From a virus (taxonomy: Duplodnaviria > Caudoviricetes): a stretch of DNA of 64,000 nucleotides. Made by a program: the position numbers and the translations under genes. Shown here one piece after another: positions 1 through 64,000 of this stretch; position 1 is the first letter of the stretch, and each line of letters starts with the position of its first letter. The notes below the pieces were generated by a model, which saw only the letters and a program-made list of their open reading frames with translations, did no database searches and was not told the DNA's origin. The stretch is from positions 32,001 through 96,000 of the IMG/VR virus record IMGVR_UViG_2974764813_000001, one strand, 5' to 3'.

Positions 1-11
1 CCGCCGACGGG

Positions 12-2024
12 GTGGAGCGCAAGGAGGTCCGCAACTACAAGGACCCGCTGGCGCACCACTGGGCCGACGAGCTGGACAACGAGCCCGACCACCTGACGCC
101 GGACCTGGTGTTCCCGCACGACGAGGACGAAGGCGACCGCAGCGAGTTCGTGGACGTCACCGAGGACGACCGCGAGACCACCGGCCCCGACCAGATCGTG
201 CACTTCGCCCGCCACTTCCTCGCCGACGACGAGAGCGCCTCGTCCGGCATCGGTTCCGGCGCGGGCCTCGGCGGCAGCCTGGGCCTGGGCTCGGGCGGTG
301 CCGGGGACAGCGGCGGCACGGGCTTGGGCCCCGGCGGGCAGGGGTGGATCCCCACCTGGCCGAGCAGCTCCTCCTCGTCCTCCTCGTCGTCGTCCAGCGG
401 TGGCGGCGGCCTGGGCTCGGGTGCAGCCGCAGGCGGTGCTCTCGGCACCGGCCTGGGTGCCGGTGTGGCCGCCGACCCGTCGGGCTCGGCCAACGACCTC
501 GGCAGCGGTGCCGCCGCGGGTGCGGCGCTGGGCGCCGGTATCGGCGCGTCTGACGCGCCGGGAGCCAACAACGCCTACACCGTGCAGTCCGGCGACACCC
601 TGTGGGACATCGCCGAGCGCACCACCGGCGACGGCAACAACTACCAGCAGATCGCCGACGCCAGCGGCATCGAGAACCCCGATCTGATCATGCCCGGCCA
701 GGAGCTGACGCTGCCCGGCGGCAACGCCGACCGCGCGCTGCAGATGGGCACGATGGACTCGACGGCGATGCCGACCTCCACCGGCACCGACGACCTGTCG
801 ATGGGCACCCTCGATCCGACGGCGGGCACGCCGGATGTGTCGATGGGCACCATGGCCGACCCCGCGGCCCAGAGCATCACCGATCCGGGTCTGACGCCGG
901 AGGGCATGACCAGCTTCTCCGACACCGACGACGAGCTGTCGGGCGGCATCCGGCCGATGGCCTCGCTGCGGTTCCTCTACGCCGACGTCGATGAGAACGG
1001 CGATGTCGCGGCCGACCCGAACGCCGAACCGGGCGCGGCCACCGAGCCCGCCCCGGAGCCCACAACGCCGAGTGCCCAAGAACTGCAGAGCGATCCGGCC
1101 GAGCCGGGCGTGGCGGGCAACGACTCGATGATGGGCGGCGGCCTCGGTGGTTTCGACACGTCGATGATCGGCGACGTCGTGGCCCCGATTGCCCAGGGCA
1201 TCGGCGACTTCGCCGCACCCATCGCCCAGGGCATCGGCACCGGCCTGGGCAGCGCGGTGTCCAACGGCCTGTCGGGCATCTTCTCCAGCGCGCAGGTCCG
1301 CACCGCCGACCTGCTGGAGAAGCTGCGCGATCTGACCGACGAGAAGCAGTCGGATCACTACCAGAACATGGATGCGCGCAACGACGAGATCCGCGACGTC
1401 GTAGAAGAACTGCGCGACTGCGGGATGGACGTGAGCCAGATCGTCGCGCACCTGGCGGCCCGTATTACTGCTGAGACCGAAGGGTTTGCAGGGTCGGGCC
1501 CGGCGCCCAAGCGGCAGTGGGAGACCTCGGAGTCCTACGTGGACGACAACGAGCGTTCGCGCTTCGTCGATGTGACCGAGCTGGAGGGCCCGATCACCAA
1601 GTACAGCGACGACGACGCCCCGCAGCAGCGGGCGGCCGGGATCAGGACCGTCGGCCGCGGACCCGATCCGCGGTTCCAGGCACCTCGGCCCAAGAGGCGC
1701 CAGCAGGCGCCGATGACGCACGAGGCCGGGTTCGGCGACGACGACAACCCGTTCGCCCCTCCCGCAAGTGATCTCGGTGGTGATCCGGTGCGCAGCTTCC
1801 ACGCGGCGCTGGATTCCGAGGGCGGCGGTGCCCTGGGTGGCGGCGGGGGAGGCGAGGACTACTCCGACGACGCCATCGCCAAGCGTGCGGCCACCATGCT
1901 GCGCACCGCTGGGCGCCAGTACACCCTGGCCCAGCAGCGTGCCCTGGAGGACGAGTCACACCCCCTCGGAGCTCGCAATATGCCGACCGAAGAGGACCTC
2001 GCCGGAACGCATTACGTCTCGTGA
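12..2024 (+). CDS. LysM-domain, Gly/Ser/acidic low-complexity virion-associated protein (probably 5'-truncated)
   Basis: LysM motif YTVQSGDTLWDIA...IENPDLIMPGQELTLP (~575-718); frame open to the window edge; precedes head genes. Confidence 0.75.
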   Translation: MERKEVRNYKDPLAHHWADELDNEPDHLTPDLVFPHDEDEGDRSEFVDVTEDDRETTGPDQIVHFARHFLADDESASSGIGSGAGLGGSLGLGSGGAGDSGGTGLGPGGQGWIPTWPSSSSSSSSSSSSGGGGLGSGAAAGGALGTGLGAGVAADPSGSANDLGSGAAAGAALGAGIGASDAPGANNAYTVQSGDTLWDIAERTTGDGNNYQQIADASGIENPDLIMPGQELTLPGGNADRALQMGTMDSTAMPTSTGTDDLSMGTLDPTAGTPDVSMGTMADPAAQSITDPGLTPEGMTSFSDTDDELSGGIRPMASLRFLYADVDENGDVAADPNAEPGAATEPAPEPTTPSAQELQSDPAEPGVAGNDSMMGGGLGGFDTSMIGDVVAPIAQGIGDFAAPIAQGIGTGLGSAVSNGLSGIFSSAQVRTADLLEKLRDLTDEKQSDHYQNMDARNDEIRDVVEELRDCGMDVSQIVAHLAARITAETEGFAGSGPAPKRQWETSESYVDDNERSRFVDVTELEGPITKYSDDDAPQQRAAGIRTVGRGPDPRFQAPRPKRRQQAPMTHEAGFGDDDNPFAPPASDLGGDPVRSFHAALDSEGGGALGGGGGGEDYSDDAIAKRAATMLRTAGRQYTLAQQRALEDESHPLGARNMPTEEDLAGTHYVS

Positions 2025-2079
2025 CCTGTAAGCGGGCGCACACCAGCACAGGAATAACCGAGAGATTGGAGTCTGCAAC

Positions 2080-4638
2080 GTGACCAACGCTTTGCGCCGT
2101 GTCGTAACGGGCTCGACCCGTCGTGTTGCAGACTCCGACATCAGCCAGCTGGTCGCGAAGTATCGCAAGACCGGCACCGTGGCCAAGAAGTGGTCGCCCG
2201 AGCCGGGTTTCGTCTACGCACAGGTGCGGGCGATCTCGGCTCGGGTGAACCAGAACTTCGACGCCTGGCCGTCGGGGGAGCTGCAGAAGGCCGCCCACAC
2301 CTTCGTGGGCAAGCCGATCTTCGTCAACCACAAGAACTTCGATGTGAAGAGGGCCCGCGGCAAGGTGGTGGCCGCGCGCTACATCGAGTCCGGTGACGAC
2401 AAGTACATCGAGACCATCATGGAGGTCGACGCCCAGCGTTACCCCAAGCTGGCCAAGGAGATCGTCGACGGCGGCCTCGACAGCGTCTCGATGGGCGTGG
2501 AGGCCGGGTTCACCGTCTGCTCGGCGTGCAACAACCGCGCCACCGACGAGCACGAGTTCTGCGACCACGTGCGCCACCACAAGGGCCAGAAGATCTGGGT
2601 CACCAACCACAAGACGGGCAAACGCGAGCAGAAGCTGGTCTACGAGGACTGCTTCAAGCTCGGATTCTTCGAGCTGTCTTGGGTTTTCGATCCGGCCGAC
2701 GAGACGGCCCTGACGTCTCGGGTGATGGTCGCCAACAACGGCCGAGTGGCCTATGGCGAGACCGAGGTCCCCGAAGACATCGACACGCTTCGCGATGACG
2801 AGAACGACAGCCTCGACGACTACGAGTTCGTCGAGCCGGTCGATCTCACCACCCCGGAGAACCCCTTCCAGCACTACCTGGAGTCCCCGCCGGAACTGTC
2901 CGGCCCGGATTTCGACATGACCAAACGCCTTGACCGCCAACAGGAGGAACAGGGCCTCGATGGCGACCGTCTCGTCGAAGACATCGGCGACGTCGAAGGT
3001 GATCCCGATTCAGTGGACGCCCCACCAAGGAGGAAGACCATGGGCCGTACCCGCACCGATGCACGTCGTCATGCCGCCGACGAGCACGACGCTCTGGAAG
3101 AGCTCGAAGAGATTGTGCACGAAGACCTCGACGGCGACGGCGAGTCCGGCGAGGACGAGGACCACCGCGAAGAGGTCCTCGACGACGACGCCGACGAGAC
3201 CCCCGAAGAGGACTCGGACGATGACTCCGACGACGAGGGCGACGACGCCCCGGAGTGGGTCGAGAAGCGCGAAGCACAGCGTCGCTCTGCAAAGACGCGC
3301 CGCCGCGCAGGAAAGAAGGGACAGACGAAAGGATCTGCGATGACTGCCACTGCTGCCCGCCGCCGCCAGGCCGACACTTCCGGCCACACCGACGGTGGTC
3401 CCTACGGGGAGAACAACCAGGGCGAGCAGGAAGAGGTCTTCATCTCGCAGACCCCCGCGGCCGAGGCTCTGGTGGCCCCGACCGGCGACGAGTCCAAGAT
3501 CAACAACACCGAGAGCAACCTGGTGGCCAGCATCAAGGCCAAGGGCGCCTCACTGCAGCGCGACCTCGACGCCTACCAGCGCCTGCAGGCCGCCAAGCGT
3601 GCGTCCTCGCGTCCCTACCGCCAGACCGCTGACTTCGTGGCCAGCCTGCCGGTGGGCGAACGTGTCGCTGCCGCACAGCGTTTCGCTGCAGTGTTCGCCG
3701 CCGAGAACCCGAAGTTTTCACCCCGCAAGTTCTTCGCCCACGCGGGCATCAACGCCGAGATGATCCGGTCGGCCCAGCGCCGCACGGCCGACGCGGTCGA
3801 GCAGGCCGACAAGGTCAACCCGGAGCTCAGCGGCACCGACGACCAGAGCCTGCGCGGTGACGACTTCGACGACGTCTCGCTCGACGACGTCGAGACCCAG
3901 CCCAAGGACGCCAGCAAGAAGGTCTTCGCGGCCTTCGAGACCTGGGTCCGCACGCAGACCGGCAAGACCGCCGCGCAGCACAACCCGAACTGGCTGCGCC
4001 GCCAGGCAGCTCGCTGGGCCACGAACCAGGGCCTGGATGTCGCCGTTCTGTACCCGACCCTGGGAAATGTCCTGCGCCAAGCCCGAAAGGGTGAAGCAAC
4101 GACAGGAGCTCCCATGAACCGCCGCGCAAACGACACGTCGCTGGATGTTGCAGCACCGGACGGGCGCGTGGACGTGGAGGCCCCTGTGGCCAACGAGACC
4201 GACGCTGACGCGCAAGCCTCTCAGTACGACCTGAAGGACTTCGCGCACAACGCCGGTGACGATCTCGCCGACCCGGAACTCAGTTCGGATTCTCAGATCT
4301 GGGCTCCCGGCGAGGGTGACAAGACAGCAGCCAAGGCTGACGGCGTGGCGGCGGTTCGATATGCCGAAGCTGTCATCAATGCCGGGCTCGCTCCCGCCAC
4401 CGACCGCTGGAAGCTCGCCAAGCAGGCCGAGACCATGCGGCGCCCCGTGGTCGTAGACCGCACCCGCCTGCTGGAGGCAGTGGCAACTGTCAACGCCTCC
4501 AAGACCAGCAAGACCGCCGCGGCAGTTTCGCGGGGTACTGCGCTCCCTCGGGGGCTGACCAATACGCCCCGCGTCGCCGCGACGAATCCCCGCCTGGCAG
4601 CGGCCGATCCGTCTGACGACTCCGCACTCTTCTTCTGA
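2080..4638 (+). CDS. Prohead maturation protease fused to scaffolding region
   Basis: N-terminal GKPIFVNH...RGKVVAA...VSMG...CSAC...CDH...FELSWVFDPAD; acidic/low-complexity C-terminus; just upstream of decoration and capsid genes. Confidence 0.7.
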   Translation: MTNALRRVVTGSTRRVADSDISQLVAKYRKTGTVAKKWSPEPGFVYAQVRAISARVNQNFDAWPSGELQKAAHTFVGKPIFVNHKNFDVKRARGKVVAARYIESGDDKYIETIMEVDAQRYPKLAKEIVDGGLDSVSMGVEAGFTVCSACNNRATDEHEFCDHVRHHKGQKIWVTNHKTGKREQKLVYEDCFKLGFFELSWVFDPADETALTSRVMVANNGRVAYGETEVPEDIDTLRDDENDSLDDYEFVEPVDLTTPENPFQHYLESPPELSGPDFDMTKRLDRQQEEQGLDGDRLVEDIGDVEGDPDSVDAPPRRKTMGRTRTDARRHAADEHDALEELEEIVHEDLDGDGESGEDEDHREEVLDDDADETPEEDSDDDSDDEGDDAPEWVEKREAQRRSAKTRRRAGKKGQTKGSAMTATAARRRQADTSGHTDGGPYGENNQGEQEEVFISQTPAAEALVAPTGDESKINNTESNLVASIKAKGASLQRDLDAYQRLQAAKRASSRPYRQTADFVASLPVGERVAAAQRFAAVFAAENPKFSPRKFFAHAGINAEMIRSAQRRTADAVEQADKVNPELSGTDDQSLRGDDFDDVSLDDVETQPKDASKKVFAAFETWVRTQTGKTAAQHNPNWLRRQAARWATNQGLDVAVLYPTLGNVLRQARKGEATTGAPMNRRANDTSLDVAAPDGRVDVEAPVANETDADAQASQYDLKDFAHNAGDDLADPELSSDSQIWAPGEGDKTAAKADGVAAVRYAEAVINAGLAPATDRWKLAKQAETMRRPVVVDRTRLLEAVATVNASKTSKTAAAVSRGTALPRGLTNTPRVAATNPRLAAADPSDDSALFF

Positions 4639-4655
4639 GACAAGGAGCTACACCT

Positions 4656-5192
4656 ATGTTTCGCGTGACTCCGGCCAATCCCGCCCAGAAGCGGACCATT
4701 CGGCCCGTGTACGCCCAGCACCAGGCGACTGCCTACGCTGGCTTCCTCGATCCCGCCTGGGATCGATCCTTCGACATCGTGCCCGGCACCGTGATGTCGC
4801 GTAAGTCCGGCGAGGTCTTCGAACCCTTCACCGGCAAGCCCGGTCAGAAGCCGTTCGGCCTCTCGGCGCTGTTCGCGGCCCCGCGCCTGGGCATCGACGA
4901 GGTGACCGGCACTGGTGCCAACAACTTCACCGTCTGGGTGGGCGGCGAGCAGGCGGTCTTCGAGATCCTCAATCCGGGCTTCGACCTGGACGCGGACTGG
5001 AACGCCGCCAACGTCACCGACGGCAGCTTCAAGCTGCTGACGGCCACCGACACCGGTCTGCTGACGCCGACCGGTGTCGATCACGGCAACGCCGTGGCCG
5101 AGCTGATCGACGTCATCTCGACCGACGCCATCCAGATCCGCCTCAACCGCTATGACCTGACCTCCGCGGTCGCTCTGGCGGGCGGCAGCTAA
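4656..5192 (+). CDS. Capsid decoration/stabilising protein
   Basis: 178 aa, AAGGAG RBS, between protease/scaffold and major capsid. Confidence 0.55.
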   Translation: MFRVTPANPAQKRTIRPVYAQHQATAYAGFLDPAWDRSFDIVPGTVMSRKSGEVFEPFTGKPGQKPFGLSALFAAPRLGIDEVTGTGANNFTVWVGGEQAVFEILNPGFDLDADWNAANVTDGSFKLLTATDTGLLTPTGVDHGNAVAELIDVISTDAIQIRLNRYDLTSAVALAGGS

Positions 5193-5225
5193 GGCCAACG
5201 GGAACAGGACAAGGAGCAAACAACC

Positions 5226-6227
5226 ATGAATCTTCCCGCTGCCGTCGGCTCCGGCTTCGGACGCTACGCCACCCACTCGGACGAGTATGTGGCACAGGCA
5301 CAGAACATGCTGCAGCGCATGGGCCGCAAGCTCACCGCTGCCGAGAAGCAGACCAAGCTGGCGAACATCCTCCGGGATCGCCAGAACGGCCTCCTGCGCC
5401 TCGGCCAGTCGATGATCGGCCCGATCCAGCTGCAGCTGCGTTACCAGGGCATCCTGCGTAACGTCCTGCTCGAAGACGCCTGCACGCCAGGCGTTCCCAT
5501 CGAGTACGACGTGATGGACGATCTCGGCCAGGCGTACTACCTGCACGGCAACGAGGGTGAAGTCAAGATCACCCCGTTCGAAGGCAAGCGTATGCGCGTC
5601 GAGATGTTCCGGCTCGCGACCTTCCCGCAGATCAAGAAGGAAGATCTGTACTGGCTGCGGTCGAACATCGTCGAGTACGCCCAGGATCAGTCGAAGCAAG
5701 CGATCATGCGCCAAGAGGACTCGCGCCTGATCACCCTGCTCGAGGTCGCGGCCCAGCACTACCGGACCATCGACTCGACGGCGATCCCCGGCGTCGGCCC
5801 ACTGCCCAACGAGATCACCGTGGCCTCGAGCTACATCCAGCCCGGTGACCTCTACACGGCGTCGAGCTACACCGATAGCCGCCTGCTCGACTCGACCCGC
5901 CTGCTGTGCGGGCCCATCGAGTACCGGGACTTCTACCGGTGGGAGATCAACAACGTCGGTTGGGCCATGAAGGACTCCGTCGTGGCTGGCGAGAAGATCG
6001 TCCAGTTCGGCGAGTACCAGATCGGCAAGTCGGTCATCATCCCCAAGGGCACGCTCTACCTGACCCCGGACCCCGATTACCTCGGCGTCTTCCCGGTCAT
6101 GTACTCCCTCGATGTCGATGAGGACAACCAGGTCGAGCGGTTCGTCAAGGGCTGGGTCATGGACGAGCTCATCGGCATGGCCATCATCAACCCCCGCGGC
6201 ATCGTGATCATCCGCAAGGCTGCCTAA
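5226..6227 (+). CDS. Major capsid protein
   Basis: 333 aa, AAGGAG RBS, C-terminus GWVMDELIGMAIINPRGIVII typical of HK97-fold capsids, followed by a terminator. Confidence 0.8.
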   Translation: MNLPAAVGSGFGRYATHSDEYVAQAQNMLQRMGRKLTAAEKQTKLANILRDRQNGLLRLGQSMIGPIQLQLRYQGILRNVLLEDACTPGVPIEYDVMDDLGQAYYLHGNEGEVKITPFEGKRMRVEMFRLATFPQIKKEDLYWLRSNIVEYAQDQSKQAIMRQEDSRLITLLEVAAQHYRTIDSTAIPGVGPLPNEITVASSYIQPGDLYTASSYTDSRLLDSTRLLCGPIEYRDFYRWEINNVGWAMKDSVVAGEKIVQFGEYQIGKSVIIPKGTLYLTPDPDYLGVFPVMYSLDVDEDNQVERFVKGWVMDELIGMAIINPRGIVIIRKAA

Positions 6228-6241
6228 CCAGCACACCTCGC

Positions 6242-6280
6242 AAAGGGCCCGTCTCCATACGGAGGCGGGCTCTTTGTGTT
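6242..6280 (+). terminator. Intrinsic terminator after capsid gene
   Basis: aagggcccgtctcc-atac-ggaggcgggctctt then tgtgtt. Confidence 0.8.
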
Positions 6281-6371
6281 GAAGTCGTATAGACTGCGTA
6301 TAGCGTCTATCTAGCGAGGAGGATCCGCAGAACAGCATCGTGCGCTGCCCCGAGCACCGGCAGGTGACCGG

Positions 6372-6551
6372 GTGAAGGTCACCGAGGAGATGCTGGTGGA
6401 TCCGGGCCCGCCGCCGGTGCAACAGCTCCAGCGCCGCGCCACCGAGGAGTTCCTCGACCGCCAGATCGACGAGTTGGCACAGTGCTGCGGCGACCGCGAG
6501 TTCGCCGTGTGGCTCTACCGCGGTCCCATCCCGCTGCGCCTTCCGGGCTGA
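6372..6551 (+). CDS. Small hypothetical protein (59 aa)
   Basis: GTG..TGA read manually (VKVTEEMLVDPGPP...PLRLPG); GC3-rich codons. Confidence 0.45.
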   Translation: MKVTEEMLVDPGPPPVQQLQRRATEEFLDRQIDELAQCCGDREFAVWLYRGPIPLRLPG

Positions 6552-6599
6552 CTCGGTTGCACCCGCGCCCCGCCACCTCAATAGGGGAGGAGGTCGGGC

Positions 6600-9500
6600 G
6601 TGAAACGTATTATCACCCACCGCGAGCAGGCCGAGGCGATGCAGTGGTGGCAGCAGGGCGCCATCATGCGCACCGCTGCCAGGGACTACTCGAAGATGAC
6701 CCTCTTGCAGGCCATCAACGAGGACGGCGTCCCCGACCTCTGGCTCGACGCCCATCCCGAATGGGTCGAGCTGATCAAGATGCCGGGAAACAAGGCGTTC
6801 TGGAAGCAGGAGCTCAGCCAAAACGGCGACTGGGACCTGGTCCAGGACTACCTGGAGATCAAGGCCGAAGACGGCGACCAGAACGCCTTCGACGTCCTCG
6901 ACGACCACCGCAAAAACAGCCTGATCGGCCAAGGCGCGGTGCCGATGAACTGGCACTCCGGTGACGACGACGACTACGAACTGGATCCCGGCGACGTCGA
7001 TTTCGACGACGACTTCGAGGAGCACCCGGAGCCCGACGAGTCCTCCGTGGGCTCGCTGCTGCCCGACATCTCCGGCATGAGCCTGCGGGAGTTGCTGGAC
7101 TCCGGTGTCAACAGCGCCTCTGTCCACGAGTGGCTCGACAAGCACCCCAACATCAATGCCGTGCTCAAGGACCCCAGCGATCCGGCGCACCAGATCATCC
7201 TCGACGAGGTCGGCAAGAAGCTCGCTCCGCACCTGGACCCCTCCGACTACCCGGAAGTGCACCAGGCCGTCGGCACCGACACGAAGGGTGTCCCCAGCCA
7301 CGAAGACATGCAGCAGCTCGCTGAGGGGCTCTACGGCGGCCCGCACGGCGACCACAGCGACATCATCAACGCCTGGAAGCAGTGGAGTCCCCAGGACTGG
7401 AAGGACAACCTCGAGGTCGCGGCCACCGGTCAGGCCGGACCGCACTGGAAGGCGCTGGCCGACAAGATGCTCGGCGACAACAAGACGCTGGGCCAGAAGC
7501 TCTCCGACGTGTTCGGCGGCCAGGGCATCAATGCCGAGGCGTTCGACTCCATGTCGCCCGAAGGGCAGAAGAACATGCTCGCCGAGTACCTGGGCAGCGC
7601 CACCGGCGAGAACGAGCACCCCGACGTCAAAAAGCTCTTCGACGAGCACTTCGGCGACCCCAAGGGCCACCCCCTCAAGCCCCAGAGCGACGAGGAGTGG
7701 AACGACTTCATGCAGACGATGTTCCCCGGCCTGGGCGAGGGTGCGCTGCAGAACAGCCTCAACAGCTGGAAGTCGCTGAGCGATAAGCAGTGGGAGGACA
7801 TCGCCGACGGCACCCACCCCGCGGGCTCCGGCGTGGGATTCAAGAACTGGAAGAAGCTCAAGGACTACCCGGACAAGCCCTCCACGGGGCTCAACGACGC
7901 CGTCGACGAACTGCTCAACGAACTGTCCGGCGACCCGTGGAACAGCGACGTCAAGCCCAGCACGCCCAGTAAGCCCACCAACCCGTGGGACAACCCGCCC
8001 AAGTCTGGCGACTCCCAGAGCGTGCTCGCCCCGATCAAGTCTCCGGGAGGCAAACCCCTCTACGGCGAGCCTGGCCCGTCCTTCGGTGTCAGCTACAACC
8101 CCGGTGACCGTCAGAGCCGCCCGATGAGTCTGGACTCGCCGATGTTCAACGAGGACAACCGGCCGATGATGCCCGACGGCCGCTGGTACTTCTCGCCCAG
8201 CGACCACAACCCGCTGTCGCAGAGCGATGCGCGCCCCGAGGTCCGCTGGGACCGCAACGACTTCGAGGAAGACGACGTGCTGCCGGGCATGCCGACCGAG
8301 AACCGGTCGGTGAAGCTCTACCGCGGCGAGCCGATCAACCTCGATCACCCCGGCGCCGCGCACATCAAGAAGATGCTCTACGGCGAGACGCCCGACCCCG
8401 ACACCCCGATGCTGCCGGGCACGGAGCAGCTGATGGGCGCCCCGGCCTACGGCAAGGGCTCACCGCGCGAAGGACTGCCCGACGCGGACTGGGCCACCAA
8501 GTACCTGCACCAGACGGTCCCCGGCCTCAACAAGGACGAGGAGTTCTGGACCGACGACCTGATCAAGGACCTGCCCGACGACAACCCGGTGGTCCAGGCG
8601 TGGCGCCGCGGCCACGACGCCGACAGCGACCCGTTCCGCAACCCCGAGCTGGGCAAGGCGCTGCTCGACCACTGGGAGAAGACCCGCGGCAAGGACTACC
8701 CCGGCCCCGATCTGCAGGGCCTGGGACGGCACTGGACGCTCGATCCCGGCCTGGCCAGCAACTTCGGCGGCGCCAACAGCCGCTACGTCCTGCCGACGCG
8801 GTTCGTCTCGGAGTGGGACGGCAGCGGTGAGGACCCGTACCGCTCCAACACCGGCGGCGACTACCCGCACGAGAAGGAGATCACCAAGATCCCCGGCTCG
8901 CCCATGAAGATCGTCGATGTCCAGGTCAAGCACCCCGACACCTACGAATGGGTCTCGGCCTGGCCCAAGGGGCACACCGAGACCCGCTACTCGTCGCGCG
9001 GCGGGATCACCGGCCACCGCGAACAGGCCGAGGCGCTCGCGCAGCTGGAGTACCTCTACCGCACCGGGGCGTTGTCCGACAGCGAGTACTACGCACGGGT
9101 GCGCCAGGTGATGGACCAGGTGGACAACGCCCGCCGGTCGGGCCAGACCACCAACAAGCTGCACGCCGGTCCGATGGCGGGCTACTCGCTGCCGCGCTAC
9201 ATCCAGCAGCAGCAGCTGCTCAACGACGCCTGGAAGGAGCTGGGGGAGAACGTGCCCCGCAACCGCCACGGGCTGATCGTCGGCGGGCTGCCCGGCTCGG
9301 GCAAATCCACCGTGCTCGACAACCACGCCGAGATCGAAGGCGTCGGCCCGGTCAAGGGCAACTTCCTGCGCATCGACCCGGACTACTTCAAGGAGCAGAT
9401 GGGCAAGCGGGGGATGACCCCGCAGATCGAGGGGCTCTCACCGCTGGAGACCGCGGCGCTGATCCACGACGAGTCCACCGACCTGGCCCACCGGCTGGCC

Positions 9501-9866
9501 CACCGCGCCTACCAGGAGGGCACCAACGTCGCCTGGGACGGCACGCTGCGGTATCCGGGCACCGACAAGATCGAGGACTTCAAGAAGCACGGGTACACCC
9601 CGCACGGCATCTTCGTCGACCTGCCGCTGGACGCCTCGGTGCAACGGGCCCAGGAGCGTTACCGTCGGGGGCATGAGGGGTATGTCGCCGGGACCAACCC
9701 GCTCGGCGGCCGCCTGGTGCCCGAGGACTACATCCGCAGCAGCGCCAGCCCGCAGCCGGGGTTCAACTCGATCAACCGCAAGAACTTCGAGGACATGCGC
9801 GCGCACTTCGCCACTCCGGCACAGGTCTGGGACAGCACGGACCTGCCCCCGCGGCGACTTGAGTAA
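6600..9866 (+). CDS. Multidomain protein: leader + acidic helical region + ADP-ribosyltransferase-like domain + second leader + zeta-toxin-like P-loop kinase
   Basis: GGAGGAGG RBS; KLYRG / RHWTLDPGLA / HEKEI ART-like motifs; GGLPGSGKST Walker A plus IDPDYFK, IHDES, WDGT, GGRLVP zeta-family motifs. Confidence 0.75.
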   Translation: MKRIITHREQAEAMQWWQQGAIMRTAARDYSKMTLLQAINEDGVPDLWLDAHPEWVELIKMPGNKAFWKQELSQNGDWDLVQDYLEIKAEDGDQNAFDVLDDHRKNSLIGQGAVPMNWHSGDDDDYELDPGDVDFDDDFEEHPEPDESSVGSLLPDISGMSLRELLDSGVNSASVHEWLDKHPNINAVLKDPSDPAHQIILDEVGKKLAPHLDPSDYPEVHQAVGTDTKGVPSHEDMQQLAEGLYGGPHGDHSDIINAWKQWSPQDWKDNLEVAATGQAGPHWKALADKMLGDNKTLGQKLSDVFGGQGINAEAFDSMSPEGQKNMLAEYLGSATGENEHPDVKKLFDEHFGDPKGHPLKPQSDEEWNDFMQTMFPGLGEGALQNSLNSWKSLSDKQWEDIADGTHPAGSGVGFKNWKKLKDYPDKPSTGLNDAVDELLNELSGDPWNSDVKPSTPSKPTNPWDNPPKSGDSQSVLAPIKSPGGKPLYGEPGPSFGVSYNPGDRQSRPMSLDSPMFNEDNRPMMPDGRWYFSPSDHNPLSQSDARPEVRWDRNDFEEDDVLPGMPTENRSVKLYRGEPINLDHPGAAHIKKMLYGETPDPDTPMLPGTEQLMGAPAYGKGSPREGLPDADWATKYLHQTVPGLNKDEEFWTDDLIKDLPDDNPVVQAWRRGHDADSDPFRNPELGKALLDHWEKTRGKDYPGPDLQGLGRHWTLDPGLASNFGGANSRYVLPTRFVSEWDGSGEDPYRSNTGGDYPHEKEITKIPGSPMKIVDVQVKHPDTYEWVSAWPKGHTETRYSSRGGITGHREQAEALAQLEYLYRTGALSDSEYYARVRQVMDQVDNARRSGQTTNKLHAGPMAGYSLPRYIQQQQLLNDAWKELGENVPRNRHGLIVGGLPGSGKSTVLDNHAEIEGVGPVKGNFLRIDPDYFKEQMGKRGMTPQIEGLSPLETAALIHDESTDLAHRLAHRAYQEGTNVAWDGTLRYPGTDKIEDFKKHGYTPHGIFVDLPLDASVQRAQERYRRGHEGYVAGTNPLGGRLVPEDYIRSSASPQPGFNSINRKNFEDMRAHFATPAQVWDSTDLPPRRLE

Positions 9867-9870
9867 GAAA

Positions 9871-9879
9871 TGGTATAGT
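9871..9879 (+). promoter_or_regulatory. Extended -10 SigA-type promoter (TGG-TATAGT)
   Basis: AT-rich island between zeta gene and the following small ORF. Confidence 0.55.
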
Positions 9880-9919
9880 TTATGTATAGAACTATTGACA
9901 CGGCAGGGAAGGGGTGATC

Positions 9920-10186
9920 ATGGAGCGACCTCAGACCTACCGTGAGGCGGCCGACTGGTTCGTCGAGGGCAAGCTGACGTTCGACCAGTTGCACGACGCG
10001 ATGGGGTACCTGCCCCCGCCGGAGACACGCCGAGAGCCGCAGTCGCTGGCCGACATCTACGACATCGCCGACGAACCTCGCGGGCCCAACTCGACATTCT
10101 GGATCGCCGTGCTCGAGACCTGCGGAAAGATCACCCTCGACCAACTCGTCGAGCTCCTGGAGACCGTTGCTGAAATCCACCGGTGA
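9920..10186 (+). CDS. Small helical protein, candidate antitoxin/immunity protein
   Basis: 88 aa, internal repeat GKLTFDQL/GKITLDQL, own promoter, directly after the zeta domain. Confidence 0.6.
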   Translation: MERPQTYREAADWFVEGKLTFDQLHDAMGYLPPPETRREPQSLADIYDIADEPRGPNSTFWIAVLETCGKITLDQLVELLETVAEIHR

Positions 10187-10219
10187 TGCGGATTCTAGAC
10201 CATTTCTAGGTTTGCACTG

Positions 10220-10248
10220 TTGCCCTTCTGGGAATTTCCACTTACAGT
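10220..10248 (+). promoter_or_regulatory. SigA-like promoter TTGCCC-N17-TACAGT
   Basis: Canonical spacing, upstream of the 10281 ORF. Confidence 0.55.
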
Positions 10249-10280
10249 AATCAGGTAAGCTCCGGGAAGGGGGTGAAGGT

Positions 10281-10487
10281 ATGCACAGCTACCTGGTAAC
10301 CATGCTCGACCGAATGACAGGCAGCGAATGCCGCGTGGTGGTGCAGGCCGAGTGCCCCCACGATATGCAGGAGTTTGTGGATCGTCTTGCGCGCGAAGGC
10401 AAACTGCCCATCAGCAGCCCGGTGGTCGTCGACATCGACGACCGCGCCGCCGCGCACGTCCCCTTGGTGAACCCAGCCAAGCTCTAA
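10281..10487 (+). CDS. Hypothetical protein (68 aa)
   Basis: RBS-like purine run, flanked by a promoter and a terminator. Confidence 0.6.
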   Translation: MHSYLVTMLDRMTGSECRVVVQAECPHDMQEFVDRLAREGKLPISSPVVVDIDDRAAAHVPLVNPAKL

Positions 10488-10504
10488 TTCCACTTTCGGT
10501 GATG

Positions 10505-10534
10505 ACCCCAGAGCGCTGACGCTCTGGGGTTTTC
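10505..10534 (+). terminator. Intrinsic terminator
   Basis: accccagagcg-ctga-cgctctggggt-ttt. Confidence 0.8.
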
Positions 10535-10622
10535 GCTGTTCGGTGCCTGCGCCCCTGTGCGGAAGACCCGTGCCATCCCGGAATAGATGAGTACGTGTTT
10601 TGTCCGACCGCAAGGAGACACC

Positions 10623-11249
10623 ATGACCACCACGACTGCTACGCCGACACCGCGCACCATCGCCGAACTGCGCAAGCACGACGGGCCGATCTACATGGCT
10701 AACAACACCGCCAACCGGGTGCACTGCCACGAGCAGCTCGGTGATCACCGCGTCGACTTCGAGCTCGACCCGGTCGGCGGCGAGGACTCGATCCAGATGG
10801 TGCCCAAGATGGCCCTGGAGGTCCGCGGCATCCAGAAGATGTGGCGCAACGGCGACCTGACCGTGAGCACCGACGAGTCGATGGAAGAGCAGATCACCCT
10901 GCTCATCGACCGCAACATCAAGACCCCGCAGGACCGCCTCAACGGCATCATGGCCGCCAGCGGCGACGGGGCCACCCTGCAGGTCGAGGGGTCGGCCAAC
11001 GGCAAGAACCTCACCGAGAAGGCGTGCCTGGAGTGCGGCGCCTACGACCCGAAGACCGGTGTGCTGCTGCGCGGCCGTGTGGTGATGCGGGTCTCCGACG
11101 TCGAAGAGGGTGTCGCGCCGCTGTGCGCGACCCACCAGCACCTGTCCACGCAGTGGGCCGGTCGCCAGGTCCTCGCCGACACCGACGAGACCCCGCACTG
11201 GGAGTTCGACAAGGTCTCGCTCACCGCCCCGGTGCGCGAACAGGGCTGA
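10623..11249 (+). CDS. Hypothetical protein with CxxC...CxxH motif
   Basis: AAGGAG RBS before ATG 10623; CLEC/CATH. Confidence 0.65.
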   Translation: MTTTTATPTPRTIAELRKHDGPIYMANNTANRVHCHEQLGDHRVDFELDPVGGEDSIQMVPKMALEVRGIQKMWRNGDLTVSTDESMEEQITLLIDRNIKTPQDRLNGIMAASGDGATLQVEGSANGKNLTEKACLECGAYDPKTGVLLRGRVVMRVSDVEEGVAPLCATHQHLSTQWAGRQVLADTDETPHWEFDKVSLTAPVREQG

Positions 11250-11268
11250 TCCACAAGGAGGAAAGAAC

Positions 11269-11430
11269 ATGGCAGATACCCCAGTCTGGGCAGGCCAGGT
11301 GCCGCACCTGATCACCGGTGCCTACCAGAAGAAGCAGTTCCGCTCCGGCCTCGCCGGAGGCATTCAGGAGACGGTCTTCGACGCGCTGGCCTACCCGCCG
11401 GAGTCGGGCGTCGAGGCCACTGAGGCCTGA
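11269..11430 (+). CDS. Small protein (53 aa), paralog of 12550..12840
   Basis: AAGGAGG RBS; shares VFDALAYPPESG. Confidence 0.6.
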   Translation: MADTPVWAGQVPHLITGAYQKKQFRSGLAGGIQETVFDALAYPPESGVEATEA

Positions 11431-11437
11431 CCCTGCC

Positions 11438-11629
11438 ATGTTCACCGCAGCGGAACTGAGCTGGTACAAGGCGGGCGCACTGGTTCGCCAGCCCCGCCTT
11501 GTCCCAGGCGAACCCAATCTCTCTTCCATCGCCCATGCCATGGCCAGCCCGCCGATGCCGAACCCCGACTTCATCGTGGACACCGGCAGCGACCGCATCG
11601 ACGGGGAGATCGACGGAGGGACACCGTAA
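11438..11629 (+). CDS. Small virion-associated protein (63 aa)
   Basis: Ends IDGGTP; stop abuts the in-frame ATG of the next gene. Confidence 0.5.
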   Translation: MFTAAELSWYKAGALVRQPRLVPGEPNLSSIAHAMASPPMPNPDFIVDTGSDRIDGEIDGGTP

Positions 11630-12460
11630 ATGCCCGAACTGAGGCGAATCAGGTTTCGTCGAGGCACCCCAGCAGAATGGGCTGACGCCGATCCGGTGCT
11701 TCCGGCCGGATCTCTGAATGTAGAGATCGACGGCGTCAACAGCGTGGCCCGCATCAAGGTGGGTATCGGGGCTCGCTGGACGGAGACGCCCTTTGTCGGC
11801 TCTGACAGCGAGGGCGGCGGCACGGTCACTGTCGCCGATGTCGTCGGCCTGACCGACGCCCTGAGCGAAAAAGCCGACGTCACTCACGACCACAGCGGGG
11901 TGTACGCCCCGACGAGTCACGACCACAGCGGGGTGTACGCCCCCACCAGCCACACTCACGACACTTCGCAGGTGGACGGGCTGGAGACCTTGCTCGGCGA
12001 GAAGGTGGACACCTCCACCACGGTGGCCGCCGGGACCGGCTTGACCGGCGGTGGGACGCTGGATGCCAACCGGACCTTGGCACTGAGCTCGGCCTCGATT
12101 GCCTCGCTGGCCAAAGCCGACACTGCCGTGCAGCCCGAGGCCCTGACCGGACTCTCCCCGAACCTGGTGATCCGGCCCGAGAAGTCCGACAACACGGTGT
12201 TGATCGTGGCCGACGCCAACTCGTTCAGCAAAGTCAACACCACGCCAGGGACGGCCACCATCGTCGTGCCGCTGAACTCCGATGAGCCCATCCCTATCGG
12301 CGCGTCGGTCTACCTCATGGTCTCCGGCGCGAACGACATGAGCATCGGAGCCGACGACGGCGTCACGGTGCGCGCGGTGGATGACGTGATGGACATTTCG
12401 GGGAACCACAGGTTGGCCCACCTGCTCAAGGTCGGCACCGACGAGTGGATCTTGCAGTGA
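11630..12460 (+). CDS. Fibre/minor structural protein with Mtd-N/hyaluronidase-like N-terminus
   Basis: RIRFRRGTPAEWADADPVL motif; HxH repeats; AGTGLTGGG fibre motif. Confidence 0.65.
   Translation: MPELRRIRFRRGTPAEWADADPVLPAGSLNVEIDGVNSVARIKVGIGARWTETPFVGSDSEGGGTVTVADVVGLTDALSEKADVTHDHSGVYAPTSHDHSGVYAPTSHTHDTSQVDGLETLLGEKVDTSTTVAAGTGLTGGGTLDANRTLALSSASIASLAKADTAVQPEALTGLSPNLVIRPEKSDNTVLIVADANSFSKVNTTPGTATIVVPLNSDEPIPIGASVYLMVSGANDMSIGADDGVTVRAVDDVMDISGNHRLAHLLKVGTDEWILQ
11885..11950 (+). repeat. 33-bp tandem repeat x2 (HDHSGVYAPTS)
   Basis: cacgaccacagcggggtgtacgcccc repeated at a 33-nt period. Confidence 0.85.
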
Positions 12461-12549
12461 TCCCTTGACCTGACTCACCTGTGCTCGCACGCCTCCCGCC
12501 CGGTAATAGGCGAAGGGATTTGCAGCACCCCAGCAAGGAGAAGAGTGAT

Positions 12550-12840
12550 ATGACCGCAGTGCCCGAAGCCGTCCGGCTGGCCTACCAGACTCGCCACTAC
12601 AACGCGGGCATCCCGGTCAAGCCCGACAACAGCGTGTTCGACGCGCTGGCCTACCCGCCGGAGAGCGGCCTGGAAGCCCAGGAAGCCGCACTCGCGGCGG
12701 CCCAGGAAGTCGGCATCATCGCACCGGACCCGGCCGCCCTCAAGGGTGCGGTCGCCCACCGCGACGTCATCAAGCAGTTCTACGACTCGGCCAGCATCCT
12801 GCGTCCCGTCGCAGACGACAACACCGACGAAAACGGCTAG
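12550..12840 (+). CDS. Small virion-associated protein
   Basis: ATG 12550 after purine-rich RBS; paralogous to the 11269 ORF. Confidence 0.6.
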   Translation: MTAVPEAVRLAYQTRHYNAGIPVKPDNSVFDALAYPPESGLEAQEAALAAAQEVGIIAPDPAALKGAVAHRDVIKQFYDSASILRPVADDNTDENG

Positions 12841-12886
12841 AGCCCGCTTCGATTTCGCCGTTCTCCACTGACACGAGAGGACAGAG

Positions 12887-14491
12887 GTGGCTACTGCCTG
12901 GCCGGATGGCTATGACGACTTCGGCGTACCTTCCCTGCCGGAAGAGACACCTCTGTCCTCTGCGGGGGACAGTGCCCGCAACCACCCCGAACTGCTGCGC
13001 GACGTCGGCGATGCCGTCGAGGCCCTGCAGCGCGGTGTGGCGCGCAAGATTCACGATCACTCCGGTGACCCTGACGACATCGCCAAGGGCGACAAGCTCA
13101 AGCAGGCCAACACCCACGAGGACGCCGACACCGACTCCTCACCCACGGCGCTGCACCACACCCTGGGCTTCGGTGCGCACCAGGCCATGCCGGGCAACCA
13201 CGTGCCCAACTACGCCGACCTGCCGGGCGCGCCGTTCCGTATCTGCACCTCCACCACCCGGCCCGGAGCACCGTTCCGCGGCCAGGTGATCTACGAGACC
13301 GACACCAAGTGCTTCCGGCAGTGGGAGCTGTTCAACAACAACGCGGTGATCACCGGGCTCAACTCGCAGATCAACTTCGATACCGTCGATGCCACTACCA
13401 TCGGTGGCGGCGGCTGGGACATCACCATCGCCAGCGGGGACACCACCCACGGCATCCCGGCCACCCCCGACGGCACGCTGCGCTGGATCGACGGCGGCAA
13501 CCAGACCAACCGCTTCTGGGCGCGACGCACCAACCCGCTGGACGCGGAGACCGAGACCGACGACCAGATCATCACCTGGAAGACCGGCGACACCGTCATC
13601 GAATCGGAACTGCCGCTGACCGACGGCGCCACCAACGACGTCTACTTCCGGGTCAGCGAGGACGAGCAGAGCTACATCAAGCTGCGCGTCGGCGACCAGT
13701 ACATCAAGGCGTTCTACACGACCTCCGGCCGGGAGAACGAGAAGGCTCTCGGCGAGCTGTCCAACATCGAGACCCAGTTGTCCAACGCGACGTGGTCCGG
13801 CGAGATGACCGACCGCACCCTCTCGCTGTACTGCGGCGGGGAGTTCATGGGCTCGATCAAGGACACCAAGGCCGTCACCGCCAAAGGCGCCGACAACCGC
13901 GGCTGGATGATCGGCATGCAGGCCGGTGCCCGCGGCCTGGGCCAGACCACCCCGGCCAACATCGACTGGGTCCGCATCCAGGACCGGCGCTACTTCACCT
14001 CGGTCAACCGCTGGAGCCTGCTGCCGCTGGGCCGTGTCCCGGTGTGCCGCCTGCGCCAGTCCAAGAACCAGCAGCTCATGCGCACCGGCACCATCCTGGA
14101 GTTCGCCGAGGAGGTCGAGGACACCTTCGGCTTCTTCGACAAGGCGGTGTCGCAGACCGACGTCGTGATCACCGAGCCCGGCACCTACGACATCACCGCG
14201 ACGCTGCAGTGGGATCCGCAGAGGGTGCCCGACCAGGCCCACGCGCTGGTCATGGTCAACGGCCAGGAGACCGAGATCAAGGACTCGAAGTTCCTGCGCG
14301 GCAACGGTGCGCAGCCGGGCTTCTCCCAGACCCTGGCGATCACCGGCACCCTGCCTCTGGTGGCCGGTGACGTCATCCAGGTCAAGGCCCGCTTCGAGGC
14401 GTCCGGCGGCCTGCTCAACCAGATCTTCTCCTACTTCGACGCCGCGTCGAAGGTCAACTCTCGTCTCGAGATCACATTCCGGGGGCCGTGA
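12887..14491 (+). CDS. Minor structural/fibre protein, beta-rich, possible C1q/TNF-like C-terminal domain
   Basis: STTRPGAPFRGQVIYETDT motif; C-terminal VVITEPGTYDITATL...LVAGDVIQV. Confidence 0.6.
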   Translation: MATAWPDGYDDFGVPSLPEETPLSSAGDSARNHPELLRDVGDAVEALQRGVARKIHDHSGDPDDIAKGDKLKQANTHEDADTDSSPTALHHTLGFGAHQAMPGNHVPNYADLPGAPFRICTSTTRPGAPFRGQVIYETDTKCFRQWELFNNNAVITGLNSQINFDTVDATTIGGGGWDITIASGDTTHGIPATPDGTLRWIDGGNQTNRFWARRTNPLDAETETDDQIITWKTGDTVIESELPLTDGATNDVYFRVSEDEQSYIKLRVGDQYIKAFYTTSGRENEKALGELSNIETQLSNATWSGEMTDRTLSLYCGGEFMGSIKDTKAVTAKGADNRGWMIGMQAGARGLGQTTPANIDWVRIQDRRYFTSVNRWSLLPLGRVPVCRLRQSKNQQLMRTGTILEFAEEVEDTFGFFDKAVSQTDVVITEPGTYDITATLQWDPQRVPDQAHALVMVNGQETEIKDSKFLRGNGAQPGFSQTLAITGTLPLVAGDVIQVKARFEASGGLLNQIFSYFDAASKVNSRLEITFRGP

Positions 14492-15483
14492 TGACCAGCG
14501 AACCGTCGGGCATCATGATTAGCAGCCCGAAGATCCGCGACCAGGCACTGGTGCGCAAGTTCGTCTCCCAGGGCGGCCGCGGCTACATCGCCTTGGACAT
14601 CCGCACCCCCGAGGGGTCGGTGGACCCCGACGAGGGCAGCCTGCAGCTCAAGGTGTGGTTCAACGACGTCACCGCCCAGGTCCCGGTCTCCGATGACCCG
14701 CGCGGCGTGCTGGCGCTGGAGGTGTCCCACGACGAACTGCACCGCGAGGACACCGGCAAGTACGACTACGAGATCGGTCCCGCCCTGACCAGCCAGCGCG
14801 GGGTGTTCACCGTCGAGTGGCTCTACAAGGTCGGCGGCACCGAGTTCAGCTTCACCGACCACCTGCAGGTGCTCAGCCAGATGCCGCTGTACGACACTCT
14901 CTCGACGGCCGAGCGGCTCACCGTCGAGCAGGTGTCCTGGATGCTCGGCGATCTGTTTGACTCCACCGAGGGCGGCCCGTATCTCATCGAGCAGTTCCAG
15001 ACCCACTTCGACTACGAGCGCATCGCCCAGCTCGCCCAGATCGCCGTCACCCGGCTCAACACCACCGGCTTCCCGGTGACCTACTGGGCCTTCGGCGGCG
15101 ACGGCGGCGGCAACGTGGTGCCCAAGGAGTTCGCCGGGCTGCACGTACTGGCCACCTACTACGAGGTGGTGCGCCACCTGATCCGCTCGTACGTGGAGAT
15201 CCCCGCGCGCGTCGGCGCCAACATCACCTTCCTGGACCGTCGCGACTACATGCAGCGCTGGCAGTCCATCCTGGCCACCGAACTGCCGGAGTGGCAGAAG
15301 ATGGTCAAGACCGCCAAGCGCTCGCTGCTCGGCCTGGGCCGCGGCGCGCTGCTGGTCTCCGGCGGCATCTACGGCAGCGGCGCGACCGGTGTCTTCCAGT
15401 ACGGCATGTACGTCAGCCACACCCGCGCGTTCCGGTTCTATCCGGCGGCCCCGGCCGTGTCCTGGGGGTCGATTGGGCGATGA
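14488..15483 (+). CDS. Head-to-tail adaptor (neck) protein
   Basis: Position, size, translational coupling. Confidence 0.5.
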   Translation: MMTSEPSGIMISSPKIRDQALVRKFVSQGGRGYIALDIRTPEGSVDPDEGSLQLKVWFNDVTAQVPVSDDPRGVLALEVSHDELHREDTGKYDYEIGPALTSQRGVFTVEWLYKVGGTEFSFTDHLQVLSQMPLYDTLSTAERLTVEQVSWMLGDLFDSTEGGPYLIEQFQTHFDYERIAQLAQIAVTRLNTTGFPVTYWAFGGDGGGNVVPKEFAGLHVLATYYEVVRHLIRSYVEIPARVGANITFLDRRDYMQRWQSILATELPEWQKMVKTAKRSLLGLGRGALLVSGGIYGSGATGVFQYGMYVSHTRAFRFYPAAPAVSWGSIGR

Positions 15484-16109
15484 GCGTCGCGATCCTCAAG
15501 CAGGCACAGCAGTTCTCGTGGCGAACCTCATCGTTCCTCTGGGATGACCCGCGCGGCTACCTCGCGGCCAAGGAGTGGCTCGACAACGGCTTCGCATACC
15601 ACGCCGACGACTTCCGCGCGGGCGGGGAGAGTGCGCGCCAGGGCAGCCCGCACCCGTGGCCGGAGGGCTTCAACGAGGCCCGGCTGCTGCGCACCCCTGA
15701 TGGCCGCCGCGCCATCGGTTCGGAGATCTACCAGCGGCTCACCCAGGCGCAGCCGACGAAGTACGAGCTGTGGCGCGGGGTCACCGGCGACCTGCCCTAC
15801 ACCGAGGGCCAGACCGTCAGCATGCCGCTGTCGTCGTTCGCCATCGACAAGGCCAAGGCCAGCGAGTTCGCCCGCGAGACGCCGAAGGACACCGGCGGCT
15901 ACCTGCTGCGCATGAGCCCCGGATCGCAGTCCTACAAGCTCATCAACCACGACAACCCCGGCGAACTGCGCGGCTGGGATCCCGCAGGCGAGCACATCTC
16001 CATGGGCGACTTCCGGGTGAACCGCATCCACCAGCCCCGCAACCCCGGCGACCTGCCCATCGCCGACATCACCCACCTGGGCCTGGGCGCACCGGAGGTG
16101 AGGCCATGA
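15480..16109 (+). CDS. Leader-bearing ADP-ribosyltransferase-like protein (R-S-E type)
   Basis: ELWRGV...SMPLSSFAIDKAKASEFA...YLLRM...GEHISMGDFRV; ATGA-coupled start. Confidence 0.6.
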   Translation: MSVAILKQAQQFSWRTSSFLWDDPRGYLAAKEWLDNGFAYHADDFRAGGESARQGSPHPWPEGFNEARLLRTPDGRRAIGSEIYQRLTQAQPTKYELWRGVTGDLPYTEGQTVSMPLSSFAIDKAKASEFARETPKDTGGYLLRMSPGSQSYKLINHDNPGELRGWDPAGEHISMGDFRVNRIHQPRNPGDLPIADITHLGLGAPEVRP

Positions 16110-16486
16110 CCGCGATCCTCAAGCAAGCCGAGCAGTATTCCTGGCGGGTGGCGATGCCTTGGTATCACGTCAGTCCTCATGATCTCCCTGATGCCACCAG
16201 GCTGACTCCTGGTGGAGGGGAGTCAGCTTTTGGCGACGAGGTTTACCAGGATGAATTCAGCGATCATCCGAATCACGTTTGGATGTGGAATGACCTAAAC
16301 AGCGCCGTTCGGTTCCTGCCTGAGATCGGCGCCGAGAAGCGTCCTAACGGTGACTGGGAGCATGGCCACGTCTACGAGGTGGATCCAGAAGACCCCAGGC
16401 CTTGGTACAGCGGCCAGCACGGTTACGTGACTCCATCTGCGAAGATCATTCGTCAAGTCCCACAAGGCGAATGGGGGCAGCAGTGA
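16106..16486 (+). CDS. Leader-bearing Arr-like (H-type) ADP-ribosyltransferase-fold protein
   Basis: WYHVSP...LTPG...NHVWM...HVYEVDP...YVTPSAKIIRQV; GGAGG RBS; atypical codon usage. Confidence 0.55.
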   Translation: MTAILKQAEQYSWRVAMPWYHVSPHDLPDATRLTPGGGESAFGDEVYQDEFSDHPNHVWMWNDLNSAVRFLPEIGAEKRPNGDWEHGHVYEVDPEDPRPWYSGQHGYVTPSAKIIRQVPQGEWGQQ

Positions 16487-17397
16487 GCATCAAGCTGCCC
16501 GAAGACTTCGGCGTCAACCAGCTGCGCAAGGACGTTCGCGACTCCTTGCAGACCGCGGGGGAGCAGTGCATCGTGCTGGCGATGCGCCACCCTGTCGACG
16601 ACGACGACGCCGAGAAGTGCCCGGTCTGCGACGACGACATCTACAACGACGGCGAGGCCGACTGCGAGGTCTGCTACGGCACCCGCTACGCCCACCCGGT
16701 GCGCGAGGCCGCCAAGGTGTGGGCGGTGTTCTCCGACCAGACGAACGACGAGACCTACACCAAGCAGGGCGTGTTCCAGTCCGACGTGCGTGAGATCCAG
16801 ACCGAGGCGTTCCCGCGGCTGATGGAGCACGACTACGTCGTGCGCGTGCGCCGCTGGACCCCCGACGGCCGCGCCGCCGAGATCGAAGGCTTCTACACCG
16901 TCGACAAGGTCATCCCGAACTCGGTGCGCACCGGCAACCGCTTCGGCCAGGCCAGCTGGGACATCGTCGGCCAGAAGGCCACCGTGCGCGAGGTTCCGCG
17001 CACCTCGCTGGCGATCACGAAGTACCCGGTGCTGGGCAAGACCTTCAACGCGGGCCTGATCGAGCCGGTCGGCACCATGGCCACCCCGGCACCGGCACCG
17101 CCGGACACCAAGGTCGTCTACGTCCCGGTCATCTCGCCCGGCGCGAGCACCCCCGACCCAGACGACTCGCCCCCGCTGGTGCAGATGCCGCCCGGCACCT
17201 ACTGGCGGCGGGTGTTCTTCCACACCCAGAGCGCTCCCGCGGCCACCTGGACCATCGTGCACCCCTTCGACTACGACCCCTCGGTCACGCTCTTCGTCGG
17301 CGGCGAAGAAGCCGACACCGACGTCGAGTACCCCAACGACCACACCGTGGTGCTGACCTTCGCCGAACCCCAGGCCGGTGTCGCACAGCTCATCTGA
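16483..17397 (+). CDS. Head-tail joining/neck protein
   Basis: GTGA-coupled; CPVC/CEVC; C-terminal ATWTIVHPF small fibre-like domain. Confidence 0.5.
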   Translation: MSIKLPEDFGVNQLRKDVRDSLQTAGEQCIVLAMRHPVDDDDAEKCPVCDDDIYNDGEADCEVCYGTRYAHPVREAAKVWAVFSDQTNDETYTKQGVFQSDVREIQTEAFPRLMEHDYVVRVRRWTPDGRAAEIEGFYTVDKVIPNSVRTGNRFGQASWDIVGQKATVREVPRTSLAITKYPVLGKTFNAGLIEPVGTMATPAPAPPDTKVVYVPVISPGASTPDPDDSPPLVQMPPGTYWRRVFFHTQSAPAATWTIVHPFDYDPSVTLFVGGEEADTDVEYPNDHTVVLTFAEPQAGVAQLI

Positions 17398-17436
17398 GCC
17401 CAGAAGTAGTAGGGGAGCCAAACCGAGGAGGCTGAC

Positions 17437-18219
17437 GTGGCTCGCAAGATTTTCAACGGGCTCGACCTGCAGAACCAGCGGATCGAGGCGGTGGCCAGCC
17501 CGGCATCGCCGACCGACGCCGCCAACAAGTCCTACGTCGACAACCTGGTCAAGGGCCAGGTATGGAAGGTCGGCGTGCGCGTGGCCTCCACCACCAACGT
17601 CGACATCCTGGCTCCGGGCACCGTCATCGACGGCATCACCCTGGCCAACGGCGACTCGATCCTGCTGAAGAACCAGTCCAGCGAGACCGACAACGGCATC
17701 TACGTCTACACCTCGGCCTCGGCTGCCCTGACCCGTCGCGACGACGCCAACAGTGCCGACACCCTGGTACCCAACACCACGGTGTACGTGGCCGAAGGCG
17801 ACACCAACGCTGACACGGCCTGGACGCTGACCACCGACGCCCCGATCACCGTCGGCACCACCAACCTGACCTTCGCCCAGTCCGGCGGCGTCGCCCCCTA
17901 CACCGCGGGCGACGGCCTGGACCTCAACGGCATGGAGTTCAGCGTCAAGTCGGGCACCGGCATCATCGTCGGCGACGAGGTGAGCATCGACACCACCATC
18001 GTCGCACGCAAGTACGCCACCAACATCGGCGACGGCACCACGACCAGCATCGTGGTCACCCACAGCCTGGGCAGCCGCGACGTCGCGGTATCGGTGCGCG
18101 ACGCCACCACCCACGAAGAGGTCTATCCCGACGTCGAGATGACCACGCCGGACACAGTCACCCTCAAATTCGCTGTGGCGCCCGCCTCCAACGAACTGCG
18201 CGCAGTCGTCGTCGGGTAA
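17437..18219 (+). CDS. Collar/whisker-type fibre protein
   Basis: PTDAANKSYVD, ILLKNQ...NGIY, AGDGL, IGDGTTTSIVVTHSLG motifs; GAGGAGG RBS. Confidence 0.65.
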   Translation: MARKIFNGLDLQNQRIEAVASPASPTDAANKSYVDNLVKGQVWKVGVRVASTTNVDILAPGTVIDGITLANGDSILLKNQSSETDNGIYVYTSASAALTRRDDANSADTLVPNTTVYVAEGDTNADTAWTLTTDAPITVGTTNLTFAQSGGVAPYTAGDGLDLNGMEFSVKSGTGIIVGDEVSIDTTIVARKYATNIGDGTTTSIVVTHSLGSRDVAVSVRDATTHEEVYPDVEMTTPDTVTLKFAVAPASNELRAVVVG

Positions 18220-18223
18220 CCCT

Positions 18224-18691
18224 ATGACCAGGATTGCTGCGCCACAGCCGATCTGCGCGCAGGTCAGCACCAGGGCGGTGCAGTTCGCGCGCGAGAGCGC
18301 CCAGTCGATGGGCTGGTCGGACCGCTCGCTGCAGGCCATCGTCTCGATGAGCAGTGAGGGCACCGTCGGCCTGCGCACCACCGCCAAGTATGTGATGCAC
18401 CAGAACCGCGGCATCCGGCCCTTCGTGATGTGGTGGGCCGAGGGCCGCACCATCCCGATGAGCAATGGGTCCGGGGGAGTGAGCTTCGTGCGCGCCAAGG
18501 GTGTGGGCACCCCCGGCTGGGTGACCCTGCCCGGCGGGGTGCGCAAATGGCGCGAGCAGCGTTGGCGCCACCCCGGCCTCAAGCCGAAGAACTTCCTGGA
18601 GAGCGCGCTGAGCCGCGCCATCGAGGACTCCAAGCCTGAGCTGCAGAAGATGCTCATGGGCACCCTGACGGGAGTGGGCAGTGGCTACTGA
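18224..18691 (+). CDS. Tail completion/neck protein
   Basis: C-terminal HPGLKPKNFLESAL; position before terminator and sheath. Confidence 0.5.
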   Translation: MTRIAAPQPICAQVSTRAVQFARESAQSMGWSDRSLQAIVSMSSEGTVGLRTTAKYVMHQNRGIRPFVMWWAEGRTIPMSNGSGGVSFVRAKGVGTPGWVTLPGGVRKWREQRWRHPGLKPKNFLESALSRAIEDSKPELQKMLMGTLTGVGSGY

Positions 18692-19463
18692 CGACGAGCT
18701 CTATGCGCCCAGCGTGTTCATGTCCGACTACGACCACCCGGCGCCCGAGACGGTGGTCAACGCCCCGCTGCCGCGCGGCACCGAGGGCGGCCTGATCGAG
18801 ACCACCAAGCGCGCGGTGGTCACCGCGATCCGCACCGCGCTCACTGCGACCGGCATGTCCACCGGCGACCGGCCGCTCTACATCGACCAGGAATACCCGA
18901 TGAAGGAGCTGCACTACCCCGGCGTGTGGGTGCAGTTCTCCATCACCAAGCTCAACCGCGCAGGCATCGGCCATGAGGTCGCCGTCGAGGTGGACGACCA
19001 GTGGTGCACCGTGCAGGAGTGGATGGTGGAGGGCCGGGTCACCGTGTCGGTGGTCGGCCTGAAAAACAAAGACCGCGACCGCATCTCTGACGCGATCATC
19101 GCGATGCTGGCGTTCTCCCGGCCGCCGGAGCCGGTACTGACCAACGCCGCCGTGGACACCAAACAGAACCGCAGCCTGTTCGCCGCGCTGGCCGAGAACC
19201 CGCACATGTCGATCACGCTGAACACCGACGTGCTCTACTCCGGCGGCCAGGGCGTCAACGTCGGCACCCCGTTCTCCCCGGACATGCTCGCCTACGAGGA
19301 CAGCTACTCGTTCGATCTGCAGGGCCAGTTCAACACGGTCTTCCGCCACGACGGCACCTACACGCTCACCCGCGTGGACGTCGACGACTACAGCGCCCCG
19401 TCGACCGCGGAATACCGCGAGCTGGACCCCTGGTCAGGGCCCCCGCCACCCCACACGCTGTGA
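18681..19463 (+). CDS. Tail terminator-like protein
   Basis: Immediately before the sheath gene. Confidence 0.45.
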   Translation: MATDDELYAPSVFMSDYDHPAPETVVNAPLPRGTEGGLIETTKRAVVTAIRTALTATGMSTGDRPLYIDQEYPMKELHYPGVWVQFSITKLNRAGIGHEVAVEVDDQWCTVQEWMVEGRVTVSVVGLKNKDRDRISDAIIAMLAFSRPPEPVLTNAAVDTKQNRSLFAALAENPHMSITLNTDVLYSGGQGVNVGTPFSPDMLAYEDSYSFDLQGQFNTVFRHDGTYTLTRVDVDDYSAPSTAEYRELDPWSGPPPPHTL

Positions 19464-19525
19464 AATCCGCTCCCCAGCCCATGAAAGGGGGAAGGCGCCC
19501 TGGCTGGTGGTGACGGAGGTATGCA

Positions 19526-21049
19526 ATGGCCGTTTCAAGCGCTGCGAATTTCGGCAGTCGGTACCTGCCGCCCGGCGTATACACGAGGATCGTCGACGGT
19601 CCTCAGCTGGCGGTCAACTCCTCGATGCCCACGGCGGTGGGCCTGTTCGGGACGGCGGTCGGGTTCCGCACCTGGCTGGAGACCTTGCAGATCAACCCCG
19701 ACACCGACGCCGAGACCCCCGCGATCAACCGGACCCTGGCCAAGCAGGGCATCGACGTCGAGACCCTGGTGGTGCGCAACCCCACCTCGGGCCAGACCTA
19801 CGTCGAGGGCACCGATTACACCGTCGAGCACATCGGCGGCACGATCAACACCCCCAACGCGACCTACGCCATCGCGCGGGTGATCGACGGCGGTCACATC
19901 GACCCCGGCACCGAGGTCCAGATCTCCTATCGCTACACCGATCCCAAGTACTTCGACCCGTACATCTTCTACGACTACGAAGACGTCCGCGCCGCCTACG
20001 GCGACCCGTACAACACGGCCACCGGCGAGATCCAGTCCGAGCTCACGCTGCACGCCAAGTTCGCCTTCGCCAACGGTGCCTACCAGGTCGTCTGCGTCGC
20101 GGTGGACCCGGCGACCCCCGGCTCGCCCACCACTGGCGAGTACGCCGACGCGCTGGCCAAGCTCTCCGACCAGCCGCAGGTCGCGGTCGTGTCGTCCTGC
20201 TCGGGCGCGGTCCCGCTGCACGCCCTGGTCCAGCAGCACGTGCGGGTGCAGTCCGACAACCGCTTCGAGCGCCGCGCGATCCTGGGCATGGACGGCAGCG
20301 TCACCCCGATTGCCTCCGCGCAGCGGATCCTCAACGCCCAGGCGCTCACCGACCGGCGCGTCGCCCTGGTCAGCCCGTCGAGCTTCGTCACCTACAGCGA
20401 AGAGCTCAACAACGAGGTCACCCTCGGCGGCCAGTACATGGCGACCTGCCTGGCGGCCATGACGGTGGCGATGGACTTCGCCCAGCCACTCACCCACAAG
20501 CGGATCACCGGCTGGAAGGCCATCGGCGAGCTGCAGCCCGAGGGCGAGAAGAACCTCGAGTCGCAAAACGGCCTGATGGTCGTGGAGCAGACCCGCCAGC
20601 AGATCATCCGGGTGCGCCACGGTGTGACCACCGACCCCACCGACCTGATCTCGCGCGAGTGGAACGTCACCGGCCAGACCGACGCGCTGACCTTCCGCAT
20701 CCGCGACTACCTGGAGGCGGCCAACCTGATCGGCCAGCCGATCTACGGCTACACGCTGATCAACGTCAAGAGCTCGGCGCAGTCCGCACTCGAAAGCCTT
20801 AAGCGCGACGGGCTTTTGGTCGACTACCACGGCCTCAAGGCCCGCCAGCTGCTGACCAACCCCGACGTCATCTCGGTGTCGTTCACCTGGCTCCCGGCCT
20901 TCCCGCTGAACTACATCGTCGTCGAGTTCGGCATCAGCCTCACCAACGGCGAGGTCTCCATCGGAGATACCGCCAACCTCAACAACTTTGGATCGCCGAG
21001 CGCCACCAACAGCTTCGGCGGCCCCGGAAACACCCTGCAGAGCATCTAA
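19526..21049 (+). CDS. Tail sheath protein
   Basis: YLPPGVYT N-terminus; RVRHGVTTD and FPLNYIVVEF C-terminal sheath motifs. Confidence 0.9.
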   Translation: MAVSSAANFGSRYLPPGVYTRIVDGPQLAVNSSMPTAVGLFGTAVGFRTWLETLQINPDTDAETPAINRTLAKQGIDVETLVVRNPTSGQTYVEGTDYTVEHIGGTINTPNATYAIARVIDGGHIDPGTEVQISYRYTDPKYFDPYIFYDYEDVRAAYGDPYNTATGEIQSELTLHAKFAFANGAYQVVCVAVDPATPGSPTTGEYADALAKLSDQPQVAVVSSCSGAVPLHALVQQHVRVQSDNRFERRAILGMDGSVTPIASAQRILNAQALTDRRVALVSPSSFVTYSEELNNEVTLGGQYMATCLAAMTVAMDFAQPLTHKRITGWKAIGELQPEGEKNLESQNGLMVVEQTRQQIIRVRHGVTTDPTDLISREWNVTGQTDALTFRIRDYLEAANLIGQPIYGYTLINVKSSAQSALESLKRDGLLVDYHGLKARQLLTNPDVISVSFTWLPAFPLNYIVVEFGISLTNGEVSIGDTANLNNFGSPSATNSFGGPGNTLQSI

Positions 21050-21061
21050 GGACGGTGAATC

Positions 21062-21535
21062 GTGCCCATCGGCAAAATCCGCGTTGCTGGGTCGGGGTAT
21101 ACAACCCTGCTGTTCCAGGGGCAGCGCTTGGCCTACCTCCAGGTCATCCAGGACACGCCGCCCACCCCGGTGGCCCAGGCGCAGGCCGTCCAATCCCTGG
21201 ATGAGCCGGTACCGCAGGAGATCGTCACCGCGGGTGCGGTCGGCGTCGGCACGTTGCGAATGACCTTCTACGAGAAGTGGATTTCGCCTGCGTGGGCGTC
21301 GCTGCCGGGCCTGGAGGGGACCAACAACCTCCTCGAGGTGCTCCAGCGCCAGCTCACCCTGGGGTCGATCACGATGCAGAAGATCGTGCGTCACCCCGGC
21401 ACCGGCCAGATGCGCGCCCGCGTCTACCACGACGTCGTCATCACCGACATCGACGAGGGCGAGAACATCAACATCGGCACGATGACGCTGCCGAAGACCA
21501 TCACCGCCCAGTATTGCTACACCACGCCGGTGTAA
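21062..21535 (+). CDS. Tail tube protein
   Basis: 157 aa after the sheath; VYHDVVITDI motif. Confidence 0.8.
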   Translation: MPIGKIRVAGSGYTTLLFQGQRLAYLQVIQDTPPTPVAQAQAVQSLDEPVPQEIVTAGAVGVGTLRMTFYEKWISPAWASLPGLEGTNNLLEVLQRQLTLGSITMQKIVRHPGTGQMRARVYHDVVITDIDEGENINIGTMTLPKTITAQYCYTTPV

Positions 21536-21590
21536 TAGCTGACCTGCGCTTTCGCTCAGCTTGCTGTTTAGCTCTGAAAAAGGAGACACC

Positions 21591-21764
21591 ATGGCACCAC
21601 GCATTGCTCGGCAGGCAGAGACCTTCGGCCTGCACGAGGTCGAGGAGGCCCGCCAGCGGACCGCGGCGAGCATCGCGGACCCGGCCGAGATCGCTGACCT
21701 GCTCAAGGGTCCGCGCATCCAGGCCGGGCTTCTGCAGGTGCGCGACGAAGGGGACATCGAGTGA
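21591..21764 (+). CDS. Small hypothetical protein
   Basis: AAGGAG RBS; GTGA overlap with the chaperone gene. Confidence 0.6.
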   Translation: MAPRIARQAETFGLHEVEEARQRTAASIADPAEIADLLKGPRIQAGLLQVRDEGDIE

Positions 21765-22327
21765 CGAGCGTCCCCGAGCCGAACCTGGGCCCGCCGCCGA
21801 CGCTGGCGACACCGGGCATCCAGCCCCCGACGCAATTCGTTCCCGCACAACCGTTCTCCGAGGACGAGTTCGACCCGATGGCCGTGGCCCCGCCGCCGGA
21901 GCCCGAAGAGGTCGAGGAGGAAGAGGTCACCGAGCTCGACGACGACGAGCTGCGGCTGTTCGCCTCGCTGCTCACCGTCGGCCAGATCTTCAAGACGATC
22001 TCGGTGATGGGCCACAAGGTCAAGATCCAAAGCCTGCGCGTGGCAGACGATTTGCGCATCGGGCTGTACTGCCGCCCGCACGAGGGCTCGAAGATGGAGC
22101 AGCGGGCCTACCAGCTCGCTGTGTGCGCCGCGGGCATCGTCGAGGTCAACGGCCAGCCGCTGGTGAATTCGTTCCTGCCGATGACCGACGACGAGCGGTT
22201 CGACAAGCAGGCCGAGATCCTCAAGAACGCCTATCCGGTCATGCTCACCCGCGTCCACCGGGCGATCATGGCGCTGGACCAGGAGTTCGTCGAACTGGCA
22301 GACAAACTGGGAAAACTCGAAGGCTAG
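21761..22327 (+). CDS. Tail assembly chaperone (gpG-like)
   Basis: Between tube and tape measure; slippery site near its 3' end. Confidence 0.8.
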   Translation: MTSVPEPNLGPPPTLATPGIQPPTQFVPAQPFSEDEFDPMAVAPPPEPEEVEEEEVTELDDDELRLFASLLTVGQIFKTISVMGHKVKIQSLRVADDLRIGLYCRPHEGSKMEQRAYQLAVCAAGIVEVNGQPLVNSFLPMTDDERFDKQAEILKNAYPVMLTRVHRAIMALDQEFVELADKLGKLEG

Positions 22328-22737
22328 ACGCACGTGCGGAAGTGGAAGTGCGTCTGGCCCATGAGCAAGGACTACTGCATCAGCGCATCCTGAGCCGCTT
22401 CCAGCACTGGGCGCTCCTCTATTGGATCTACATGGACCGCCGCACGGAGAACGAAACCACGTTCGCCGCGCTGGAACTGCAGTGCTTCAACCTCCACCAG
22501 GAGCGCTGGGAGCAGATCTACAAGGACCTGCCCCAGTCCACGCTGGCGCCCACGGCCGACGAGGACGAAGAGGTCCCGGTCGACGACATCGAGGCGATCC
22601 ACGCCTTCTACGAGGAGGCCGAGCGCAACGGCAGCGTCGGCGGGTCGATGTCCGGTGCGGACGCCCCCGACCTCTACGACGTGGCGCGCTCGGGTTGGCC
22701 AGCCAGCAACGACAAGGCGTGGGGTGAGTGGACATGA
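22309..22737 (+). CDS. -1 frameshift extension of tail chaperone (gpGT-like)
   Basis: G GGA AAA at 22309-22315; -1 frame open to TGA 22737, overlapping the tape measure start. Confidence 0.8.
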   Translation, partial: GKTRRLDARAEVEVRLAHEQGLLHQRILSRFQHWALLYWIYMDRRTENETTFAALELQCFNLHQERWEQIYKDLPQSTLAPTADEDEEVPVDDIEAIHAFYEEAERNGSVGGSMSGADAPDLYDVARSGWPASNDKAWGEWT

Positions 22738-25052
22738 GCAGTCCCGACAGCGGCAGCAGCTTCCAGCAGGGTGAGGACTTCGTCGCCGCCCGGCTGTCCA
22801 TCGACGTCCCCTCCGACGGCATCGCCACCCTGCGCGAGCTCAGCCAGGAGATCGAGCGCTACCGCGTCGGTGCGGAGGCCGCGGCCCGCGCCCAGGACAA
22901 CTTCACCCAGTACCTCACCCAGTCGGCCGAGGTCGCCGACCGCGCCGCCGGGGCCCAGCAGAACCTGATCACCGCCCTGCAGCGCACCGCCGAACTGCAG
23001 GAGCGCATCGCCAGCGGATCCTCCACCGCCGGGGGCATCACCGTGCCGCAGGGCTACGTCGACCCGTTCGGCAACGCCCAGGCCGGGCACGGCGGCTTCC
23101 GCTCGCCCAACGACATGACCGCGGTCAACCTCGACTCGGTGCAGGGCCAGATCGAACAGCTGCGCAACACCGATCCGCGCACCTACCTCAACATGCAGGC
23201 CGCCCGCGGCAACCTGCGCGCCGGGGACCTCCCGGCCGCCACCCCCGATGAGACCCAGCTGCACCAGGCCGCCAGCCGGGTGGCCACCCGCGATCAGCAG
23301 AACGCTCAGCGCATCTCGGCGCAAAACTCGGCCAACGACACCGCCAGCCTGCGTGGCTCCATCGGCCGCGGCGCCGGAATGGCCCAGCAGGTCCTCAACG
23401 AGGTCGGCGCCGGAGGGTCGCTCCAGGGACTGGGTGGCCTGGCCGCCAATGCGCTGACCTCCGCGGCAGCCTCCGGCGGCATCCAGGGTGGCGCGCTGGC
23501 CGGGATCGCACGCTACGCCGGGGGAGCGGGCCTGGGCCTCGGTGGCCTGCTGGCCGCCAATGGGCTGCTGCAAAAGGGCGGCGAAGTGGTGCAGGGCTAC
23601 GCCAACATGGGCTCGATCCGCGGCGGCGGCGCCATGGAGGGCTTCGGCACCGAGATGGCCATCCGCGCCATGGCGATGAACCCGCTGATCAGCACCGAGC
23701 AGAGCCGCCAGATCATCCAGAGCGCGCTCACCGAGGGCTACACCGGCAAGACCTTCGACACCGTGACCGGCTTCATCTCCCACAACCTCACCGAGATGAA
23801 CATGAGCGTCAACGAGTCGGTCGAGCTGCTGCGCAAGAACGTCAACGAGGGCGGTCAGTCGATTGCCGGTCTGGCCGCCAACCTCGGTGTGCTGCGGGGC
23901 CTGTCCAAGGACGGGGTGCGCAGCCTGCCGGAACTGTCTGCGGAATTCCAGGCCACCACCAGCAACCTGGTGGGCGCGGGCATGTCCGGCGCCGACGCCG
24001 AACGCGCCGCGCTGCTGGCCGGGCAGATGTTCCCCGACAGCCAGAACCTCAAAGACGTCGGCGGCAAGATCGCCAACGGGATGATGAACCCCCAGAACCT
24101 GTCGATGATCCAGGCATTCGGCGGGGTCAACGTCCCCAAGGGCCTCTCGCCGTTCGCGATGCCCTACGCCATGAGCGGCGACCAGCTCGTCCAGGGTGGC
24201 GAAGGCGTGCTGCGCAAGTACGCCCAGCAGATCTACCGCGGTGCGGGCAGCCCGCCGGAGGGCAGCGCAGCCTACTTCAACGTCATGGCCAGCTTCGGCC
24301 AGTTCGCCGCGCGCTTCGGCATCGCGCCCAACGAGGTCAAGGAACTGTTCCCGAAGCTGCTGCGCGGCGAGGACATCACCGGCGGCGCCAGCGAGCGGGT
24401 CGCCGACGAGATGAAAGAGCAGACCTCGGTCCAGGAGCGAGGTTTCTGGCAGCAGTGGGGCGGCAACCTGGCCGACACCGGCGAGATGCTCGGTGACGTC
24501 GTCGGCGGCAACGCGCGCACCGTCTTCTCCAATCTCGGCTCGCTGCTCAGCGGGCACTGGAGCGAGATCCCCAAGCGCTGGGCCGAACGGGGCAAGAAGA
24601 ACATCGAGTCCTGGAACGCCCCCAGCAAACGCTCCGGCGACTACCGCATCCCGATGCTCGACCAGATCATGGCCGAGTACGGGCCGACCGGCATCGAGAT
24701 CCTCGACGAGAACCAGAAGTCGGTGAAGTTCAACCCGAACGACCGCGGACAGATGGACAAAATCTCCGAGGGCGCCTACACCTGGCGGCCCAAGGGCTCC
24801 ACCGGCCGCGGCGTCACCCTCAGCGAGACCCCGCAGGCCGGGGAGAACTTCCGCGACCGCGTCACCCAGGTGCAGGGCAGTGTGCAGCTGGGCCTGACCC
24901 CCGACGCGGCCAAACTGCTGCAGCCCCAGGGCGGCAACACGATCCGGCTCACCCCGCACGAGCAGCGCGCCAACCAGAGCTACGGCGACGCCATGCCCAA
25001 CAACGCGCCTCCCGGTGAAGGGCCCCTCACGCGCGGCAGGAGCGGGTGGTGA
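22734..25052 (+). CDS. Tape measure protein
   Basis: Ala/Gly/Gln-rich, ~770 aa, follows the chaperones. Confidence 0.75.
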   Translation: MSSPDSGSSFQQGEDFVAARLSIDVPSDGIATLRELSQEIERYRVGAEAAARAQDNFTQYLTQSAEVADRAAGAQQNLITALQRTAELQERIASGSSTAGGITVPQGYVDPFGNAQAGHGGFRSPNDMTAVNLDSVQGQIEQLRNTDPRTYLNMQAARGNLRAGDLPAATPDETQLHQAASRVATRDQQNAQRISAQNSANDTASLRGSIGRGAGMAQQVLNEVGAGGSLQGLGGLAANALTSAAASGGIQGGALAGIARYAGGAGLGLGGLLAANGLLQKGGEVVQGYANMGSIRGGGAMEGFGTEMAIRAMAMNPLISTEQSRQIIQSALTEGYTGKTFDTVTGFISHNLTEMNMSVNESVELLRKNVNEGGQSIAGLAANLGVLRGLSKDGVRSLPELSAEFQATTSNLVGAGMSGADAERAALLAGQMFPDSQNLKDVGGKIANGMMNPQNLSMIQAFGGVNVPKGLSPFAMPYAMSGDQLVQGGEGVLRKYAQQIYRGAGSPPEGSAAYFNVMASFGQFAARFGIAPNEVKELFPKLLRGEDITGGASERVADEMKEQTSVQERGFWQQWGGNLADTGEMLGDVVGGNARTVFSNLGSLLSGHWSEIPKRWAERGKKNIESWNAPSKRSGDYRIPMLDQIMAEYGPTGIEILDENQKSVKFNPNDRGQMDKISEGAYTWRPKGSTGRGVTLSETPQAGENFRDRVTQVQGSVQLGLTPDAAKLLQPQGGNTIRLTPHEQRANQSYGDAMPNNAPPGEGPLTRGRSGW

Positions 25053-25585
25053 CCTCCCCACAGTTCCCGGCGCCCGGCGGCGACAACCCGCAGCGCGGCA
25101 TCGCCAGCATCCAGTTCGGCGGTCGCGTGCTGCGCTTCCGCACCAACCCGAACTCGATCTGGTGGAACTACAAGCTCATCACCGCGGTGGAGAACACCTA
25201 CGGCGGCCGGGTGGTGCAGATCCTCGGCGCTCGCATCGAGGACCTCGTCGTGCAGGTCGACATCGGCCGCGGCGGCTGGCCCTACATGATGCAGGTCGTC
25301 AACTTCATGCGCGACATGATCAACGACCAGCGCAAGGGCGACCCCGGCACCTTCACCTACACCACCCGCAACTGGCGGCTGAAGGTGTTCGCGCTGTCGG
25401 TGCCGTTCCAGGACACCCTCACCGCCACCACCCGCGAGATCGAGCTGCGCTTCAAGGTCCAAGAAGACGTCTCCGGCGTGCAAACCTCCGCGGCGCTGTC
25501 GGATGCACTGGCCCGTCTCCAGGACGGCGTCGGCTTCAAGAAGAGCAAGTACAACACCAGCAATTCGAGCTCGTGGGGCCAGTAA
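25046..25585 (+). CDS. Baseplate/tube initiator-like protein
   Basis: FRTNPNSI...ENTYGGRVVQ; position after tape measure. Confidence 0.5.
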   Translation: MVTSPQFPAPGGDNPQRGIASIQFGGRVLRFRTNPNSIWWNYKLITAVENTYGGRVVQILGARIEDLVVQVDIGRGGWPYMMQVVNFMRDMINDQRKGDPGTFTYTTRNWRLKVFALSVPFQDTLTATTREIELRFKVQEDVSGVQTSAALSDALARLQDGVGFKKSKYNTSNSSSWGQ

Positions 25586-25607
25586 AGGGTGAGAGAAGAG
25601 GTGTGCC

Positions 25608-25769
25608 ATGGCTGATTTCGCGAGCAACTGCCCGGTCAGTTGGCCGATCAAGATTCCGAATCTGCTGCCCGAGATCGACCTCAACGGCGTGATGTTCTCC
25701 TACCAGCACGGCCTGGTCTACAACGCCGACGACCCGCCCTCGCAGCTGCGCCAGCCGGTCGAGGAGTGA
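25608..25769 (+). CDS. Small hypothetical protein (53 aa)
   Basis: GAGGTG RBS; fills the gap in the operon. Confidence 0.55.
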   Translation: MADFASNCPVSWPIKIPNLLPEIDLNGVMFSYQHGLVYNADDPPSQLRQPVEE

Positions 25770-25770
25770 T

Positions 25771-26319
25771 ATGCCGCTGCAGCTGAAGAGCACGACGCTC
25801 GGCGTCGAACACACGCTGGCCTGCACCTCGTTTCAGACGACGCTCTTCTCGGAGATGTCCACCGTGCAGACCAAGGAGATGCAGCAGCATTTCCCGATCA
25901 AGGCCCAGCAGCCCGCGGTCACCTTCAACGTGGTGTTCCCCAGCGAGCGCGACTTCGAGGACTTCCAGAAGTTCGTGCGCCGCCACCAGCAGGCCGCGCT
26001 GCACAGCTGGCCCAACCCGCAGATCACCCTGTGGTGGCCGGAGCGCAACATCCAGAACTGGACCGGCATCATCAAGGACTTCCGCGCCGGTGGCCAGCGC
26101 TTCAACCCCATGCCACGGGCCCAGCTCAGCGTCGACCTGATCGACTCGGTGTACTCCACGCGCACCGAGCTGGCCAGCATGGCGCAGACCATCTGGGCGG
26201 TCGCGGGCTACGGCTCGCCCTCGGGCGTGCTCACCCAGCCGCTGCAGATCGTCGAAGAACTGCTCGACCGCATCGGCGTCGGCGGCGGCGCCGGATCCTT
26301 CCTGCGAGGTGGCCGATGA
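25771..26319 (+). CDS. Baseplate-associated protein
   Basis: GAGGAG RBS, operon position. Confidence 0.5.
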   Translation: MPLQLKSTTLGVEHTLACTSFQTTLFSEMSTVQTKEMQQHFPIKAQQPAVTFNVVFPSERDFEDFQKFVRRHQQAALHSWPNPQITLWWPERNIQNWTGIIKDFRAGGQRFNPMPRAQLSVDLIDSVYSTRTELASMAQTIWAVAGYGSPSGVLTQPLQIVEELLDRIGVGGGAGSFLRGGR

Positions 26320-29105
26320 CCTCAGCCGTCAACGACCTGGTCTCGCGGGTCAACATCGACCCGTTCAGCCCGCCGGAGATGAAGACCCTGGTCTACTCCC
26401 CGGACGTCCAGGTGTTCGTCGAACACAACGGCCGCCAGTACGACATCTCCAAGGACGTCGTGCGGGTGACGGTCATCCGCAAGGAGAACTCGGCGTCGTC
26501 GGTGTTCGTCAGCGTGGCCAACAAGGGCGGTCGCTACAGCGGCAAGGTCGCGCCGATGGACCGGATCACCGTGTTCATGAAGCGCTTCAAGTGGACGCAG
26601 GTGCTCTCCGGCTACGTCGACAAGGGCCCGCACTCCCAGCTCTACCAGGGCGTGTCGATGATCAAGGCGACGTGCACGCTCAAGCGCCTCATGCACACCC
26701 GGTGGAACCCCGGCCTGCCCGGCTGCGAGAAGTTCTTCGGCCAGATGGGTGCCGCCCAGGCCAACGCGGGCGACGGCCAGACCCTGGACTCGGGCTTCGG
26801 CTCGCTGCTGCGCCAGCTGCTCATGGAGGTCGGCGGCTGGCAGCCCAGCAACATCCACATCCAGAACTTCCCGGTGAGCTTCTACAACTTCCTCACCAGC
26901 CAGGTCCGGGCCAACGCCGGAGCCAACCAGGCCGCGGTCGAGAAGTTCAAGCACCTGCTCCTCGGCGACGACATCTCCAGCGGCGCCAAGTCGTTCGCCA
27001 ACTACAGCTCCTCGGCGGGCACCCCCGGCCCGATTGGCGCCGGGCAGGCGTTCTACGTCGGCGAGATCATCGCCGCCTGTGACGAGCTCGGCCTGGGCCC
27101 GCTCAACCTCAACCTGCAGACCGCCCAACAGCTGCAGGAGGCCGCCGCCCAGGGCGCGGCGGGCGCGACCTCTGGCCTGGACCCCAACCAGAGCGCCGCC
27201 TGGGAGGGCGTCGCGGAGGCAGCCACCAACCTGCAGCAGTCCAGCAGCAACAGCGACGGCGCGATCCTCGGCATCGCCTGCGCGCTGGGGGAGAGCGGGC
27301 TACGCAACCTGCCCAACCCAGAGATCCCCGAGAGCTTCCAACTGCCGCACGATCCCTATGGCGGCCCCTACGACCACGACTCGGTCGGCCTGTTCCAGCA
27401 GCGCAACTTCGCCGAGTGGGGCACGGTACAGCAGCGCATGAACCCGCGGCAGTCCGCACGCATGTTCTTCCAGCACCTCGCCGGGATCGAGGGCTGGCGC
27501 AACATGGACCCCGGCCAGGCCATCTACCGGGTGCAGCGCGGCGGCTCCCCGTCGTACTACAGCAGCTTCATCGCCCAGGCCAAGGAGCTCGTCGCCGCCC
27601 ACCGCGCAGCCAGCCAGGCAGCGGCCACCACGATCACCTCCAATCCGATCACCGGCGCGGTCAGCGGTGTGGCCGGGGCCGCGGGCATCAACGTCGGGCC
27701 GTCGCTGGCTGCTGCGGTCGGCCAGGCCACCACCAGCCCGGACCCCGCCGCGGCACGCGCACAACTGGGCAAGCCCAACCCCGACTCCGAGGGCGCGGTG
27801 CAGACCGCCCTGCAGTACATGAGCACCCCGTATCACTGGGGCGGCAAGACCCCGGCCGCGGGCTTCGACTGCTCGGGCCTGATGACCTGGGCCTACAAGG
27901 CCATCGGCATCGACATCGGGCACGGCACCAGCGGCATCCGCGCCACCGTGCAGCAGATCTCGCCCAGCCAGATCCAGCGTGGCGACATCATCATCCGCGG
28001 CTCTGGCGGCGGCACGCACGCCCAGATGTACTACGAGCCCGGCGCCATCCTCGACACCGGCGGCCCCGAGGGCAGGCCCGGCAGCCTCAAGCCGATGGCC
28101 CCGCTGCAGCCCGGCGACTCGGTGCACCACGTCTGCGACAACGGCGGGCCGGACCCGTCCTCACCGCGGCTGGACCCCGCCCTGGTGAGCAACCCGCTGC
28201 CCACCCCCGGCACCGGGGCGGCCACCGGCCTGGGTGGCGGTGCGGGCGGCTCGCACTCCGAGCCCATCGCGCGCAACCTGTTCTCCTACATCTTCGAGCC
28301 GAGCCAGTACGCCTCGGACATCGCGCCGCTGTGGGGCATGGCCGGAGGCCACAAGGACTTCATCGACTCCCAGCCGCTGATGCAGATGGTGCAGGCGTTC
28401 TGCCGGGCGTCGATGCGCAACTTCCAGTCCGCGCCCAACGGCGACTTCATCGCCTACTACCCGGACTACTTCGGGCTCGACGGCAAGCCCGCGGTGATGC
28501 GCCTGGAGGACATCGAGCTCAAAGACGTCCACATCGACGTCTCCGACGACAACCTGGCCACCCACGTCTACGTCGCCGGGCAGTCGACCATGCTCGGCCA
28601 GCTCGACCAGGTCAGCCAGTGGCTGGACACCGCGGGCACCGCCACCGTCGAGGACGAGTGGCTGTTCCAGCGCATCCGCAAGGTCAGCGTCGGCGACTAC
28701 AGCGCCACCGACGGCGAAGACATCATGCGCAAGTTCGGCGTGCGGCCCTACCAGGTCACCCAGTCGCTGACCGGCAGCTACGAGCTCGAGTTCCTGCTGG
28801 CATGCCAGATCTTCATGGAGAAGTGGGCCGCCCAGTACGAGACCCAGGTCAGCTTCGCCTTCATGCCGGAACTGTTCCCCGGCATGCGCATCCAGATCGG
28901 CGACCACAACCTGCAGGTCTACGTCTCCGAGGTGGTCCACGACTGCGACTTCGAGCAGGGCTTCCGCACCACCGCCACCATCATGGCGCCGTCGAACCCC
29001 AAGGCCCGCCAGCAGATGGCCGACACCCGCACCGACGCCACCAACACCGAGGCCACCCGCGGCGGGGCAGGCGGGCCGGTGCTCAGCGGGGAGGAGCTGC
29101 ACTGA
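26316..29105 (+). CDS. Baseplate hub with inserted lysozyme-like and NlpC/P60 peptidoglycan hydrolase domains
   Basis: ESGLRNL...DSVGLFQQR; TPYHWGG...FDCSGL...H; hub-type C-terminus PELFPGMRIQ. Confidence 0.8.
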   Translation: MTSAVNDLVSRVNIDPFSPPEMKTLVYSPDVQVFVEHNGRQYDISKDVVRVTVIRKENSASSVFVSVANKGGRYSGKVAPMDRITVFMKRFKWTQVLSGYVDKGPHSQLYQGVSMIKATCTLKRLMHTRWNPGLPGCEKFFGQMGAAQANAGDGQTLDSGFGSLLRQLLMEVGGWQPSNIHIQNFPVSFYNFLTSQVRANAGANQAAVEKFKHLLLGDDISSGAKSFANYSSSAGTPGPIGAGQAFYVGEIIAACDELGLGPLNLNLQTAQQLQEAAAQGAAGATSGLDPNQSAAWEGVAEAATNLQQSSSNSDGAILGIACALGESGLRNLPNPEIPESFQLPHDPYGGPYDHDSVGLFQQRNFAEWGTVQQRMNPRQSARMFFQHLAGIEGWRNMDPGQAIYRVQRGGSPSYYSSFIAQAKELVAAHRAASQAAATTITSNPITGAVSGVAGAAGINVGPSLAAAVGQATTSPDPAAARAQLGKPNPDSEGAVQTALQYMSTPYHWGGKTPAAGFDCSGLMTWAYKAIGIDIGHGTSGIRATVQQISPSQIQRGDIIIRGSGGGTHAQMYYEPGAILDTGGPEGRPGSLKPMAPLQPGDSVHHVCDNGGPDPSSPRLDPALVSNPLPTPGTGAATGLGGGAGGSHSEPIARNLFSYIFEPSQYASDIAPLWGMAGGHKDFIDSQPLMQMVQAFCRASMRNFQSAPNGDFIAYYPDYFGLDGKPAVMRLEDIELKDVHIDVSDDNLATHVYVAGQSTMLGQLDQVSQWLDTAGTATVEDEWLFQRIRKVSVGDYSATDGEDIMRKFGVRPYQVTQSLTGSYELEFLLACQIFMEKWAAQYETQVSFAFMPELFPGMRIQIGDHNLQVYVSEVVHDCDFEQGFRTTATIMAPSNPKARQQMADTRTDATNTEATRGGAGGPVLSGEELH

Positions 29106-30343
29106 TGGTCGGCACCCCCGTCGGCTTCTCCAGTGGCGACACCCAGCCGGTGGCGATCATGTCGGTGGACCCCGTCAACCGCCAGGCCATCGGCCTGACC
29201 CGGCGCCGCAGCGAGGTCACCATCGACCTGCGCTACCACGTCGGCGGCCTGCAGGTCACCCCCGCGGTCGGCGAGCAGTGGTTCATCGCCCAGGAGAGCA
29301 CCTTCTACTACCGGCTGATCTCCAAGATCCCGTACAACGCCGAGGAGATGAACACCGAGGCCGAAGAGGGCCAGGTGCAGGTCGGCTCGACCGGCCCGCT
29401 GGAGCTGCACGGCTCACGGGTCAACATCCGCGGCGGGGTCCTGACCCTCGGCGGCGTTGAGTACCGCAGCCGCGAAGGGGTGCTGCAGTACAACTCCGGC
29501 ACCACCGAGGACCCGCACTGGCTGCCGGTGGCGGCGCTCACCGGGCCCGACGGCGAGGCGCTGACCACCGACAACGTCGTCGAGGGCACCACCCACCTGT
29601 ACTTCACCACCGGCCGTGCCGCCGCCGCGGCCCCGGTGCAGAGCGTGGCCGGGCGCACCGGCAATGTCACGGTGACCAAGGCCGACGTCGGCCTGAGCAA
29701 CGTCGAGAACATCGCGGTCACCGCTCTGCTGGCGGCCAAGGCCGACCTCGACGGCGACGGGCGGGTGCCATCCTCGCAGCTGCCCGCCTCGGGCAACCCG
29801 GTCCGCGTCTACGACGACCTGGCCAGCTTCCCGCCCAGCGGCCTGATCGGCGTCCTCTACATCGCCGCGGACACCCGCTCGATCTACCTGTGGGACGGCG
29901 AGAGCAGCTACGAGCTCTTCTACACCCCCGGCGACGGCCCGGCCAACACCGACAGCCTGCCCGAGGGCACGTCGAACCTCTACCACACCGCCGAGCGGGC
30001 CGCCGCTGCTGCGCGCACCCCCGAGGTGCTCACTCTGGCCTCCACCGCGGCCCCGATCTACAACGTCGAGGGGATCGACCACCTGGAGATCGTCGACCTC
30101 GACACCAACATCGCCACGATGACCGCGGGCATGAGCGGCACCCCGGCGCACCGGCAGAAGCTGATGATCTGGATCCACGCGCTGTCGACCCGCTCGATCT
30201 TCTGGGGCACCGGCTTCCGCAATTCCGGGGTCGCGGCCCTGCCGACGACCGCGGTGGCCAACAAGACGATCTGCATCGGGGTGGTCTACGACGCCACCGC
30301 CGAGGTCTGGGTCTGCATGGCCGCGGACCCCGTGGGCTATTGA
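29105..30343 (+). CDS. Baseplate spike-like protein with fibre-like C-terminus
   Basis: PAVGEQW OB-like N-terminus; VQSVAGRTGNV, EGTTHLYFT/EGTSNLYHT repeats. Confidence 0.6.
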   Translation: MVGTPVGFSSGDTQPVAIMSVDPVNRQAIGLTRRRSEVTIDLRYHVGGLQVTPAVGEQWFIAQESTFYYRLISKIPYNAEEMNTEAEEGQVQVGSTGPLELHGSRVNIRGGVLTLGGVEYRSREGVLQYNSGTTEDPHWLPVAALTGPDGEALTTDNVVEGTTHLYFTTGRAAAAAPVQSVAGRTGNVTVTKADVGLSNVENIAVTALLAAKADLDGDGRVPSSQLPASGNPVRVYDDLASFPPSGLIGVLYIAADTRSIYLWDGESSYELFYTPGDGPANTDSLPEGTSNLYHTAERAAAAARTPEVLTLASTAAPIYNVEGIDHLEIVDLDTNIATMTAGMSGTPAHRQKLMIWIHALSTRSIFWGTGFRNSGVAALPTTAVANKTICIGVVYDATAEVWVCMAADPVGY

Positions 30344-30380
30344 CCGGCCCCTCCCGAGCCGTAAATAGAGAGGAGGCACC

Positions 30381-30797
30381 GTGTCGTTTTCGCTGAAAGT
30401 GTCCGGCGGGGACCTTGTTCAGGAAGGGTCCTCGCTGGCCATCGTCTCGGGTATCGAGAAGCTCAAGCAGGACCTTCAGCTGTGGGTGCTCGAGCAATGG
30501 GGCGGCGACCGCTTCCACCCCGACATGGGCTCGATCCTGCAGGACATGATCGGCGGGGTCATCAACGCCACCACCTCCCAGCGGGTCACCGCCGAGCTCG
30601 AGCGTGTCCTCGACAACTTTCAGCGTGTGCAGAAGGCCTCCCTGCTGGCCAACCCGCAGCTGTACTCGGCCGCCGAACTGCTGATGTCCATCGACGACAT
30701 CGTCGTCACCCTGTCCTACGACACCGTGGTGGCCGTGGTGAAGGTGACCAGCGCCGCCAGCCAATCCGCATCACTCACCTTCACCAAGGGGTTGTGA
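30381..30797 (+). CDS. Baseplate wedge subunit (gp25/gpW-like)
   Basis: GDRFHPDMGS motif, size, position. Confidence 0.8.
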   Translation: MSFSLKVSGGDLVQEGSSLAIVSGIEKLKQDLQLWVLEQWGGDRFHPDMGSILQDMIGGVINATTSQRVTAELERVLDNFQRVQKASLLANPQLYSAAELLMSIDDIVVTLSYDTVVAVVKVTSAASQSASLTFTKGL

Positions 30798-30798
30798 C

Positions 30799-32553
30799 AT
30801 GAGCCGTACACCGCCTGAGATCGCAGCCCGCATCGTCGCCCAGCTCGGCCTGACCGCGCCGGGCCTGGACTGCCGTCCCGGCACCATCCAGCGCAAGATC
30901 ATCGACGCCTGCGCCGAGGCGATCTCCGAGGGCCACGTCGAGCAGTACCTGGTGGCCAGCCTGCTCGACCTCGACAGCAAGGTCGGCCTGGAACTGGAGC
31001 AGTTCGTCGGCAACTTCGGTTACGGCCGCCTGCAGGGCAAGGCCGCCGAGGGCGTCGTACGCATCACGCTGAACACCGCCGCACCCCAGGACTACAGCAT
31101 CCCGCTGGGCACGCAGTTCTACACCAAGAACGGCGTCACCGGCGCCGGGCTGGCCGGTGGGCAGACGCTGTACTTCGCCTCCACCCAGGCCGTGGTGCTC
31201 ACCGCGGGCAGCCTGTCGGTGGACGTGCCGGTGCAGTGCTCCATCGTCGGCGCCGTCGGCAACGTCCCGCCGGACACGATCATCTACTTGGGCAACACCA
31301 TCGGCGCGGGCTCGGCGACCAACCTCACCGCGCTCACCGGCGGCGTCAACGTCGAATCCGACACCGAGCTGCGCCAGCGGTTCAAGGACACCTTCCTGCG
31401 CAACATCGCGGGCACTGCGGACTGGTACCGCGCGATCTGCCTGCAGAACAACCGCGTCTCGCGGGTCGCGGTGTACGGGCCGACCACGCTGTACCGCACC
31501 CAGATCGCCGCCCCGGCGGCCACCGCGGCGCTGTCGCTGAACCAGGACGTCAAATACGTCTGGCCCGACATGCACTCGTGCTTCACCAACCTCGGCCAGG
31601 AAGACCAGGTCTTCTACTCGCCGACCTACGACTACACCCTCACCTCGGGTGCCTCGCCGGTGTTCACCCGCGTGTCCACCGGCGAGATCGAGACCGGCGA
31701 CATCGTCGACCTGGAGTTCCAGTACGTCACCCGGTGCAGCCGCAACGACCCGGTCAACGACATCACCAACAAGGTCGACGTGTTCGTCGACGGCGTCGAG
31801 TCGCACTCGGTCACCGAGAAGACCGTCGTCAGCGCCGCCGCGCTGTCGGCGACGAGCACCAACCCGCTCTACACCGGCAACTTCGTGCGCATCGGCTCCA
31901 CCGGCTCGCCGTCGGCGGGCAACCGCTTCATGCGGCTGGGCTCGGTGCCGGTGGTGACCTTCCCGGCCACCATCACCGTGGACGGCGTCGTGTTCACCCA
32001 GGGCGTGCACTACCACCTGGTGCGCGACACCACACTGCGCGCGGGCAGCCCGCAAGAGGTCTCCGGCATCGAGTGGGAGGACGAGGGCCCGGCCAACGGC
32101 ACCGAACTGACGCTGAGCTACGTCTACAACCAGGTCCCCGAGGTCATCTCGCACGTGATGAGCGCGACCAAGCAGGTCGGCTCCGACGTCATGGTGCACC
32201 AGGCCAAGTTCGTCTACCTGCGGCCGTGCCTGTCCATCGAGTACGAGCGGGCCTACTCGGTGCAGTCGGTCAACTCCGCAATCGACATCCAGCTCAAGGG
32301 CTTCTTCTCCAATCAGCCCTACGGCGCCCAGATGAAGCTGTCCTCGATTGCCCTGGTGGTCCAGCAGGTGCTCGGCGTGGCCAACGTCAAGGTCACCACC
32401 AGCGCCGAGGCGCCCGACGACTACGGCGTCGAGGTCTACAACAGCGCCGAGGACCCCGCCCCGGCGCAGGTCTACACCGACGACTTCAAGCTCGACGACA
32501 ACGCGCTGCCGATCTTCGTGGAGGCCACCATCCTGCGAAAGGCCACGCCATGA
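30799..32553 (+). CDS. Baseplate J-like protein
   Basis: GAVGNVPPDTI, TGGVNVESDTELRQR, GTADWY. Confidence 0.85.
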   Translation: MSRTPPEIAARIVAQLGLTAPGLDCRPGTIQRKIIDACAEAISEGHVEQYLVASLLDLDSKVGLELEQFVGNFGYGRLQGKAAEGVVRITLNTAAPQDYSIPLGTQFYTKNGVTGAGLAGGQTLYFASTQAVVLTAGSLSVDVPVQCSIVGAVGNVPPDTIIYLGNTIGAGSATNLTALTGGVNVESDTELRQRFKDTFLRNIAGTADWYRAICLQNNRVSRVAVYGPTTLYRTQIAAPAATAALSLNQDVKYVWPDMHSCFTNLGQEDQVFYSPTYDYTLTSGASPVFTRVSTGEIETGDIVDLEFQYVTRCSRNDPVNDITNKVDVFVDGVESHSVTEKTVVSAAALSATSTNPLYTGNFVRIGSTGSPSAGNRFMRLGSVPVVTFPATITVDGVVFTQGVHYHLVRDTTLRAGSPQEVSGIEWEDEGPANGTELTLSYVYNQVPEVISHVMSATKQVGSDVMVHQAKFVYLRPCLSIEYERAYSVQSVNSAIDIQLKGFFSNQPYGAQMKLSSIALVVQQVLGVANVKVTTSAEAPDDYGVEVYNSAEDPAPAQVYTDDFKLDDNALPIFVEATILRKATP

Positions 32554-32759
32554 ACGAGACCCTCAATCAGTGCAAGGATTGCGGCCATTCATCACCGCCA
32601 CGTAGCTGGTTGCGGGAGGGCAGCAACAAGTACTTCTGCACCGAAGTCACCGAAGGCACCCCGGAGTCGTACTTCCACACCCTGGCCAACAAATGGGTTG
32701 TTCGCTGCCGGTGTGAGCACTGCGAGTGCAAAGACCTCGGTCCTGGACAGGGGCACTGA
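32550..32759 (+). CDS. Small Cys-rich (zinc-finger-like) protein
   Basis: CKDCGH...CRCEHCEC; ATGA-coupled. Confidence 0.55.
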   Translation: MNETLNQCKDCGHSSPPRSWLREGSNKYFCTEVTEGTPESYFHTLANKWVVRCRCEHCECKDLGPGQGH

Positions 32760-32761
32760 TC

Positions 32762-34111
32762 ATGGCGACCCAGGCACCATTTCCGCTCATCGCGCCGCGC
32801 TCCACCGAGCTGCGCATGGCGCACTTCGACGAGCAGATCTACAAGGGCGACTCCTCGACGCTGGTCTACAAGATCGTCGACGCGCTGTGCGGCACCGTCG
32901 GCGCCGGAGCGCTCGTCAACGAGGCGCTGCTGGCCCGGCTGGGCGCCGCGCTGGAGACCATCTACTTCAACGAGCTCGACTTCATCTTCGGCAAGATGAG
33001 CTTCCTGTCGCGCTCCCCGGCCGAGAGCTACCCCTACAACCCGTCGCAGGACCTGCTCACCAGCGAGCAGTGGGACGAGGTGCGGGTCAAAGACGCCTGG
33101 TACCGCGCGCGCATCTCGGAGTTTTTCGCCGCTTGCAGTAAAGGGTCCACCCCCAACGGCATCCGCGCCTGCGTGCACGCCGCGCTGGCCGTGGACGCCG
33201 ACATCTACGAGGTGTGGCGCTACGTCGACAACTTCGGTATCACCGCCGACCTCGGCCGCGCCGAGACCTCCGCGCGCAACGAGGTCGTGGTGCGCCCGCA
33301 CAAGGACACGCTCAGCCCCGGCGAGATGCGCCTGCTGCGCGACATGCTCACCAAGATGGCCTCCATCGACACCCTGATCACGATCAAGCCCGAGGGCCTG
33401 GCCGTGCACACCCCGGTGCCGATCACCGGCGCCAGCGCCGACAGCACCTACTACGAGGTGCAGAAGATGGTCACCCCGACCCCGCTGCTCGACAACCTGC
33501 CCGCCCCGGACCTGCTGGCCATCGACCTGCTCACCACCGAGCAGTGGATGTTCTCCAAGGACCCCACGCTGGCGCCGTACGCGGCGTTCAACATCACCAG
33601 CGAGTACGGCTACTTCTACCTCGTCGGCGGCGGCACCCGCAGCCCCATCGACTCGGTCACCGCCGGAACGCTGCAGGCCGACGGCAGCGTGCGCCCGGAG
33701 GCCAACTTCGAGGTCTACGAGGAGACCGGCCAGTACACCGACTGGATCCCCTACGAGAAGGCCGACTCGCCGGACAACTACCCCGGCGGCAAATACGGCC
33801 TCACGCCGTACGAGGCCCCGGCCAAGAACCCCGACGGCTCGCCCTACACCTGGCGCTACGCCTCGCAGACGGCCTACGTGACGGCCAAGAGCGCCCAGGT
33901 CATCGCCATGGGCGGCATCGCCAACGCCGACCACTACAAGCTGCCGATCACCGCCGCCGCGCAGAACCGCCGACCGTACCTGCCCGAGTACGCCGTGGCG
34001 TTCTCCGCGCCCGCGCGTGACTCCACGGTGAGCTCGTCGCTGACCCGCCGCCGCGGTGTCACCGCCTCGCCGGAACGCCGCGACCCCGCCAACTTCGTGA
34101 GGGCCTCATGA
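32762..34111 (+). CDS. Baseplate wedge/tail protein (gpI-like position)
   Basis: DAWYRARI...GSTPNGI motif; follows baseplate J. Confidence 0.6.
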   Translation: MATQAPFPLIAPRSTELRMAHFDEQIYKGDSSTLVYKIVDALCGTVGAGALVNEALLARLGAALETIYFNELDFIFGKMSFLSRSPAESYPYNPSQDLLTSEQWDEVRVKDAWYRARISEFFAACSKGSTPNGIRACVHAALAVDADIYEVWRYVDNFGITADLGRAETSARNEVVVRPHKDTLSPGEMRLLRDMLTKMASIDTLITIKPEGLAVHTPVPITGASADSTYYEVQKMVTPTPLLDNLPAPDLLAIDLLTTEQWMFSKDPTLAPYAAFNITSEYGYFYLVGGGTRSPIDSVTAGTLQADGSVRPEANFEVYEETGQYTDWIPYEKADSPDNYPGGKYGLTPYEAPAKNPDGSPYTWRYASQTAYVTAKSAQVIAMGGIANADHYKLPITAAAQNRRPYLPEYAVAFSAPARDSTVSSSLTRRRGVTASPERRDPANFVRAS

Positions 34112-37100
34112 CGACCTACCACAACGGCCTGTACTGGGACTTCCACTGGCCACTGGCGCTGCGAGAGCTGCTGGAGGAGGCCATCGGGCGCAACAAGTCC
34201 TCGCCCAACACCCCGACGGTCAACTCCGAGCCGTCGGTGCGCCAGTGGCTATCGCAGCCGCGGCCCAACGACGACCCCACCACCGACGTCATCAGCATCA
34301 ACTTCAAGCTGCTGCTGTCGGTCAGCGAGATCACCTTCGAGGCGCTGCGGGTGCCGGTGCGCATCGAAGTGTGGTACCAGGATCGGCTCAACAACTGGCG
34401 CCAGGCGCTGGACCGCAACCACATCCCGGTGGGCCTGACGCTGACCTCGTCGTCCTCGCGCGACGCCTGGTACAAGTACCACACCACGCTCACCCCGATT
34501 GTCGCCAAGTCGGTGCAGGTGCGGTTCACCCGCGTGCCCGACCCGGCGATGGGCACCGCGCCCTACTCGGTCGGCCTGCGCAACACGCTGCTGCGCCGCA
34601 ACGTCTACGACCGCAACGACGGCCGCATGCCCTTCGAGGACGAGCAGGACGCCCTGGGCAACGTGGTGGCCAAGTACATCAAGGACTGGGACGCGCCCAA
34701 GGCCATCGACGACAACGCGATGACGTTCTGGCGCAGCGCCCCGCAGCCCGACCACCAGGCCGTGGTCAACCTGCATCTGCAGACCCGCAACTTCGACGGG
34801 TCGCCGCAGTTCATCGACACCCTGGCCATCGACCCGGTCTACACCGGCCAGAACCTCAACATCTACTACAGCAACGACGAGACGGTCGGCACCCGCAAGC
34901 TCAGCCCGATCACGCTGCCGCCGGACGAGGACGTCAACACCGAGTGGCGCTCCGGCCGCGGGCGCTGGGACATCTCCACCGGCCCCGGCGGCACCAGCTC
35001 GTACCAGTTCCCGCTGGCCATCGGCCATCTCGTCTACGACGACGTGTGGATCGGCATGGAGTGGACCCCGGACTTCTCGGCCGAAGAGGGCCCGGCGGGC
35101 AACCCGGTGCTGCTCGCGGTGACGCCGGGCACCGACCAGCAGGGCCAGTACGCGCCGAAGATCACCTACGACTCCGGCGCCGCAGAGGTCGTGCTGACCC
35201 TCAGCGACGGCACCGACAGCAAGGAGTACCGCGTCGCGCTCTCGCCGCTGTTCGTCGCAGGGGACCCGCTGCGCATCGTGGTCGGCTGGCGCTACGAGCC
35301 CGACACCGTGTTCATCAGCGTGCGCAGGCGCAACGGTGTCGAACTGGCCCGGCTGGAAGACACCGACCCGGACCTGCCCGCCTACGTCACCCTCGACGGA
35401 TCGGTCGGCTTCAGCAACTTCCGCGGCCTGTTCACCAGCCACATCATCAAGCTCGAGGACTACACCGAGGGCGCCGAGGACTACCTGACCAACCCGTCGG
35501 TCTACGTCTCGCCGGACCCGGTCGTCCCCGACAACACCGGGGCGATCCCGTCGACCACGCTGGACAACGCCGTCTACGCGGTGGACTGGACGCTGCAAAC
35601 CCACGGCTCCGGCGGCACCGACGAGAGCCACTACAACGAGAAGACCTGGACGCCGATCTGGCGGGACTACACCACCGCCAAGGGCAAACTGTACTTCCCG
35701 CAGGCGATCTCGATGAAGTATCTCAAGCTGGAGTTCACCAACCTCACCGAGGAGCCCTACCCGGTCTACGACGTCGGGGTGCAGTCCACCTACCGGGTCT
35801 ACCCGGTATCAGTGCAGCAGACCGCCACCCAGCGCCATCCCGGCCTGCTCGGCGTCGGGCTGGGCGTGCTGGAACTGGGCGCGCAGCTGCTGCTCGGCGC
35901 CGTCGGCGTGGGCGGGGTGAACTGGCTCAATCCGTCATCGGTGAGCAAGGCCGTGGACGCGATCTTCGGCCAGACCGTCTCGCCGGTCACGGTGACCACC
36001 GGCACCCCGATCACCTACTCGGAGCTGCCTGCCTCACCGACCTCGGATCTGATCGACACCACCCGCACTGAGGCGGCCAACCCGTACATCTACCGGCGCG
36101 GCAGCACCGATCCTGCTGCGCTGGCCGGGAACTCGCTCATTGAGCTGGCCGGGCAGTGGGGGCAGGCCATCGGCCACACCTCGTCGGTGATCGCCAACGC
36201 CATCGGCGACTCGTTCACCCCGCTGGTCAACTACGTGCGCAACCCGACCGCGCTGCCGGTGCAGGGCCAGGACTGGTGGCTGTTCCCCGGCGGCACGCTG
36301 GCGCTGCCCGCGGCCATCATGAACGGGCTGACCGCGGCCACCCAGGTGGTGCTGGGCCGCAAGCCCACCACCGAGACCCGCATCCGCTTCACCACCACCT
36401 CGGTGCACCGCTACGACACCCGCACGGTCACCCGCGACGCGGCGCTGGCCTACTTCGCCGGGGTGCGTGAGGTGCGGGCGCTGTCGACGACCTACATCGC
36501 CGAGCAGGACCCTCCGGCTTTCGAGTTCAGCGTCTACGACCCGGCCAAGTGGGTGCTCACCAACGTTGCGCAGCTCGACACCGGCCCGATCACCACCGCG
36601 GGCAAGGTGTACGCCGTCAAGAACCCCGGCTTCGACCTGGACCTGACCAACTGGATCGTCGACCCCGATCAGGGTTGGACCCGCGACGGCACCCAGGGCC
36701 GCTGGCACTGGGGCTCGTTGAGCGTGCAGGCCGACGGCACCGAGAAGTTCGCGCACTCCTCGCTGATCGACGTCACCCCCGGCGAGCCGGTCACCTTCTC
36801 CTGCTGGGTGCGCTGGACAGACCTGGAGGCCGAAGACGGTGAGCCGGTCATCGTGCTCGGCGGCACCACTTTCCTCGATGGCGAAGAGGTCGCCGACGTC
36901 GAGATCGCGACCATCGAATTCGAGGACTACACCGAACACGCCTACAGCTTCGATCCCGACGAGGAGCTCGAGGAGGAAGAGGAACCCACGCTGAGCTGGG
37001 TGCGCCTGACCGGCACGTGGACCCCGCCCGATGGAGTGGACCAGGTGCGGCTGCGGCCGTCGGTCACCGAGCACATGGCCGCGGGCCAGGCGTGGTTCGA

Positions 37101-37956
37101 CACCTTCGGTGGGGTCTCGGCGGTCGACGTGACCGCCACGGCCTACAAGAACTTCATCACCACCAGCACGTTCTCCAAGGTGCGGTGCAACTTCCGCGAC
37201 TCGGGCCTGGTGCGTTCGGATGCGATGTGGGCGCGCGCGGATCCGAACAACACCAACATCGACAACCTCAAGCTGGCCTACTACGTCACCACCATCCCCG
37301 ACGGCATGCCCAGCGGCACCTGGGCCGACAACTTCGGCACCTGGGCCGACGACCAGATCACCTGGGGCTCGCCGCGGGCGCTGGTGGAGATCAGCATCGA
37401 CCCCAACCGCATCTTCGACGGCCGCCGGGCCCTGAAGATGCGCCGGGTGTCCGGCGCGGGTGAGGCCGGGATCAAGATGGTCCAGCAGACCAACTTCGTC
37501 GCTGACGCGCTGGTGCGGCCCTGCGTGGTGTTCTACAAGCCGCTGGCCAACACCAACCAGATCACCCTGCGCATCCGGCGGGTCTCCGACGGCGTCTACA
37601 TCCACGAGGAGACCATCGCCAAACCCGCGGTCGGCTACTGGTACACCCACGAGGGCCAGTTCGTCGAGGTGCCGCCCGGCGACGACCAGGTCTACACCCT
37701 GGAGGTCACCACCACCGGCGACGCCGAGGACGAGCTCTACATCAACGACGCCTACTGCGAGCTGGCGCACATCCGGTACTTCATGCGGCTCGGCGGGGCG
37801 GGGGAGTTCCTGCACGACGTCACCCCGCTGCGTTACGCCGACAGCGCCCAGGTTGTCACCACCACCCCGGTCAACGAGGTGACGGTGCAGGCGGCGATCC
37901 TGAGCCCGAAGGCATTCGCCTACTCGTGCGACGTCTTGCCTGCCTACTTGAAATGA
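34108..37956 (+). CDS. Large baseplate/tail protein with carbohydrate-binding-like modules
   Basis: 1282 aa beta-rich; KNPGFDLDLTNW CBM-like start; last gene of the tail operon. Confidence 0.65.
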   Translation: MTTYHNGLYWDFHWPLALRELLEEAIGRNKSSPNTPTVNSEPSVRQWLSQPRPNDDPTTDVISINFKLLLSVSEITFEALRVPVRIEVWYQDRLNNWRQALDRNHIPVGLTLTSSSSRDAWYKYHTTLTPIVAKSVQVRFTRVPDPAMGTAPYSVGLRNTLLRRNVYDRNDGRMPFEDEQDALGNVVAKYIKDWDAPKAIDDNAMTFWRSAPQPDHQAVVNLHLQTRNFDGSPQFIDTLAIDPVYTGQNLNIYYSNDETVGTRKLSPITLPPDEDVNTEWRSGRGRWDISTGPGGTSSYQFPLAIGHLVYDDVWIGMEWTPDFSAEEGPAGNPVLLAVTPGTDQQGQYAPKITYDSGAAEVVLTLSDGTDSKEYRVALSPLFVAGDPLRIVVGWRYEPDTVFISVRRRNGVELARLEDTDPDLPAYVTLDGSVGFSNFRGLFTSHIIKLEDYTEGAEDYLTNPSVYVSPDPVVPDNTGAIPSTTLDNAVYAVDWTLQTHGSGGTDESHYNEKTWTPIWRDYTTAKGKLYFPQAISMKYLKLEFTNLTEEPYPVYDVGVQSTYRVYPVSVQQTATQRHPGLLGVGLGVLELGAQLLLGAVGVGGVNWLNPSSVSKAVDAIFGQTVSPVTVTTGTPITYSELPASPTSDLIDTTRTEAANPYIYRRGSTDPAALAGNSLIELAGQWGQAIGHTSSVIANAIGDSFTPLVNYVRNPTALPVQGQDWWLFPGGTLALPAAIMNGLTAATQVVLGRKPTTETRIRFTTTSVHRYDTRTVTRDAALAYFAGVREVRALSTTYIAEQDPPAFEFSVYDPAKWVLTNVAQLDTGPITTAGKVYAVKNPGFDLDLTNWIVDPDQGWTRDGTQGRWHWGSLSVQADGTEKFAHSSLIDVTPGEPVTFSCWVRWTDLEAEDGEPVIVLGGTTFLDGEEVADVEIATIEFEDYTEHAYSFDPDEELEEEEEPTLSWVRLTGTWTPPDGVDQVRLRPSVTEHMAAGQAWFDTFGGVSAVDVTATAYKNFITTSTFSKVRCNFRDSGLVRSDAMWARADPNNTNIDNLKLAYYVTTIPDGMPSGTWADNFGTWADDQITWGSPRALVEISIDPNRIFDGRRALKMRRVSGAGEAGIKMVQQTNFVADALVRPCVVFYKPLANTNQITLRIRRVSDGVYIHEETIAKPAVGYWYTHEGQFVEVPPGDDQVYTLEVTTTGDAEDELYINDAYCELAHIRYFMRLGGAGEFLHDVTPLRYADSAQVVTTTPVNEVTVQAAILSPKAFAYSCDVLPAYLK

Positions 37957-37984
37957 CCAGGGGTTCTAGGTGTATACTAGACAA

Positions 37985-38103
37985 ACGCTGTTACAAACGG
38001 CGTAGGCCAGCAGCCGGTTCCTGCGCATTGAGAGTCTGACCCCGTACTCAAGAAGCCGACAAACGGGGTTGGCCCGGCCGGACTACCCCCGGTCGGGCCT
38101 TTT
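37985..38103 (+). ncRNA. Putative structured small RNA (hairpin + H-type pseudoknot)
   Basis: Upstream TTGAAA-N19-TATACT, complementary helices, downstream terminator, no ORF. Confidence 0.45.
38071..38103 (+). terminator. Intrinsic terminator
   Basis: ggcccggccgg...ccggtcgggcc-tttt. Confidence 0.8.
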
Positions 38104-38134
38104 GGTATCCTGACCTGCCATTCTATACGAGTAC

Positions 38135-38163
38135 TAGACAAAGATTACCGATAGTGGTAATCT
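38135..38163 (+). promoter_or_regulatory. SigA-like promoter TAGACA-N17-TAATCT (with TGn)
   Basis: Canonical spacing, upstream of the early gene cluster. Confidence 0.65.
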
Positions 38164-38204
38164 ACTGTCATGAAGGCAGGGTCCACCGAAAGGGGCTGAG
38201 GCGA

Positions 38205-38456
38205 ATGAGCAACAGGGTCGTCCAGTGCAAGCGCTGCGGAGACGTCAACGTCGCCTGGGTCAAGTCCAAGAGGACCGGCCGGTTCTACCTGGCGATGACA
38301 GCCGGTCGGGCACGGTCCTCGGGGGAGTCGCCCCAGGTGCTGTCTCACCGGCCGCACCAGTGCGATCCCGCTCGGGTCGAGCAGTTCCAGGCCGAGATCG
38401 CCGGATACGCGGCGGCTCGCGGCGTCACCGTCGAGGAATGGTGGCAAGGCAAGTGA
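38205..38456 (+). CDS. Hypothetical zinc-ribbon-like protein
   Basis: CKRCG...HQC; GAGG RBS. Confidence 0.65.
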   Translation: MSNRVVQCKRCGDVNVAWVKSKRTGRFYLAMTAGRARSSGESPQVLSHRPHQCDPARVEQFQAEIAGYAAARGVTVEEWWQGK

Positions 38457-38482
38457 CCAAACCGATCAACAAGGAGGCGCCC

Positions 38483-38794
38483 ATGCCGAACACCACCACC
38501 AAGCGCATCGACGAGATCGTCGGCGACATCGCCAAGGCCAACGGCTGGAAGCGCAACACCACGGTCCTCGAAAGCGACGAGACCATCATCGAGACCTACG
38601 AACGCGGCGGTCAGGCCGTGCGGGTCGAGTACCAGTGGAGCGGCTCCCTGAACGACACCGGCTGGAAGATCTGCGAGATCGCCCACCGCGCGGAGGACGC
38701 CATCTACCGCCAGTGCGTCGGGTTCGACGGCGCCACCGGCCACAGCATGCTGGGCCTGGTGGTCCTGTGGCTGGCCAGCGAGGGGCGTGAGTGA
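38483..38794 (+). CDS. Hypothetical protein
   Basis: AAGGAGG RBS. Confidence 0.7.
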   Translation: MPNTTTKRIDEIVGDIAKANGWKRNTTVLESDETIIETYERGGQAVRVEYQWSGSLNDTGWKICEIAHRAEDAIYRQCVGFDGATGHSMLGLVVLWLASEGRE

Positions 38795-38798
38795 TCCG

Positions 38799-38966
38799 AT
38801 GGCGAGACCAGATCCTGATGCGATCCTGCGCGAACTTCGCGAGATGGTGTCCGACAGCGACCCAGACAGCGCCGCGCGGTCGCGACGATACTGCGAGCTG
38901 ATCGGCGAGCTCGACGACTGGTTGAGCATCGGGGGAGAGTTGCCTGCGGACTGGCAGCACAACTGA
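38799..38966 (+). CDS. Small actinophage-type protein (55 aa)
   Basis: DPDAILREL...LDDWLSIGGELPADW; read manually. Confidence 0.6.
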   Translation: MARPDPDAILRELREMVSDSDPDSAARSRRYCELIGELDDWLSIGGELPADWQHN

Positions 38967-39190
38967 TGCCCTACACCGAAGTATTGCTCGACGCCTTCGC
39001 TCCGGCGTGGCGCCTGGCCAACTGCACCAACGAGAGCGGCACCTTCCTGCGGCCCGACTACCGCGCCGCGCTCGCCGAGGTCTGGGAGGACATTGTCGCG
39101 GCCGCCGGGGCGAAGCAGAAGGCACCCGAGGCGTGGATGAACCTCAATGTGGCCATGACGAAGAACGGCCCGGCCGAGATCAGTCGGTGA
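38966..39190 (+). CDS. Hypothetical protein
   Basis: TGATG coupling. Confidence 0.55.
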   Translation: MPYTEVLLDAFAPAWRLANCTNESGTFLRPDYRAALAEVWEDIVAAAGAKQKAPEAWMNLNVAMTKNGPAEISR

Positions 39191-39530
39191 GCGCGTTGAC
39201 GGCGTCGACCCCGGCCTCGGTGAGGGTGCAGACCATGCGCTGCTTTCCGGTGCGCTCCGAACGCCGGGTGACCGGCTCGCCGTCGCGCACCACCTGGGCG
39301 ATCAGCCCGGTCTCCCGCAGGTCCGAGCACCGGCGGCGGTGGCCGTCGTCGATCAGGCTGAAGCCCGCCAGCGCCATGGCCTCCTCGTCGGTGAGTCCGT
39401 CGTCGAGCTTGAGCAGCGCCTCGGCGTAGGCACACAGCAGCGTGATGCGGATGGCCTCGCGCGCGGTGCTGTCGGACGCCGCCTCCTGACTGGTCTGCGG
39501 ATCGGTGGTACGAGCACTCAGTCCGGCCAC
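39180..39530 (-). CDS. Winged-helix-like DNA-binding protein
   Basis: ARTTDPQTSQEAA...LTDEE...RRCSDLRETGLI...RSERTGK. Confidence 0.6.
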   Translation of the reverse strand: MAGLSARTTDPQTSQEAASDSTAREAIRITLLCAYAEALLKLDDGLTDEEAMALAGFSLIDDGHRRRCSDLRETGLIAQVVRDGEPVTRRSERTGKQRMVCTLTEAGVDAVNALTD

Positions 39531-39904
39531 GCTGCCCTCCAGCAGTCCGTCTCCACGTCGTACTCGCCGATCCGGTAGATCACCGTGCGGTTGTCACCCT
39601 TGATCGTCAGCAGCCAGTTCTGAAAGCACGGCGATCCGGGCGGCGCGCTGCAGTCGTACTCGCCTGGGCCGTGCCCGCGGCTGCCGTGACCCTCCTCGGG
39701 CCTGCGCAGGCTGACGAACGGATGGTCGATCACGCCGCCGTCGCGCACCTCGCTCCAGGCGTCCCACAGCAGCTGGTGAGTGACCATCGTCGTCGGGTCG
39801 GCGTGGTTGACGTGCAGGACTTCGCCCTTGGTCGGGTCGCGGTAGCGCAAAATCCGGCAGACGCCGGTCTCGCCGCCACCGACGTTGCGCAGCTCGATGC
39901 TCAT
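39518..39904 (-). CDS. Hypothetical protein (128 aa, MSIELRNVGG...)
   Basis: ATGA overlap with the helicase stop; 3' part of the long track ORF. Confidence 0.6.
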   Translation of the reverse strand: MSIELRNVGGGETGVCRILRYRDPTKGEVLHVNHADPTTMVTHQLLWDAWSEVRDGGVIDHPFVSLRRPEEGHGSRGHGPGEYDCSAPPGSPCFQNWLLTIKGDNRTVIYRIGEYDVETDCWRAAWPD

Positions 39905-41805
39905 GCAGGGCCTCTCAGCAGGTTGTAGGCGTCGACTTTCTTCTCGGCGGCCTCTTCGTGCTCGCCGTAGGACAGCACCTCGCGGGCACCGGTGGTGGCC
40001 TCGACGAGCTTGCGGTCGGACATCATGCCGCGGTAGATCCGGTCTTCCACGGTGCCGTCGGTGACGTAGATGTAGCTGGTCAGCCCGTCGAGGTGGCTGT
40101 CGGCGCGGTCGATGCGCGCGTTGCGCTGCATGACCTGGTCGTAGGTGAACGGGCACTCGTAGTTGATGACGTAGCGGCACATCTGCATGTTCAGGCCGTA
40201 GGCCCCGGCGTCCGAGGACAGGAACAGCGGGATGTTGGGATCCTCGGCGAACTTCACCTGGGCCTCGTAGCCCTGCTTGTCGGTCATGCCGACGCCGTAG
40301 TGCTCGACGAAGGGGATCTTGCGGCGCTTGAGCTCGGCGGTGAGCAGGTGCAGCGTCATCGTGGTCCACTTCGTGAACGCGATGGCCTTGTCCCCGGCCT
40401 CCCAGATGGACTGCACCTTGTCGCAGAACATCTCGACCTTCGAGCTGTTGGCATTGGTGATGAGCTCGGGGTACTCCGCGGCCAGCTGGCGGCCGATCTC
40501 GTTCTCGGTGATCGCCAGCGCGGCCGGGCCGTTGCAGATGTAGCGCGCGATCTGCAGGTGCTGGGCGCAGGGTTCCTCGCGCGCCTTGGCCTCGTCGACG
40601 AGATCCATCAGCGCGTCGTAGAGCCGCCGGTCCTCGTCGGACATCTGCACGCGCTCGACCAGGACGTCGAGGCCCTTGAAGTTCTCCCGCACGCCGGGGT
40701 CGGTCTTGCGGGCGTTCTGGGTGCAGTGCGCGACACGGTGGCGCACCTCCTGGAGCCGGTCGTGGTCCCAGCTGTAGTGGGTGACGTCGAAGCGGCCGCC
40801 GTTCTTTGCCTTGAAGGTCATCGTGCGCTTCTTCGAGACGTAGCGGTCCTCGAATTCCTTCTTGGTGCCCAGCGGGTTGCCGGTGCGGCGCTGGCCCAGG
40901 CCGAGCTGGTAGGTGTCGCGGTAGCGGAACGGACTGTGGTTGACCACCGAGGCGCTCATCGGCCACACGACGGCCTCGCAGGTGTCCATGACCTTCTCGA
41001 TGGCCTTGCGCACCTTGGTCTGGCCGCCGTCGGTGAGGATCACCTGGGCCTCGTCGAACACGAACAGGGTGCGGCGGCCGCCGATGCGCTCGACGATGGC
41101 GTCGTAGTCCCACAGCATCTTGTCGGGGTTGTTGACGAAGACCTGGATGCTCGGGTCGGCCAGGCGCTTGCGGCGCTGCATGGCGGTGCCGTCGTTGACC
41201 ACCGCGTTGAGCGGGGTGGCCCGCAGGAAGAAGTCGCGCATGTTGTACTTCAGCTTGCGCAGGGTGAACACGAAGGCCAGGTCGACGATGCCGCGATTGA
41301 ACAGCTCCAGGGCGCCCGAGGAGCACGCCGCGCTCTTCCCGGCGCCCGCGCCCCAGCCGAAGAACATCTTGCGCTCGGCGTTGCTGCCGGGATTGACCGC
41401 ACGCTCCAGGGCCCGGTTGATCGTGAAGCGCTGGTAGTCGAACAGCTCGGAGGGCGAGCCGTCGCCGCGCAGCAGGGTCAGCCCCTCGATGTGCAGCGGA
41501 GCCATCCAGCGCTCGTAGTCGGCGAGCAGCTTCTCACAACTGGGAGCGAACAGCGGGACGTAGCCGTCCTCCTCCAGCTGTGCCACGAAGTAGCGCAGCA
41601 TGAACTGCTCGTTGAGGATCAGGTAGCGCGAGAGCCATTCTTCATACCGCTCGAAGAACATCTGCTCGTGCTGCATCGGCTGAAAAACCAGCTGATCCGG
41701 CCAATCCGGGCTCTGTTCCACCACGACGAGCCGACCCAAAATGTTGGGGTCGGTGTCGACGAGGTGCCCTAGATCTTGCTCCAGGTTGCGAAGTACTGGG
41801 TACAT
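39901..41805 (-). CDS. SF2 (SNF2-like) helicase
   Basis: GAGAGKS, FDEAQ, SAS, DAGAYGLNM, QRNARIDR motifs. Confidence 0.85.
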   Translation of the reverse strand: MYPVLRNLEQDLGHLVDTDPNILGRLVVVEQSPDWPDQLVFQPMQHEQMFFERYEEWLSRYLILNEQFMLRYFVAQLEEDGYVPLFAPSCEKLLADYERWMAPLHIEGLTLLRGDGSPSELFDYQRFTINRALERAVNPGSNAERKMFFGWGAGAGKSAACSSGALELFNRGIVDLAFVFTLRKLKYNMRDFFLRATPLNAVVNDGTAMQRRKRLADPSIQVFVNNPDKMLWDYDAIVERIGGRRTLFVFDEAQVILTDGGQTKVRKAIEKVMDTCEAVVWPMSASVVNHSPFRYRDTYQLGLGQRRTGNPLGTKKEFEDRYVSKKRTMTFKAKNGGRFDVTHYSWDHDRLQEVRHRVAHCTQNARKTDPGVRENFKGLDVLVERVQMSDEDRRLYDALMDLVDEAKAREEPCAQHLQIARYICNGPAALAITENEIGRQLAAEYPELITNANSSKVEMFCDKVQSIWEAGDKAIAFTKWTTMTLHLLTAELKRRKIPFVEHYGVGMTDKQGYEAQVKFAEDPNIPLFLSSDAGAYGLNMQMCRYVINYECPFTYDQVMQRNARIDRADSHLDGLTSYIYVTDGTVEDRIYRGMMSDRKLVEATTGAREVLSYGEHEEAAEKKVDAYNLLRGPA

Positions 41806-41885
41806 ACTGTCATCAGACTACACCGATTCTAGAACTTCCATAAGTGGAAGCGAGATTGCAGTTCTGGAATGTGCGTGGTACACCT

Positions 41886-41922
41886 AAATGAATGAAGCCC
41901 CTGCTGTGAGGCGGGGGCTTCA
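41886..41922. terminator. Stem-loop, terminator-like on the minus strand
   Basis: tgaagcccc...ggggcttca; T-rich tail on the minus strand. Confidence 0.55.
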
Positions 41923-42420
41923 AACACCGAACTTGGCTGGTTCTGATGTTACCGACGTGTCCCGTTGTGTTCAACAGGGATCTTCGCGGCGACCCCAGCG
42001 CCAGCCAGCCCGCAGTTAGGAGCTGAACCGGCGTTTCCTGGGAGAGTTCGCCTCACCAACCCAACCTCCCCGAGTAGTAATCCGACCTGAACTCGCAGGT
42101 CAGGCCCAGTGCGCACAGGCCTAGTGCTGGGTAACACCGTCTCACCGCATGCGCTCTGGAGCTCATGTGGCGATAGTCGTTTGCCTTTGCTGTGATGAAG
42201 GGCACACCGGCATGTCGCTCACAAAGCCCGCATGTAGGGGAGGGGGGTAGGGGGGAGGGGTGCGGGCACGCCCTTTTGTGCCCAAATCCGATCCACACTC
42301 TCCGAGAGACCGGAGGGACCGAGCCCTCCCAGGATCTGGTCCCCAGGCTCGGAAAATCCCAAGATGTGGTCCAGCAAAGGCTCAGCAAACACCGCTGACC
42401 AGGCACGACGGCGCCAGATG

Positions 42421-42449
42421 TTGCGAAAACTAGAGAAGTTCTATAACAT
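42421..42449 (+). promoter_or_regulatory. SigA-like promoter TTGCGA-N17-TAACAT with operator-like palindrome in the spacer
   Basis: TAGA-gaagt-TCTA lies between the boxes. Confidence 0.6.
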
Positions 42450-42477
42450 CACTACACATCACCCCAAGGAGCCGCCC

Positions 42478-42699
42478 ATGCACACCATCCCGATTCGCGT
42501 AGCGCTCGTCCTCGCCGGTGCCGGAGCTCTTGCCATGATGGCCTTCGGGCCGACCGGCCAGGCCGACGCACCCGCCGAGCCCCCACGCAACCTCGACGTG
42601 TTCACCGACTTCCTGGTGGTCAAGCAGACCGCCACCATCCCGGTGCACGACAACCCCATCGACGAGCTGCTCGACCTCTACACGCGGGGCGCCCGATGA
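42478..42699 (+). CDS. Small secreted/membrane protein
   Basis: AAGGAG RBS, hydrophobic N-terminus. Confidence 0.6.
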   Translation: MHTIPIRVALVLAGAGALAMMAFGPTGQADAPAEPPRNLDVFTDFLVVKQTATIPVHDNPIDELLDLYTRGAR

Positions 42700-42896
42700 G
42701 CCGATTCCTGCGAGCGCTCGGCTCGCTGGCCATCATCGTGCTGATCGGCGTCGGCATCGCTGCGGTCATCCAGGCGCTGAGCCTGCAGATCGTCCCGCTG
42801 TCGGTCGTCGTCGCGGTGGCCATCGCCGCGGCCGTCGCCGTCATCGCCCTGGACCTGGCCGACCGCCTCGACAACTCCGAGGAGGTGACCCGGTGA
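42696..42896 (+). CDS. Two-TM membrane protein
   Basis: Two hydrophobic helices. Confidence 0.65.
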   Translation: MSRFLRALGSLAIIVLIGVGIAAVIQALSLQIVPLSVVVAVAIAAAVAVIALDLADRLDNSEEVTR

Positions 42897-43210
42897 CGAC
42901 CATGATCGCGCTCGCCGCCCGTGACGGCTTCCCGGACGACCACACCGAGTACGTCTGCCCCGGCAAGCACGAGGACGGCGGCTGGACCTGCATGTTCTGT
43001 GCCGGTGGCCTGTTCTTGTGCACCGTGTGCGGCTCGGACGAGGGTGCCTCCACTACGCAGTGTCCTGGCCGCCGGATGACCACGACCGAGAACGAGCAGG
43101 TCGACGCCGGTCGCCTGGATTTCCGCGGCGGGCGCTGGGTGGCACAGCCCAGCTACTACGCCTACGGCTACTGGTACTGGGCCTGGGACCACGAGGAGGA
43201 CGCAGCATGA
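42893..43210 (+). CDS. Cys-rich hypothetical protein
   Basis: CMFC, CTVC, GGAGG RBS. Confidence 0.6.
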   Translation: MTTMIALAARDGFPDDHTEYVCPGKHEDGGWTCMFCAGGLFLCTVCGSDEGASTTQCPGRRMTTTENEQVDAGRLDFRGGRWVAQPSYYAYGYWYWAWDHEEDAA

Positions 43211-43617
43211 AGGTCAAGAACGCCGACATCTGGCAGCAGCAGCGCGCCGAACTGCTCGCCGACGGCGAGATCGGCCCGCGGTTCCTGGAGATCCTGGAAG
43301 CCTGGGCCGAGAGCGCCGAGGAACTGATGGAGGGGGTGGTCCCCGTCCGCGATGCCGCGATGAGCGCGCTGGGCGGCGTCGAGGAGCGCTTCGGCCGGGT
43401 GAACATCGTCTACCTCGGCCAGATGCTGACCCTGCTCACCATCTTCTGGGCCCATGGCGACGAGTTCGCCGAGGAGCTCAGCGCCATCGAGCTGCGGCTG
43501 GTCCAAGACCTCACCGCACAGAAAATCCTCGAGCTCAGCGCCGAGGCCGCCACCGACACCGAAGGAGACATCGGCCTGGAGGACGCGAGCAACTACGACA
43601 AGAAGGGGGCGATCTGA
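43207..43617 (+). CDS. Hypothetical protein
   Basis: GAGGAGG RBS, ATGA coupling. Confidence 0.65.
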   Translation: MKVKNADIWQQQRAELLADGEIGPRFLEILEAWAESAEELMEGVVPVRDAAMSALGGVEERFGRVNIVYLGQMLTLLTIFWAHGDEFAEELSAIELRLVQDLTAQKILELSAEAATDTEGDIGLEDASNYDKKGAI

Positions 43618-43838
43618 TGATGACGCTCAGTGAGGTCCTGGAGCACGTCGGCGGCAAGGTCGTTTACCGCGCCCCGCACGTCGCCGACGATCAGCCCGGC
43701 GAGGAGGGCGTGATCACCGGCGCCAGCAGCATCTACGCCTTCGTGCGCTTCGGCGCCGATGTGGGCTCGATGGCGACCCCGGCCGAGAACCTGACGCTGG
43801 TGGCCCCGCCGGTCGAAGAGCCGGAGCCGGAGTCATGA
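43617..43838 (+). CDS. Small SH3-like hypothetical protein
   Basis: GGKVVY...EEGVIT...FVRF. Confidence 0.6.
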   Translation: MMTLSEVLEHVGGKVVYRAPHVADDQPGEEGVITGASSIYAFVRFGADVGSMATPAENLTLVAPPVEEPEPES

Positions 43839-44059
43839 TCGAGCAGGGGTACCCCGGCGGGCCCCGGCCCGAGGGTGCGCACCGCGCGGTCGACTGCCAC
43901 TGCGGCATGGGCAAGGTCGCCCGGCGCACCCTCATCGCCGACGTCAACCGCGGGTTGGCCCAGGCGATGGCACCGGCGCCGGACGGACGTCCGTGGGCCG
44001 AGCACATCCTGCGGAACGACCCTGTCCTGCGCGCGCGATTGGCCAGGGCACTGCGATGA
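43835..44059 (+). CDS. Hypothetical protein
   Basis: ATGA coupling, GGAG RBS. Confidence 0.5.
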   Translation: MIEQGYPGGPRPEGAHRAVDCHCGMGKVARRTLIADVNRGLAQAMAPAPDGRPWAEHILRNDPVLRARLARALR

Positions 44060-44181
44060 AGAGCCACAGGGCGGGGCGTCAAAGCGCCACAGTGACCGCC
44101 AAGTTCGGTTCAGGATCCGGTACCTATCACGGGGAGACCGATACTGCGCCCTGCCCTGTCTTCACCGAATACCATCCGGCG

Positions 44182-44664
44182 ATGGCATACCCACACCATC
44201 CGCAGCAACCGAACAACCACTACAACCAGCAGTACAACCAGCAGTACTACCCGCCGCAGCCACCACCGCGGCGCAAGAGCCGCACCCCGTTGGTGCTGGC
44301 CCTGGTCGCGTTGGCGGCCGTCGTCGCCGTGGTGGCCGTCGTCATCGCCTACGCGACGTCGTCGGATTCGTCGACTCAGTCGGTGGACCAGGCCTACCTG
44401 GAGGATCTGCGCGACATCGACGGTCTGGGCATCAGCGTCAACACCGGCGGCACCACCGACGAGGCGCTGATCAAGGAGGCCCACCAGGTCTGCTCGGACC
44501 TGGGCCGCGGGGTGGCCCCCATCCAGCTCGCCTACATGCTCACCCAGTTCAACGCGGGGCAGTCGGTTGACGACGCCTACCTGCAGATCAGCAGTGCAGT
44601 GAAGTTCTACTGCCCAGACCAGAAGACCAAGCTCCGTGCGGAGCTGATGGAAGGAGCCCGGTAA
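44182..44664 (+). CDS. Membrane-anchored DUF732-like protein
   Basis: Q/Y/P-rich tail, TM helix, DQAYLEDL...AHQVCSDLGRG...AVKFYCP. Confidence 0.7.
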   Translation: MAYPHHPQQPNNHYNQQYNQQYYPPQPPPRRKSRTPLVLALVALAAVVAVVAVVIAYATSSDSSTQSVDQAYLEDLRDIDGLGISVNTGGTTDEALIKEAHQVCSDLGRGVAPIQLAYMLTQFNAGQSVDDAYLQISSAVKFYCPDQKTKLRAELMEGAR

Positions 44665-44951
44665 TGCCCAACGACACCCTCTCGGTCGTCGGCCCCGAGA
44701 ACGCCGAGGTGCTGGAGACCGAACTGACGCTGTACTTCGGTGCCACGGTCGCGGTGACCACCACGGCGTCGGGCTTCCAGGACTGGATCAAGCCCTCGGC
44801 GAGCTTCTCCACCAAGTGGAAGGGCACGCCGTCGGGGGAGCAGGTCGTCATGGCGACCCAGCAGATCCAGAACGACATCCTCGCGCCGATGCTCGAGGAG
44901 ATCATCGCGATGTGCCAGGCCCGCCTGACCCAATCGCGCCGCGGCGGCTGA
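44664..44951 (+). CDS. Hypothetical protein
   Basis: AAGGAG RBS, TAATG coupling. Confidence 0.6.
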   Translation: MPNDTLSVVGPENAEVLETELTLYFGATVAVTTTASGFQDWIKPSASFSTKWKGTPSGEQVVMATQQIQNDILAPMLEEIIAMCQARLTQSRRGG

Positions 44952-44968
44952 GCCCGCTATAGGAGTAT

Positions 44969-44997
44969 TTGCAGACCTCTGTAGAACTGCTTACTCT
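44969..44997 (+). promoter_or_regulatory. SigA-like promoter TTGCAG-N17-TACTCT with TGTAGAACT in the spacer
   Basis: Canonical spacing before the 45026 ORF. Confidence 0.6.
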
Positions 44998-45025
44998 GGA
45001 CTATGAGTAAATGGAGGAGGAAATC

Positions 45026-45715
45026 ATGACCGAAGTTGTGGATTTACCTGCGCTGATGCGCGACGGCGGCGAGAACGCCGTCCTGGAGGCACTGTTCGCC
45101 AGCCGCTCGACGGACACGTCGGCCGACACCGGCAAGAGCACCGCCGCCAAGCGCCGCGCCGCGCAGCGAAAGGCCATCGAGGAGTTCGACCTCGACCGGC
45201 TGCTCGACCTCCAGGAGAAGATGTCGCGCGTCATCGACACGCTGACCAAGAACGAGCTGCGCCTCGACGAGGGCGGCACGCTGACGCCCGAGCAGGCCGA
45301 GAGCCTGATGGCCGAGCACCTCGACGAGCGCGAGATCGCTGAACTGCTCGAAGTGCGCAAGGAGATGATCCGCGAGGCCGTCTACGAGCACCTCGACCAG
45401 ACCGTCGGCCCCAACACCAGCGGCGCGCTGGAGGTGCCCACGCTCGGCAAGAAGTTCTGCCGCGAGGGTGCGGGCCTCGGCACGCCCAAGGTCGACGAGC
45501 AGCGCCTGCAGGGTGTGCTCGGCGAGCGCTGGGACGAGGTCTGCGTCGAGGAGGTCATCCCGGCCCAGGTGATCCCGGAGCGCCGCGAGCGGCGATTCTC
45601 GCTGGACCGCCTGCTCGACCTGGCCCAGCGCGACCCCCAGATCCTCGAGGCCCTCGGCAGCTGCCTCGCTCCCGGAAAGCTGCGGACACCACGCTTCGTC
45701 ACTCGCGATATGTGA
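45026..45715 (+). CDS. Hypothetical coiled-coil protein
   Basis: GGAGGAGG RBS. Confidence 0.7.
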   Translation: MTEVVDLPALMRDGGENAVLEALFASRSTDTSADTGKSTAAKRRAAQRKAIEEFDLDRLLDLQEKMSRVIDTLTKNELRLDEGGTLTPEQAESLMAEHLDEREIAELLEVRKEMIREAVYEHLDQTVGPNTSGALEVPTLGKKFCREGAGLGTPKVDEQRLQGVLGERWDEVCVEEVIPAQVIPERRERRFSLDRLLDLAQRDPQILEALGSCLAPGKLRTPRFVTRDM

Positions 45716-45776
45716 CGGAACTGTGCAAGAGTGGGTACGATAATTTCCAAGAACGGTTATGGGAGAGGGATAGAAG

Positions 45777-46391
45777 ATGGCTTCGGACCAGGACAAGCAG
45801 CCGGTCGTGGAGTTCGATGAGTACCCACTGTTCAGTGACGCCGACGAAGCGGCACCGAAAACGGAAACCGACCCCGAGCCGCAGCCCGCGGTCGGGCCGG
45901 TGGTTGTTCTCGACTTTGACGACGAGGACGAGCCCGCCCAGGAGGAAGAAGATGACAGTGATGAGCAGCCCGAACAGCAGGCTGTTGTCGTCCGCGACGA
46001 CCCCGCGCCGGAGCAGGCCGTGGTCGTGATGGACGAAGCGCCCGCACGCCCCGCGCCGAGCACCTCGGCACCGCTGAAGCTGGAGAAGACCTACTCCAGC
46101 GAAGAGGTGGCCAAGAAGTTCTTCGGCAAGTCCACCCAGTGGTTGTACTGGGGTATGCGCGACAAGGACGCCGAGGGCAACGCGATCACCCCGGTGTTCG
46201 TCTACGAGGACGGCACTCCGATCGAACCCAAGAAGATCGGCAAGGGGCAGCGTCGCCGCTACACCCTGCCCATCATCAAGGAGATGGCCGCCGCGTGCTA
46301 CCGCCGGGGCAACCTCAAGGAGCCCGAGCTCCGCAAGGTCTTCGCCAAGATCGAAGCCGCCGAAAAGGATGAGCTCATCCCTGTCCGGTAA
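45777..46391 (+). CDS. HTH (MerR/excisionase-like) DNA-binding protein with acidic N-terminus
   Basis: YSSEEVAKKFFGKSTQWLYW...RRRYTLPII. Confidence 0.65.
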   Translation: MASDQDKQPVVEFDEYPLFSDADEAAPKTETDPEPQPAVGPVVVLDFDDEDEPAQEEEDDSDEQPEQQAVVVRDDPAPEQAVVVMDEAPARPAPSTSAPLKLEKTYSSEEVAKKFFGKSTQWLYWGMRDKDAEGNAITPVFVYEDGTPIEPKKIGKGQRRRYTLPIIKEMAAACYRRGNLKEPELRKVFAKIEAAEKDELIPVR

Positions 46392-46399
46392 GGGAATTC

Positions 46400-47317
46400 G
46401 TGCCAACCAACACCGCGGGTCCTGGTGACCTGCAAGCGCATCTCGACCACATGATCGAGGAGCGGCGCGCCAGCGCACGCGCCCATCTGCCCGGCCATTG
46501 GGACTTCCCGGTGGGCCGGGCAGAACGCTGTCATGTGTTCGACGAGACGGGTCGGCCCTACCTGGACTTCGGTCCCGGTGGGGCGATCAACATCCTCGGC
46601 CACCACAACGAGCAGGTCACCCACGCGCTGTGGAACCACCTGCACCAGTACAGCTACACCGGTCAGCACGCGGGCCGCTACCAGGTGGCCTACGCCGAGG
46701 CGCTGGCCGCGACTTTCCCACAGCCCGACCGCCAGGTCCTGGTGCTCTCCAGCGTCTCCGAGGCCCGCCGGATCGCCCGCGAGATGCCCGGCCGCATCCA
46801 CGACGAGTCCGGCACCGGCTTCGGTCGCACCGGGCGGATGTGGGGGAGCGACCCCGACGACGACGCCGTGGTCCTGCTCGGCCCCGCCGGAGGCGGCGGT
46901 CTGCCGTTCGCGGCGCTGGTGGCCTCGGCCGAGCAGTTCGACGGCATCAGCCCGCCGCCGATGGCCGCCCATCCGCTGGCGTGCACCGCGGGCACCGCCG
47001 TCTTGAGCCAGCTCACCCCCGAACTGCTGCAGCACGTGGCCGCGATGGGTACCGTCTTGGCTGACGGCCTGGCCGAGGTCGCCGAGCAATTCCCCGCTGT
47101 CATCAGATCTGTTGCTGGACCGCCCGATGGTGTAGGATTGCTACAGAAAATAACAACTGTTGACCTAGAAGACACGCAGCGGCTGTTCGAAGCCTGCCGT
47201 GATCGCGGCCTGTTGCTCCATCACACCCTCTACCTCACCCCACCTTTGGTGATCACAGAGCAGGAGGTGAAGCAGGCCGTCGACATCCTGGCAGATGTGT
47301 GTCTGGATTGGAGTTGA
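46400..47317 (+). CDS. Class-III PLP aminotransferase-like protein, degenerate
   Basis: VFDETGRPYLDF, LGH, DESGTGFGRTG, HPLACTAG, TPPLVITEQEV; no Lys at the PLP-binding position. Confidence 0.75.
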   Translation: MPTNTAGPGDLQAHLDHMIEERRASARAHLPGHWDFPVGRAERCHVFDETGRPYLDFGPGGAINILGHHNEQVTHALWNHLHQYSYTGQHAGRYQVAYAEALAATFPQPDRQVLVLSSVSEARRIAREMPGRIHDESGTGFGRTGRMWGSDPDDDAVVLLGPAGGGGLPFAALVASAEQFDGISPPPMAAHPLACTAGTAVLSQLTPELLQHVAAMGTVLADGLAEVAEQFPAVIRSVAGPPDGVGLLQKITTVDLEDTQRLFEACRDRGLLLHHTLYLTPPLVITEQEVKQAVDILADVCLDWS

Positions 47318-47320
47318 GCC

Positions 47321-47713
47321 TTGAGCTTCACTGACCTCGACATCGCCGAGCAGACCCTGGGCAAGCCGGTCACCGCGATGACCGACACCGAGCTCGTCAG
47401 CTACCTCAAAATCGCCGTGAAGGCCCTGCAGGACATCGACCTGCCCGTCGACGGCATGCCGGAGCGCTCGGTGATGGCCGGACTCAAGCGCACCTACGGC
47501 CCGCAGGCCGGGAACATTCTCAAGTGGGTGTGCTGGCGCCACGAGGGCAAGTACCGCGGCCAGGTGATCGGCTACTTCTCGTTCGCCAAGGGCCGCAAGT
47601 GGTTCACCGACATGCTCTACACCGAACTGCAGCAGCACCTCAGCGCCGAGGCCGCCCAGGTCGCCGCCGAACGCCGCGCCGGGGACGGCTGGGGCGAACT
47701 GGCCGACCTCTGA
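47321..47713 (+). CDS. Hypothetical protein
   Basis: TTG start with GGAG; coding-like codon bias. Confidence 0.6.
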   Translation: MSFTDLDIAEQTLGKPVTAMTDTELVSYLKIAVKALQDIDLPVDGMPERSVMAGLKRTYGPQAGNILKWVCWRHEGKYRGQVIGYFSFAKGRKWFTDMLYTELQQHLSAEAAQVAAERRAGDGWGELADL

Positions 47714-47952
47714 TGGCCGAGCGGGTCTCAGCCTTCGACCTGCTCCAGCAGTACACCGCCCTGCACCTGCAGGGCACGCCACCGCTGGGCGAAGGCGCCA
47801 CCGAGCTCGACGGCAAGACGGTCTACCACCGCGAGGACCCCGACCAGACCGGCACCGTCGTCGGCCCCTCCCGCATCGACGGCTTCGCCTGGGTGCACTG
47901 GACCGACCACTACGGACTGCACCGCATCACCGACCTCCAGGAGGCATCGTGA
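47713..47952 (+). CDS. Hypothetical protein
   Basis: TGATG coupling. Confidence 0.55.
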   Translation: MAERVSAFDLLQQYTALHLQGTPPLGEGATELDGKTVYHREDPDQTGTVVGPSRIDGFAWVHWTDHYGLHRITDLQEAS

Positions 47953-48119
47953 AACACACCGGCGTCATCACCCACCGCCCGCACTGGTACCCGCGGGTGT
48001 TCATCGCCTACGGCCCCGGCCCGGTCCCGCGCGAAGAGGCGCACTGGCGCAACTGGCGCAAGTGGAACGGCCTGGGCTTTCGCATCGGCAACACCATCCA
48101 CTTCTGCGAGATCCGCTGA
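47949..48119 (+). CDS. Small Trp-rich protein (56 aa)
   Basis: AGGAGG RBS, GTGA coupling; read manually. Confidence 0.55.
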   Translation: MKHTGVITHRPHWYPRVFIAYGPGPVPREEAHWRNWRKWNGLGFRIGNTIHFCEIR

Positions 48120-48445
48120 TGGGCGACGTCGACACCAGCGCACTGACCAACGTGCACGACCCCGACAAGTGCAGCGGCTCGTGGTGTGTCGTGCACAACC
48201 CCAGCGACCACCACATGCGCGGCTGGGAGGTGGTGTGGCGCAACGACCGCGGGCTCTTCGAGCGGGTCTGCCCGCACGGCATCGGCCATCCCGACCCCGA
48301 CCAGTTCGCCCACTGGGAGAAGGCGGCTGCCACCTGGCGCCCGCCGGTCTCGTACGACGTGATCGACGACCCGCACCCACCCGGCAATCCCTATCTCGGC
48401 AAGGGCGTGCACGGCTGCGACGGCTGCTGCCGGGAGGCGATGTGA
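48119..48445 (+). CDS. His/Cys-rich hypothetical protein
   Basis: CVVHNPSDHH, ERVCPHGIGHPDPD, HGCDGCC. Confidence 0.65.
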   Translation: MGDVDTSALTNVHDPDKCSGSWCVVHNPSDHHMRGWEVVWRNDRGLFERVCPHGIGHPDPDQFAHWEKAAATWRPPVSYDVIDDPHPPGNPYLGKGVHGCDGCCREAM

Positions 48446-48837
48446 GCGAGTGCGACCCCTACGACCACCCGGTCGACGGCTACTGCCCGGCCTGCGGGGC
48501 CAACGCGCTGTACCTCAGCATGGGCATCCCGACCTGCATGGCCAAGGGCTGCCCCGCCTCGACCATCATCGGCGACATCCTGTCCGACCCCGAGATTCAC
48601 CACATCCTCGAGGTGCTGCCCGACGCCGAGACCGAGCAGTCGGGCCGCTGGACCCTGCAGCACCCCCTGCGCGAGCGTGTCGACGGAGCCCTGTTCAGCT
48701 GTCCGCTGCACCGGATCCTGCAGCAGCAGTTCGCGTTCCACTACCCACCGGCTCCCGGCCGCTACCGCATCCGTCACCGCGACGAGGTCGAGGGCGAAGA
48801 GAGCAACGAGTGGCCCTGGCTGATGGAGAAGCTGTGA
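48442..48837 (+). CDS. Zinc-finger hypothetical protein
   Basis: CPACG...WTLQHPLRER. Confidence 0.65.
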   Translation: MSECDPYDHPVDGYCPACGANALYLSMGIPTCMAKGCPASTIIGDILSDPEIHHILEVLPDAETEQSGRWTLQHPLRERVDGALFSCPLHRILQQQFAFHYPPAPGRYRIRHRDEVEGEESNEWPWLMEKL

Positions 48838-49622
48838 CGTTCAATATCGAGACCGCCCTGCTCACCGACGCGGTGGCCGAGCGGCTCTACCGCACCCGGC
48901 CCGAACTGCGCGCCGGGCCCGACGAGTACTGCCCGACCTGCCGCAAGACCGGTGTCTACCGCTGGCAGGGTGTGGAGCACCAGTGCAACTGCGCGCGCCA
49001 ACTCCAGCTGGCCAAGCACTACTCGGCCGCCGGGATCGGCGCGACGTACCAGCGCCTGGACTGGACCGACTTCGACGGCAACGACGAACTGCTCGCCCAG
49101 ATCCTTCGCTACCTGGAGCACCACGAGCGCTACGTCACCCGCGGCATCGGCCTGATGTTCCACGGCCCCATCGGCACCGGCAAGACCATGGCCGCCAACC
49201 TGGTGCTCAAGGAGCTCATCAAACGGGGCTACAGCGGCTTCGCCACCACCTTCGCCAACACCGTGGAAGCGTTCACCTCGACGTGGGGCAACCGCGACGA
49301 GAAGGAGTGGTTCGCCCGCAAGTTCATGCAGTCGCAGGTGCTGCTGCTCGACGACCTCGGCCGCGAGTTCCGCGCCGGGGTGAACCTGCCGCAGTCCACC
49401 TTCGACATGATCCTGCGCACCCGCGTGCAGGAGGGCCGCCCCACCCTGCTCACCACCAACTGCACACTCGGCGAACTGGAGACCGGCTACGGCTCGGCGG
49501 TGCTGTCGATGCTCAAAGAGCAGAGCATCAAGCACGAGTTCCGCGGCAACGACTTCCGGCCCACCGCCAACCGCCGCACCCTCACCGAGGTCGAAGCCGA
49601 GGAGACCCGCCCCCTTGTCTGA
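48834..49622 (+). CDS. DnaC/IstB-like helicase loader ATPase
   Basis: CPTC..CNC, GPIGTGKT, LLLDDLG, LTTN. Confidence 0.85.
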   Translation: MTFNIETALLTDAVAERLYRTRPELRAGPDEYCPTCRKTGVYRWQGVEHQCNCARQLQLAKHYSAAGIGATYQRLDWTDFDGNDELLAQILRYLEHHERYVTRGIGLMFHGPIGTGKTMAANLVLKELIKRGYSGFATTFANTVEAFTSTWGNRDEKEWFARKFMQSQVLLLDDLGREFRAGVNLPQSTFDMILRTRVQEGRPTLLTTNCTLGELETGYGSAVLSMLKEQSIKHEFRGNDFRPTANRRTLTEVEAEETRPLV

Positions 49623-50856
49623 AATCGAGCGCAAGCTGCTGACCTGCCTGACCGACCCGGCCGAGATCGCCAAGGTCTACGACCTCGGTCTGGCCTCGGA
49701 GGTCTTCGAGGAGCCGATGTGCCGCCGGGCCTACGACTTCATCGTCGGCTACTGGGCCGACAACCAGATGGCCATGGCGCCGACGCGCTTCGTCCTCGAG
49801 CAGGAACTCCCCGGCTTCCGCTTCGAGGACAATGTCGAGGAGTCGGTCACCTGGCTGGCCGAGAAACTGCGCGAGCGCTGGGTCACCAACCAGCTGCAAG
49901 AGATGCTCACCGACGCCGCGTCGCACTCGGTGTCCGATCCGTACGGCACCCTCAAGAAACTGCACCAGGTGGCCTACGACGCCGCCGAGGCCGTGGCACC
50001 GCGGCTGACCCGCTCGGACATGTCCAACATCGACGAGCGCCGCGAGCGCTACCGCAACCGCTCCGAGCGCCCCGGCGGCATCGGCCTGCCGCTGGGCATC
50101 GACGAACTCGACGCCCACCACGGCGGGGTGATGCCCGGCGAGGTGGTCGTCGTCGGCGCCTACTCCAAGGTCGGCAAGACCATGTTCCTGGTCAACACCG
50201 CCACCTCCCTGCGCAAGGCGGGCTACACCCCGATCATCTTTACCCTGGAGATGGGCATCAGCGAGATCGAGGACCGCATCGACGCGATGTTCTCCGGCGT
50301 CAGCTACAACCGCTTCACCAAGGGCGACCTGCACCTCGACGAACTGCAGGCGTGGCGCACCGCCCAGGAGCAGCTGCACGAGATGGGCGGCATCCATGTC
50401 GAGAGCCCCGAGGAGGGTCAGCGCACCGTCGCACAGCTGGCCAACCGCGCCCGCCACGTCGGCGCGGACTTTCTGATCATCGACCAGCTGTCGCATATGG
50501 AGCCCGGCAAGAACACCCGTGACCTCAAAGAGCACCACGGCACGATCATGAAGCAGATGTCGGTCGAGCTCTCCCGCCCCGGCAAGGAACTGCCGTGCCT
50601 GCTGGCCGTGCAGCTGAGCCGCGACAGCCTCAACCCGGCCGAGCCGATCAGCATGAAGCACTTCGCCAACGCCGCGGAGATCGAGCGCGAGGCCGACCTG
50701 CTGCTGGCGCTGTCGCGCACCGGCGAGGAACGCCGCAACCGCATGATGAAGCTGCACATGCTCGGCTCCCGGCGCTCTGACATCAAGGACTGGATGCTGC
50801 GCTGGGATCTCATCGACCGCACCCACATCAGCGTCCTGGAGGAGGCGAACGCCTGA
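49615..50856 (+). CDS. dnaB: DnaB-like replicative helicase
   Basis: AYSKVGKT, FTLEM, IIDQL, AVQLSR, IEREAD. Confidence 0.85.
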   Translation: MSEIERKLLTCLTDPAEIAKVYDLGLASEVFEEPMCRRAYDFIVGYWADNQMAMAPTRFVLEQELPGFRFEDNVEESVTWLAEKLRERWVTNQLQEMLTDAASHSVSDPYGTLKKLHQVAYDAAEAVAPRLTRSDMSNIDERRERYRNRSERPGGIGLPLGIDELDAHHGGVMPGEVVVVGAYSKVGKTMFLVNTATSLRKAGYTPIIFTLEMGISEIEDRIDAMFSGVSYNRFTKGDLHLDELQAWRTAQEQLHEMGGIHVESPEEGQRTVAQLANRARHVGADFLIIDQLSHMEPGKNTRDLKEHHGTIMKQMSVELSRPGKELPCLLAVQLSRDSLNPAEPISMKHFANAAEIEREADLLLALSRTGEERRNRMMKLHMLGSRRSDIKDWMLRWDLIDRTHISVLEEANA

Positions 50857-51317
50857 TGGAGCTCCTGTGGTGGGCCCTGGTGGCGATCCCCGAAGTGCTG
50901 CTGGCGTTCTGGGGCACTCGGTGGCTGCTGCACCCCGACCACCGCGCCGAGCGTCTGGCGTTCTTCTCCGGGCGTTGTCGGCGATCACCGGAGAAGAAGC
51001 CGAGCACCGAGGTCGCCGTGGTCCGGCGGCCGTCCCCACCACCGCGGCGGGTGCGCTCCGAGCGGATCATCGTCGAGCCCACTGCGCTGGGTCCGCTGAT
51101 CTCTGGCTACACCTGCACGTTGTGCCACACGACCGCCCATCTCGACCGGCACAGCCCCAACGTGCCCGATGACGGTCTGTGCACCCGCTGCCGCTCGGCA
51201 GAGATCGCCCGGCAGGCCGCGCTGCGGCCCTACGAGCACGCCGTGGAGAGCGGCACCCGCGGTGTGCCGATCAACGTCACCGAGATCATCCGCGCCGTGG
51301 GAGGACTGGACCAGTGA
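50856..51317 (+). CDS. Membrane-anchored zinc-finger protein
   Basis: N-terminal TM, CTLC/CTRC. Confidence 0.55.
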   Translation: MELLWWALVAIPEVLLAFWGTRWLLHPDHRAERLAFFSGRCRRSPEKKPSTEVAVVRRPSPPPRRVRSERIIVEPTALGPLISGYTCTLCHTTAHLDRHSPNVPDDGLCTRCRSAEIARQAALRPYEHAVESGTRGVPINVTEIIRAVGGLDQ

Positions 51318-52369
51318 AGACCGGGCTGCGCGAGCTGGCCAACAAGGCGCTCTACGAGGAATACCGCCGCCGCTTGGATCCGCGGGCGATCCTGGAGCAC
51401 TACTCGGCGCAGAACTGCTCGGAGCTCGGCGGCTCGGAGGGCACCACCGAGATCGTGCACAGCTGCCTGCTCGACCGCGTCGAGCCGCACCACAGCAACG
51501 GCGACCAGAGCCCCAGCGCCTGCCTCAACATCGACAAGAAGCTCTACGTCTGCTATTCGAACGGCTGGGCAGGGGACCTGTTCCACCTGGTCGCCAAGCT
51601 GGAGGGCAAGGAGACTCTCGCCGACGCGCTGCCGGTCATCGGCCAGTTCCTCACCGGCACCGTCAGCGAGAGCGACGACCTGTGCGCCCGGCTGGAGCAG
51701 CTGTTCGCCCGGCCCGACGCCGCGCTACTGGACCCGCCGACCTACCACGAGCGCATCCTCGACGCCTGGCGCGGGGTGCACCCGTACCTGTATGAGCGCG
51801 GCATCACCGACGAGGCCGCGGCCGCGCTGCGGCTGGGCTACGACGACCGCGAGAACCGCATCGTGTTCCCGCACTTTTGGGACGGCAAGCTCGTCGGCTG
51901 GCAGAAGCGCACCATCCCCGCGCGCGCCCAGTGGCCCGGCACCTGGCCGGACTACCCGAAGTACCGCAACTGCTCGGGCATGCCGAAGTCCGAGACGCTC
52001 TACCACTACGACGCCGCGCGCGCCTACACCAGTGCCATCATCGTGGAGAGCCCGATGAGCGTGGCCAAGGCCGTGAGCCTGGGTCTGGACAACGTTGTGG
52101 CGACCTTCGGCGCCAAGGTCTCCGAGCATCAGATCGCCCAGATGCGCGACTTCAAGACCGTCTACGTGTGGTTCGACTCCGACCCGTCCGGCCGGGCGGG
52201 GGAGCGCAAGATCGTCGAGGGCCTCTACCGCCACGTGGACGTCCAGGTGGTGTTGCCCGAGCAGGACAAGGACCTCGGCGACTACGACACCCTCGACGAG
52301 GTGCTGGGAATGCTCAGCACCGCCGTCCCCGCGGCGCTGCGCCGCGCCCAGTACCCCAGAAAGCGATGA
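51314..52369 (+). CDS. DNA primase (Zn-binding + TOPRIM)
   Basis: RIVFP, YPKY, IIVES, WFDSDPSG, KDLGD. Confidence 0.85.
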   Translation: MKTGLRELANKALYEEYRRRLDPRAILEHYSAQNCSELGGSEGTTEIVHSCLLDRVEPHHSNGDQSPSACLNIDKKLYVCYSNGWAGDLFHLVAKLEGKETLADALPVIGQFLTGTVSESDDLCARLEQLFARPDAALLDPPTYHERILDAWRGVHPYLYERGITDEAAAALRLGYDDRENRIVFPHFWDGKLVGWQKRTIPARAQWPGTWPDYPKYRNCSGMPKSETLYHYDAARAYTSAIIVESPMSVAKAVSLGLDNVVATFGAKVSEHQIAQMRDFKTVYVWFDSDPSGRAGERKIVEGLYRHVDVQVVLPEQDKDLGDYDTLDEVLGMLSTAVPAALRRAQYPRKR

Positions 52370-52701
52370 CCATGGCCTACGGCGACGACTACATCGACCA
52401 CTTCAGCAACGAGAAGTACGAGGCCCACCGCACCAACGTCGAGCAGGCCCGCGCCCTGGGCTTCCGGGACCTCTCGCCGAGGAACTCCTGGGGCACCGAC
52501 TGCGGCGAGCACGTCGCGGTGTGTCAGCAGTGCTTTGCGATGGTGCACTACCCGCTGACCGACACCAGCCAGACCTGGCCGCCCAGGACCGAATATGTGA
52601 AGGGCACCGACACGCTGCGTGCGCACCTGCAGAGCGTGCACGGTGCCTCGGCTGAGGAGGACGACCATGGAGTGCACCGAGGAGACCCTGCCCAGCGGTG
52701 A
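52366..52701 (+). CDS. Hypothetical protein
   Basis: ATGA coupling; CQQC...HLQSVH. Confidence 0.55.
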   Translation: MTMAYGDDYIDHFSNEKYEAHRTNVEQARALGFRDLSPRNSWGTDCGEHVAVCQQCFAMVHYPLTDTSQTWPPRTEYVKGTDTLRAHLQSVHGASAEEDDHGVHRGDPAQR

Positions 52702-52924
52702 GCGCGTGCTGTGCCACCCGCCGTGTGAGACCTTCCCACAGGGCCGTCAGGTCCTGATCTCCGACAGCTCGGCCAGCCGGTTGCGCTCCCGGCTGCTCGC
52801 CCAGGACGCCGACCTCGCGCAGGCGCACGACGAGCTGGCGCAGGCGCAGCAGGCGCGGCTGACCGAGGCGCAGACGTCGCTGGCCACCGGCGATGCCGTG
52901 CCCCCGGAGAAGCGCTTCATCTAG
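52667..52924 (+). CDS. Hypothetical protein
   Basis: GAGGAGG RBS. Confidence 0.55.
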   Translation: MECTEETLPSGERVLCHPPCETFPQGRQVLISDSSASRLRSRLLAQDADLAQAHDELAQAQQARLTEAQTSLATGDAVPPEKRFI

Positions 52925-53047
52925 ACCAGTTCTATACGAATCCCATTCTGACTCTGTACTAAGTCGGTGTGTGGTGGTAATGTTCATGGCAGCCACCAAG
53001 AAGCACTTCGGCTAACGCAATCCGAGTACAGAGAAGGTATAGAATTC

Positions 53048-54028
53048 ATGCAATCTGGGTTCGCGAGCCTGCAGAAGGCCATCGAAGAGAGCAAGAACAA
53101 CGGGGACTTCTCCGGCGGTTCGCTCAGCTACTTCAGCTGGAAGGACAAGGACCGCAAGTTCGTCCGGTTCCTCACCGACGCGGTGATCACCGCCGACTTC
53201 CACGAGTTCATCATCACCAACGACGGCAAGACCAAGAGCTTCCTGATCGACCCGGACAAGGGTGACTTCGTCGCCAAGTACGCCAGCCCGGTGCCCGGCC
53301 TCGGGTGGCGCCAGGACTTCAAGACCAAGCAGGCCGCCGAGCGCAAGCCGTCGAAGAAGACCGTCGGCGTCGCTGTCCTGCGTGACCGCGTGCCCGTCGA
53401 GGGCGGCGGCTTCGAGATGGTCGACGTGCTCATCGACGCCGACGACAACGGCACCGCGGTGCGTGGCCGCAGCTTCGGCCTGATCACCCAGTCGCACGGC
53501 AACTTCTGGAAGTCGCTGATCGGCTACTTCGAGCTCTACGGCACGATCTGCGACCGCGACTACATGATCGTGCGCGAGGGCTCCGGCACCGACACCTCCT
53601 ACACGATCACCCCGGTCGACCCGATCCCCGAACTCAAGGACATCGCCGTGGTCCAGGAGTTCTACGGCTACGGCCGCCCGTGGAACAAGGACGACCCGGA
53701 GCGCTTCCTGTTCTGCCCGCAGACCCTCGAGGAGTGGGCCGACTACTACTCCGGCGAAGAGCGGGCCAAGCACTGGCTGGAGCCCAAGGACGGCACCGCC
53801 GTCGCTCCGCAGGGCCCCGCACCCTCGCTGAGCGCCCCGGTGGTCTCCACCGCCACCGGTGCCCCGGTGGTGCACCAGCAGCAGGTGCCCGCCCCGGCAC
53901 CGGCCTTCACCCCGGCCTTCGTGCCCACCGGCGCTGACGAGGCCCAGGCCGGACCGGCTCCGGCGGTCGCCGTCGGCGGCAACACCGAGTTCGCGGGACT
54001 GCGCGCACGGCTGCTCGACAAGAAGTAG
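53048..54028 (+). CDS. Single-stranded DNA-binding protein (gp32-like)
   Basis: FVRFLTD, DRDYMIVREGSGTDTSY; flexible tail; upstream of the polymerase. Confidence 0.6.
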   Translation: MQSGFASLQKAIEESKNNGDFSGGSLSYFSWKDKDRKFVRFLTDAVITADFHEFIITNDGKTKSFLIDPDKGDFVAKYASPVPGLGWRQDFKTKQAAERKPSKKTVGVAVLRDRVPVEGGGFEMVDVLIDADDNGTAVRGRSFGLITQSHGNFWKSLIGYFELYGTICDRDYMIVREGSGTDTSYTITPVDPIPELKDIAVVQEFYGYGRPWNKDDPERFLFCPQTLEEWADYYSGEERAKHWLEPKDGTAVAPQGPAPSLSAPVVSTATGAPVVHQQQVPAPAPAFTPAFVPTGADEAQAGPAPAVAVGGNTEFAGLRARLLDKK

Positions 54029-54073
54029 CCACCGCGCAACCCCTCAGACCCGTTATGGGGCGGTGATGAACGA

Positions 54074-54115
54074 GAGCCCAGGACCCTGCTTTGGGAGGCG
54101 AGGGGTCCTGGGCTC
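54074..54115 (+). terminator. Stem-loop between SSB and dnaE
   Basis: gagcccaggaccct...ggggtcctgggctc; weak U-tail. Confidence 0.55.
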
Positions 54116-54144
54116 TCCATCTCTGCCTGCGAACAGGAGGCACC

Positions 54145-57100
54145 GTGAGCAAACAGGTCCATCTGCACAATCACAGCGAAGGCTCATTCCTCGACGGCTA
54201 CGCCACCGTCACCGACATGGCCAAGCGCACCGTCGAACTCGGCCAGGGCGCCGCGGCGATCACTGACCACGGCGAGTGCGTCAACCACCTGGCCTTCCAG
54301 AAGGCGTGCCTGGCCGAGGGCATCAAGCCCATCTTCGGCATGGAGGGCTACCTCCACCATGACATCGGCGCCGCGATGGCCGCGGGCGTCTACCCCTCAG
54401 ACCTGTCGCACCTGTGCCTGCTGGCCAAGGACCAGAAGGGTCTGAGCAACCTGTGGGCGATCTCTTCGATTGCCTACGACTCCCGGCACTTCTACTACCG
54501 GCCGCTGGCCGACCACGCGCTGCTGCGTGAGTACTCCGAGGGCATCTACGCCTCCGATGGCTGCATGATGACCACTCTCGGCCGCGCCATCATCAACGGC
54601 GACGAGGACACCGCACGTCAGTACGCCGCGGGCCTGCTCGACATCTACGGCGACAACTTCTACATCGAGCTGCACACCTGGCAGTTCATGAACCCCAGCG
54701 TCGACGACGAGGTCGAGTTCTTCAAGAAGAAGATGTCCACGGTCGCGGCCAACCAGCTGATGACCGACGTCAACCAGGCCAAGCTGCGCTTCGCCCGTGA
54801 GATGGGCGTGCCCTTCGTCGTCGTCAACGACGCACACCACGTGCGGCCGGAGGACTGGCTCAAGAAGGACATGGCCAACAAGATCAACAAGGACAAGGGT
54901 GACCAGCTGGCCGACGGCCAAAAGGCCGACCACCTCATGGGCGAAGACGAGCTCGTCTACTGGATGGCCCGCCATGGCATCGGCGCCGACGTGGTCGCCG
55001 AGGCCATCGAGAACTCCTACCGCATCGCCGAGAACTGCAACGCCGAGATCAAGCCGATGCTGAAGATGCCCACCTTCACCACCGGCGAGCACGACGACAT
55101 GGTCGCCTTCATCGACGCCGTCGAGCAGGGCTTCAAGCGCAAGGTGATCGAGGGCGGCCTGGACGCCGAGACCTACTTTCGGCGCATGGAGTACGAGGTC
55201 GAACTGATCTGCCAGCGCCGCTTCGCGGGCTACTTCCTCACCGTGGCCGACTACGTGCGCGCGGCCAAGGACGGCAGCTGGAAGCAGTACGTGGTCTCCG
55301 GCGCCGAGCGCGACCCGATGCGCTGCGGGCCCGGCCGCGGCTCTGCCGGTGGCGCGCTGGTGTCGTGGCTGATGGGCATCACCGCGGTGGATCCGATCAA
55401 GTACGACCTGCTCTTCGAGCGGTTCCTCAACCCCGACCGCAAGGGCTTCCCCGACATCGACGTCGACTTCCCGCAGTCGCGACTGCGCGACATGTACCGC
55501 TACCTGCAGGCCCGTCACGGTGCCGACCACGTCTGCGCGCTGGCCACCGTCGGCCGCAACGGACCCAAGGGCATGCTCAAAGACCTCGGCCGCGCGATGA
55601 AGATCCCGTACGCCGACATCGAGGCGATGAGCAAGATCATCGAGTCGGCCATCGAGATCGTCGCCGCCGAACAAGAGGCCGCCGACGAGCAGACCGGCCA
55701 GGACGCCGAGGACGAGCTCACCTGGGACCGGGTGCTCTCGGAGAAGGGCGGCGACCTCGCGCCCTACGCCAAGCGCCACCCCGAACTGTTCAACCTGCTC
55801 GGCGAGATGGTCGGCGTCGCGCGCAACTCCGGCAAGCACGCCTCGGGAGTGCTGATCAACGACGACCCCCTGCTGGGCGTCATCCCGCTGCGCACCCGCA
55901 AGCACCGCACCGCCGACGAGATCGTCACCACCCAGTGGGACATGTGGGAGATCGAGGAGATGGGCGGGGTGAAGTTCGACCTGCTGGGCCTGCGCCACCT
56001 CGACACCCTCGACGGCGCGGCCAAACAGGTCGCCAAGCGCCACGGCATCGACCTGGACTTCGAGGCGTTCGACGCCGAGTTGAGCGAGCCCGCCATCTGG
56101 GAGCCCATCGACCAGGGCCGCACTACTGGCATCTTCCAGATCGAGACGCCCGGCACCACCCGCACCGCGGTGGACCTCAAGCCGCGCAACGAGCTCGACC
56201 TGGCCGCCCTGGTGAGCATCATCCGACCCGGCGTCAAGGACGCGGGGGAGACCGAGCGCTTCCTCAAGCGCCGCGCCGGACTGGAGCCGGTGCGCTACGA
56301 CCACCCGCTGATGGAGCCGATCACCTCCGAGACCTACGGCATCCTGGTCTACCAGGAGCAGATGATCCGCGCAGCCAAGGACCTGGCCGGATTCACCGCC
56401 GGTGAGGCCGACGAGCTGCGCAAGGTCACCGCCAAGAAGCTCGCCGACAAGATCGCGCCCTTCGAGGCCAAGTTCCGCGACGGCTGCCTGGCCAACCCGG
56501 AGTTCATGGCCGCGGTCAACGGCAACCAGAAGGCCGCCGAGAAGGCGATCACCAAGATCTGGGCGTCGATCAACGCCTCGGCGCGGTACTCGTTCAACAA
56601 GTCCCACGCCGTGGGCTACTCGCTGATCTCCAACTGGGAGACGTGGCTGAGCTACCACTACCCGCCGGAGTACGTCGTCGAGCTCATGGCCACCGACTCC
56701 AAGAACATCAATCGCTACGTGCGCGAGGCCCGGCGCCAGGGCATCCCGATCCTGCCGCCGGACATCAACGAGAGCGGCCGCAAGTTCACCCTCACCGACG
56801 ACGCCATCCGCTACGGCCTGGACACCGTGGACAAGGTCGGCGACGCGGCGGCGGCCGACATCCTGGAGAAGCGCCCCTACACCAGCTACACCGACTTCCT
56901 GGAGCGCACCAAGCTCAACAAGACTCAGATCATCAACCTGATCCGCATCGGGGCCTTCGACAGCCTGGCGTATGACCCGGAGCGTGACGGCGACTGGATC
57001 CCGACGTGTCGCACCCGGCTGCTGCAGCAGTACCACGAGCACCGGGTGTGGATGAAGGTTGCACCGGGCAAGCGCGCCAAGCTCGAGGAGAGCAACCAGC

Positions 57101-57597
57101 GCGCGGCGCACCTGGAGACCTGGTTCGCCAACTTCGTCACGCGCAAAGGTCAGGCCGCCTTCGACGCCGAGTTCGGCCTGCCCGACTTCACCGACCCCGA
57201 CGTCATCTACGAGATCGAGCAGGAGCTCGTCGGCAACTACGTGCTTGTCGACCCGATGGAGCCGTACCTGGCGGCGCTGGACGCGGTCGCGATCAAGGAC
57301 CCCTCCGAGCTCACCGAGCGCACCGTCGGCGACGTGTTCGTCATCGGCGGGCAGGTCTCCAAGGTCAAGAAGCACATCGTCAAGAACGGCCGCAGCGCCG
57401 GGCAGGAGATGGCCTTCATCGGCGTCACCTTCAACGAGACCGACTTCGACATCACGGTGTTCTCCGAGACCTGGCGCGAGGTCAAGTCGATCATCAAGGA
57501 GGGCGTGCCGGTGGCCTGCCAGGTCATCCGCGACAACCGCGGCTGCCACCTGTCCAGCGTGGAGCGCCTGGACCTGCTGTGGGCCGAGGCCAGCTGA
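54145..57597 (+). CDS. dnaE: DNA polymerase III alpha subunit
   Basis: HLHNHSEGSFLDG PHP, TDHG, GRGSAGG, PDIDVDF, KFDLLGL, FNKSHA; AGGAGG RBS. Confidence 0.95.
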   Translation: MSKQVHLHNHSEGSFLDGYATVTDMAKRTVELGQGAAAITDHGECVNHLAFQKACLAEGIKPIFGMEGYLHHDIGAAMAAGVYPSDLSHLCLLAKDQKGLSNLWAISSIAYDSRHFYYRPLADHALLREYSEGIYASDGCMMTTLGRAIINGDEDTARQYAAGLLDIYGDNFYIELHTWQFMNPSVDDEVEFFKKKMSTVAANQLMTDVNQAKLRFAREMGVPFVVVNDAHHVRPEDWLKKDMANKINKDKGDQLADGQKADHLMGEDELVYWMARHGIGADVVAEAIENSYRIAENCNAEIKPMLKMPTFTTGEHDDMVAFIDAVEQGFKRKVIEGGLDAETYFRRMEYEVELICQRRFAGYFLTVADYVRAAKDGSWKQYVVSGAERDPMRCGPGRGSAGGALVSWLMGITAVDPIKYDLLFERFLNPDRKGFPDIDVDFPQSRLRDMYRYLQARHGADHVCALATVGRNGPKGMLKDLGRAMKIPYADIEAMSKIIESAIEIVAAEQEAADEQTGQDAEDELTWDRVLSEKGGDLAPYAKRHPELFNLLGEMVGVARNSGKHASGVLINDDPLLGVIPLRTRKHRTADEIVTTQWDMWEIEEMGGVKFDLLGLRHLDTLDGAAKQVAKRHGIDLDFEAFDAELSEPAIWEPIDQGRTTGIFQIETPGTTRTAVDLKPRNELDLAALVSIIRPGVKDAGETERFLKRRAGLEPVRYDHPLMEPITSETYGILVYQEQMIRAAKDLAGFTAGEADELRKVTAKKLADKIAPFEAKFRDGCLANPEFMAAVNGNQKAAEKAITKIWASINASARYSFNKSHAVGYSLISNWETWLSYHYPPEYVVELMATDSKNINRYVREARRQGIPILPPDINESGRKFTLTDDAIRYGLDTVDKVGDAAAADILEKRPYTSYTDFLERTKLNKTQIINLIRIGAFDSLAYDPERDGDWIPTCRTRLLQQYHEHRVWMKVAPGKRAKLEESNQRAAHLETWFANFVTRKGQAAFDAEFGLPDFTDPDVIYEIEQELVGNYVLVDPMEPYLAALDAVAIKDPSELTERTVGDVFVIGGQVSKVKKHIVKNGRSAGQEMAFIGVTFNETDFDITVFSETWREVKSIIKEGVPVACQVIRDNRGCHLSSVERLDLLWAEAS

Positions 57598-57941
57598 TGA
57601 AACTCGAGTTCACCATCGAGCACGTTTCGCCCGAAGAAGACCTGGCCAACCGTGCGATGTCGCTGGTCATGGGCTACCAGCAGCGCCGCCTCGGACCGCG
57701 CCAAGAGCAGATGCTGCTCGACATGGCCGCCCACGGCAGGCCCGGCTTCTTCGGCGACAGTGCCGCCAACCGCGACGTGCTCGCCCGCCTGGAACGTCGC
57801 GGCCTGGTCCGCGTGCAGCCCGGCACCCCTGACCTCCAACCCGGCTGGGCCGCTTCCCGGCCCTGGCGACTGACCAAGTTCGGCAAAGCCGTCGCCGCCG
57901 CCCTCACCACAGTTAGGAGCCCCCATGACCACAGCAGCTGA
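57597..57941 (+). CDS. Winged-helix-like hypothetical protein
   Basis: VLARLERRGLV...WRLTKFG. Confidence 0.55.
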   Translation: MKLEFTIEHVSPEEDLANRAMSLVMGYQQRRLGPRQEQMLLDMAAHGRPGFFGDSAANRDVLARLERRGLVRVQPGTPDLQPGWAASRPWRLTKFGKAVAAALTTVRSPHDHSS

Positions 57942-59058
57942 CCGCCTTCTGAGCGGCATGCGCAAACAGTTCGGCGACGACGCCAAGATCGGGTTCGCCG
58001 CCGACATGGTGGCCGACCGCAGCTTCCGCTCGTCGGGCTCGCTGGCTCTGGACGTCGCGCTGGGCAACGGCGGGTTCCCCACCAACCGCGTGGTGGAGAT
58101 CTGCGGCGCCGAGCACGTCGGCAAGACCTCGCTGGCCATGCTCACCATGAAGACCTTCCTGCACGCCCAGCCCGACCGGCTCGGCCTGCTGCTGGACTGC
58201 GAGCACAAGAGCGACGCGCACTGGGTCTCGCAGCTGATCGGCGAGGACCTCATGGAGCGGGTGATGATCGTGCAGCCGCTGCACATCGAGCAGGCCACCG
58301 ACATGTACGTCAAGGCTGTGGCCGGTGACCCCAAGGAGGGCATCCCGCCGGGTATCACCTCGATTGCCGTGCTCGACTCCATCGGCGGTGCGCCCAGCAT
58401 GCAGTCGGTGAACAAGTCGGCCGAGATCGGCACCATGGGCGGCAACGCTATCGGCGTCGGCCGGTTCTCCCGGCTGGCCGCCAGCCACTCCAACATCTTC
58501 AACTGCCTGACCATTGGCATCAACCAGGTGCGCGACGACTTCTCGGGCATGCACCAGATCAACCGGCCCGGCGGGCACGCCTGGAAGCACGCCATCACCC
58601 AGAGCGTGCACCTGCGCAAGGCTGCGGGCCGAGTCACCGAGAAGCAGGACGGCGTGGATGTGCCGGTTGGCCAGGAGGTCAAGGGCCGCCTGATCAAGAA
58701 CGGCTGCGCCCCGCCATACCGCGTGGCCACCTGGTGGTTCTTCAACGTGCCCACCGAGGGCCGCGGGGTCGGCATCGACACCATGGAGGAGATCGAGCGC
58801 CTGTCGATCCTCACCGGCGTGGTCACCCAGGGCGGCGGCTGGTACAACCACCCGGCCATCGACGGCGGCAAGATCAAGGGCAAGGACGCCTTCAAGGCCG
58901 CCATGCGTGCCGACGCCGCGCTGCAGGCCACCATCGTCAGCGAGACCCGCGCTCGCCTGGCCGAGGTCGCCGGTCAGGTCGCGCCGGTCGAGGCCGACCC
59001 CGAGGCCGCGCCGATGACCACCGGCATGAGCGCGCTGGCCGAACGGATCGGCTCATGA
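57925..59058 (+). CDS. recA: RecA-like recombinase
   Basis: SGSLALDVALGNGGFP, GAEHVGKT, VLDS, INQVR, PGG. Confidence 0.9.
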   Translation: MTTAADRLLSGMRKQFGDDAKIGFAADMVADRSFRSSGSLALDVALGNGGFPTNRVVEICGAEHVGKTSLAMLTMKTFLHAQPDRLGLLLDCEHKSDAHWVSQLIGEDLMERVMIVQPLHIEQATDMYVKAVAGDPKEGIPPGITSIAVLDSIGGAPSMQSVNKSAEIGTMGGNAIGVGRFSRLAASHSNIFNCLTIGINQVRDDFSGMHQINRPGGHAWKHAITQSVHLRKAAGRVTEKQDGVDVPVGQEVKGRLIKNGCAPPYRVATWWFFNVPTEGRGVGIDTMEEIERLSILTGVVTQGGGWYNHPAIDGGKIKGKDAFKAAMRADAALQATIVSETRARLAEVAGQVAPVEADPEAAPMTTGMSALAERIGS

Positions 59059-59186
59059 TCCGCTGGTGGCACCGCGCGGTGCTGGGCCACACCCAGGAGC
59101 ACCGCCGGGTGACGGTGCCGCTGTTCGACCCGTTCGCCAAGGGCGAGCTCATCGTGTGCAGCTGTCATCGGAGCTGGGCGCGGTGA
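59055..59186 (+). CDS. Small hypothetical protein (43 aa)
   Basis: Coupled at both ends (ATGA, GTGA). Confidence 0.45.
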   Translation: MIRWWHRAVLGHTQEHRRVTVPLFDPFAKGELIVCSCHRSWAR

Positions 59187-59551
59187 AGCACTGGGAGGAG
59201 CACGAGGGCTTCGTCAACGAGTACCTCGGCATCAGCGGAACCCCGGCGTCGGGCTCGCAGTGGCACGCCGAGGGCGACGGGGTCGACAACCGCCACCCCG
59301 ACGAGGCGGTGTTCCCGCTCATCGTCGACTGCAAGCTCACCGAGAAGAAGAGCTTCAGCCTCAAGGCCCAGGTGCTGGAGCAGTGGCACCAGAAGGCCAT
59401 GCTGCTCGGCAAACGCTTCGCTATGCCGATCCGGTTCTGGAAGCCCGGCTCGCGCGTTTACGCCGACTACATCCTGGTCGGCCTGCCGGACTTCAAGGAG
59501 GTCCTCGACGCCGCCCGCCAGCACTGGGCCCACGAGAGAGGCCAGTCGTGA
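59183..59551 (+). CDS. Holliday-junction resolvase-like PD-(D/E)xK nuclease
   Basis: PASGS...GDG...VDCKLT. Confidence 0.65.
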   Translation: MKHWEEHEGFVNEYLGISGTPASGSQWHAEGDGVDNRHPDEAVFPLIVDCKLTEKKSFSLKAQVLEQWHQKAMLLGKRFAMPIRFWKPGSRVYADYILVGLPDFKEVLDAARQHWAHERGQS

Positions 59552-59892
59552 GCGGACCGAGCCTGCAGCCGCCGGACCTCGACACGGTGGACCAGGCCGT
59601 CGAGGGGATGAAGGCGGTGACCCGCAAGTTCCTGGGCTACCACGCCCGGCTGCACCCCGAGAGCATCGTGGACGCCAAGCGGGTGGCGCCCCACATCGAG
59701 GACATGTGGGACGTCACCCTCACCGACGGGCGCACCGTGCGCGTGCAGGCACCCAACAGCCTGCCGTTCCGCATCAGCACCGTCGCCTGGCCCGAGGTGC
59801 GCGACGGCGTGGTCCTCGACCCCGACCAGCGCTGCGCGGCCTGCCGCGGCACCGGCGTCAACATCCACCCCACCACCGGAGACACCGACTGA
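59548..59892 (+). CDS. Hypothetical protein
   Basis: GTGA coupling; CAACRGTG. Confidence 0.55.
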   Translation: MSGPSLQPPDLDTVDQAVEGMKAVTRKFLGYHARLHPESIVDAKRVAPHIEDMWDVTLTDGRTVRVQAPNSLPFRISTVAWPEVRDGVVLDPDQRCAACRGTGVNIHPTTGDTD

Positions 59893-60680
59893 TGGCTTAC
59901 GACAGCATCCTCAAGAGCCTCGCCAACCGCGAGGTGATCCTGCCGATCCTGGAAAATCAGATGCGCGCCGACGCCTGGCCGGAGAAGTTCACCGTCGAGG
60001 TGGACTCCTCGCCGTACTACGGCCTCAACCCCGACGGCACGCCGGACGGCTACTTCCACCCCAGCACCCACCCGCTGCGCACCGCACGCCAGCTGTACTA
60101 CGAGTTCCACCCCGACCACCGCCACCTCATCGAGCACGAGCCCTACAGCATGCAGCGGCTGATGACGGTGTCGGTGGGCTCGTCGCTGCACGCCATCCTG
60201 CAGACCCAGTTCCAGATGACCGGCCTGATCACCGACCCCGCTGACATCGAGGCTGAGTACATCAACAAGGAGCACCACGTGCGCGGGCGCACCGACGCGG
60301 TGGTGCATCACCCCACGCTGGGCCCGGTCATCGTCGAGATCAAGTCGCGCACCGGCTTCAAGTTTGACAAGACCACCATCGCCGACATGCCCAGCTGGGA
60401 GATCCAGACCTCGCTGGCGTGCGACAACCTCAGCGAGCGCTACGACACCGATTTCACCTACGCGATCCTGCTGATGGTGGAGACGGGCTGGCCGTTCCGC
60501 ATGAAGGAACTGCGCGTCGAGCGCAACGACGCGCTGCTGCGCGAGGTCTACGACAAGTTCGACCTGGTGCGCGCGGCGATTGCCGCCAACACCCCACCCC
60601 CGTATTGCTGTGCCCTCAATTCCAAAGAGATGAAGTCGTGCCACGCCCGGCACGCCTGTTGGCTCAGGGAGGCCGCGTGA
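59892..60680 (+). CDS. Cas4/RecB-like PD-(D/E)xK exonuclease
   Basis: GSSLH, GRTD, EIKS, C-terminal CC..C..C cluster. Confidence 0.75.
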   Translation: MAYDSILKSLANREVILPILENQMRADAWPEKFTVEVDSSPYYGLNPDGTPDGYFHPSTHPLRTARQLYYEFHPDHRHLIEHEPYSMQRLMTVSVGSSLHAILQTQFQMTGLITDPADIEAEYINKEHHVRGRTDAVVHHPTLGPVIVEIKSRTGFKFDKTTIADMPSWEIQTSLACDNLSERYDTDFTYAILLMVETGWPFRMKELRVERNDALLREVYDKFDLVRAAIAANTPPPYCCALNSKEMKSCHARHACWLREAA

Positions 60681-60982
60681 AGACAGGATTCGGTGGCCCG
60701 GCCACCTTCACCGCCCGCTACGGCGGGCCCTGCGCGGCCGACTGCGGCCAGGACATCGAGGTCGGGGACGACGCCTGCTACAACGAGGACGACCTGGTCG
60801 TGCACGCCGAGTGCTACGGCCGGGTGACCGTCGACGACGGCTACCGGCGCGGCAGCGGCTACGCGCCGGAGGACCTGGAGACCTCGCGGCTGGGCTACAT
60901 CCCCGAGGACCACTCCACCCCGCCCAAGGAGCCCGAACTGTGCATGTCGTGCTTCCTGCAGCACGCCGGTGAGTGCATGTGA
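60677..60982 (+). CDS. Cys-rich hypothetical protein
   Basis: ARYGGPCAADC...HAEC...CMSC. Confidence 0.6.
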   Translation: MKTGFGGPATFTARYGGPCAADCGQDIEVGDDACYNEDDLVVHAECYGRVTVDDGYRRGSGYAPEDLETSRLGYIPEDHSTPPKEPELCMSCFLQHAGECM

Positions 60983-61443
60983 AACCATGTAAGGACTGTG
61001 TGGCCGAGGGGCGCATCGAAGGTGTGCCCCAGCACAAGTGGCGCGTTGCATCATGGCCCGGCCCGCGGTGCTGGACCCACCACCGGGCCAAGGAGAAGGC
61101 CGACAAGCTGCGCACCCACGCCAAACACGTCGAGCGCACCTTCAGCATCTCCGGCGACGACTACTGGTTTCTCTACGAGGCCCAGGGCGGGCTGTGCTTC
61201 GTGTGCCGTAAGGCCAAGGGCATCGCCCGGCGCCTGGCCGTCGATCATGAGCACGGCCTGTGCGACGACCACCCGCCGGACAAAGGCTGCCCACGGTGCA
61301 TCCGCGCGCTGCTGTGCTCGCGGTGCAACGATCTGATCGGGTGGCTGTCGCCGGAGGCGCTGTTCCGCGCCGTCGCGGTGCTGACCCGACCCCCCGCCCG
61401 GAAACTTCTCGCCGAGAGGCAGGCCAAGAGTGAGTATTTGTGA
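60979..61443 (+). CDS. Endonuclease VII family nuclease
   Basis: QGGLCFVC...LAVDHEH...RALLCSRCN. Confidence 0.85.
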   Translation: MKPCKDCVAEGRIEGVPQHKWRVASWPGPRCWTHHRAKEKADKLRTHAKHVERTFSISGDDYWFLYEAQGGLCFVCRKAKGIARRLAVDHEHGLCDDHPPDKGCPRCIRALLCSRCNDLIGWLSPEALFRAVAVLTRPPARKLLAERQAKSEYL

Positions 61444-61648
61444 GCAGTGTCAGGGAGCCCAGCAGCGTCAGCACGAGCCGCTGCGCTACCTCGCGGTCGT
61501 CCGGCGGTGGCTGTGCGCGGTATGTCGCGAGGCCATCGCGAAGTGATGTCTTTGCTCTTCTGCGTGTGAACCCACGCAGAACTACTCCGGTGTTATTCTG
61601 GTAGTCGTACAGCATTGGTGTGGTTTTGAGAAAGGTTCCCCCAAGAGC

Positions 61649-62329
61649 GTGTCAAGTCTGGGTGATCTAGCCGAGAAGACGGCCGTCGGGCTCGAGGTCG
61701 CGATGTCGTCGGCTCTCGACGAGGTCCTCGACTCCAATCCGCTCGAAGAACAGAGCATCTTCTCCCGGATGCGGTTCTCGTTTCGCTCGGAGGACAAGTC
61801 GATCCTCGAGCGCATCGAGGCCGGGTCCGACGCAGTGTTCCTGGAGCTGTTCGCCGACATGATCGGAGTCGTCGACAACTTCTACGCCAGCCTGCGGGTG
61901 CCGAAGGTCAACGACCTCGGGATGACGATGCTCGACGCGCACCAGCGCCCGGTCTGGGAGACCGACCCCGGCAGCGGCGAGCCCATCCTCAAGCTCAGTC
62001 AGCTCACCGGCCAGGACGTTGACCAGGCACTGCTGGAGCTGGAGAGGGTGCTGCTGGAGGTCACCCCGCGGGTGGAGAAGTTGCACCTGGAGGCCATCAT
62101 GGCCCACAACATCGCCAAGGACACCTACGACGACGCCTGGTTCGGCGTGGTCGAGGGCACCCAGGGCGACCGCACCGCCCGCGCCAACCGCGAAGCCCGT
62201 CAGGACCGCTGGCTGGCGTTCTTCCGCTTCTACATCTACCGCCACGCCAAGGTGTTCCTCGACGAGCTCAACGCCTTCGCCCGGCGTCTGGACAACGTCA
62301 GCTACCGCACCTCACGAGCGCAGTCGTAG
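61649..62329 (+). CDS. Hypothetical helical protein
   Basis: Long ORF with coding bias; start uncertain. Confidence 0.65.
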   Translation: MSSLGDLAEKTAVGLEVAMSSALDEVLDSNPLEEQSIFSRMRFSFRSEDKSILERIEAGSDAVFLELFADMIGVVDNFYASLRVPKVNDLGMTMLDAHQRPVWETDPGSGEPILKLSQLTGQDVDQALLELERVLLEVTPRVEKLHLEAIMAHNIAKDTYDDAWFGVVEGTQGDRTARANREARQDRWLAFFRFYIYRHAKVFLDELNAFARRLDNVSYRTSRAQS

Positions 62330-62332
62330 GCC

Positions 62333-62962
62333 ATGCCCCGTCAGCTCCCCGATGATCCCGTCAAGCGGCGCCTCGCCGTCTTCCGGTCGCTCTACCAGCA
62401 CATGAACCACTGGCGGGAGCAGATCGAGTGCGGGCTGATGGAGGACATCATCATCGACCCCGCCAGCGGCGAGGAGATCTACTTCGGCGACCTGCTCGTC
62501 GGCATCGACGACTTGCCCCCACGCCAGCGCGAGGCCTTCGCCCTGATCTGCCTGGAGGGCTACACCGAGACCGCGGCGGCCAAGGTCATGCTGCCCAACT
62601 CGAAATACTCGACCACCGTGCAGCAGCACCTCAACGCTGCCTTGGAGCGCATGGTCATCCGCTACGACGAACAGCAAACCGGTGTTCGTCAGCTCATCAG
62701 GAAATGGAGGGTTGTCATGTCGACGCTGCACCCAGTGGTCGAGTCACATCTCAAGGACGCACTCAAGACGGCCCGCGCTGACATCGACGAGCAGCTGCAC
62801 GAGCTCAGCCTCAAGCAGGCCGACCTCAAGGCCGCCCGCTCCCAGGTCGAGCAGCTGCTCAAAAACGAGGTCCCGTTCGCGGTCAAGAAGCCCAAGACCG
62901 AGGACACCGACGCCGCCGAGGCCCCTGCGGAGGAGGCGGCGCCCGAGAAGGTCGCGGTCTAG
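62333..62962 (+). CDS. Sigma-70 region-4-like protein with coiled-coil tail
   Basis: IDDLPPRQREAFALICLEGYTETAAAKVM...TVQQHLNAALERM. Confidence 0.7.
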   Translation: MPRQLPDDPVKRRLAVFRSLYQHMNHWREQIECGLMEDIIIDPASGEEIYFGDLLVGIDDLPPRQREAFALICLEGYTETAAAKVMLPNSKYSTTVQQHLNAALERMVIRYDEQQTGVRQLIRKWRVVMSTLHPVVESHLKDALKTARADIDEQLHELSLKQADLKAARSQVEQLLKNEVPFAVKKPKTEDTDAAEAPAEEAAPEKVAV

Positions 62963-62972
62963 CGCTGCGGCC

Positions 62973-63254
62973 ATGGCGGGCAAGACGAAGGACTCCTCGA
63001 CGATGACTCTCAAGAGCGGGGTCGACTGGTCGCTGGAGGAGCAGGCCGACGCGATTCTGTCCAAGGACCGCGGTGATGCACGCTCGTCGGACTACCTGTC
63101 CCAGGACCAACTGGACCTGCGTGCGCGCCGTGAAATCTCCAACCAGCTCGGGGTGGCCGACGCCGCCCTGATGCGCGGGATGTACCGGCGGGCGCACAAC
63201 CCGCTCGCCGGGACGCGCCCGACCAAGCTGGGCCGAAGCCACGACGACGGGTGA
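62973..63254 (+). CDS. Hypothetical protein
   Basis: GTGA overlap with the next gene. Confidence 0.55.
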   Translation: MAGKTKDSSTMTLKSGVDWSLEEQADAILSKDRGDARSSDYLSQDQLDLRARREISNQLGVADAALMRGMYRRAHNPLAGTRPTKLGRSHDDG

Positions 63255-63976
63255 AAGCGGTGACGGTAATTTCTGACGACGACATCACCCCGGAGATTGA
63301 GGCGGCCGTCGCCAAGGAGATCGAGCAGCTCAAGGCCGAGGGCAAGCTGGCCCGTATCGAGCCGCGCTGCAAGATCTGCCGCGAGAAGCCGCTGCGTGAG
63401 GTGGTCAACAAGCTGCTGAGCATGGGCCTAACCCGCCCGGCCATCGTCGACCTGGTCGCCACGATCAACGAGGGCCGCGAGGGCAAAGACCAGATCAGCT
63501 ACGACAACGTCTACCACCACCAGAAGCGGCACTTCGACGTCTCCCAGCCCGCCCAGGCGGTCTACGAGGCCATCGTGCGCAAGCGCGCCGCCGAGGGGGA
63601 GGCCGACTTCGAGGCCGGGGTGGGCGCGGCGGTCAACGTGCTGTCCTACCTGGAAACCATGATGGTCAAGGGTTGGAACCACCTGATCGACGACACCACG
63701 GTGGTGCCCTACAACGACGGCGCCAAGGCTGCGATGAAGCTGCACGAGCTCACCCGCAAAGAGGCAGGCGCCCAGCAGATCGCCGAGATCATGGCCCGCC
63801 AGAACCGCATCATCGCGGCCATGCAGGAGTTCGTGCCCTCCGACAAGGTGCAGGCGATGCTGGCCCGCATCGAGAGCGGCGAGGCCCCGGCCATCGAAGG
63901 CGAGGTCGTGGACTCGGCCGAAGGATTTGATCCCGACCTGATCGGGGACGACGACGATGACGACGACGGGGACTAA
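63251..63976 (+). CDS. Hypothetical protein with CKIC...H..H zinc/HTH-like domain
   Basis: CKICR...ISYDNVYHHQKRH; acidic tail. Confidence 0.65.
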   Translation: MKAVTVISDDDITPEIEAAVAKEIEQLKAEGKLARIEPRCKICREKPLREVVNKLLSMGLTRPAIVDLVATINEGREGKDQISYDNVYHHQKRHFDVSQPAQAVYEAIVRKRAAEGEADFEAGVGAAVNVLSYLETMMVKGWNHLIDDTTVVPYNDGAKAAMKLHELTRKEAGAQQIAEIMARQNRIIAAMQEFVPSDKVQAMLARIESGEAPAIEGEVVDSAEGFDPDLIGDDDDDDDGD

Positions 63977-64000
63977 TGGGCACCGTACGCACGCAGACCT

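Follow-up and report, generated by a model that had tools for sequence, protein, structure and literature searches.

Do the short, related peptides that precede otherwise unrelated enzyme-like domains in a phage genome mark these domains for loading into the virion? The question is raised by a 64,000-nucleotide stretch of viral DNA (IMG/VR record IMGVR_UViG_2974764813_000001, positions 32,001 to 96,000), hereafter called the window, in whose coordinates all features are given and on whose plus strand all of them lie. A preliminary description of the window proposed that four related leaders, at 6600, around 9003, at 15480 and at 16106, form a packaging signal by which interchangeable ADP-ribosyltransferase (ART) and kinase domains are loaded into the head for injection. 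The source phage, with a genome of 136,361 bp, is a distant relative of the Cluster C mycobacteriophages. The analysis partly supports the packaging interpretation: judged by sequence comparison, the leader precedes interchangeable enzyme cargoes that are encoded in virion-gene modules.

The leader family in the window and in related phages

Translation of the three leader-bearing proteins, P0001, P0002 and P0003, reproduced the four leader strings exactly, and a regular-expression search of all six frames of the complete genome found them at these four places and none elsewhere, which confirmed the proposed set. The first copy forms the N-terminus of P0001 (aa 2-27, 6603..6680, KRIITHREQAEAMQWWQQGAIMRTAA) and diverges from the canonical RRIVTAREQxEMLxPWRTA, while the second lies within the same protein at the junction of its ART and zeta modules (aa 803-824, 9006..9071, ITGHREQAEALAQLEYLYRTGA); the two have HREQAEA and 21 of 22 bases in common. 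P0002 and P0003 open with a short form, placed by translation at aa 2-18 (15483..15533) and aa 2-16 (16109..16153), respectively, and this pair is identical in 15 of 15 bases. The P0002 copy deviates in carrying Q for the usual E and S-S for the usual A. The window thus holds two divergent leader forms.

A profile built exclusively from leaders outside the window was used to scan 245,700 six-frame residues. Its top match was the N-terminus of P0001 (E 1.6e-5), and the internal copy was the second domain in the same protein, with an iE of 1.2 that alone is not significant. The leaders of P0002 and P0003 were not detected by the canonical profile in the six-frame scan. These short forms are tied to the family by the N-terminus of ScoobyDoobyDoo gp94, a homologue of P0003, which reads MHRIVTAREQAEMLLPWRAAMPWYH, and bridging intermediates are also found in P0161 (MRILSQAEQYPWRTAM) and P0141 (MMPILKQAEQFAYRVAG). 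The common shape proposed for the four copies agrees with the family profile at I, E-Q, W, R, x and A. The sequence evidence assigns all four window leaders to one real and widespread family of N-terminal modules.

The canonical consensus, M-R-R-I-V-T-A-R-E-Q-x-E-M-L-x-P-W-R-T-A, spans approximately 20 residues. Most of the 213 matching records (Cluster C-like and Gordonia phages; 429 places) contain two to three late-module genes that open with the leader. It is present in more than 100 proteins of related phages and stands at the start of 65 of 67 retrieved database proteins with lengths of 85-1146 aa, the remaining two being the short-form P0002 and P0003 of the window. Each column between R(-3) and W(+11) holds approximately 4 bits of information, as against 0.3-0.7 bits beyond +15; the first half is the best conserved part, and the boundary is sharp, with conservation dropping right after W-R-T-A. 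Selection appears to act on the peptide and not on the DNA, because the codons differ in 330 of the 737 pairs in which the amino acid is the same. The family is much larger than the four copies from which it was recognized. No published description of the leader was found in the searchable literature, in agreement with the preliminary description, which knew of none in actinophages.

Significant leader matches were N-terminal in 110 cases and internal in four. Internal leader-like junctions also occur in P0008, P0036, P0052 and P0088-P0092, and the linker of P0074 resembles the N-terminal leader of that protein. Moreover, some proteins have a leader-like C-terminal end (...RILTQRELLEG), and remnants are encountered in which the PWRTAA half is retained and RIVTAREQ is lost.

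Cargo domains

P0001 (1088 aa, 6600..9866) has a GTG start preceded by a GGAGG ribosome site, and consists of the leader, a region of approximately 510 aa without known domain, an R-S-ExE ART-like domain, the internal leader and a zeta-toxin-type P-loop kinase. The ART-like domain (aa 540-801, 8217..9002; 101 homologues) carries its R, S/T and ExE motifs as LYRG, which contains the Arg (8313..8327), HWTLD (consensus HWSTD; 8724..8744) and EKE (8868..8885). The catalytic Arg, the S-T motif and E-x-E are conserved across homologues, and among 28 aligned sequences both Glu residues of ExE are invariant and the His in the S/T motif almost invariant. When the AF2 model of this domain (pLDDT 75.5) was searched with VIA-align, the top 50 matches were almost all ADP-ribosyltransferases, with a best Z of just 5.2; Foldseek returned no match with E below 0.1, and the domain had no sequence match in PDB or Pfam. 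The kinase domain (aa 892-1046, 9273..9737) matched Pfam PF06414 with an E of 4.1e-17 (62.7 bits, cut-off 22.3) and contains the Walker A motif GGLPGSGKST (9282..9311). ART and zeta domains occur together in 4 of 25 large leader-bearing proteins. Small unexplained open reading frames lie 3' of the zeta domain, at 9914-10487.

P0002 (209 aa, 15480..16109), the start of which shares 4 bases with the stop of the preceding gene, combines the short-form leader with an R-S-E ART-like domain (LWRG, LSSFA and GEH). A search for homologues by sequence found none, leaving it a sequence orphan; its nearest feature clusters in the ESM Atlas carry ADPrib_exo_Tox or Mod_ADP_RT, and the Atlas's own model gives a TM of 0.59-0.67 to ADPrib_exo_Tox/ART clusters. 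In P0003 (126 aa, 16106..16486) the short-form leader passes straight into an Arr-like ART domain (WYHVS, HVWMW and VYEVDP). Its best Foldseek matches were the Arr structures 2hw2/9iaf (E 2e-4, probability 1.0), at a TM of merely ~0.4 and a model pLDDT of 69.5, and it is predicted to adopt an Arr-like fold, outside which leader residues 1-12 form a low-confidence extension (pLDDT <50). P0003 had no match in Pfam, PF12120 included, and its homologue gp94 scored 18.9 bits against Pfam Arr-ms (E 0.0018), under the cut-off of 25. In Pfam, no match to MuF/Phage_Mu_F (PF04233) was found in P0001-P0003 at E<=0.1. The proposed cargo labels stand, supported to different degrees: the zeta domain by its Pfam match, P0003 by its predicted Arr fold, P0002 by the ART-like Atlas model, and the ART-like domain of P0001 (aa 540-801) by its conserved R/S-T/ExE motifs.

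Across the family the cargoes are mostly enzymes, the modules of which are shuffled between architectures, in agreement with the earlier proposal that unrelated cargoes are interchangeable behind one leader. GNAT domains were found in nine proteins, DUF7178 in eight and glutaredoxin in two, and further cargoes include zeta, ParB_N, Arr-ms and SprT-like domains; relatives of P0001 combine ART with zeta, GNAT or DUF7178, and multi-domain cargo proteins reach 3279 aa. When homologues were retrieved via the ART domain alone, 26-48 of 100 had an N-terminal leader (E<0.01), as compared to 0-1 of 455 internal segments that served as the control.

Genomic context and candidate processing site

The genes encoding P0002 and P0003 are inserted just downstream of a conserved 331-aa structural-module gene (phrog_2791, 14488..15483), and the slot is closed by another conserved structural-module gene (phrog_2806, 16471..17397), which starts before P0003 has ended. 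Behind the phrog_2791 gene, the window phage, Skog, Pupper and contig L005 each have different leader-cargo genes in this slot. P0002 and P0003 sit between head genes and a gene of approximately 500 aa at 19526-21049, which had no Pfam match and is taken as the tail sheath gene from where it lies in comparison with the sheath genes annotated in Skog and Pupper. In Cluster C phages, leader genes directly follow the major capsid gene, and in the metagenomic contigs L011 and L013 they are found with tail and lysis genes next to the terminase gene, not with head genes. Genes for DUF7257 minor-tail-like, fibre and lysis proteins adjoin leader genes in L011, L013, Skog and the window. Leader genes are translationally coupled to structural genes, and no conserved partner gene was seen beside them across the loci compared.

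The window encodes a prohead protease fused to a scaffold (852 aa, 2080..4638; phrog_18299 head maturation protease, 1e-19), which matches Peptidase_S78_2 weakly (E 0.04). Its sequence contains [RK]TA motifs at 3781, 3964, 4321 and 4510 and PRVAA at 4567. In protease-scaffold proteins, 17 R-T/V-A-type motifs were observed versus 4.1 expected, a count reached in 0 of 2000 shuffles, in a test that is not independent because the four scaffolds are homologous and the R-T-A motif was picked after inspection of the data. The motifs align at several columns among these proteins. In addition, a LysM head-module protein carries near its C-terminus TMLRTAGRQY (1893..1922), kept in the window phage, Tonenili, ScoobyDoobyDoo and Skog, which resembles AIMRTAARDYS at the end of the first leader. 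The leader is possibly cut at its R-T/V-A motif, and the protease-scaffold is a candidate enzyme and partner for such processing.

Discussion

[quoted passage not shown] The peptide would be produced late, alongside structural proteins, and its first half (I-V-T-A-R-E-Q-x-E-M-L), a probable amphipathic helix, would dock the cargo on the assembling prohead core or scaffold. The second half, (W)-R-T/V-A, would be the boundary at which an S78-like prohead protease frees the cargo, and internal copies would serve as polyprotein processing sites, for example at the junction of the ART and zeta domains of P0001. The freed ARTs and zeta-type kinase, and elsewhere GNATs, glutaredoxin and DUF7178, would reach the host together with the DNA and act in takeover or counter-defence. 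Proteomic, N-terminal sequencing or reporter data on leader proteins were not found in the literature, including that on Cluster C-like virions.

The leader could also be a mere processing or junction element of polyvalent proteins, i.e., a site of proteolysis or autoprocessing, or a module boundary prone to recombination that moves along with cargo cassettes, with no targeting role. Internal copies or remnants that coincide exactly with the module junctions of P0001, P0008, P0036, P0052 and P0088-P0092, the leader-like C-terminal ends and the remnants that keep only the PWRTAA half all fit such a role; yet in 110 of the 114 significant occurrences the leader stands at the extreme N-terminus, with nothing upstream to be removed, the first half of the leader is best conserved, and the abundant synonymous variation contradicts a pure DNA recombination site, which makes this reading rather improbable. 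We rate slightly lower the possibility that the leader sends proteins not into the head interior but elsewhere in the virion (tail lumen, baseplate or neck) or to an ejectosome-like complex. The position of leader genes among tail, lysis and terminase genes in L011 and L013 leaves room for a target elsewhere in the virion, or for genes that are merely late, and both the adjoining minor-tail-like, fibre and lysis genes and the location of P0002 and P0003 ahead of the presumed sheath gene point the same way; against this, enzymatic cargoes of up to 3279 aa resemble the head-packaged P1 DarB and T4 Alt, and in Cluster C phages the leader genes come directly after the major capsid gene.

Lower again stands a regulatory propeptide that silences toxic enzymes, through docking of a chaperone or immunity factor or as a stability or translation signal, with the proteins staying out of the virion. 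Many cargoes are indeed toxin-like (zeta, ARTs) with no immunity genes identified, and the small reading frames after the zeta domain could be accommodated, but the same leader is borne by the non-toxic-looking glutaredoxin and DUF7178 cargoes, the genes are consistently found in virion modules with translational coupling to structural genes, and a conserved partner gene is lacking across the loci compared. Finally, chance or recent local duplication as the source of the similarity among the four window leaders might be read from the near-identical DNA within each pair, from the loose likeness between the two pairs and from the failure of the canonical profile to detect the P0002/P0003 pair; it is contradicted by a family that extends far beyond this genome and by the bridging sequences that link both window leader types to it, and is very improbable.

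The virion-loading reading can be extended to a proposal that remains tentative, and that we place a little below even odds: in Cluster C, Skog and Pupper-type actinophages and their uncultured relatives, one bipartite, sequence-defined leader, composed of a docking helix and an R-T/V-A protease site, would load an open-ended enzyme repertoire of more than 100 architectures and up to 3279 aa, with internal copies making giant proteins into polyproteins cleaved within the head. If true, the leader would tag, by its sequence, the proteome that these phages inject.

Comparison with known systems

The capsid targeting sequence (CTS) of T4, to which the leader has to our knowledge no sequence resemblance by eye, is removed by the prohead protease at an L/I-x-E site after it has served its purpose. 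That purpose is the loading of proteins onto the scaffolding core by a short N-terminal peptide (PMC3012670). As in the T4 proteins IPI-III and Alt, a short N-terminal peptide is here the sole shared part of diverse, rapidly evolving proteins, an ART included, and it is conserved on unrelated proteins of one phage group. The leader differs from the CTS in being longer (~20 aa) and apparently bipartite and in its internal copies; the protease looks S78/HK97-like as opposed to the gp21-like enzyme of T4, and the cargoes reach more than 3000 aa and are multi-domain, unlike those of T4. In staphylococcal phage 80alpha, several head proteins share a short N-terminal propeptide that is removed by an HK97-type prohead protease; that propeptide is found on essential structural capsid and scaffold proteins, whereas the leader is found on accessory enzymes. 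MuF-fused polymorphic toxins, reportedly described in temperate phages by Jamet et al. in 2017 with a constant MuF domain of ~300 aa, likewise carry interchangeable domains on a constant module, which is head-associated there; in contrast, the constant part here is a 20-aa peptide and P0001-P0003 have no MuF match.

P0001, with its ART and zeta domains, and its relatives of 1000-3279 aa fit the polyvalent proteins of Iyer, Burroughs, Anand, de Souza and Aravind (2017), which are shuffled multi-domain effectors (ART, GNAT, ParB, peptidase-type) encoded beside virion genes and predicted to accompany the DNA on delivery; at least two effector or enzyme domains per polypeptide, shuffled among relatives, are found here as well. 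Iyer et al. (2017) suspected capsid deployment of a solo GNAT in the Cluster C phage Alice, and their polyvalent phage examples rest on MuF/portal fusions or context; searching the text of that paper by terms yielded nothing on a capsid-targeting or N-terminal peptide and 0 occurrences of the zeta domain (PMC5512222). The Dar anti-restriction system of P1 offers a further likeness, as the large enzyme DarB is loaded into the capsid via its first <30 residues, and its first 30 residues are a sufficient packaging signal, also for a reporter (PMC9024508). The N-termini of the P1 Dar proteins have no common consensus (PMC9024508), whereas here a single consensus runs through more than 100 proteins.

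Leader peptides of the window

Translation confirmed the four related leader strings where the preliminary description, which had read them as a packaging signal for swappable effectors, had placed them, and pattern scans in all six frames of the whole genome detected these four sites and none elsewhere. The leaders form two pairs. In P0001, a protein of 1088 aa (window 6600-9866, plus strand) that combines an N-terminal leader, an ADP-ribosyltransferase (ART)-like domain, an internal leader copy and a zeta-type kinase, residues 2-27 and 803-824 have HREQAEA in common, with 21 of 22 bases identical. The short-form leaders of P0002 (15480-16109) and P0003 (16106-16486), which precede an ART-like and an Arr-like ART cargo, respectively, have AILKQAxQxSWR and a 15-base identical run in common. 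P0002 and P0003 were rejected as full-length paralogues, BLASTP being convincing over the leader alone, and a kinship of P0001 with DUF7178 proteins or the Pupper gp109 cargo was dismissed likewise, as only the leaders align.

A profile built from non-window leaders only ranked the N-terminus of P0001 (E 1.6e-5) first among all six-frame matches of the genome; it did not detect the P0002/P0003 form, which is too divergent, and whose membership of the family rests on bridging sequences. In Tonenili, three genes following the capsid gene start with MRRIVTAREQAEMLLPWRTA, MRITTAREQFEMLLPWREA and (MCNH)RRIVTAREQFEMLQPWHREA, and ScoobyDoobyDoo gp94, a homologue of P0003, starts with MHRIVTAREQAEMLLPWRAAMPWYH; these leaders unite the two window pairs in one family. 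Among homologues of the P0001 ART-like domain, the leader dialects include MARRILTHQEQF..., the P0002/P0003 type MPIERQxEQWPHRxA..., MRILSQAEQYPWRTAM, MALGIVRAADRVAVWHEA... and MARRVITAREQYELAEPFLRLAAP, the last on proteins of 2000-3279 aa, and MRILSQAEQYPWRTAM clearly bridges the two leader types of the window. Two dialects also occur on neighbouring genes of an uncultured phage contig (Logan SRR26290402), where the leader of P0141 is of the ILKQAEQ type and that of the 2893-aa P0103 of the GITRAADRVAVWHEA type, mirroring the two dialects of the window.

Distribution and conservation of the leader

The 26-residue Tonenili leader, used as a query, matched 429 places, spread over 213 phage records (Mycobacterium, 206; Gordonia, 6; Mycolicibacterium, 1), and a leader profile retrieved 67 proteins of 85-1146 aa from a collection of 5.8 billion proteins. 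The canonical leader was located at the extreme N-terminus in 65 of these, the other two being the short-form P0002 and P0003 of the window. Information content, computed on columns anchored at T-A-R-E-Q, amounted to approximately 4 bits per column from R(-3) to W(+11) and to 0.3-0.7 bits after +15; because the search of the 5.8 billion proteins required shared words, the height of this conservation is partly selected, while its abrupt end is not. No Pfam family covers the leader in scans of the leader proteins.

The association was also approached through the cargo, with P0001 residues 540-801, representing the ART-like domain without any leader, as the query against 1.84 billion representatives. 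The leader profile matched the N-terminus (E<0.01) in 26 of 100 matches other than P0001, iteration raising this number first to 35 and later to 48, as compared to 0-1 of 455 internal control segments. Chance similarity of the leaders is rejected by this test, the database-wide leader proteins and the scan with the non-window profile. Among all collected proteins, significant leader matches were N-terminal in 110 cases and internal in 4. The internal matches are located at module junctions, as are looser matches in the giants P0088-P0092, and in P0036 and P0052 the internal copy retains only its ...SPWRTAA half. P0074 is a relative of the P0001 ART domain with 64% identity; its zeta domain is preceded by a linker similar to the final part of its own N-terminal leader, and the P0001 linker is likewise similar to the P0001 leader, which suggests a single phage-specific partner for both copies. 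Five metagenomic ART-domain proteins (P0090, P0101, P0117, P0119, and P0132) carry a partial leader-like peptide just before the stop codon (...AKRILTQRELLEG, ...KPKGILTHAERRL), which could reflect split genes, cassette remnants or junction recoding.

Cargo domains

Pfam assigned GNAT to 9, DUF7178 to 8 and Glutaredoxin to 2 of the first 67 leader proteins, with single matches to Zeta, ParB_N, Arr-ms, and SprT-like, and BLAST links between leader proteins revealed module shuffling. ART and zeta domains are combined, as in P0001, in 4 of 25 large leader proteins. The P0001 zeta domain scored 62.7 bits against a Pfam cut-off of 22.3 and contains the Walker A loop, and the ART-like domain displays LYRG, HWTLD (S/T motif) and EKE, both Glu residues being invariant in 28 sequences. 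In the structural comparison of the cargoes, the fold of P0003 matched Arr (Foldseek E 2e-4, probability 1.0), with leader residues 1-12 modelled as a low-confidence extension. For the P0001 ART model (pLDDT 75.5), Foldseek returned nothing below E 0.1, and a wide structural search matched almost only ADP-ribosyltransferases, at Z <=5.2. P0002 is a sequence orphan without homologues in sequence searches, and its Atlas model matched ART families with TM 0.59-0.67. Neither the protease nor P0002 nor the ART profile had a useful sequence match among solved structures, and an NCBIfam search found nothing.

A third leader protein of ScoobyDoobyDoo (L007:4278-4900; record ~65680-66300) begins MTHRFLTAREQAECLSPWLRRA..., and its cargo, beginning TVYHGTDNDAAESILRDGF...HSYFTT, seems to be a further ART or NAD-binding domain of the H-Y type. 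Two leader proteins are conserved between the Cluster C and the Gordonia relatives, namely Skog gp165 and gp166 (L009:17941-21070) and Tonenili gp240 and gp239 (L001:18108-21000), with DUF7178 and an HPDL...HGxVHTxGGRVLP / VHDFFGHAATG domain as cargoes (annotated 'glycosylase' in Skog). Both are seemingly missing from the window's phage, so that even these are not core genes; DUF7178 was not found in its genome, in a search that likewise gave no match in control genomes.

Genomic context of the leader genes

The phage genome is a single contig of 136,361 bp with approximately 66% G+C and an estimated completeness of 97% (CheckV), the window representing its bases 32001-96000. Its capsid region shares approximately 75% DNA identity with Cluster C mycobacteriophages (Bixzunavirus, Myrnavirus), and Gordonia phages match more weakly. 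In plus-strand order, the window encodes a LysM protein, an 852-aa prohead protease fused to scaffold (phrog_18299), a cement protein (PF23968), the major capsid protein (phrog_2522), and the leader region, which extends across fibre-like genes, DUF7257 genes and additional conserved genes of the structural module.

The window leader genes are translationally coupled via 4-base overlaps. Leader genes reside in late virion modules in every case, directly downstream of the capsid gene in Cluster C phages. The slot after the phrog_2791 gene is occupied by different leader-cargo genes in the window phage, Skog, Pupper, and contig L005; contig L011 carries a holin, three consecutive leader genes, and then a 1600-aa zeta and GNAT protein and the terminase gene, and in contig L013 a leader protein of 1638 aa is flanked by virion and tail genes.

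Small ORFs at window 11269-11430 and 12550-12840 share the motif VFDALAYPPESG(V/L)EA(T/Q)EA, and each immediately precedes a fibre-like or DUF7257 gene, which looks like tandem duplication of a small-protein-plus-fibre unit. The small ORFs at 9914-10186 and 10281-10487, directly after the P0001 zeta domain, matched no family; an antitoxin or immunity gene would be expected at this place, a role that is hypothetical for both.

Candidate cleavage motif

The leader ends in (W)-R-T/V-A, and in four phages a similar (M/L)-x-R-T-A-G-R-x-Y is conserved close to the C-terminal end of the LysM head-module protein. The latter (genome 30829-34024) begins upstream of the window, where it includes a CxC...CxH stretch (CSCEWGRW...MCSH) resembling a SWIM zinc finger, and window 12-2024 encodes its C-terminal 670 aa. 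In four protease-scaffold proteins, which are mutually related, [RK]-T-A, a motif chosen after the data had been seen, occurred 17 times versus 4.1 expected (0 of 2000 shuffles). Several sites of this type align among these proteins, including R-T/V-A approximately 20 residues from the C-terminus. The window protease has a weak S78 resemblance. R-T/V-A is a candidate cleavage motif, a lead rather than a result. The protease-scaffolds of Tonenili (L001:10240-13950) and ScoobyDoobyDoo (L002:5583-9356) have K-T-A precisely where the protease domain ends (~residue 219), at which point self-release of the protease from the scaffold would be expected; the window protein lacks K-T-A there.

Interpretation of the leader

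Different codons were used in 330 of 737 same-residue codon pairs (45%; 13 leaders, 10 loci), and therefore the leader is selected as a peptide rather than as nucleic acid; an element acting in DNA or RNA at the start of genes is rejected. By eye, a Tat or ESX secretion signal is unlikely, since the leader lacks a hydrophobic core downstream of its RR as well as any YxxxD/E or WxG pattern. We consider a virion-loading propeptide the leading reading, with a probability of roughly 0.55, by analogy to the T-even and P1 systems, which it matches in its constant, bounded N-terminal peptide, variable and often toxin-like enzymes, co-expression with virion genes, and selection at the protein level. 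The remainder is shared by three alternatives. The leader may be a pure processing or junction element, may direct proteins to a part of the virion other than the capsid, or may constitute a regulatory propeptide.

Should the leader prove to load proteins, it would provide a simple sequence rule for proteins injected with the DNA by mycobacteriophages and Gordonia phages; to our knowledge, almost nothing is known of this class in actinophages. It would moreover flag takeover or counter-defence enzymes acting in Mycobacterium through ADP-ribosylation, zeta-type phosphorylation, and acetylation, and supply a ready tag with which foreign proteins could be packaged in mycobacteriophage particles, in the manner of the T4 and P1 signals for E. 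coli phages. The constant-leader/variable-cargo arrangement of T4 would then have arisen independently or be far more general than thought, and the polyvalent proteins of comparative genomics would gain a concrete delivery device.

Comparison with known systems

For Cluster C phages, the literature searched contained nothing relevant on a capsid targeting sequence, on cryo-EM or on the proteomics of virions; it also yielded no experimental evidence of packaging and, in agreement with the preliminary description, no earlier description of the leader. Iyer et al. 2017 (PMC5512222) suspected capsid deployment of a Cluster C GNAT; a term search of their paper turned up neither a leader nor a targeting peptide, and the polyvalent proteins they describe match the multi-domain leader proteins. 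The diverse internal proteins of T-even phages share nothing but their capsid targeting sequence (PMC3012670), a system matched by the sharply bounded, constant N-terminal peptide and variable cargo encountered here. The anatomy of leader and cargo also matches that of the P1 DarB signal (PMC9024508).

Follow-up and report, generated by a model that had tools for sequence, protein, structure and literature searches.

The locus raises the question of whether a single long phage gene encodes two effectors, each behind its own copy of a short leader peptide, and whether this leader takes them into the capsid. The earlier note had proposed that two leader-cargo genes are fused in frame here and that cleavage at an internal YRTG/A could release two products. 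We followed up this proposal in the window, by which we mean the whole 64,000-nt stretch of DNA that was analysed. Phage proteins injected with the DNA decide the first minutes of infection and, to our knowledge, almost nothing is known about how such proteins are chosen for packaging outside T4, P1, N4 and the phiKZ group.

The ORF at 6600-9866 on the plus strand (1088 open codons, GC3 0.93) is a real gene, and a minus-strand ORF overlapping it (4293-8363) reads as a high-GC shadow frame, as we infer. The gene sits just after the capsid gene of a large phage related to mycobacteriophage Bxz1, and a 59-aa ORF also lies upstream. A scan of 6100-10700 for promoters and terminators gave nothing above shuffle level, and a foreign signature was not found in the composition profile. 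A megablast search with the gene returned no match among 50,697 phage records, and a search for related loci in viral contigs returned no relative. With tblastn only the ART-like domain was matched, in cluster C proteins labelled 'ParB-like'. The features of the locus are collected in Table 1.

Table 1. Features of the locus, with positions in the 64,000-nt window
Feature	Position	Strand	Remarks
Whole gene, putative 1088-aa modular effector P0001, 121.4 kDa	6600..9866	+	GTG start behind GGGGAGGAGG ribosome-binding site
N-terminal leader, residues 2-27, KRIITHREQAEAM...MRTAA	6603..6680	+	Same leader opens 4 genes here and 31/124 fetched relatives
DNA repeat copy 1, 22 nt	6617..6638	+	
Acidic Trp-rich region, residues 28-519, no known family	6681..8156	+	
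ART-like domain, residues 520-799, ends TETRYSS	8157..8996	+	
Internal leader copy, residues 803-824, ITGHREQAEALAQLEYLYRTGA	9006..9071	+	Candidate cut after G823
DNA repeat copy 2, 21/22 identical	9014..9035	+	2397 nt (799 codons, in frame) from copy 1
Zeta-toxin kinase module, residues 825-1088, N-helix LSDSEYY	9072..9863	+	Walker A 9282-9311, RIDPDYFK 9369-9392, WDGTLRYP 9534-9557
88-aa acidic protein P0003, 10.1 kDa, pI 4.5	9920..10186	+	Candidate inhibitor/immunity protein
852-aa protein, N-terminal head-maturation-protease domain (residues 69-216)	2080..4638	+	Presumed processing enzyme
209-aa gene P0022, opens with leader variant SVAILKQAQQFSWRT	15480..16109	+	
~126-aa gene P0023, opens with leader variant MTAILKQAEQYSWRVA	16106..16486	+	

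The leader DNA does recur as the earlier note had reported: the 21-mer at 6618-6638 is repeated at 9015-9035 with one mismatch, and no further copy with two or fewer mismatches was found in the window, nor any in 100 shuffles. When ATCACC upstream and a 3-nt indel are counted, the two copies agree at 26 of 27 bases. In the protein, the peptide HREQAEA occupies residues 7-13 and again 806-812; of 2000 shuffles that preserved the composition, 4 gave a repeated 7-mer. With the residues fixed, codon bias by itself would yield identical codons at 8 or more of the 9 positions with P ~0.11, so the DNA identity of the repeats adds little beyond the identity of the peptides. The near-identity of the repeat DNA was rejected as a sign of recent duplication, since codon bias is enough to explain it.

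What the internal copy represents is best answered by homologs split at the junction, which the earlier note had named as a check. P0116, a free-standing metagenomic protein of 297 aa, starts with the leader MRRIVTHREQAEA, and its residues 4-296 align to residues 803-1087 of the 1088-aa protein with 55% identity (E 1e-102). P0117, a second free-standing leader-zeta protein, is colinear with the same residues, and free-standing proteins composed of a leader and an ART-like domain are many. Because P0116 is colinear from its leader onward, the internal copy is the N-terminal leader of a separate gene, and the 1088-aa protein is two leader-cargo units joined in frame, as had been proposed. Tblastn of the free-standing zeta protein matched only haloviruses, at 24% identity.

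It could be argued that the internal copy is simply an ordinary helix of SHOCT/DUF1707 type, or that the repeat arose by chance, with no relation to the N-terminus. Over the internal segment Pfam does give a weak DUF1707 (SHOCT-like) match (E 0.032), but its 14.7 bits fall under the family cut-off of 27.6, and the SHOCT-like look comes from LSD.EY, a conserved helix with which the zeta module starts in all relatives, irrespective of the sequence before it. The SHOCT reading of the linker was rejected in favour of this helix. Given also the rarity of the 7-mer repeat in shuffles and the colinearity of the segment with the N-terminus of P0116, we regard an unrelated helix or a chance repeat as very improbable.

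The C-terminal cargo is solidly identified from sequence as a zeta-toxin-type kinase, in line with the earlier reading. Pfam PF06414 (zeta toxin) matches residues 892-1046 with 62.7 bits (cut-off 22.3 bits; E 4.1e-17), and Walker A, IDPD and GTLR are all present, in GGLPGSGKST (895-904), RIDPDYFK (924-931) and WDGTLRYP (979-986). Phmmer of the region against PDB sequences gave nothing and only a profile search succeeded, retrieving Zeta (1gvn, E 1.5e-9) and PezT (2p5t, E 4.8e-7); the motifs align with GGQPGSGKT, IDNDTFK and EGTGRT of Zeta and with PezT. AvrRxo1-type NAD kinases are distant matches of the zeta profile. The module thus shares with epsilon-zeta and PezAT the P-loop kinase fold family and the aligned Walker A, catalytic Asp of ID.D and GT.R. 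Unlike in those systems, the kinase follows another enzyme in one polypeptide encoded among phage structural genes, it carries an extra N-terminal helix ([LM][ST]D.E[YFW]), and its substrate is putative. An upstream antitoxin of epsilon/PezA type was not found; what accompanies the kinase is an unrelated 88-aa gene on its downstream side, a conserved neighbour that immediately follows the zeta module in five loci. This small protein has no Pfam or PHROG family and no usable match in the protein atlas; it may act as an inhibitor or immunity protein.

The middle module is supported as ART-like, of the R-S-E type, by the fold retrieved with predicted models and by the positions of its motifs. The motifs quoted in the earlier note lie where it had placed them: VKLYRG at 8310-8327, GLGRHWT at 8718-8738 and HEKE from 8868, as do Walker A (9282-9311) and YRTGA (9057-9071) further on. 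The R-S-E (cholera-toxin-like) division has Arg on strand 1, a Ser/Thr motif on strand 2 and ExE on strand 5. The corresponding sites here are Arg575 on strand 1 (8322-8324), H711-W712-T713 on strand 2 (8730-8738) and E758-x-E760 (8871-8879); in the predicted model of the domain Arg575 falls in strand 52-61 and HWT in 192-194, and ExE opens strand 241-244. Across 35 sequences both Glu residues are invariant, as is the Gly preceding HW; H and W are nearly so. Two independent models (pLDDT 78.3 and 78.8) were searched against 48,161 chains, and nearly all of the top matches were ARTs, all at Z below 5: TreX (Z 4.8, rmsd 3.9, 101 aligned), PltA (4.5), pertussis S1 (4.2 and 3.8), LT (3.8) and Scabin (3.7). 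Foldseek gave no match at E <=0.001 (best E 0.2 or worse), Pfam no family at E <=10 for the domain or at E <=0.1 for 35 members, and a profile of the family no match among PDB sequences. PHROG labels for the domain are 'unknown' and 'ParB C-terminal domain'. The family comprises 98 clusters among 1.8 billion representative proteins. Ahead of the domain, residues 28-519 contain repeated M[TS]L..LL..G...WL..HP modules, common to homologs; the protein atlas gave no usable match for this region.

The leader itself consists of ~20-27 residues with the core [IV][IL][TSK][HQ]xEQ, usually followed by R-[TILV]-A-[AS]; the internal copy has R-T-G-A instead. In a six-frame translation of the 136-kb genome, an 8-residue leader pattern matches exactly four times, each 3-5 residues past an ORF start, and a profile search confirmed all four (E 4e-14 to 8e-8). 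All four genes adjoin structural genes, and the orthologs P0012 and P0006 are likewise downstream of cement and capsid genes. One of the four, P0022, has no phage match, and its membership in the ART-like family is not supported, as hhalign with the ART-like profile aligned an LYRG-like stretch only (probability 1.2%). Beyond this genome, the leader is found at the start of 31 of the 124 relatives fetched; it opens gp103 of the cultured phage ScottMcG, and the Alice counterpart carries it too. Seven further relatives have leader copies away from the N-terminus, either ~290 residues before the C-terminal end, preceding the final ART-like domain (P0036, P0037, P0038, P0042 and P0045), or at the C-terminus itself (P0072 and P0073). 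A leader-like tail ends 12 giant relatives, and in both loci for which the DNA was read it overlaps the ribosome-binding site of the next gene.

One short N-terminal peptide common to otherwise unrelated proteins encoded among head genes, as seen here, is also a feature of the T4 type of capsid targeting sequence. In T4 this sequence is found on IPI-III and Alt and is removed by the prohead protease gp21 (PMC9026906). As in T4, one of the carriers is an ADP-ribosyltransferase (here ART-like) and a processing site (here putative) comes after the targeting residues; T4 Alt is trimmed at both ends, comparable to the N-terminal, internal and C-terminal leader copies here. Unlike the T4 sequence, to which it has no sequence similarity, the leader is longer (about 20-27 aa) and also occurs inside polyproteins, its targeting function is putative, and the putative cut is R-x-A/[AS], whereas T4 cuts after Glu, with an LIE-type cleavage logo (PMC9026906).

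Alternatively, the protein might not be virion cargo and could act in the infected cell, the leader being a helix for partner binding or oligomerisation, or a DNA homology anchor for cassette swaps. Recombination between the in-frame repeats, 2397 nt apart, would yield exactly a leader-zeta gene like that of P0116; P0116 (whose gene adjoins resolvase and DUF genes) and P0117 both lie outside head modules; and split and fused forms alternate at the module borders, DUF7178 being a separate gene in L012 and L013 and fused in P0010. However, the leader is kept as a peptide across proteins less than 50% identical, and a DNA anchor does not explain why it also ends proteins as a tail without any cargo after it. 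The four genes of this genome that carry it sit among structural genes, as do the orthologs, and relatives in the same zeta clade are fused to portal (PF06074) and prohead-protease (PF04586) domains. We consider this alternative improbable.

A further feature of these proteins is an R-x-A-[AS] motif, which marks the module borders. ART-like domains terminate in PxxRxA[AS], and the proposed YRTG/A site falls exactly on the module border: P0026 has YSS-ARLAA-MSDEEY where the 1088-aa protein has YRTGA-LSDSEY. In the 2030-aa paralog RTA[AD] occurs 4 times against 0.08 expected, and in the protease protein [RK][TIV]A[ASD] occurs 7 times against 0.69 expected, P values for this motif being optimistic because it was defined after the sequences had been inspected. 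Of the 13 RTA[AD] sites in the whole genome, 8 are located in four proteins of the head region that together account for ~11% of the residues scanned. In the cultured phage Alice, gp75 has four modules, with QTAA, RAAS, RTAA and RTAD between them. The presumed processing enzyme is the 852-aa protein, whose protease domain was recognised by one PHROG profile only, with no Pfam match, and whose seven motifs lie in a long Ala- and charge-rich tail.

These borders bear on a further alternative, that the fusion is a scar without processing: the internal leader would be a flexible helical linker, and the 121-kDa protein, packaged or not, one two-headed enzyme. Among the eight fused ortholog clusters examined, the HREQ core is present in the linker of only two (P0001 and P0008), the other six having short or unrelated linkers, so that fused proteins can do without an internal leader. 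The linker is also the most variable part of the protein, and no peptidase family was found within the 1088-aa protein with Pfam or PHROG. Against a simple scar, even where the linker is shortest, the same border keeps a motif of R-x-A-A type (ARLAA for P0026, RRTAAL for P0012), the internal core repeats that at the N-terminus of the same protein (A-E-A for P0001, V-[DE]-A for P0008), and leader copies are conserved inside giant relatives and at their C-termini. In P0012 an extra domain lies between RRTAAL and GRQASL, which its relative P0011 lacks. Taken together, we consider an unprocessed scar unlikely, if still the kind of account to be taken seriously.

We favour, with a probability of about 0.55, the reading that the 1088-aa protein is a phage 'polyvalent' effector of two leader-cargo units, putatively loaded into the capsid, cut by a protease and injected. 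The order is leader (2-27), acidic Trp-rich region (28-519), ART-like domain (~560-799), leader copy (803-824) and zeta kinase (825-1088). By analogy with the T4 capsid targeting sequence, the leader would take late-made proteins into the prohead, where the head protease, the N-terminal domain of the 2080-4638 product, would cut at R-x-[AGS]/[AS] borders, removing the N-terminal leader and excising the internal copy, at sites that can be given only approximately. The expected products, an ART-like fragment of ~86 kDa and a zeta kinase of ~30 kDa, would both enter the next host with the DNA. There the substrate of the kinase may be UDP-GlcNAc, modified at the 3'-OH if it acts like zeta toxins, or a related nucleotide, and a host target may be modified by the ART-like enzyme. 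The 88-aa protein, which has no leader, would restrain the kinase in the cell that makes the phage and would stay out of the particles. A search of the literature on Bxz1 virion proteomics or structure found nothing usable.

Polyvalent proteins combine several effector domains in one polypeptide, are encoded among late or structural genes and are predicted to be packaged and injected (PMC5512222; Iyer, Burroughs, Anand, de Souza, Aravind 2017). ART domains occur in them, sometimes in multiple copies, zeta-like kinases have been noted both there and in MuF fusions, and an embedded processing peptidase (MPTase, assemblin-like or other) is frequent, though not universal (PMC5512222). The 1088-aa protein likewise has at least two effector domains in one phage polypeptide and a late/structural gene context. 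Unlike many of these proteins it has no embedded metallopeptidase or other peptidase, its ART-like domain has the Arg / HW[ST] / ExE arrangement, and its modules are punctuated by a specific leader peptide and R-x-A-[AS] borders. A second comparison is with the MuF polymorphic toxins of temperate phages, in which a head-associated N-terminal part is joined to a variable C-terminal toxin (PMC5576092; Jamet et al. 2017). A small immunity-like gene downstream (here a candidate) is common to both. In contrast to MuF toxins, no MuF domain was found in the 1088-aa protein in a Pfam search, the delivery part would be a short leader in place of a structural domain, and the phage is related to Bxz1-like myoviruses.

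More tentatively, and at less than even odds, RI[IL]T[HQ]REQ...R-T-A-A may be a general portable tag for capsid addressing and release in Bxz1-like actinobacteriophages, cultured ones included (ScottMcG gp103), used at N-terminal, internal and C-terminal positions and cut at R-x-A/[AS] by an Ala/Ser-type prohead protease resembling the assemblin of herpesviruses. If so, it would be a second, independent system of the capsid targeting type. Proteins of choice could then be loaded into mycobacteriophage capsids with it, and the injected R-S-E ART-like enzymes would make up a family that has no name in any database so far. Tagged and processed capsid cargo is already known as a general idea; the advance here is a variant and not a principle.

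For a large group of actinobacteriophages, including the cultured Bxz1-like mycobacteriophages, the locus offers a testable rule: a leader and an R-x-A-[AS] border mark cargo modules. It also brings to light an unannotated ART-like family, as well as a zeta kinase with a conserved small partner in a lytic-type phage and not in a plasmid addiction module. Finally, that the same modules exist both on their own and fused shows how new combinations of effectors come about.

We searched for shorter relatives of residues 800-1088 of the 1088-aa protein and obtained P0117 and P0116, a free-standing protein of 297 aa that begins MRRIVTHREQAEA. Residues 803-1087 align to residues 4-296 of P0116 (55% identity, E 1e-102), so the internal segment is what elsewhere serves as N-terminal leader to a free-standing gene. 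The earlier note had proposed an in-frame fusion of two leader-cargo genes; its positions for the ORF, the motifs and the repeat were all confirmed, and the colinear P0116 backs the proposal itself. At the sequence level, this comparison establishes the 1088-aa protein as a fusion of two leader-cargo units. Its longest peptide repeat is HREQAEA, at residues 7 and 806; a repeated 7-mer arose in 4 of 2000 shuffles of the protein. The DNA identity of the copies is accounted for by codon bias (P about 0.11) and is therefore no evidence of a recent event. Because the copies lie in frame, 2397 nt apart, recombination between them would restore a P0116-like gene.

Eight fused ortholog clusters were found, counting P0026, with linkers of about 5 to about 150 residues. 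The HREQ core occurs in the linker only in the 1088-aa protein and in P0008, each copy matching the N-terminus of its own protein, and P0012 carries a complete additional domain between RRTAAL and GRQASL. DUF7178 is fused within the polyprotein P0010 and is elsewhere a separate gene coupled to an effector gene at two loci, in one of which (L013) it begins MQHDWRTADDYG, exactly the RTAD border inside P0010. Two genes upstream of the free-standing leader-zeta gene at the P0117 locus (Logan ERR15459719), a 494-aa protein combines an ADP-ribosylglycohydrolase domain with a weak phosphatase domain.

The leader pattern M.RRI[LIV][TS][HQ]REQ opens every near-length homolog with ART-like and zeta modules, P0026 having the close variant MARRIWSQREQ. 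An 8-residue form has four matches in the six-frame translation of the genome, each just past an ORF start; a 27-position profile confirmed the same four and also matches the starts of ScottMcG gp103 and its Alice counterpart. Among 124 fetched proteins the leader is N-terminal in 31 and lies elsewhere in seven more, five times about 290 residues before the C-terminus, preceding the last ART-like domain, and at the C-terminus in P0072 and P0073. A leader-like tail terminates twelve giant relatives, and at both loci with DNA read its final codons form the Shine-Dalgarno of the next gene. Occurrence at the N-terminus, internally and at the C-terminus favours a function exerted as a peptide, at protein level. 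In L014 and L015, giant and small relatives terminate in ...RPR.AKRI[LV][ST]QRE..LEG-stop, with the codons CTGGAGGG(C/A)TGA providing the Shine-Dalgarno of the following gene, which encodes a small membrane protein. Two small, translationally coupled genes of the window (209 aa and about 126 aa) carry the leader variant AILKQA[QE]Q[FY]SWR; the 209-aa protein has a YELWRG motif, and its membership of the ART-like family was not demonstrable by hhalign (probability 1.2%).

The middle domain, which has no match among Pfam families or PDB sequences, is a rare one, forming 98 clusters among 1.84 billion representatives. Alignment of 35 members shows both glutamates of ExE and a single Gly to be invariant; HW and W.G.G.D are nearly so. 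AlphaFold models of the domain in the 1088-aa protein and in a compact homolog of 203 aa were each searched, without Foldseek, against 48,161 chains; the top matches of both were almost exclusively ADP-ribosyltransferase-fold proteins. Strands 1, 2 and 5 of the model carry Arg575, HWT and ExE. Fold retrieval, with Z scores of at most 4.8, and motif placement support the ART-like reading. We put at roughly four in five the probability that the domain is a divergent R-S-E-type ART fold. The genome also encodes a leader-bearing protein of 2030 aa, beside a virion structural gene, that contains three more copies of the domain, all clear, together with four RTAA borders and an N-terminal region weakly resembling PI3/4-kinases (E 0.004). 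'ParB-like' proteins of cluster C phages contain the domain as well. By its Pfam match the C-terminal module, read earlier as zeta-like, belongs to the zeta-toxin kinases; a profile built from relatives of the module matched Zeta and PezT in the PDB and, more weakly, AvrRxo1, with Walker A, the ID.D aspartate and GT.R all present and aligned.

The viral record (136,361 bp, 97% complete by CheckV), of which the window covers bases 32001-96000, has a major capsid protein 75% identical to its counterpart in Bxz1-like (cluster C) mycobacteriophages. In ScottMcG the capsid gene is followed by an HNH endonuclease; at that place the window has the 1088-aa gene, in a region of uniform composition.

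Features of the window and of related loci (plain coordinates refer to the window)
Feature	Position	Strand	Remark
LysM/transglycosylase-like giant protein			first in order upstream of 1088-aa gene
852-aa protein, N-terminus matching head-maturation protease profile			second
Cement protein (Pfam Phage_cement_3)			third
Capsid gene	5226-6227		last
Open frame, 1356 aa	4293-8363	-	opposite capsid and effector genes
59-aa ORF	6372-6551	+	between capsid and effector genes
AATAGGGGA	6581-6589		immediately 5' of ribosome-binding site and GTG start of effector gene
AT-rich gap	9867-9919		after effector gene
88-aa acidic protein	9920-10186
Two small coupled genes	15480-16486	+	leader variant
2030-aa protein	G000:C1:126357-132449 (L005:4358-10450)		outside window
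Separate DUF7178 gene, coupled to effector gene	L012:5919-7004; L013:179-1426
Leader-like tails	L014:6290-6345; L015:750-812
ScottMcG gp103	L006:14488-15789

The 59-aa ORF ends in ...DREFAVWLYRGPIPLRLPG, similar to ART-like strand 1 (NRSVKLYRGEPINL); its DNA at 6507-6523 matches 8310-8326 of the ART-like domain at 88%, and it may be the leftover of a lost cassette. Most probably the minus-strand frame is no gene but a shadow ORF of high-GC DNA.

At each of the five loci examined, a homolog of the 88-aa protein comes directly after the zeta module, once as a fusion with it; comparison with known families gave no match. The 88-aa protein would act as an inhibitor and, having no leader, would be left behind at packaging. 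In the gap before its gene stand an inverted repeat (ATAGTT...AACTAT) and, immediately 5' of the gene, a TTGACA hexamer; a simple promoter scan found no promoter there.

Border motifs point to putative processing. RTA[AD] and [RK][TIV]A[ASD], chosen only after looking through the sequences, are strongly enriched in the giant paralog and the protease protein and concentrate genome-wide in four head-region proteins. PxxRxA[AS] closes ART-like domains, R-x-A-type borders separate the four modules of Alice gp75, and P0026 has YSS-ARLAA-MSDEEY where the 1088-aa protein has YRTGA-LSDSEY. Cuts would fall at R-x-[AGS]/[AS], a type of site that recalls the Ala/Ser sites of herpesvirus assemblin; phage prohead proteases and assemblin share a common fold. 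We infer that the 1088-aa protein would be packaged, processed and toxic.

We place the 1088-aa protein in the same class as polyvalent proteins (PMC5512222) and T4 CTS cargo (PMC9026906). What is new is the leader peptide, the use made of it internally and at the C-terminus, and the border motif. Polyvalent proteins have only H-Y-D ART types on record (PMC5512222), in contrast to the R-S-E-type ART-like family here, whose presence inside polyvalent proteins is also new, as is the zeta-partner pair. ScottMcG gp103, from a cultured Bxz1-like phage, has the N-terminal leader MCNRRRIVTAREQFEMLQPWYREAAA, and P0006, P0008 and P0010 each have a homolog of it as their first domain; gp103 offers a handle for experiments.
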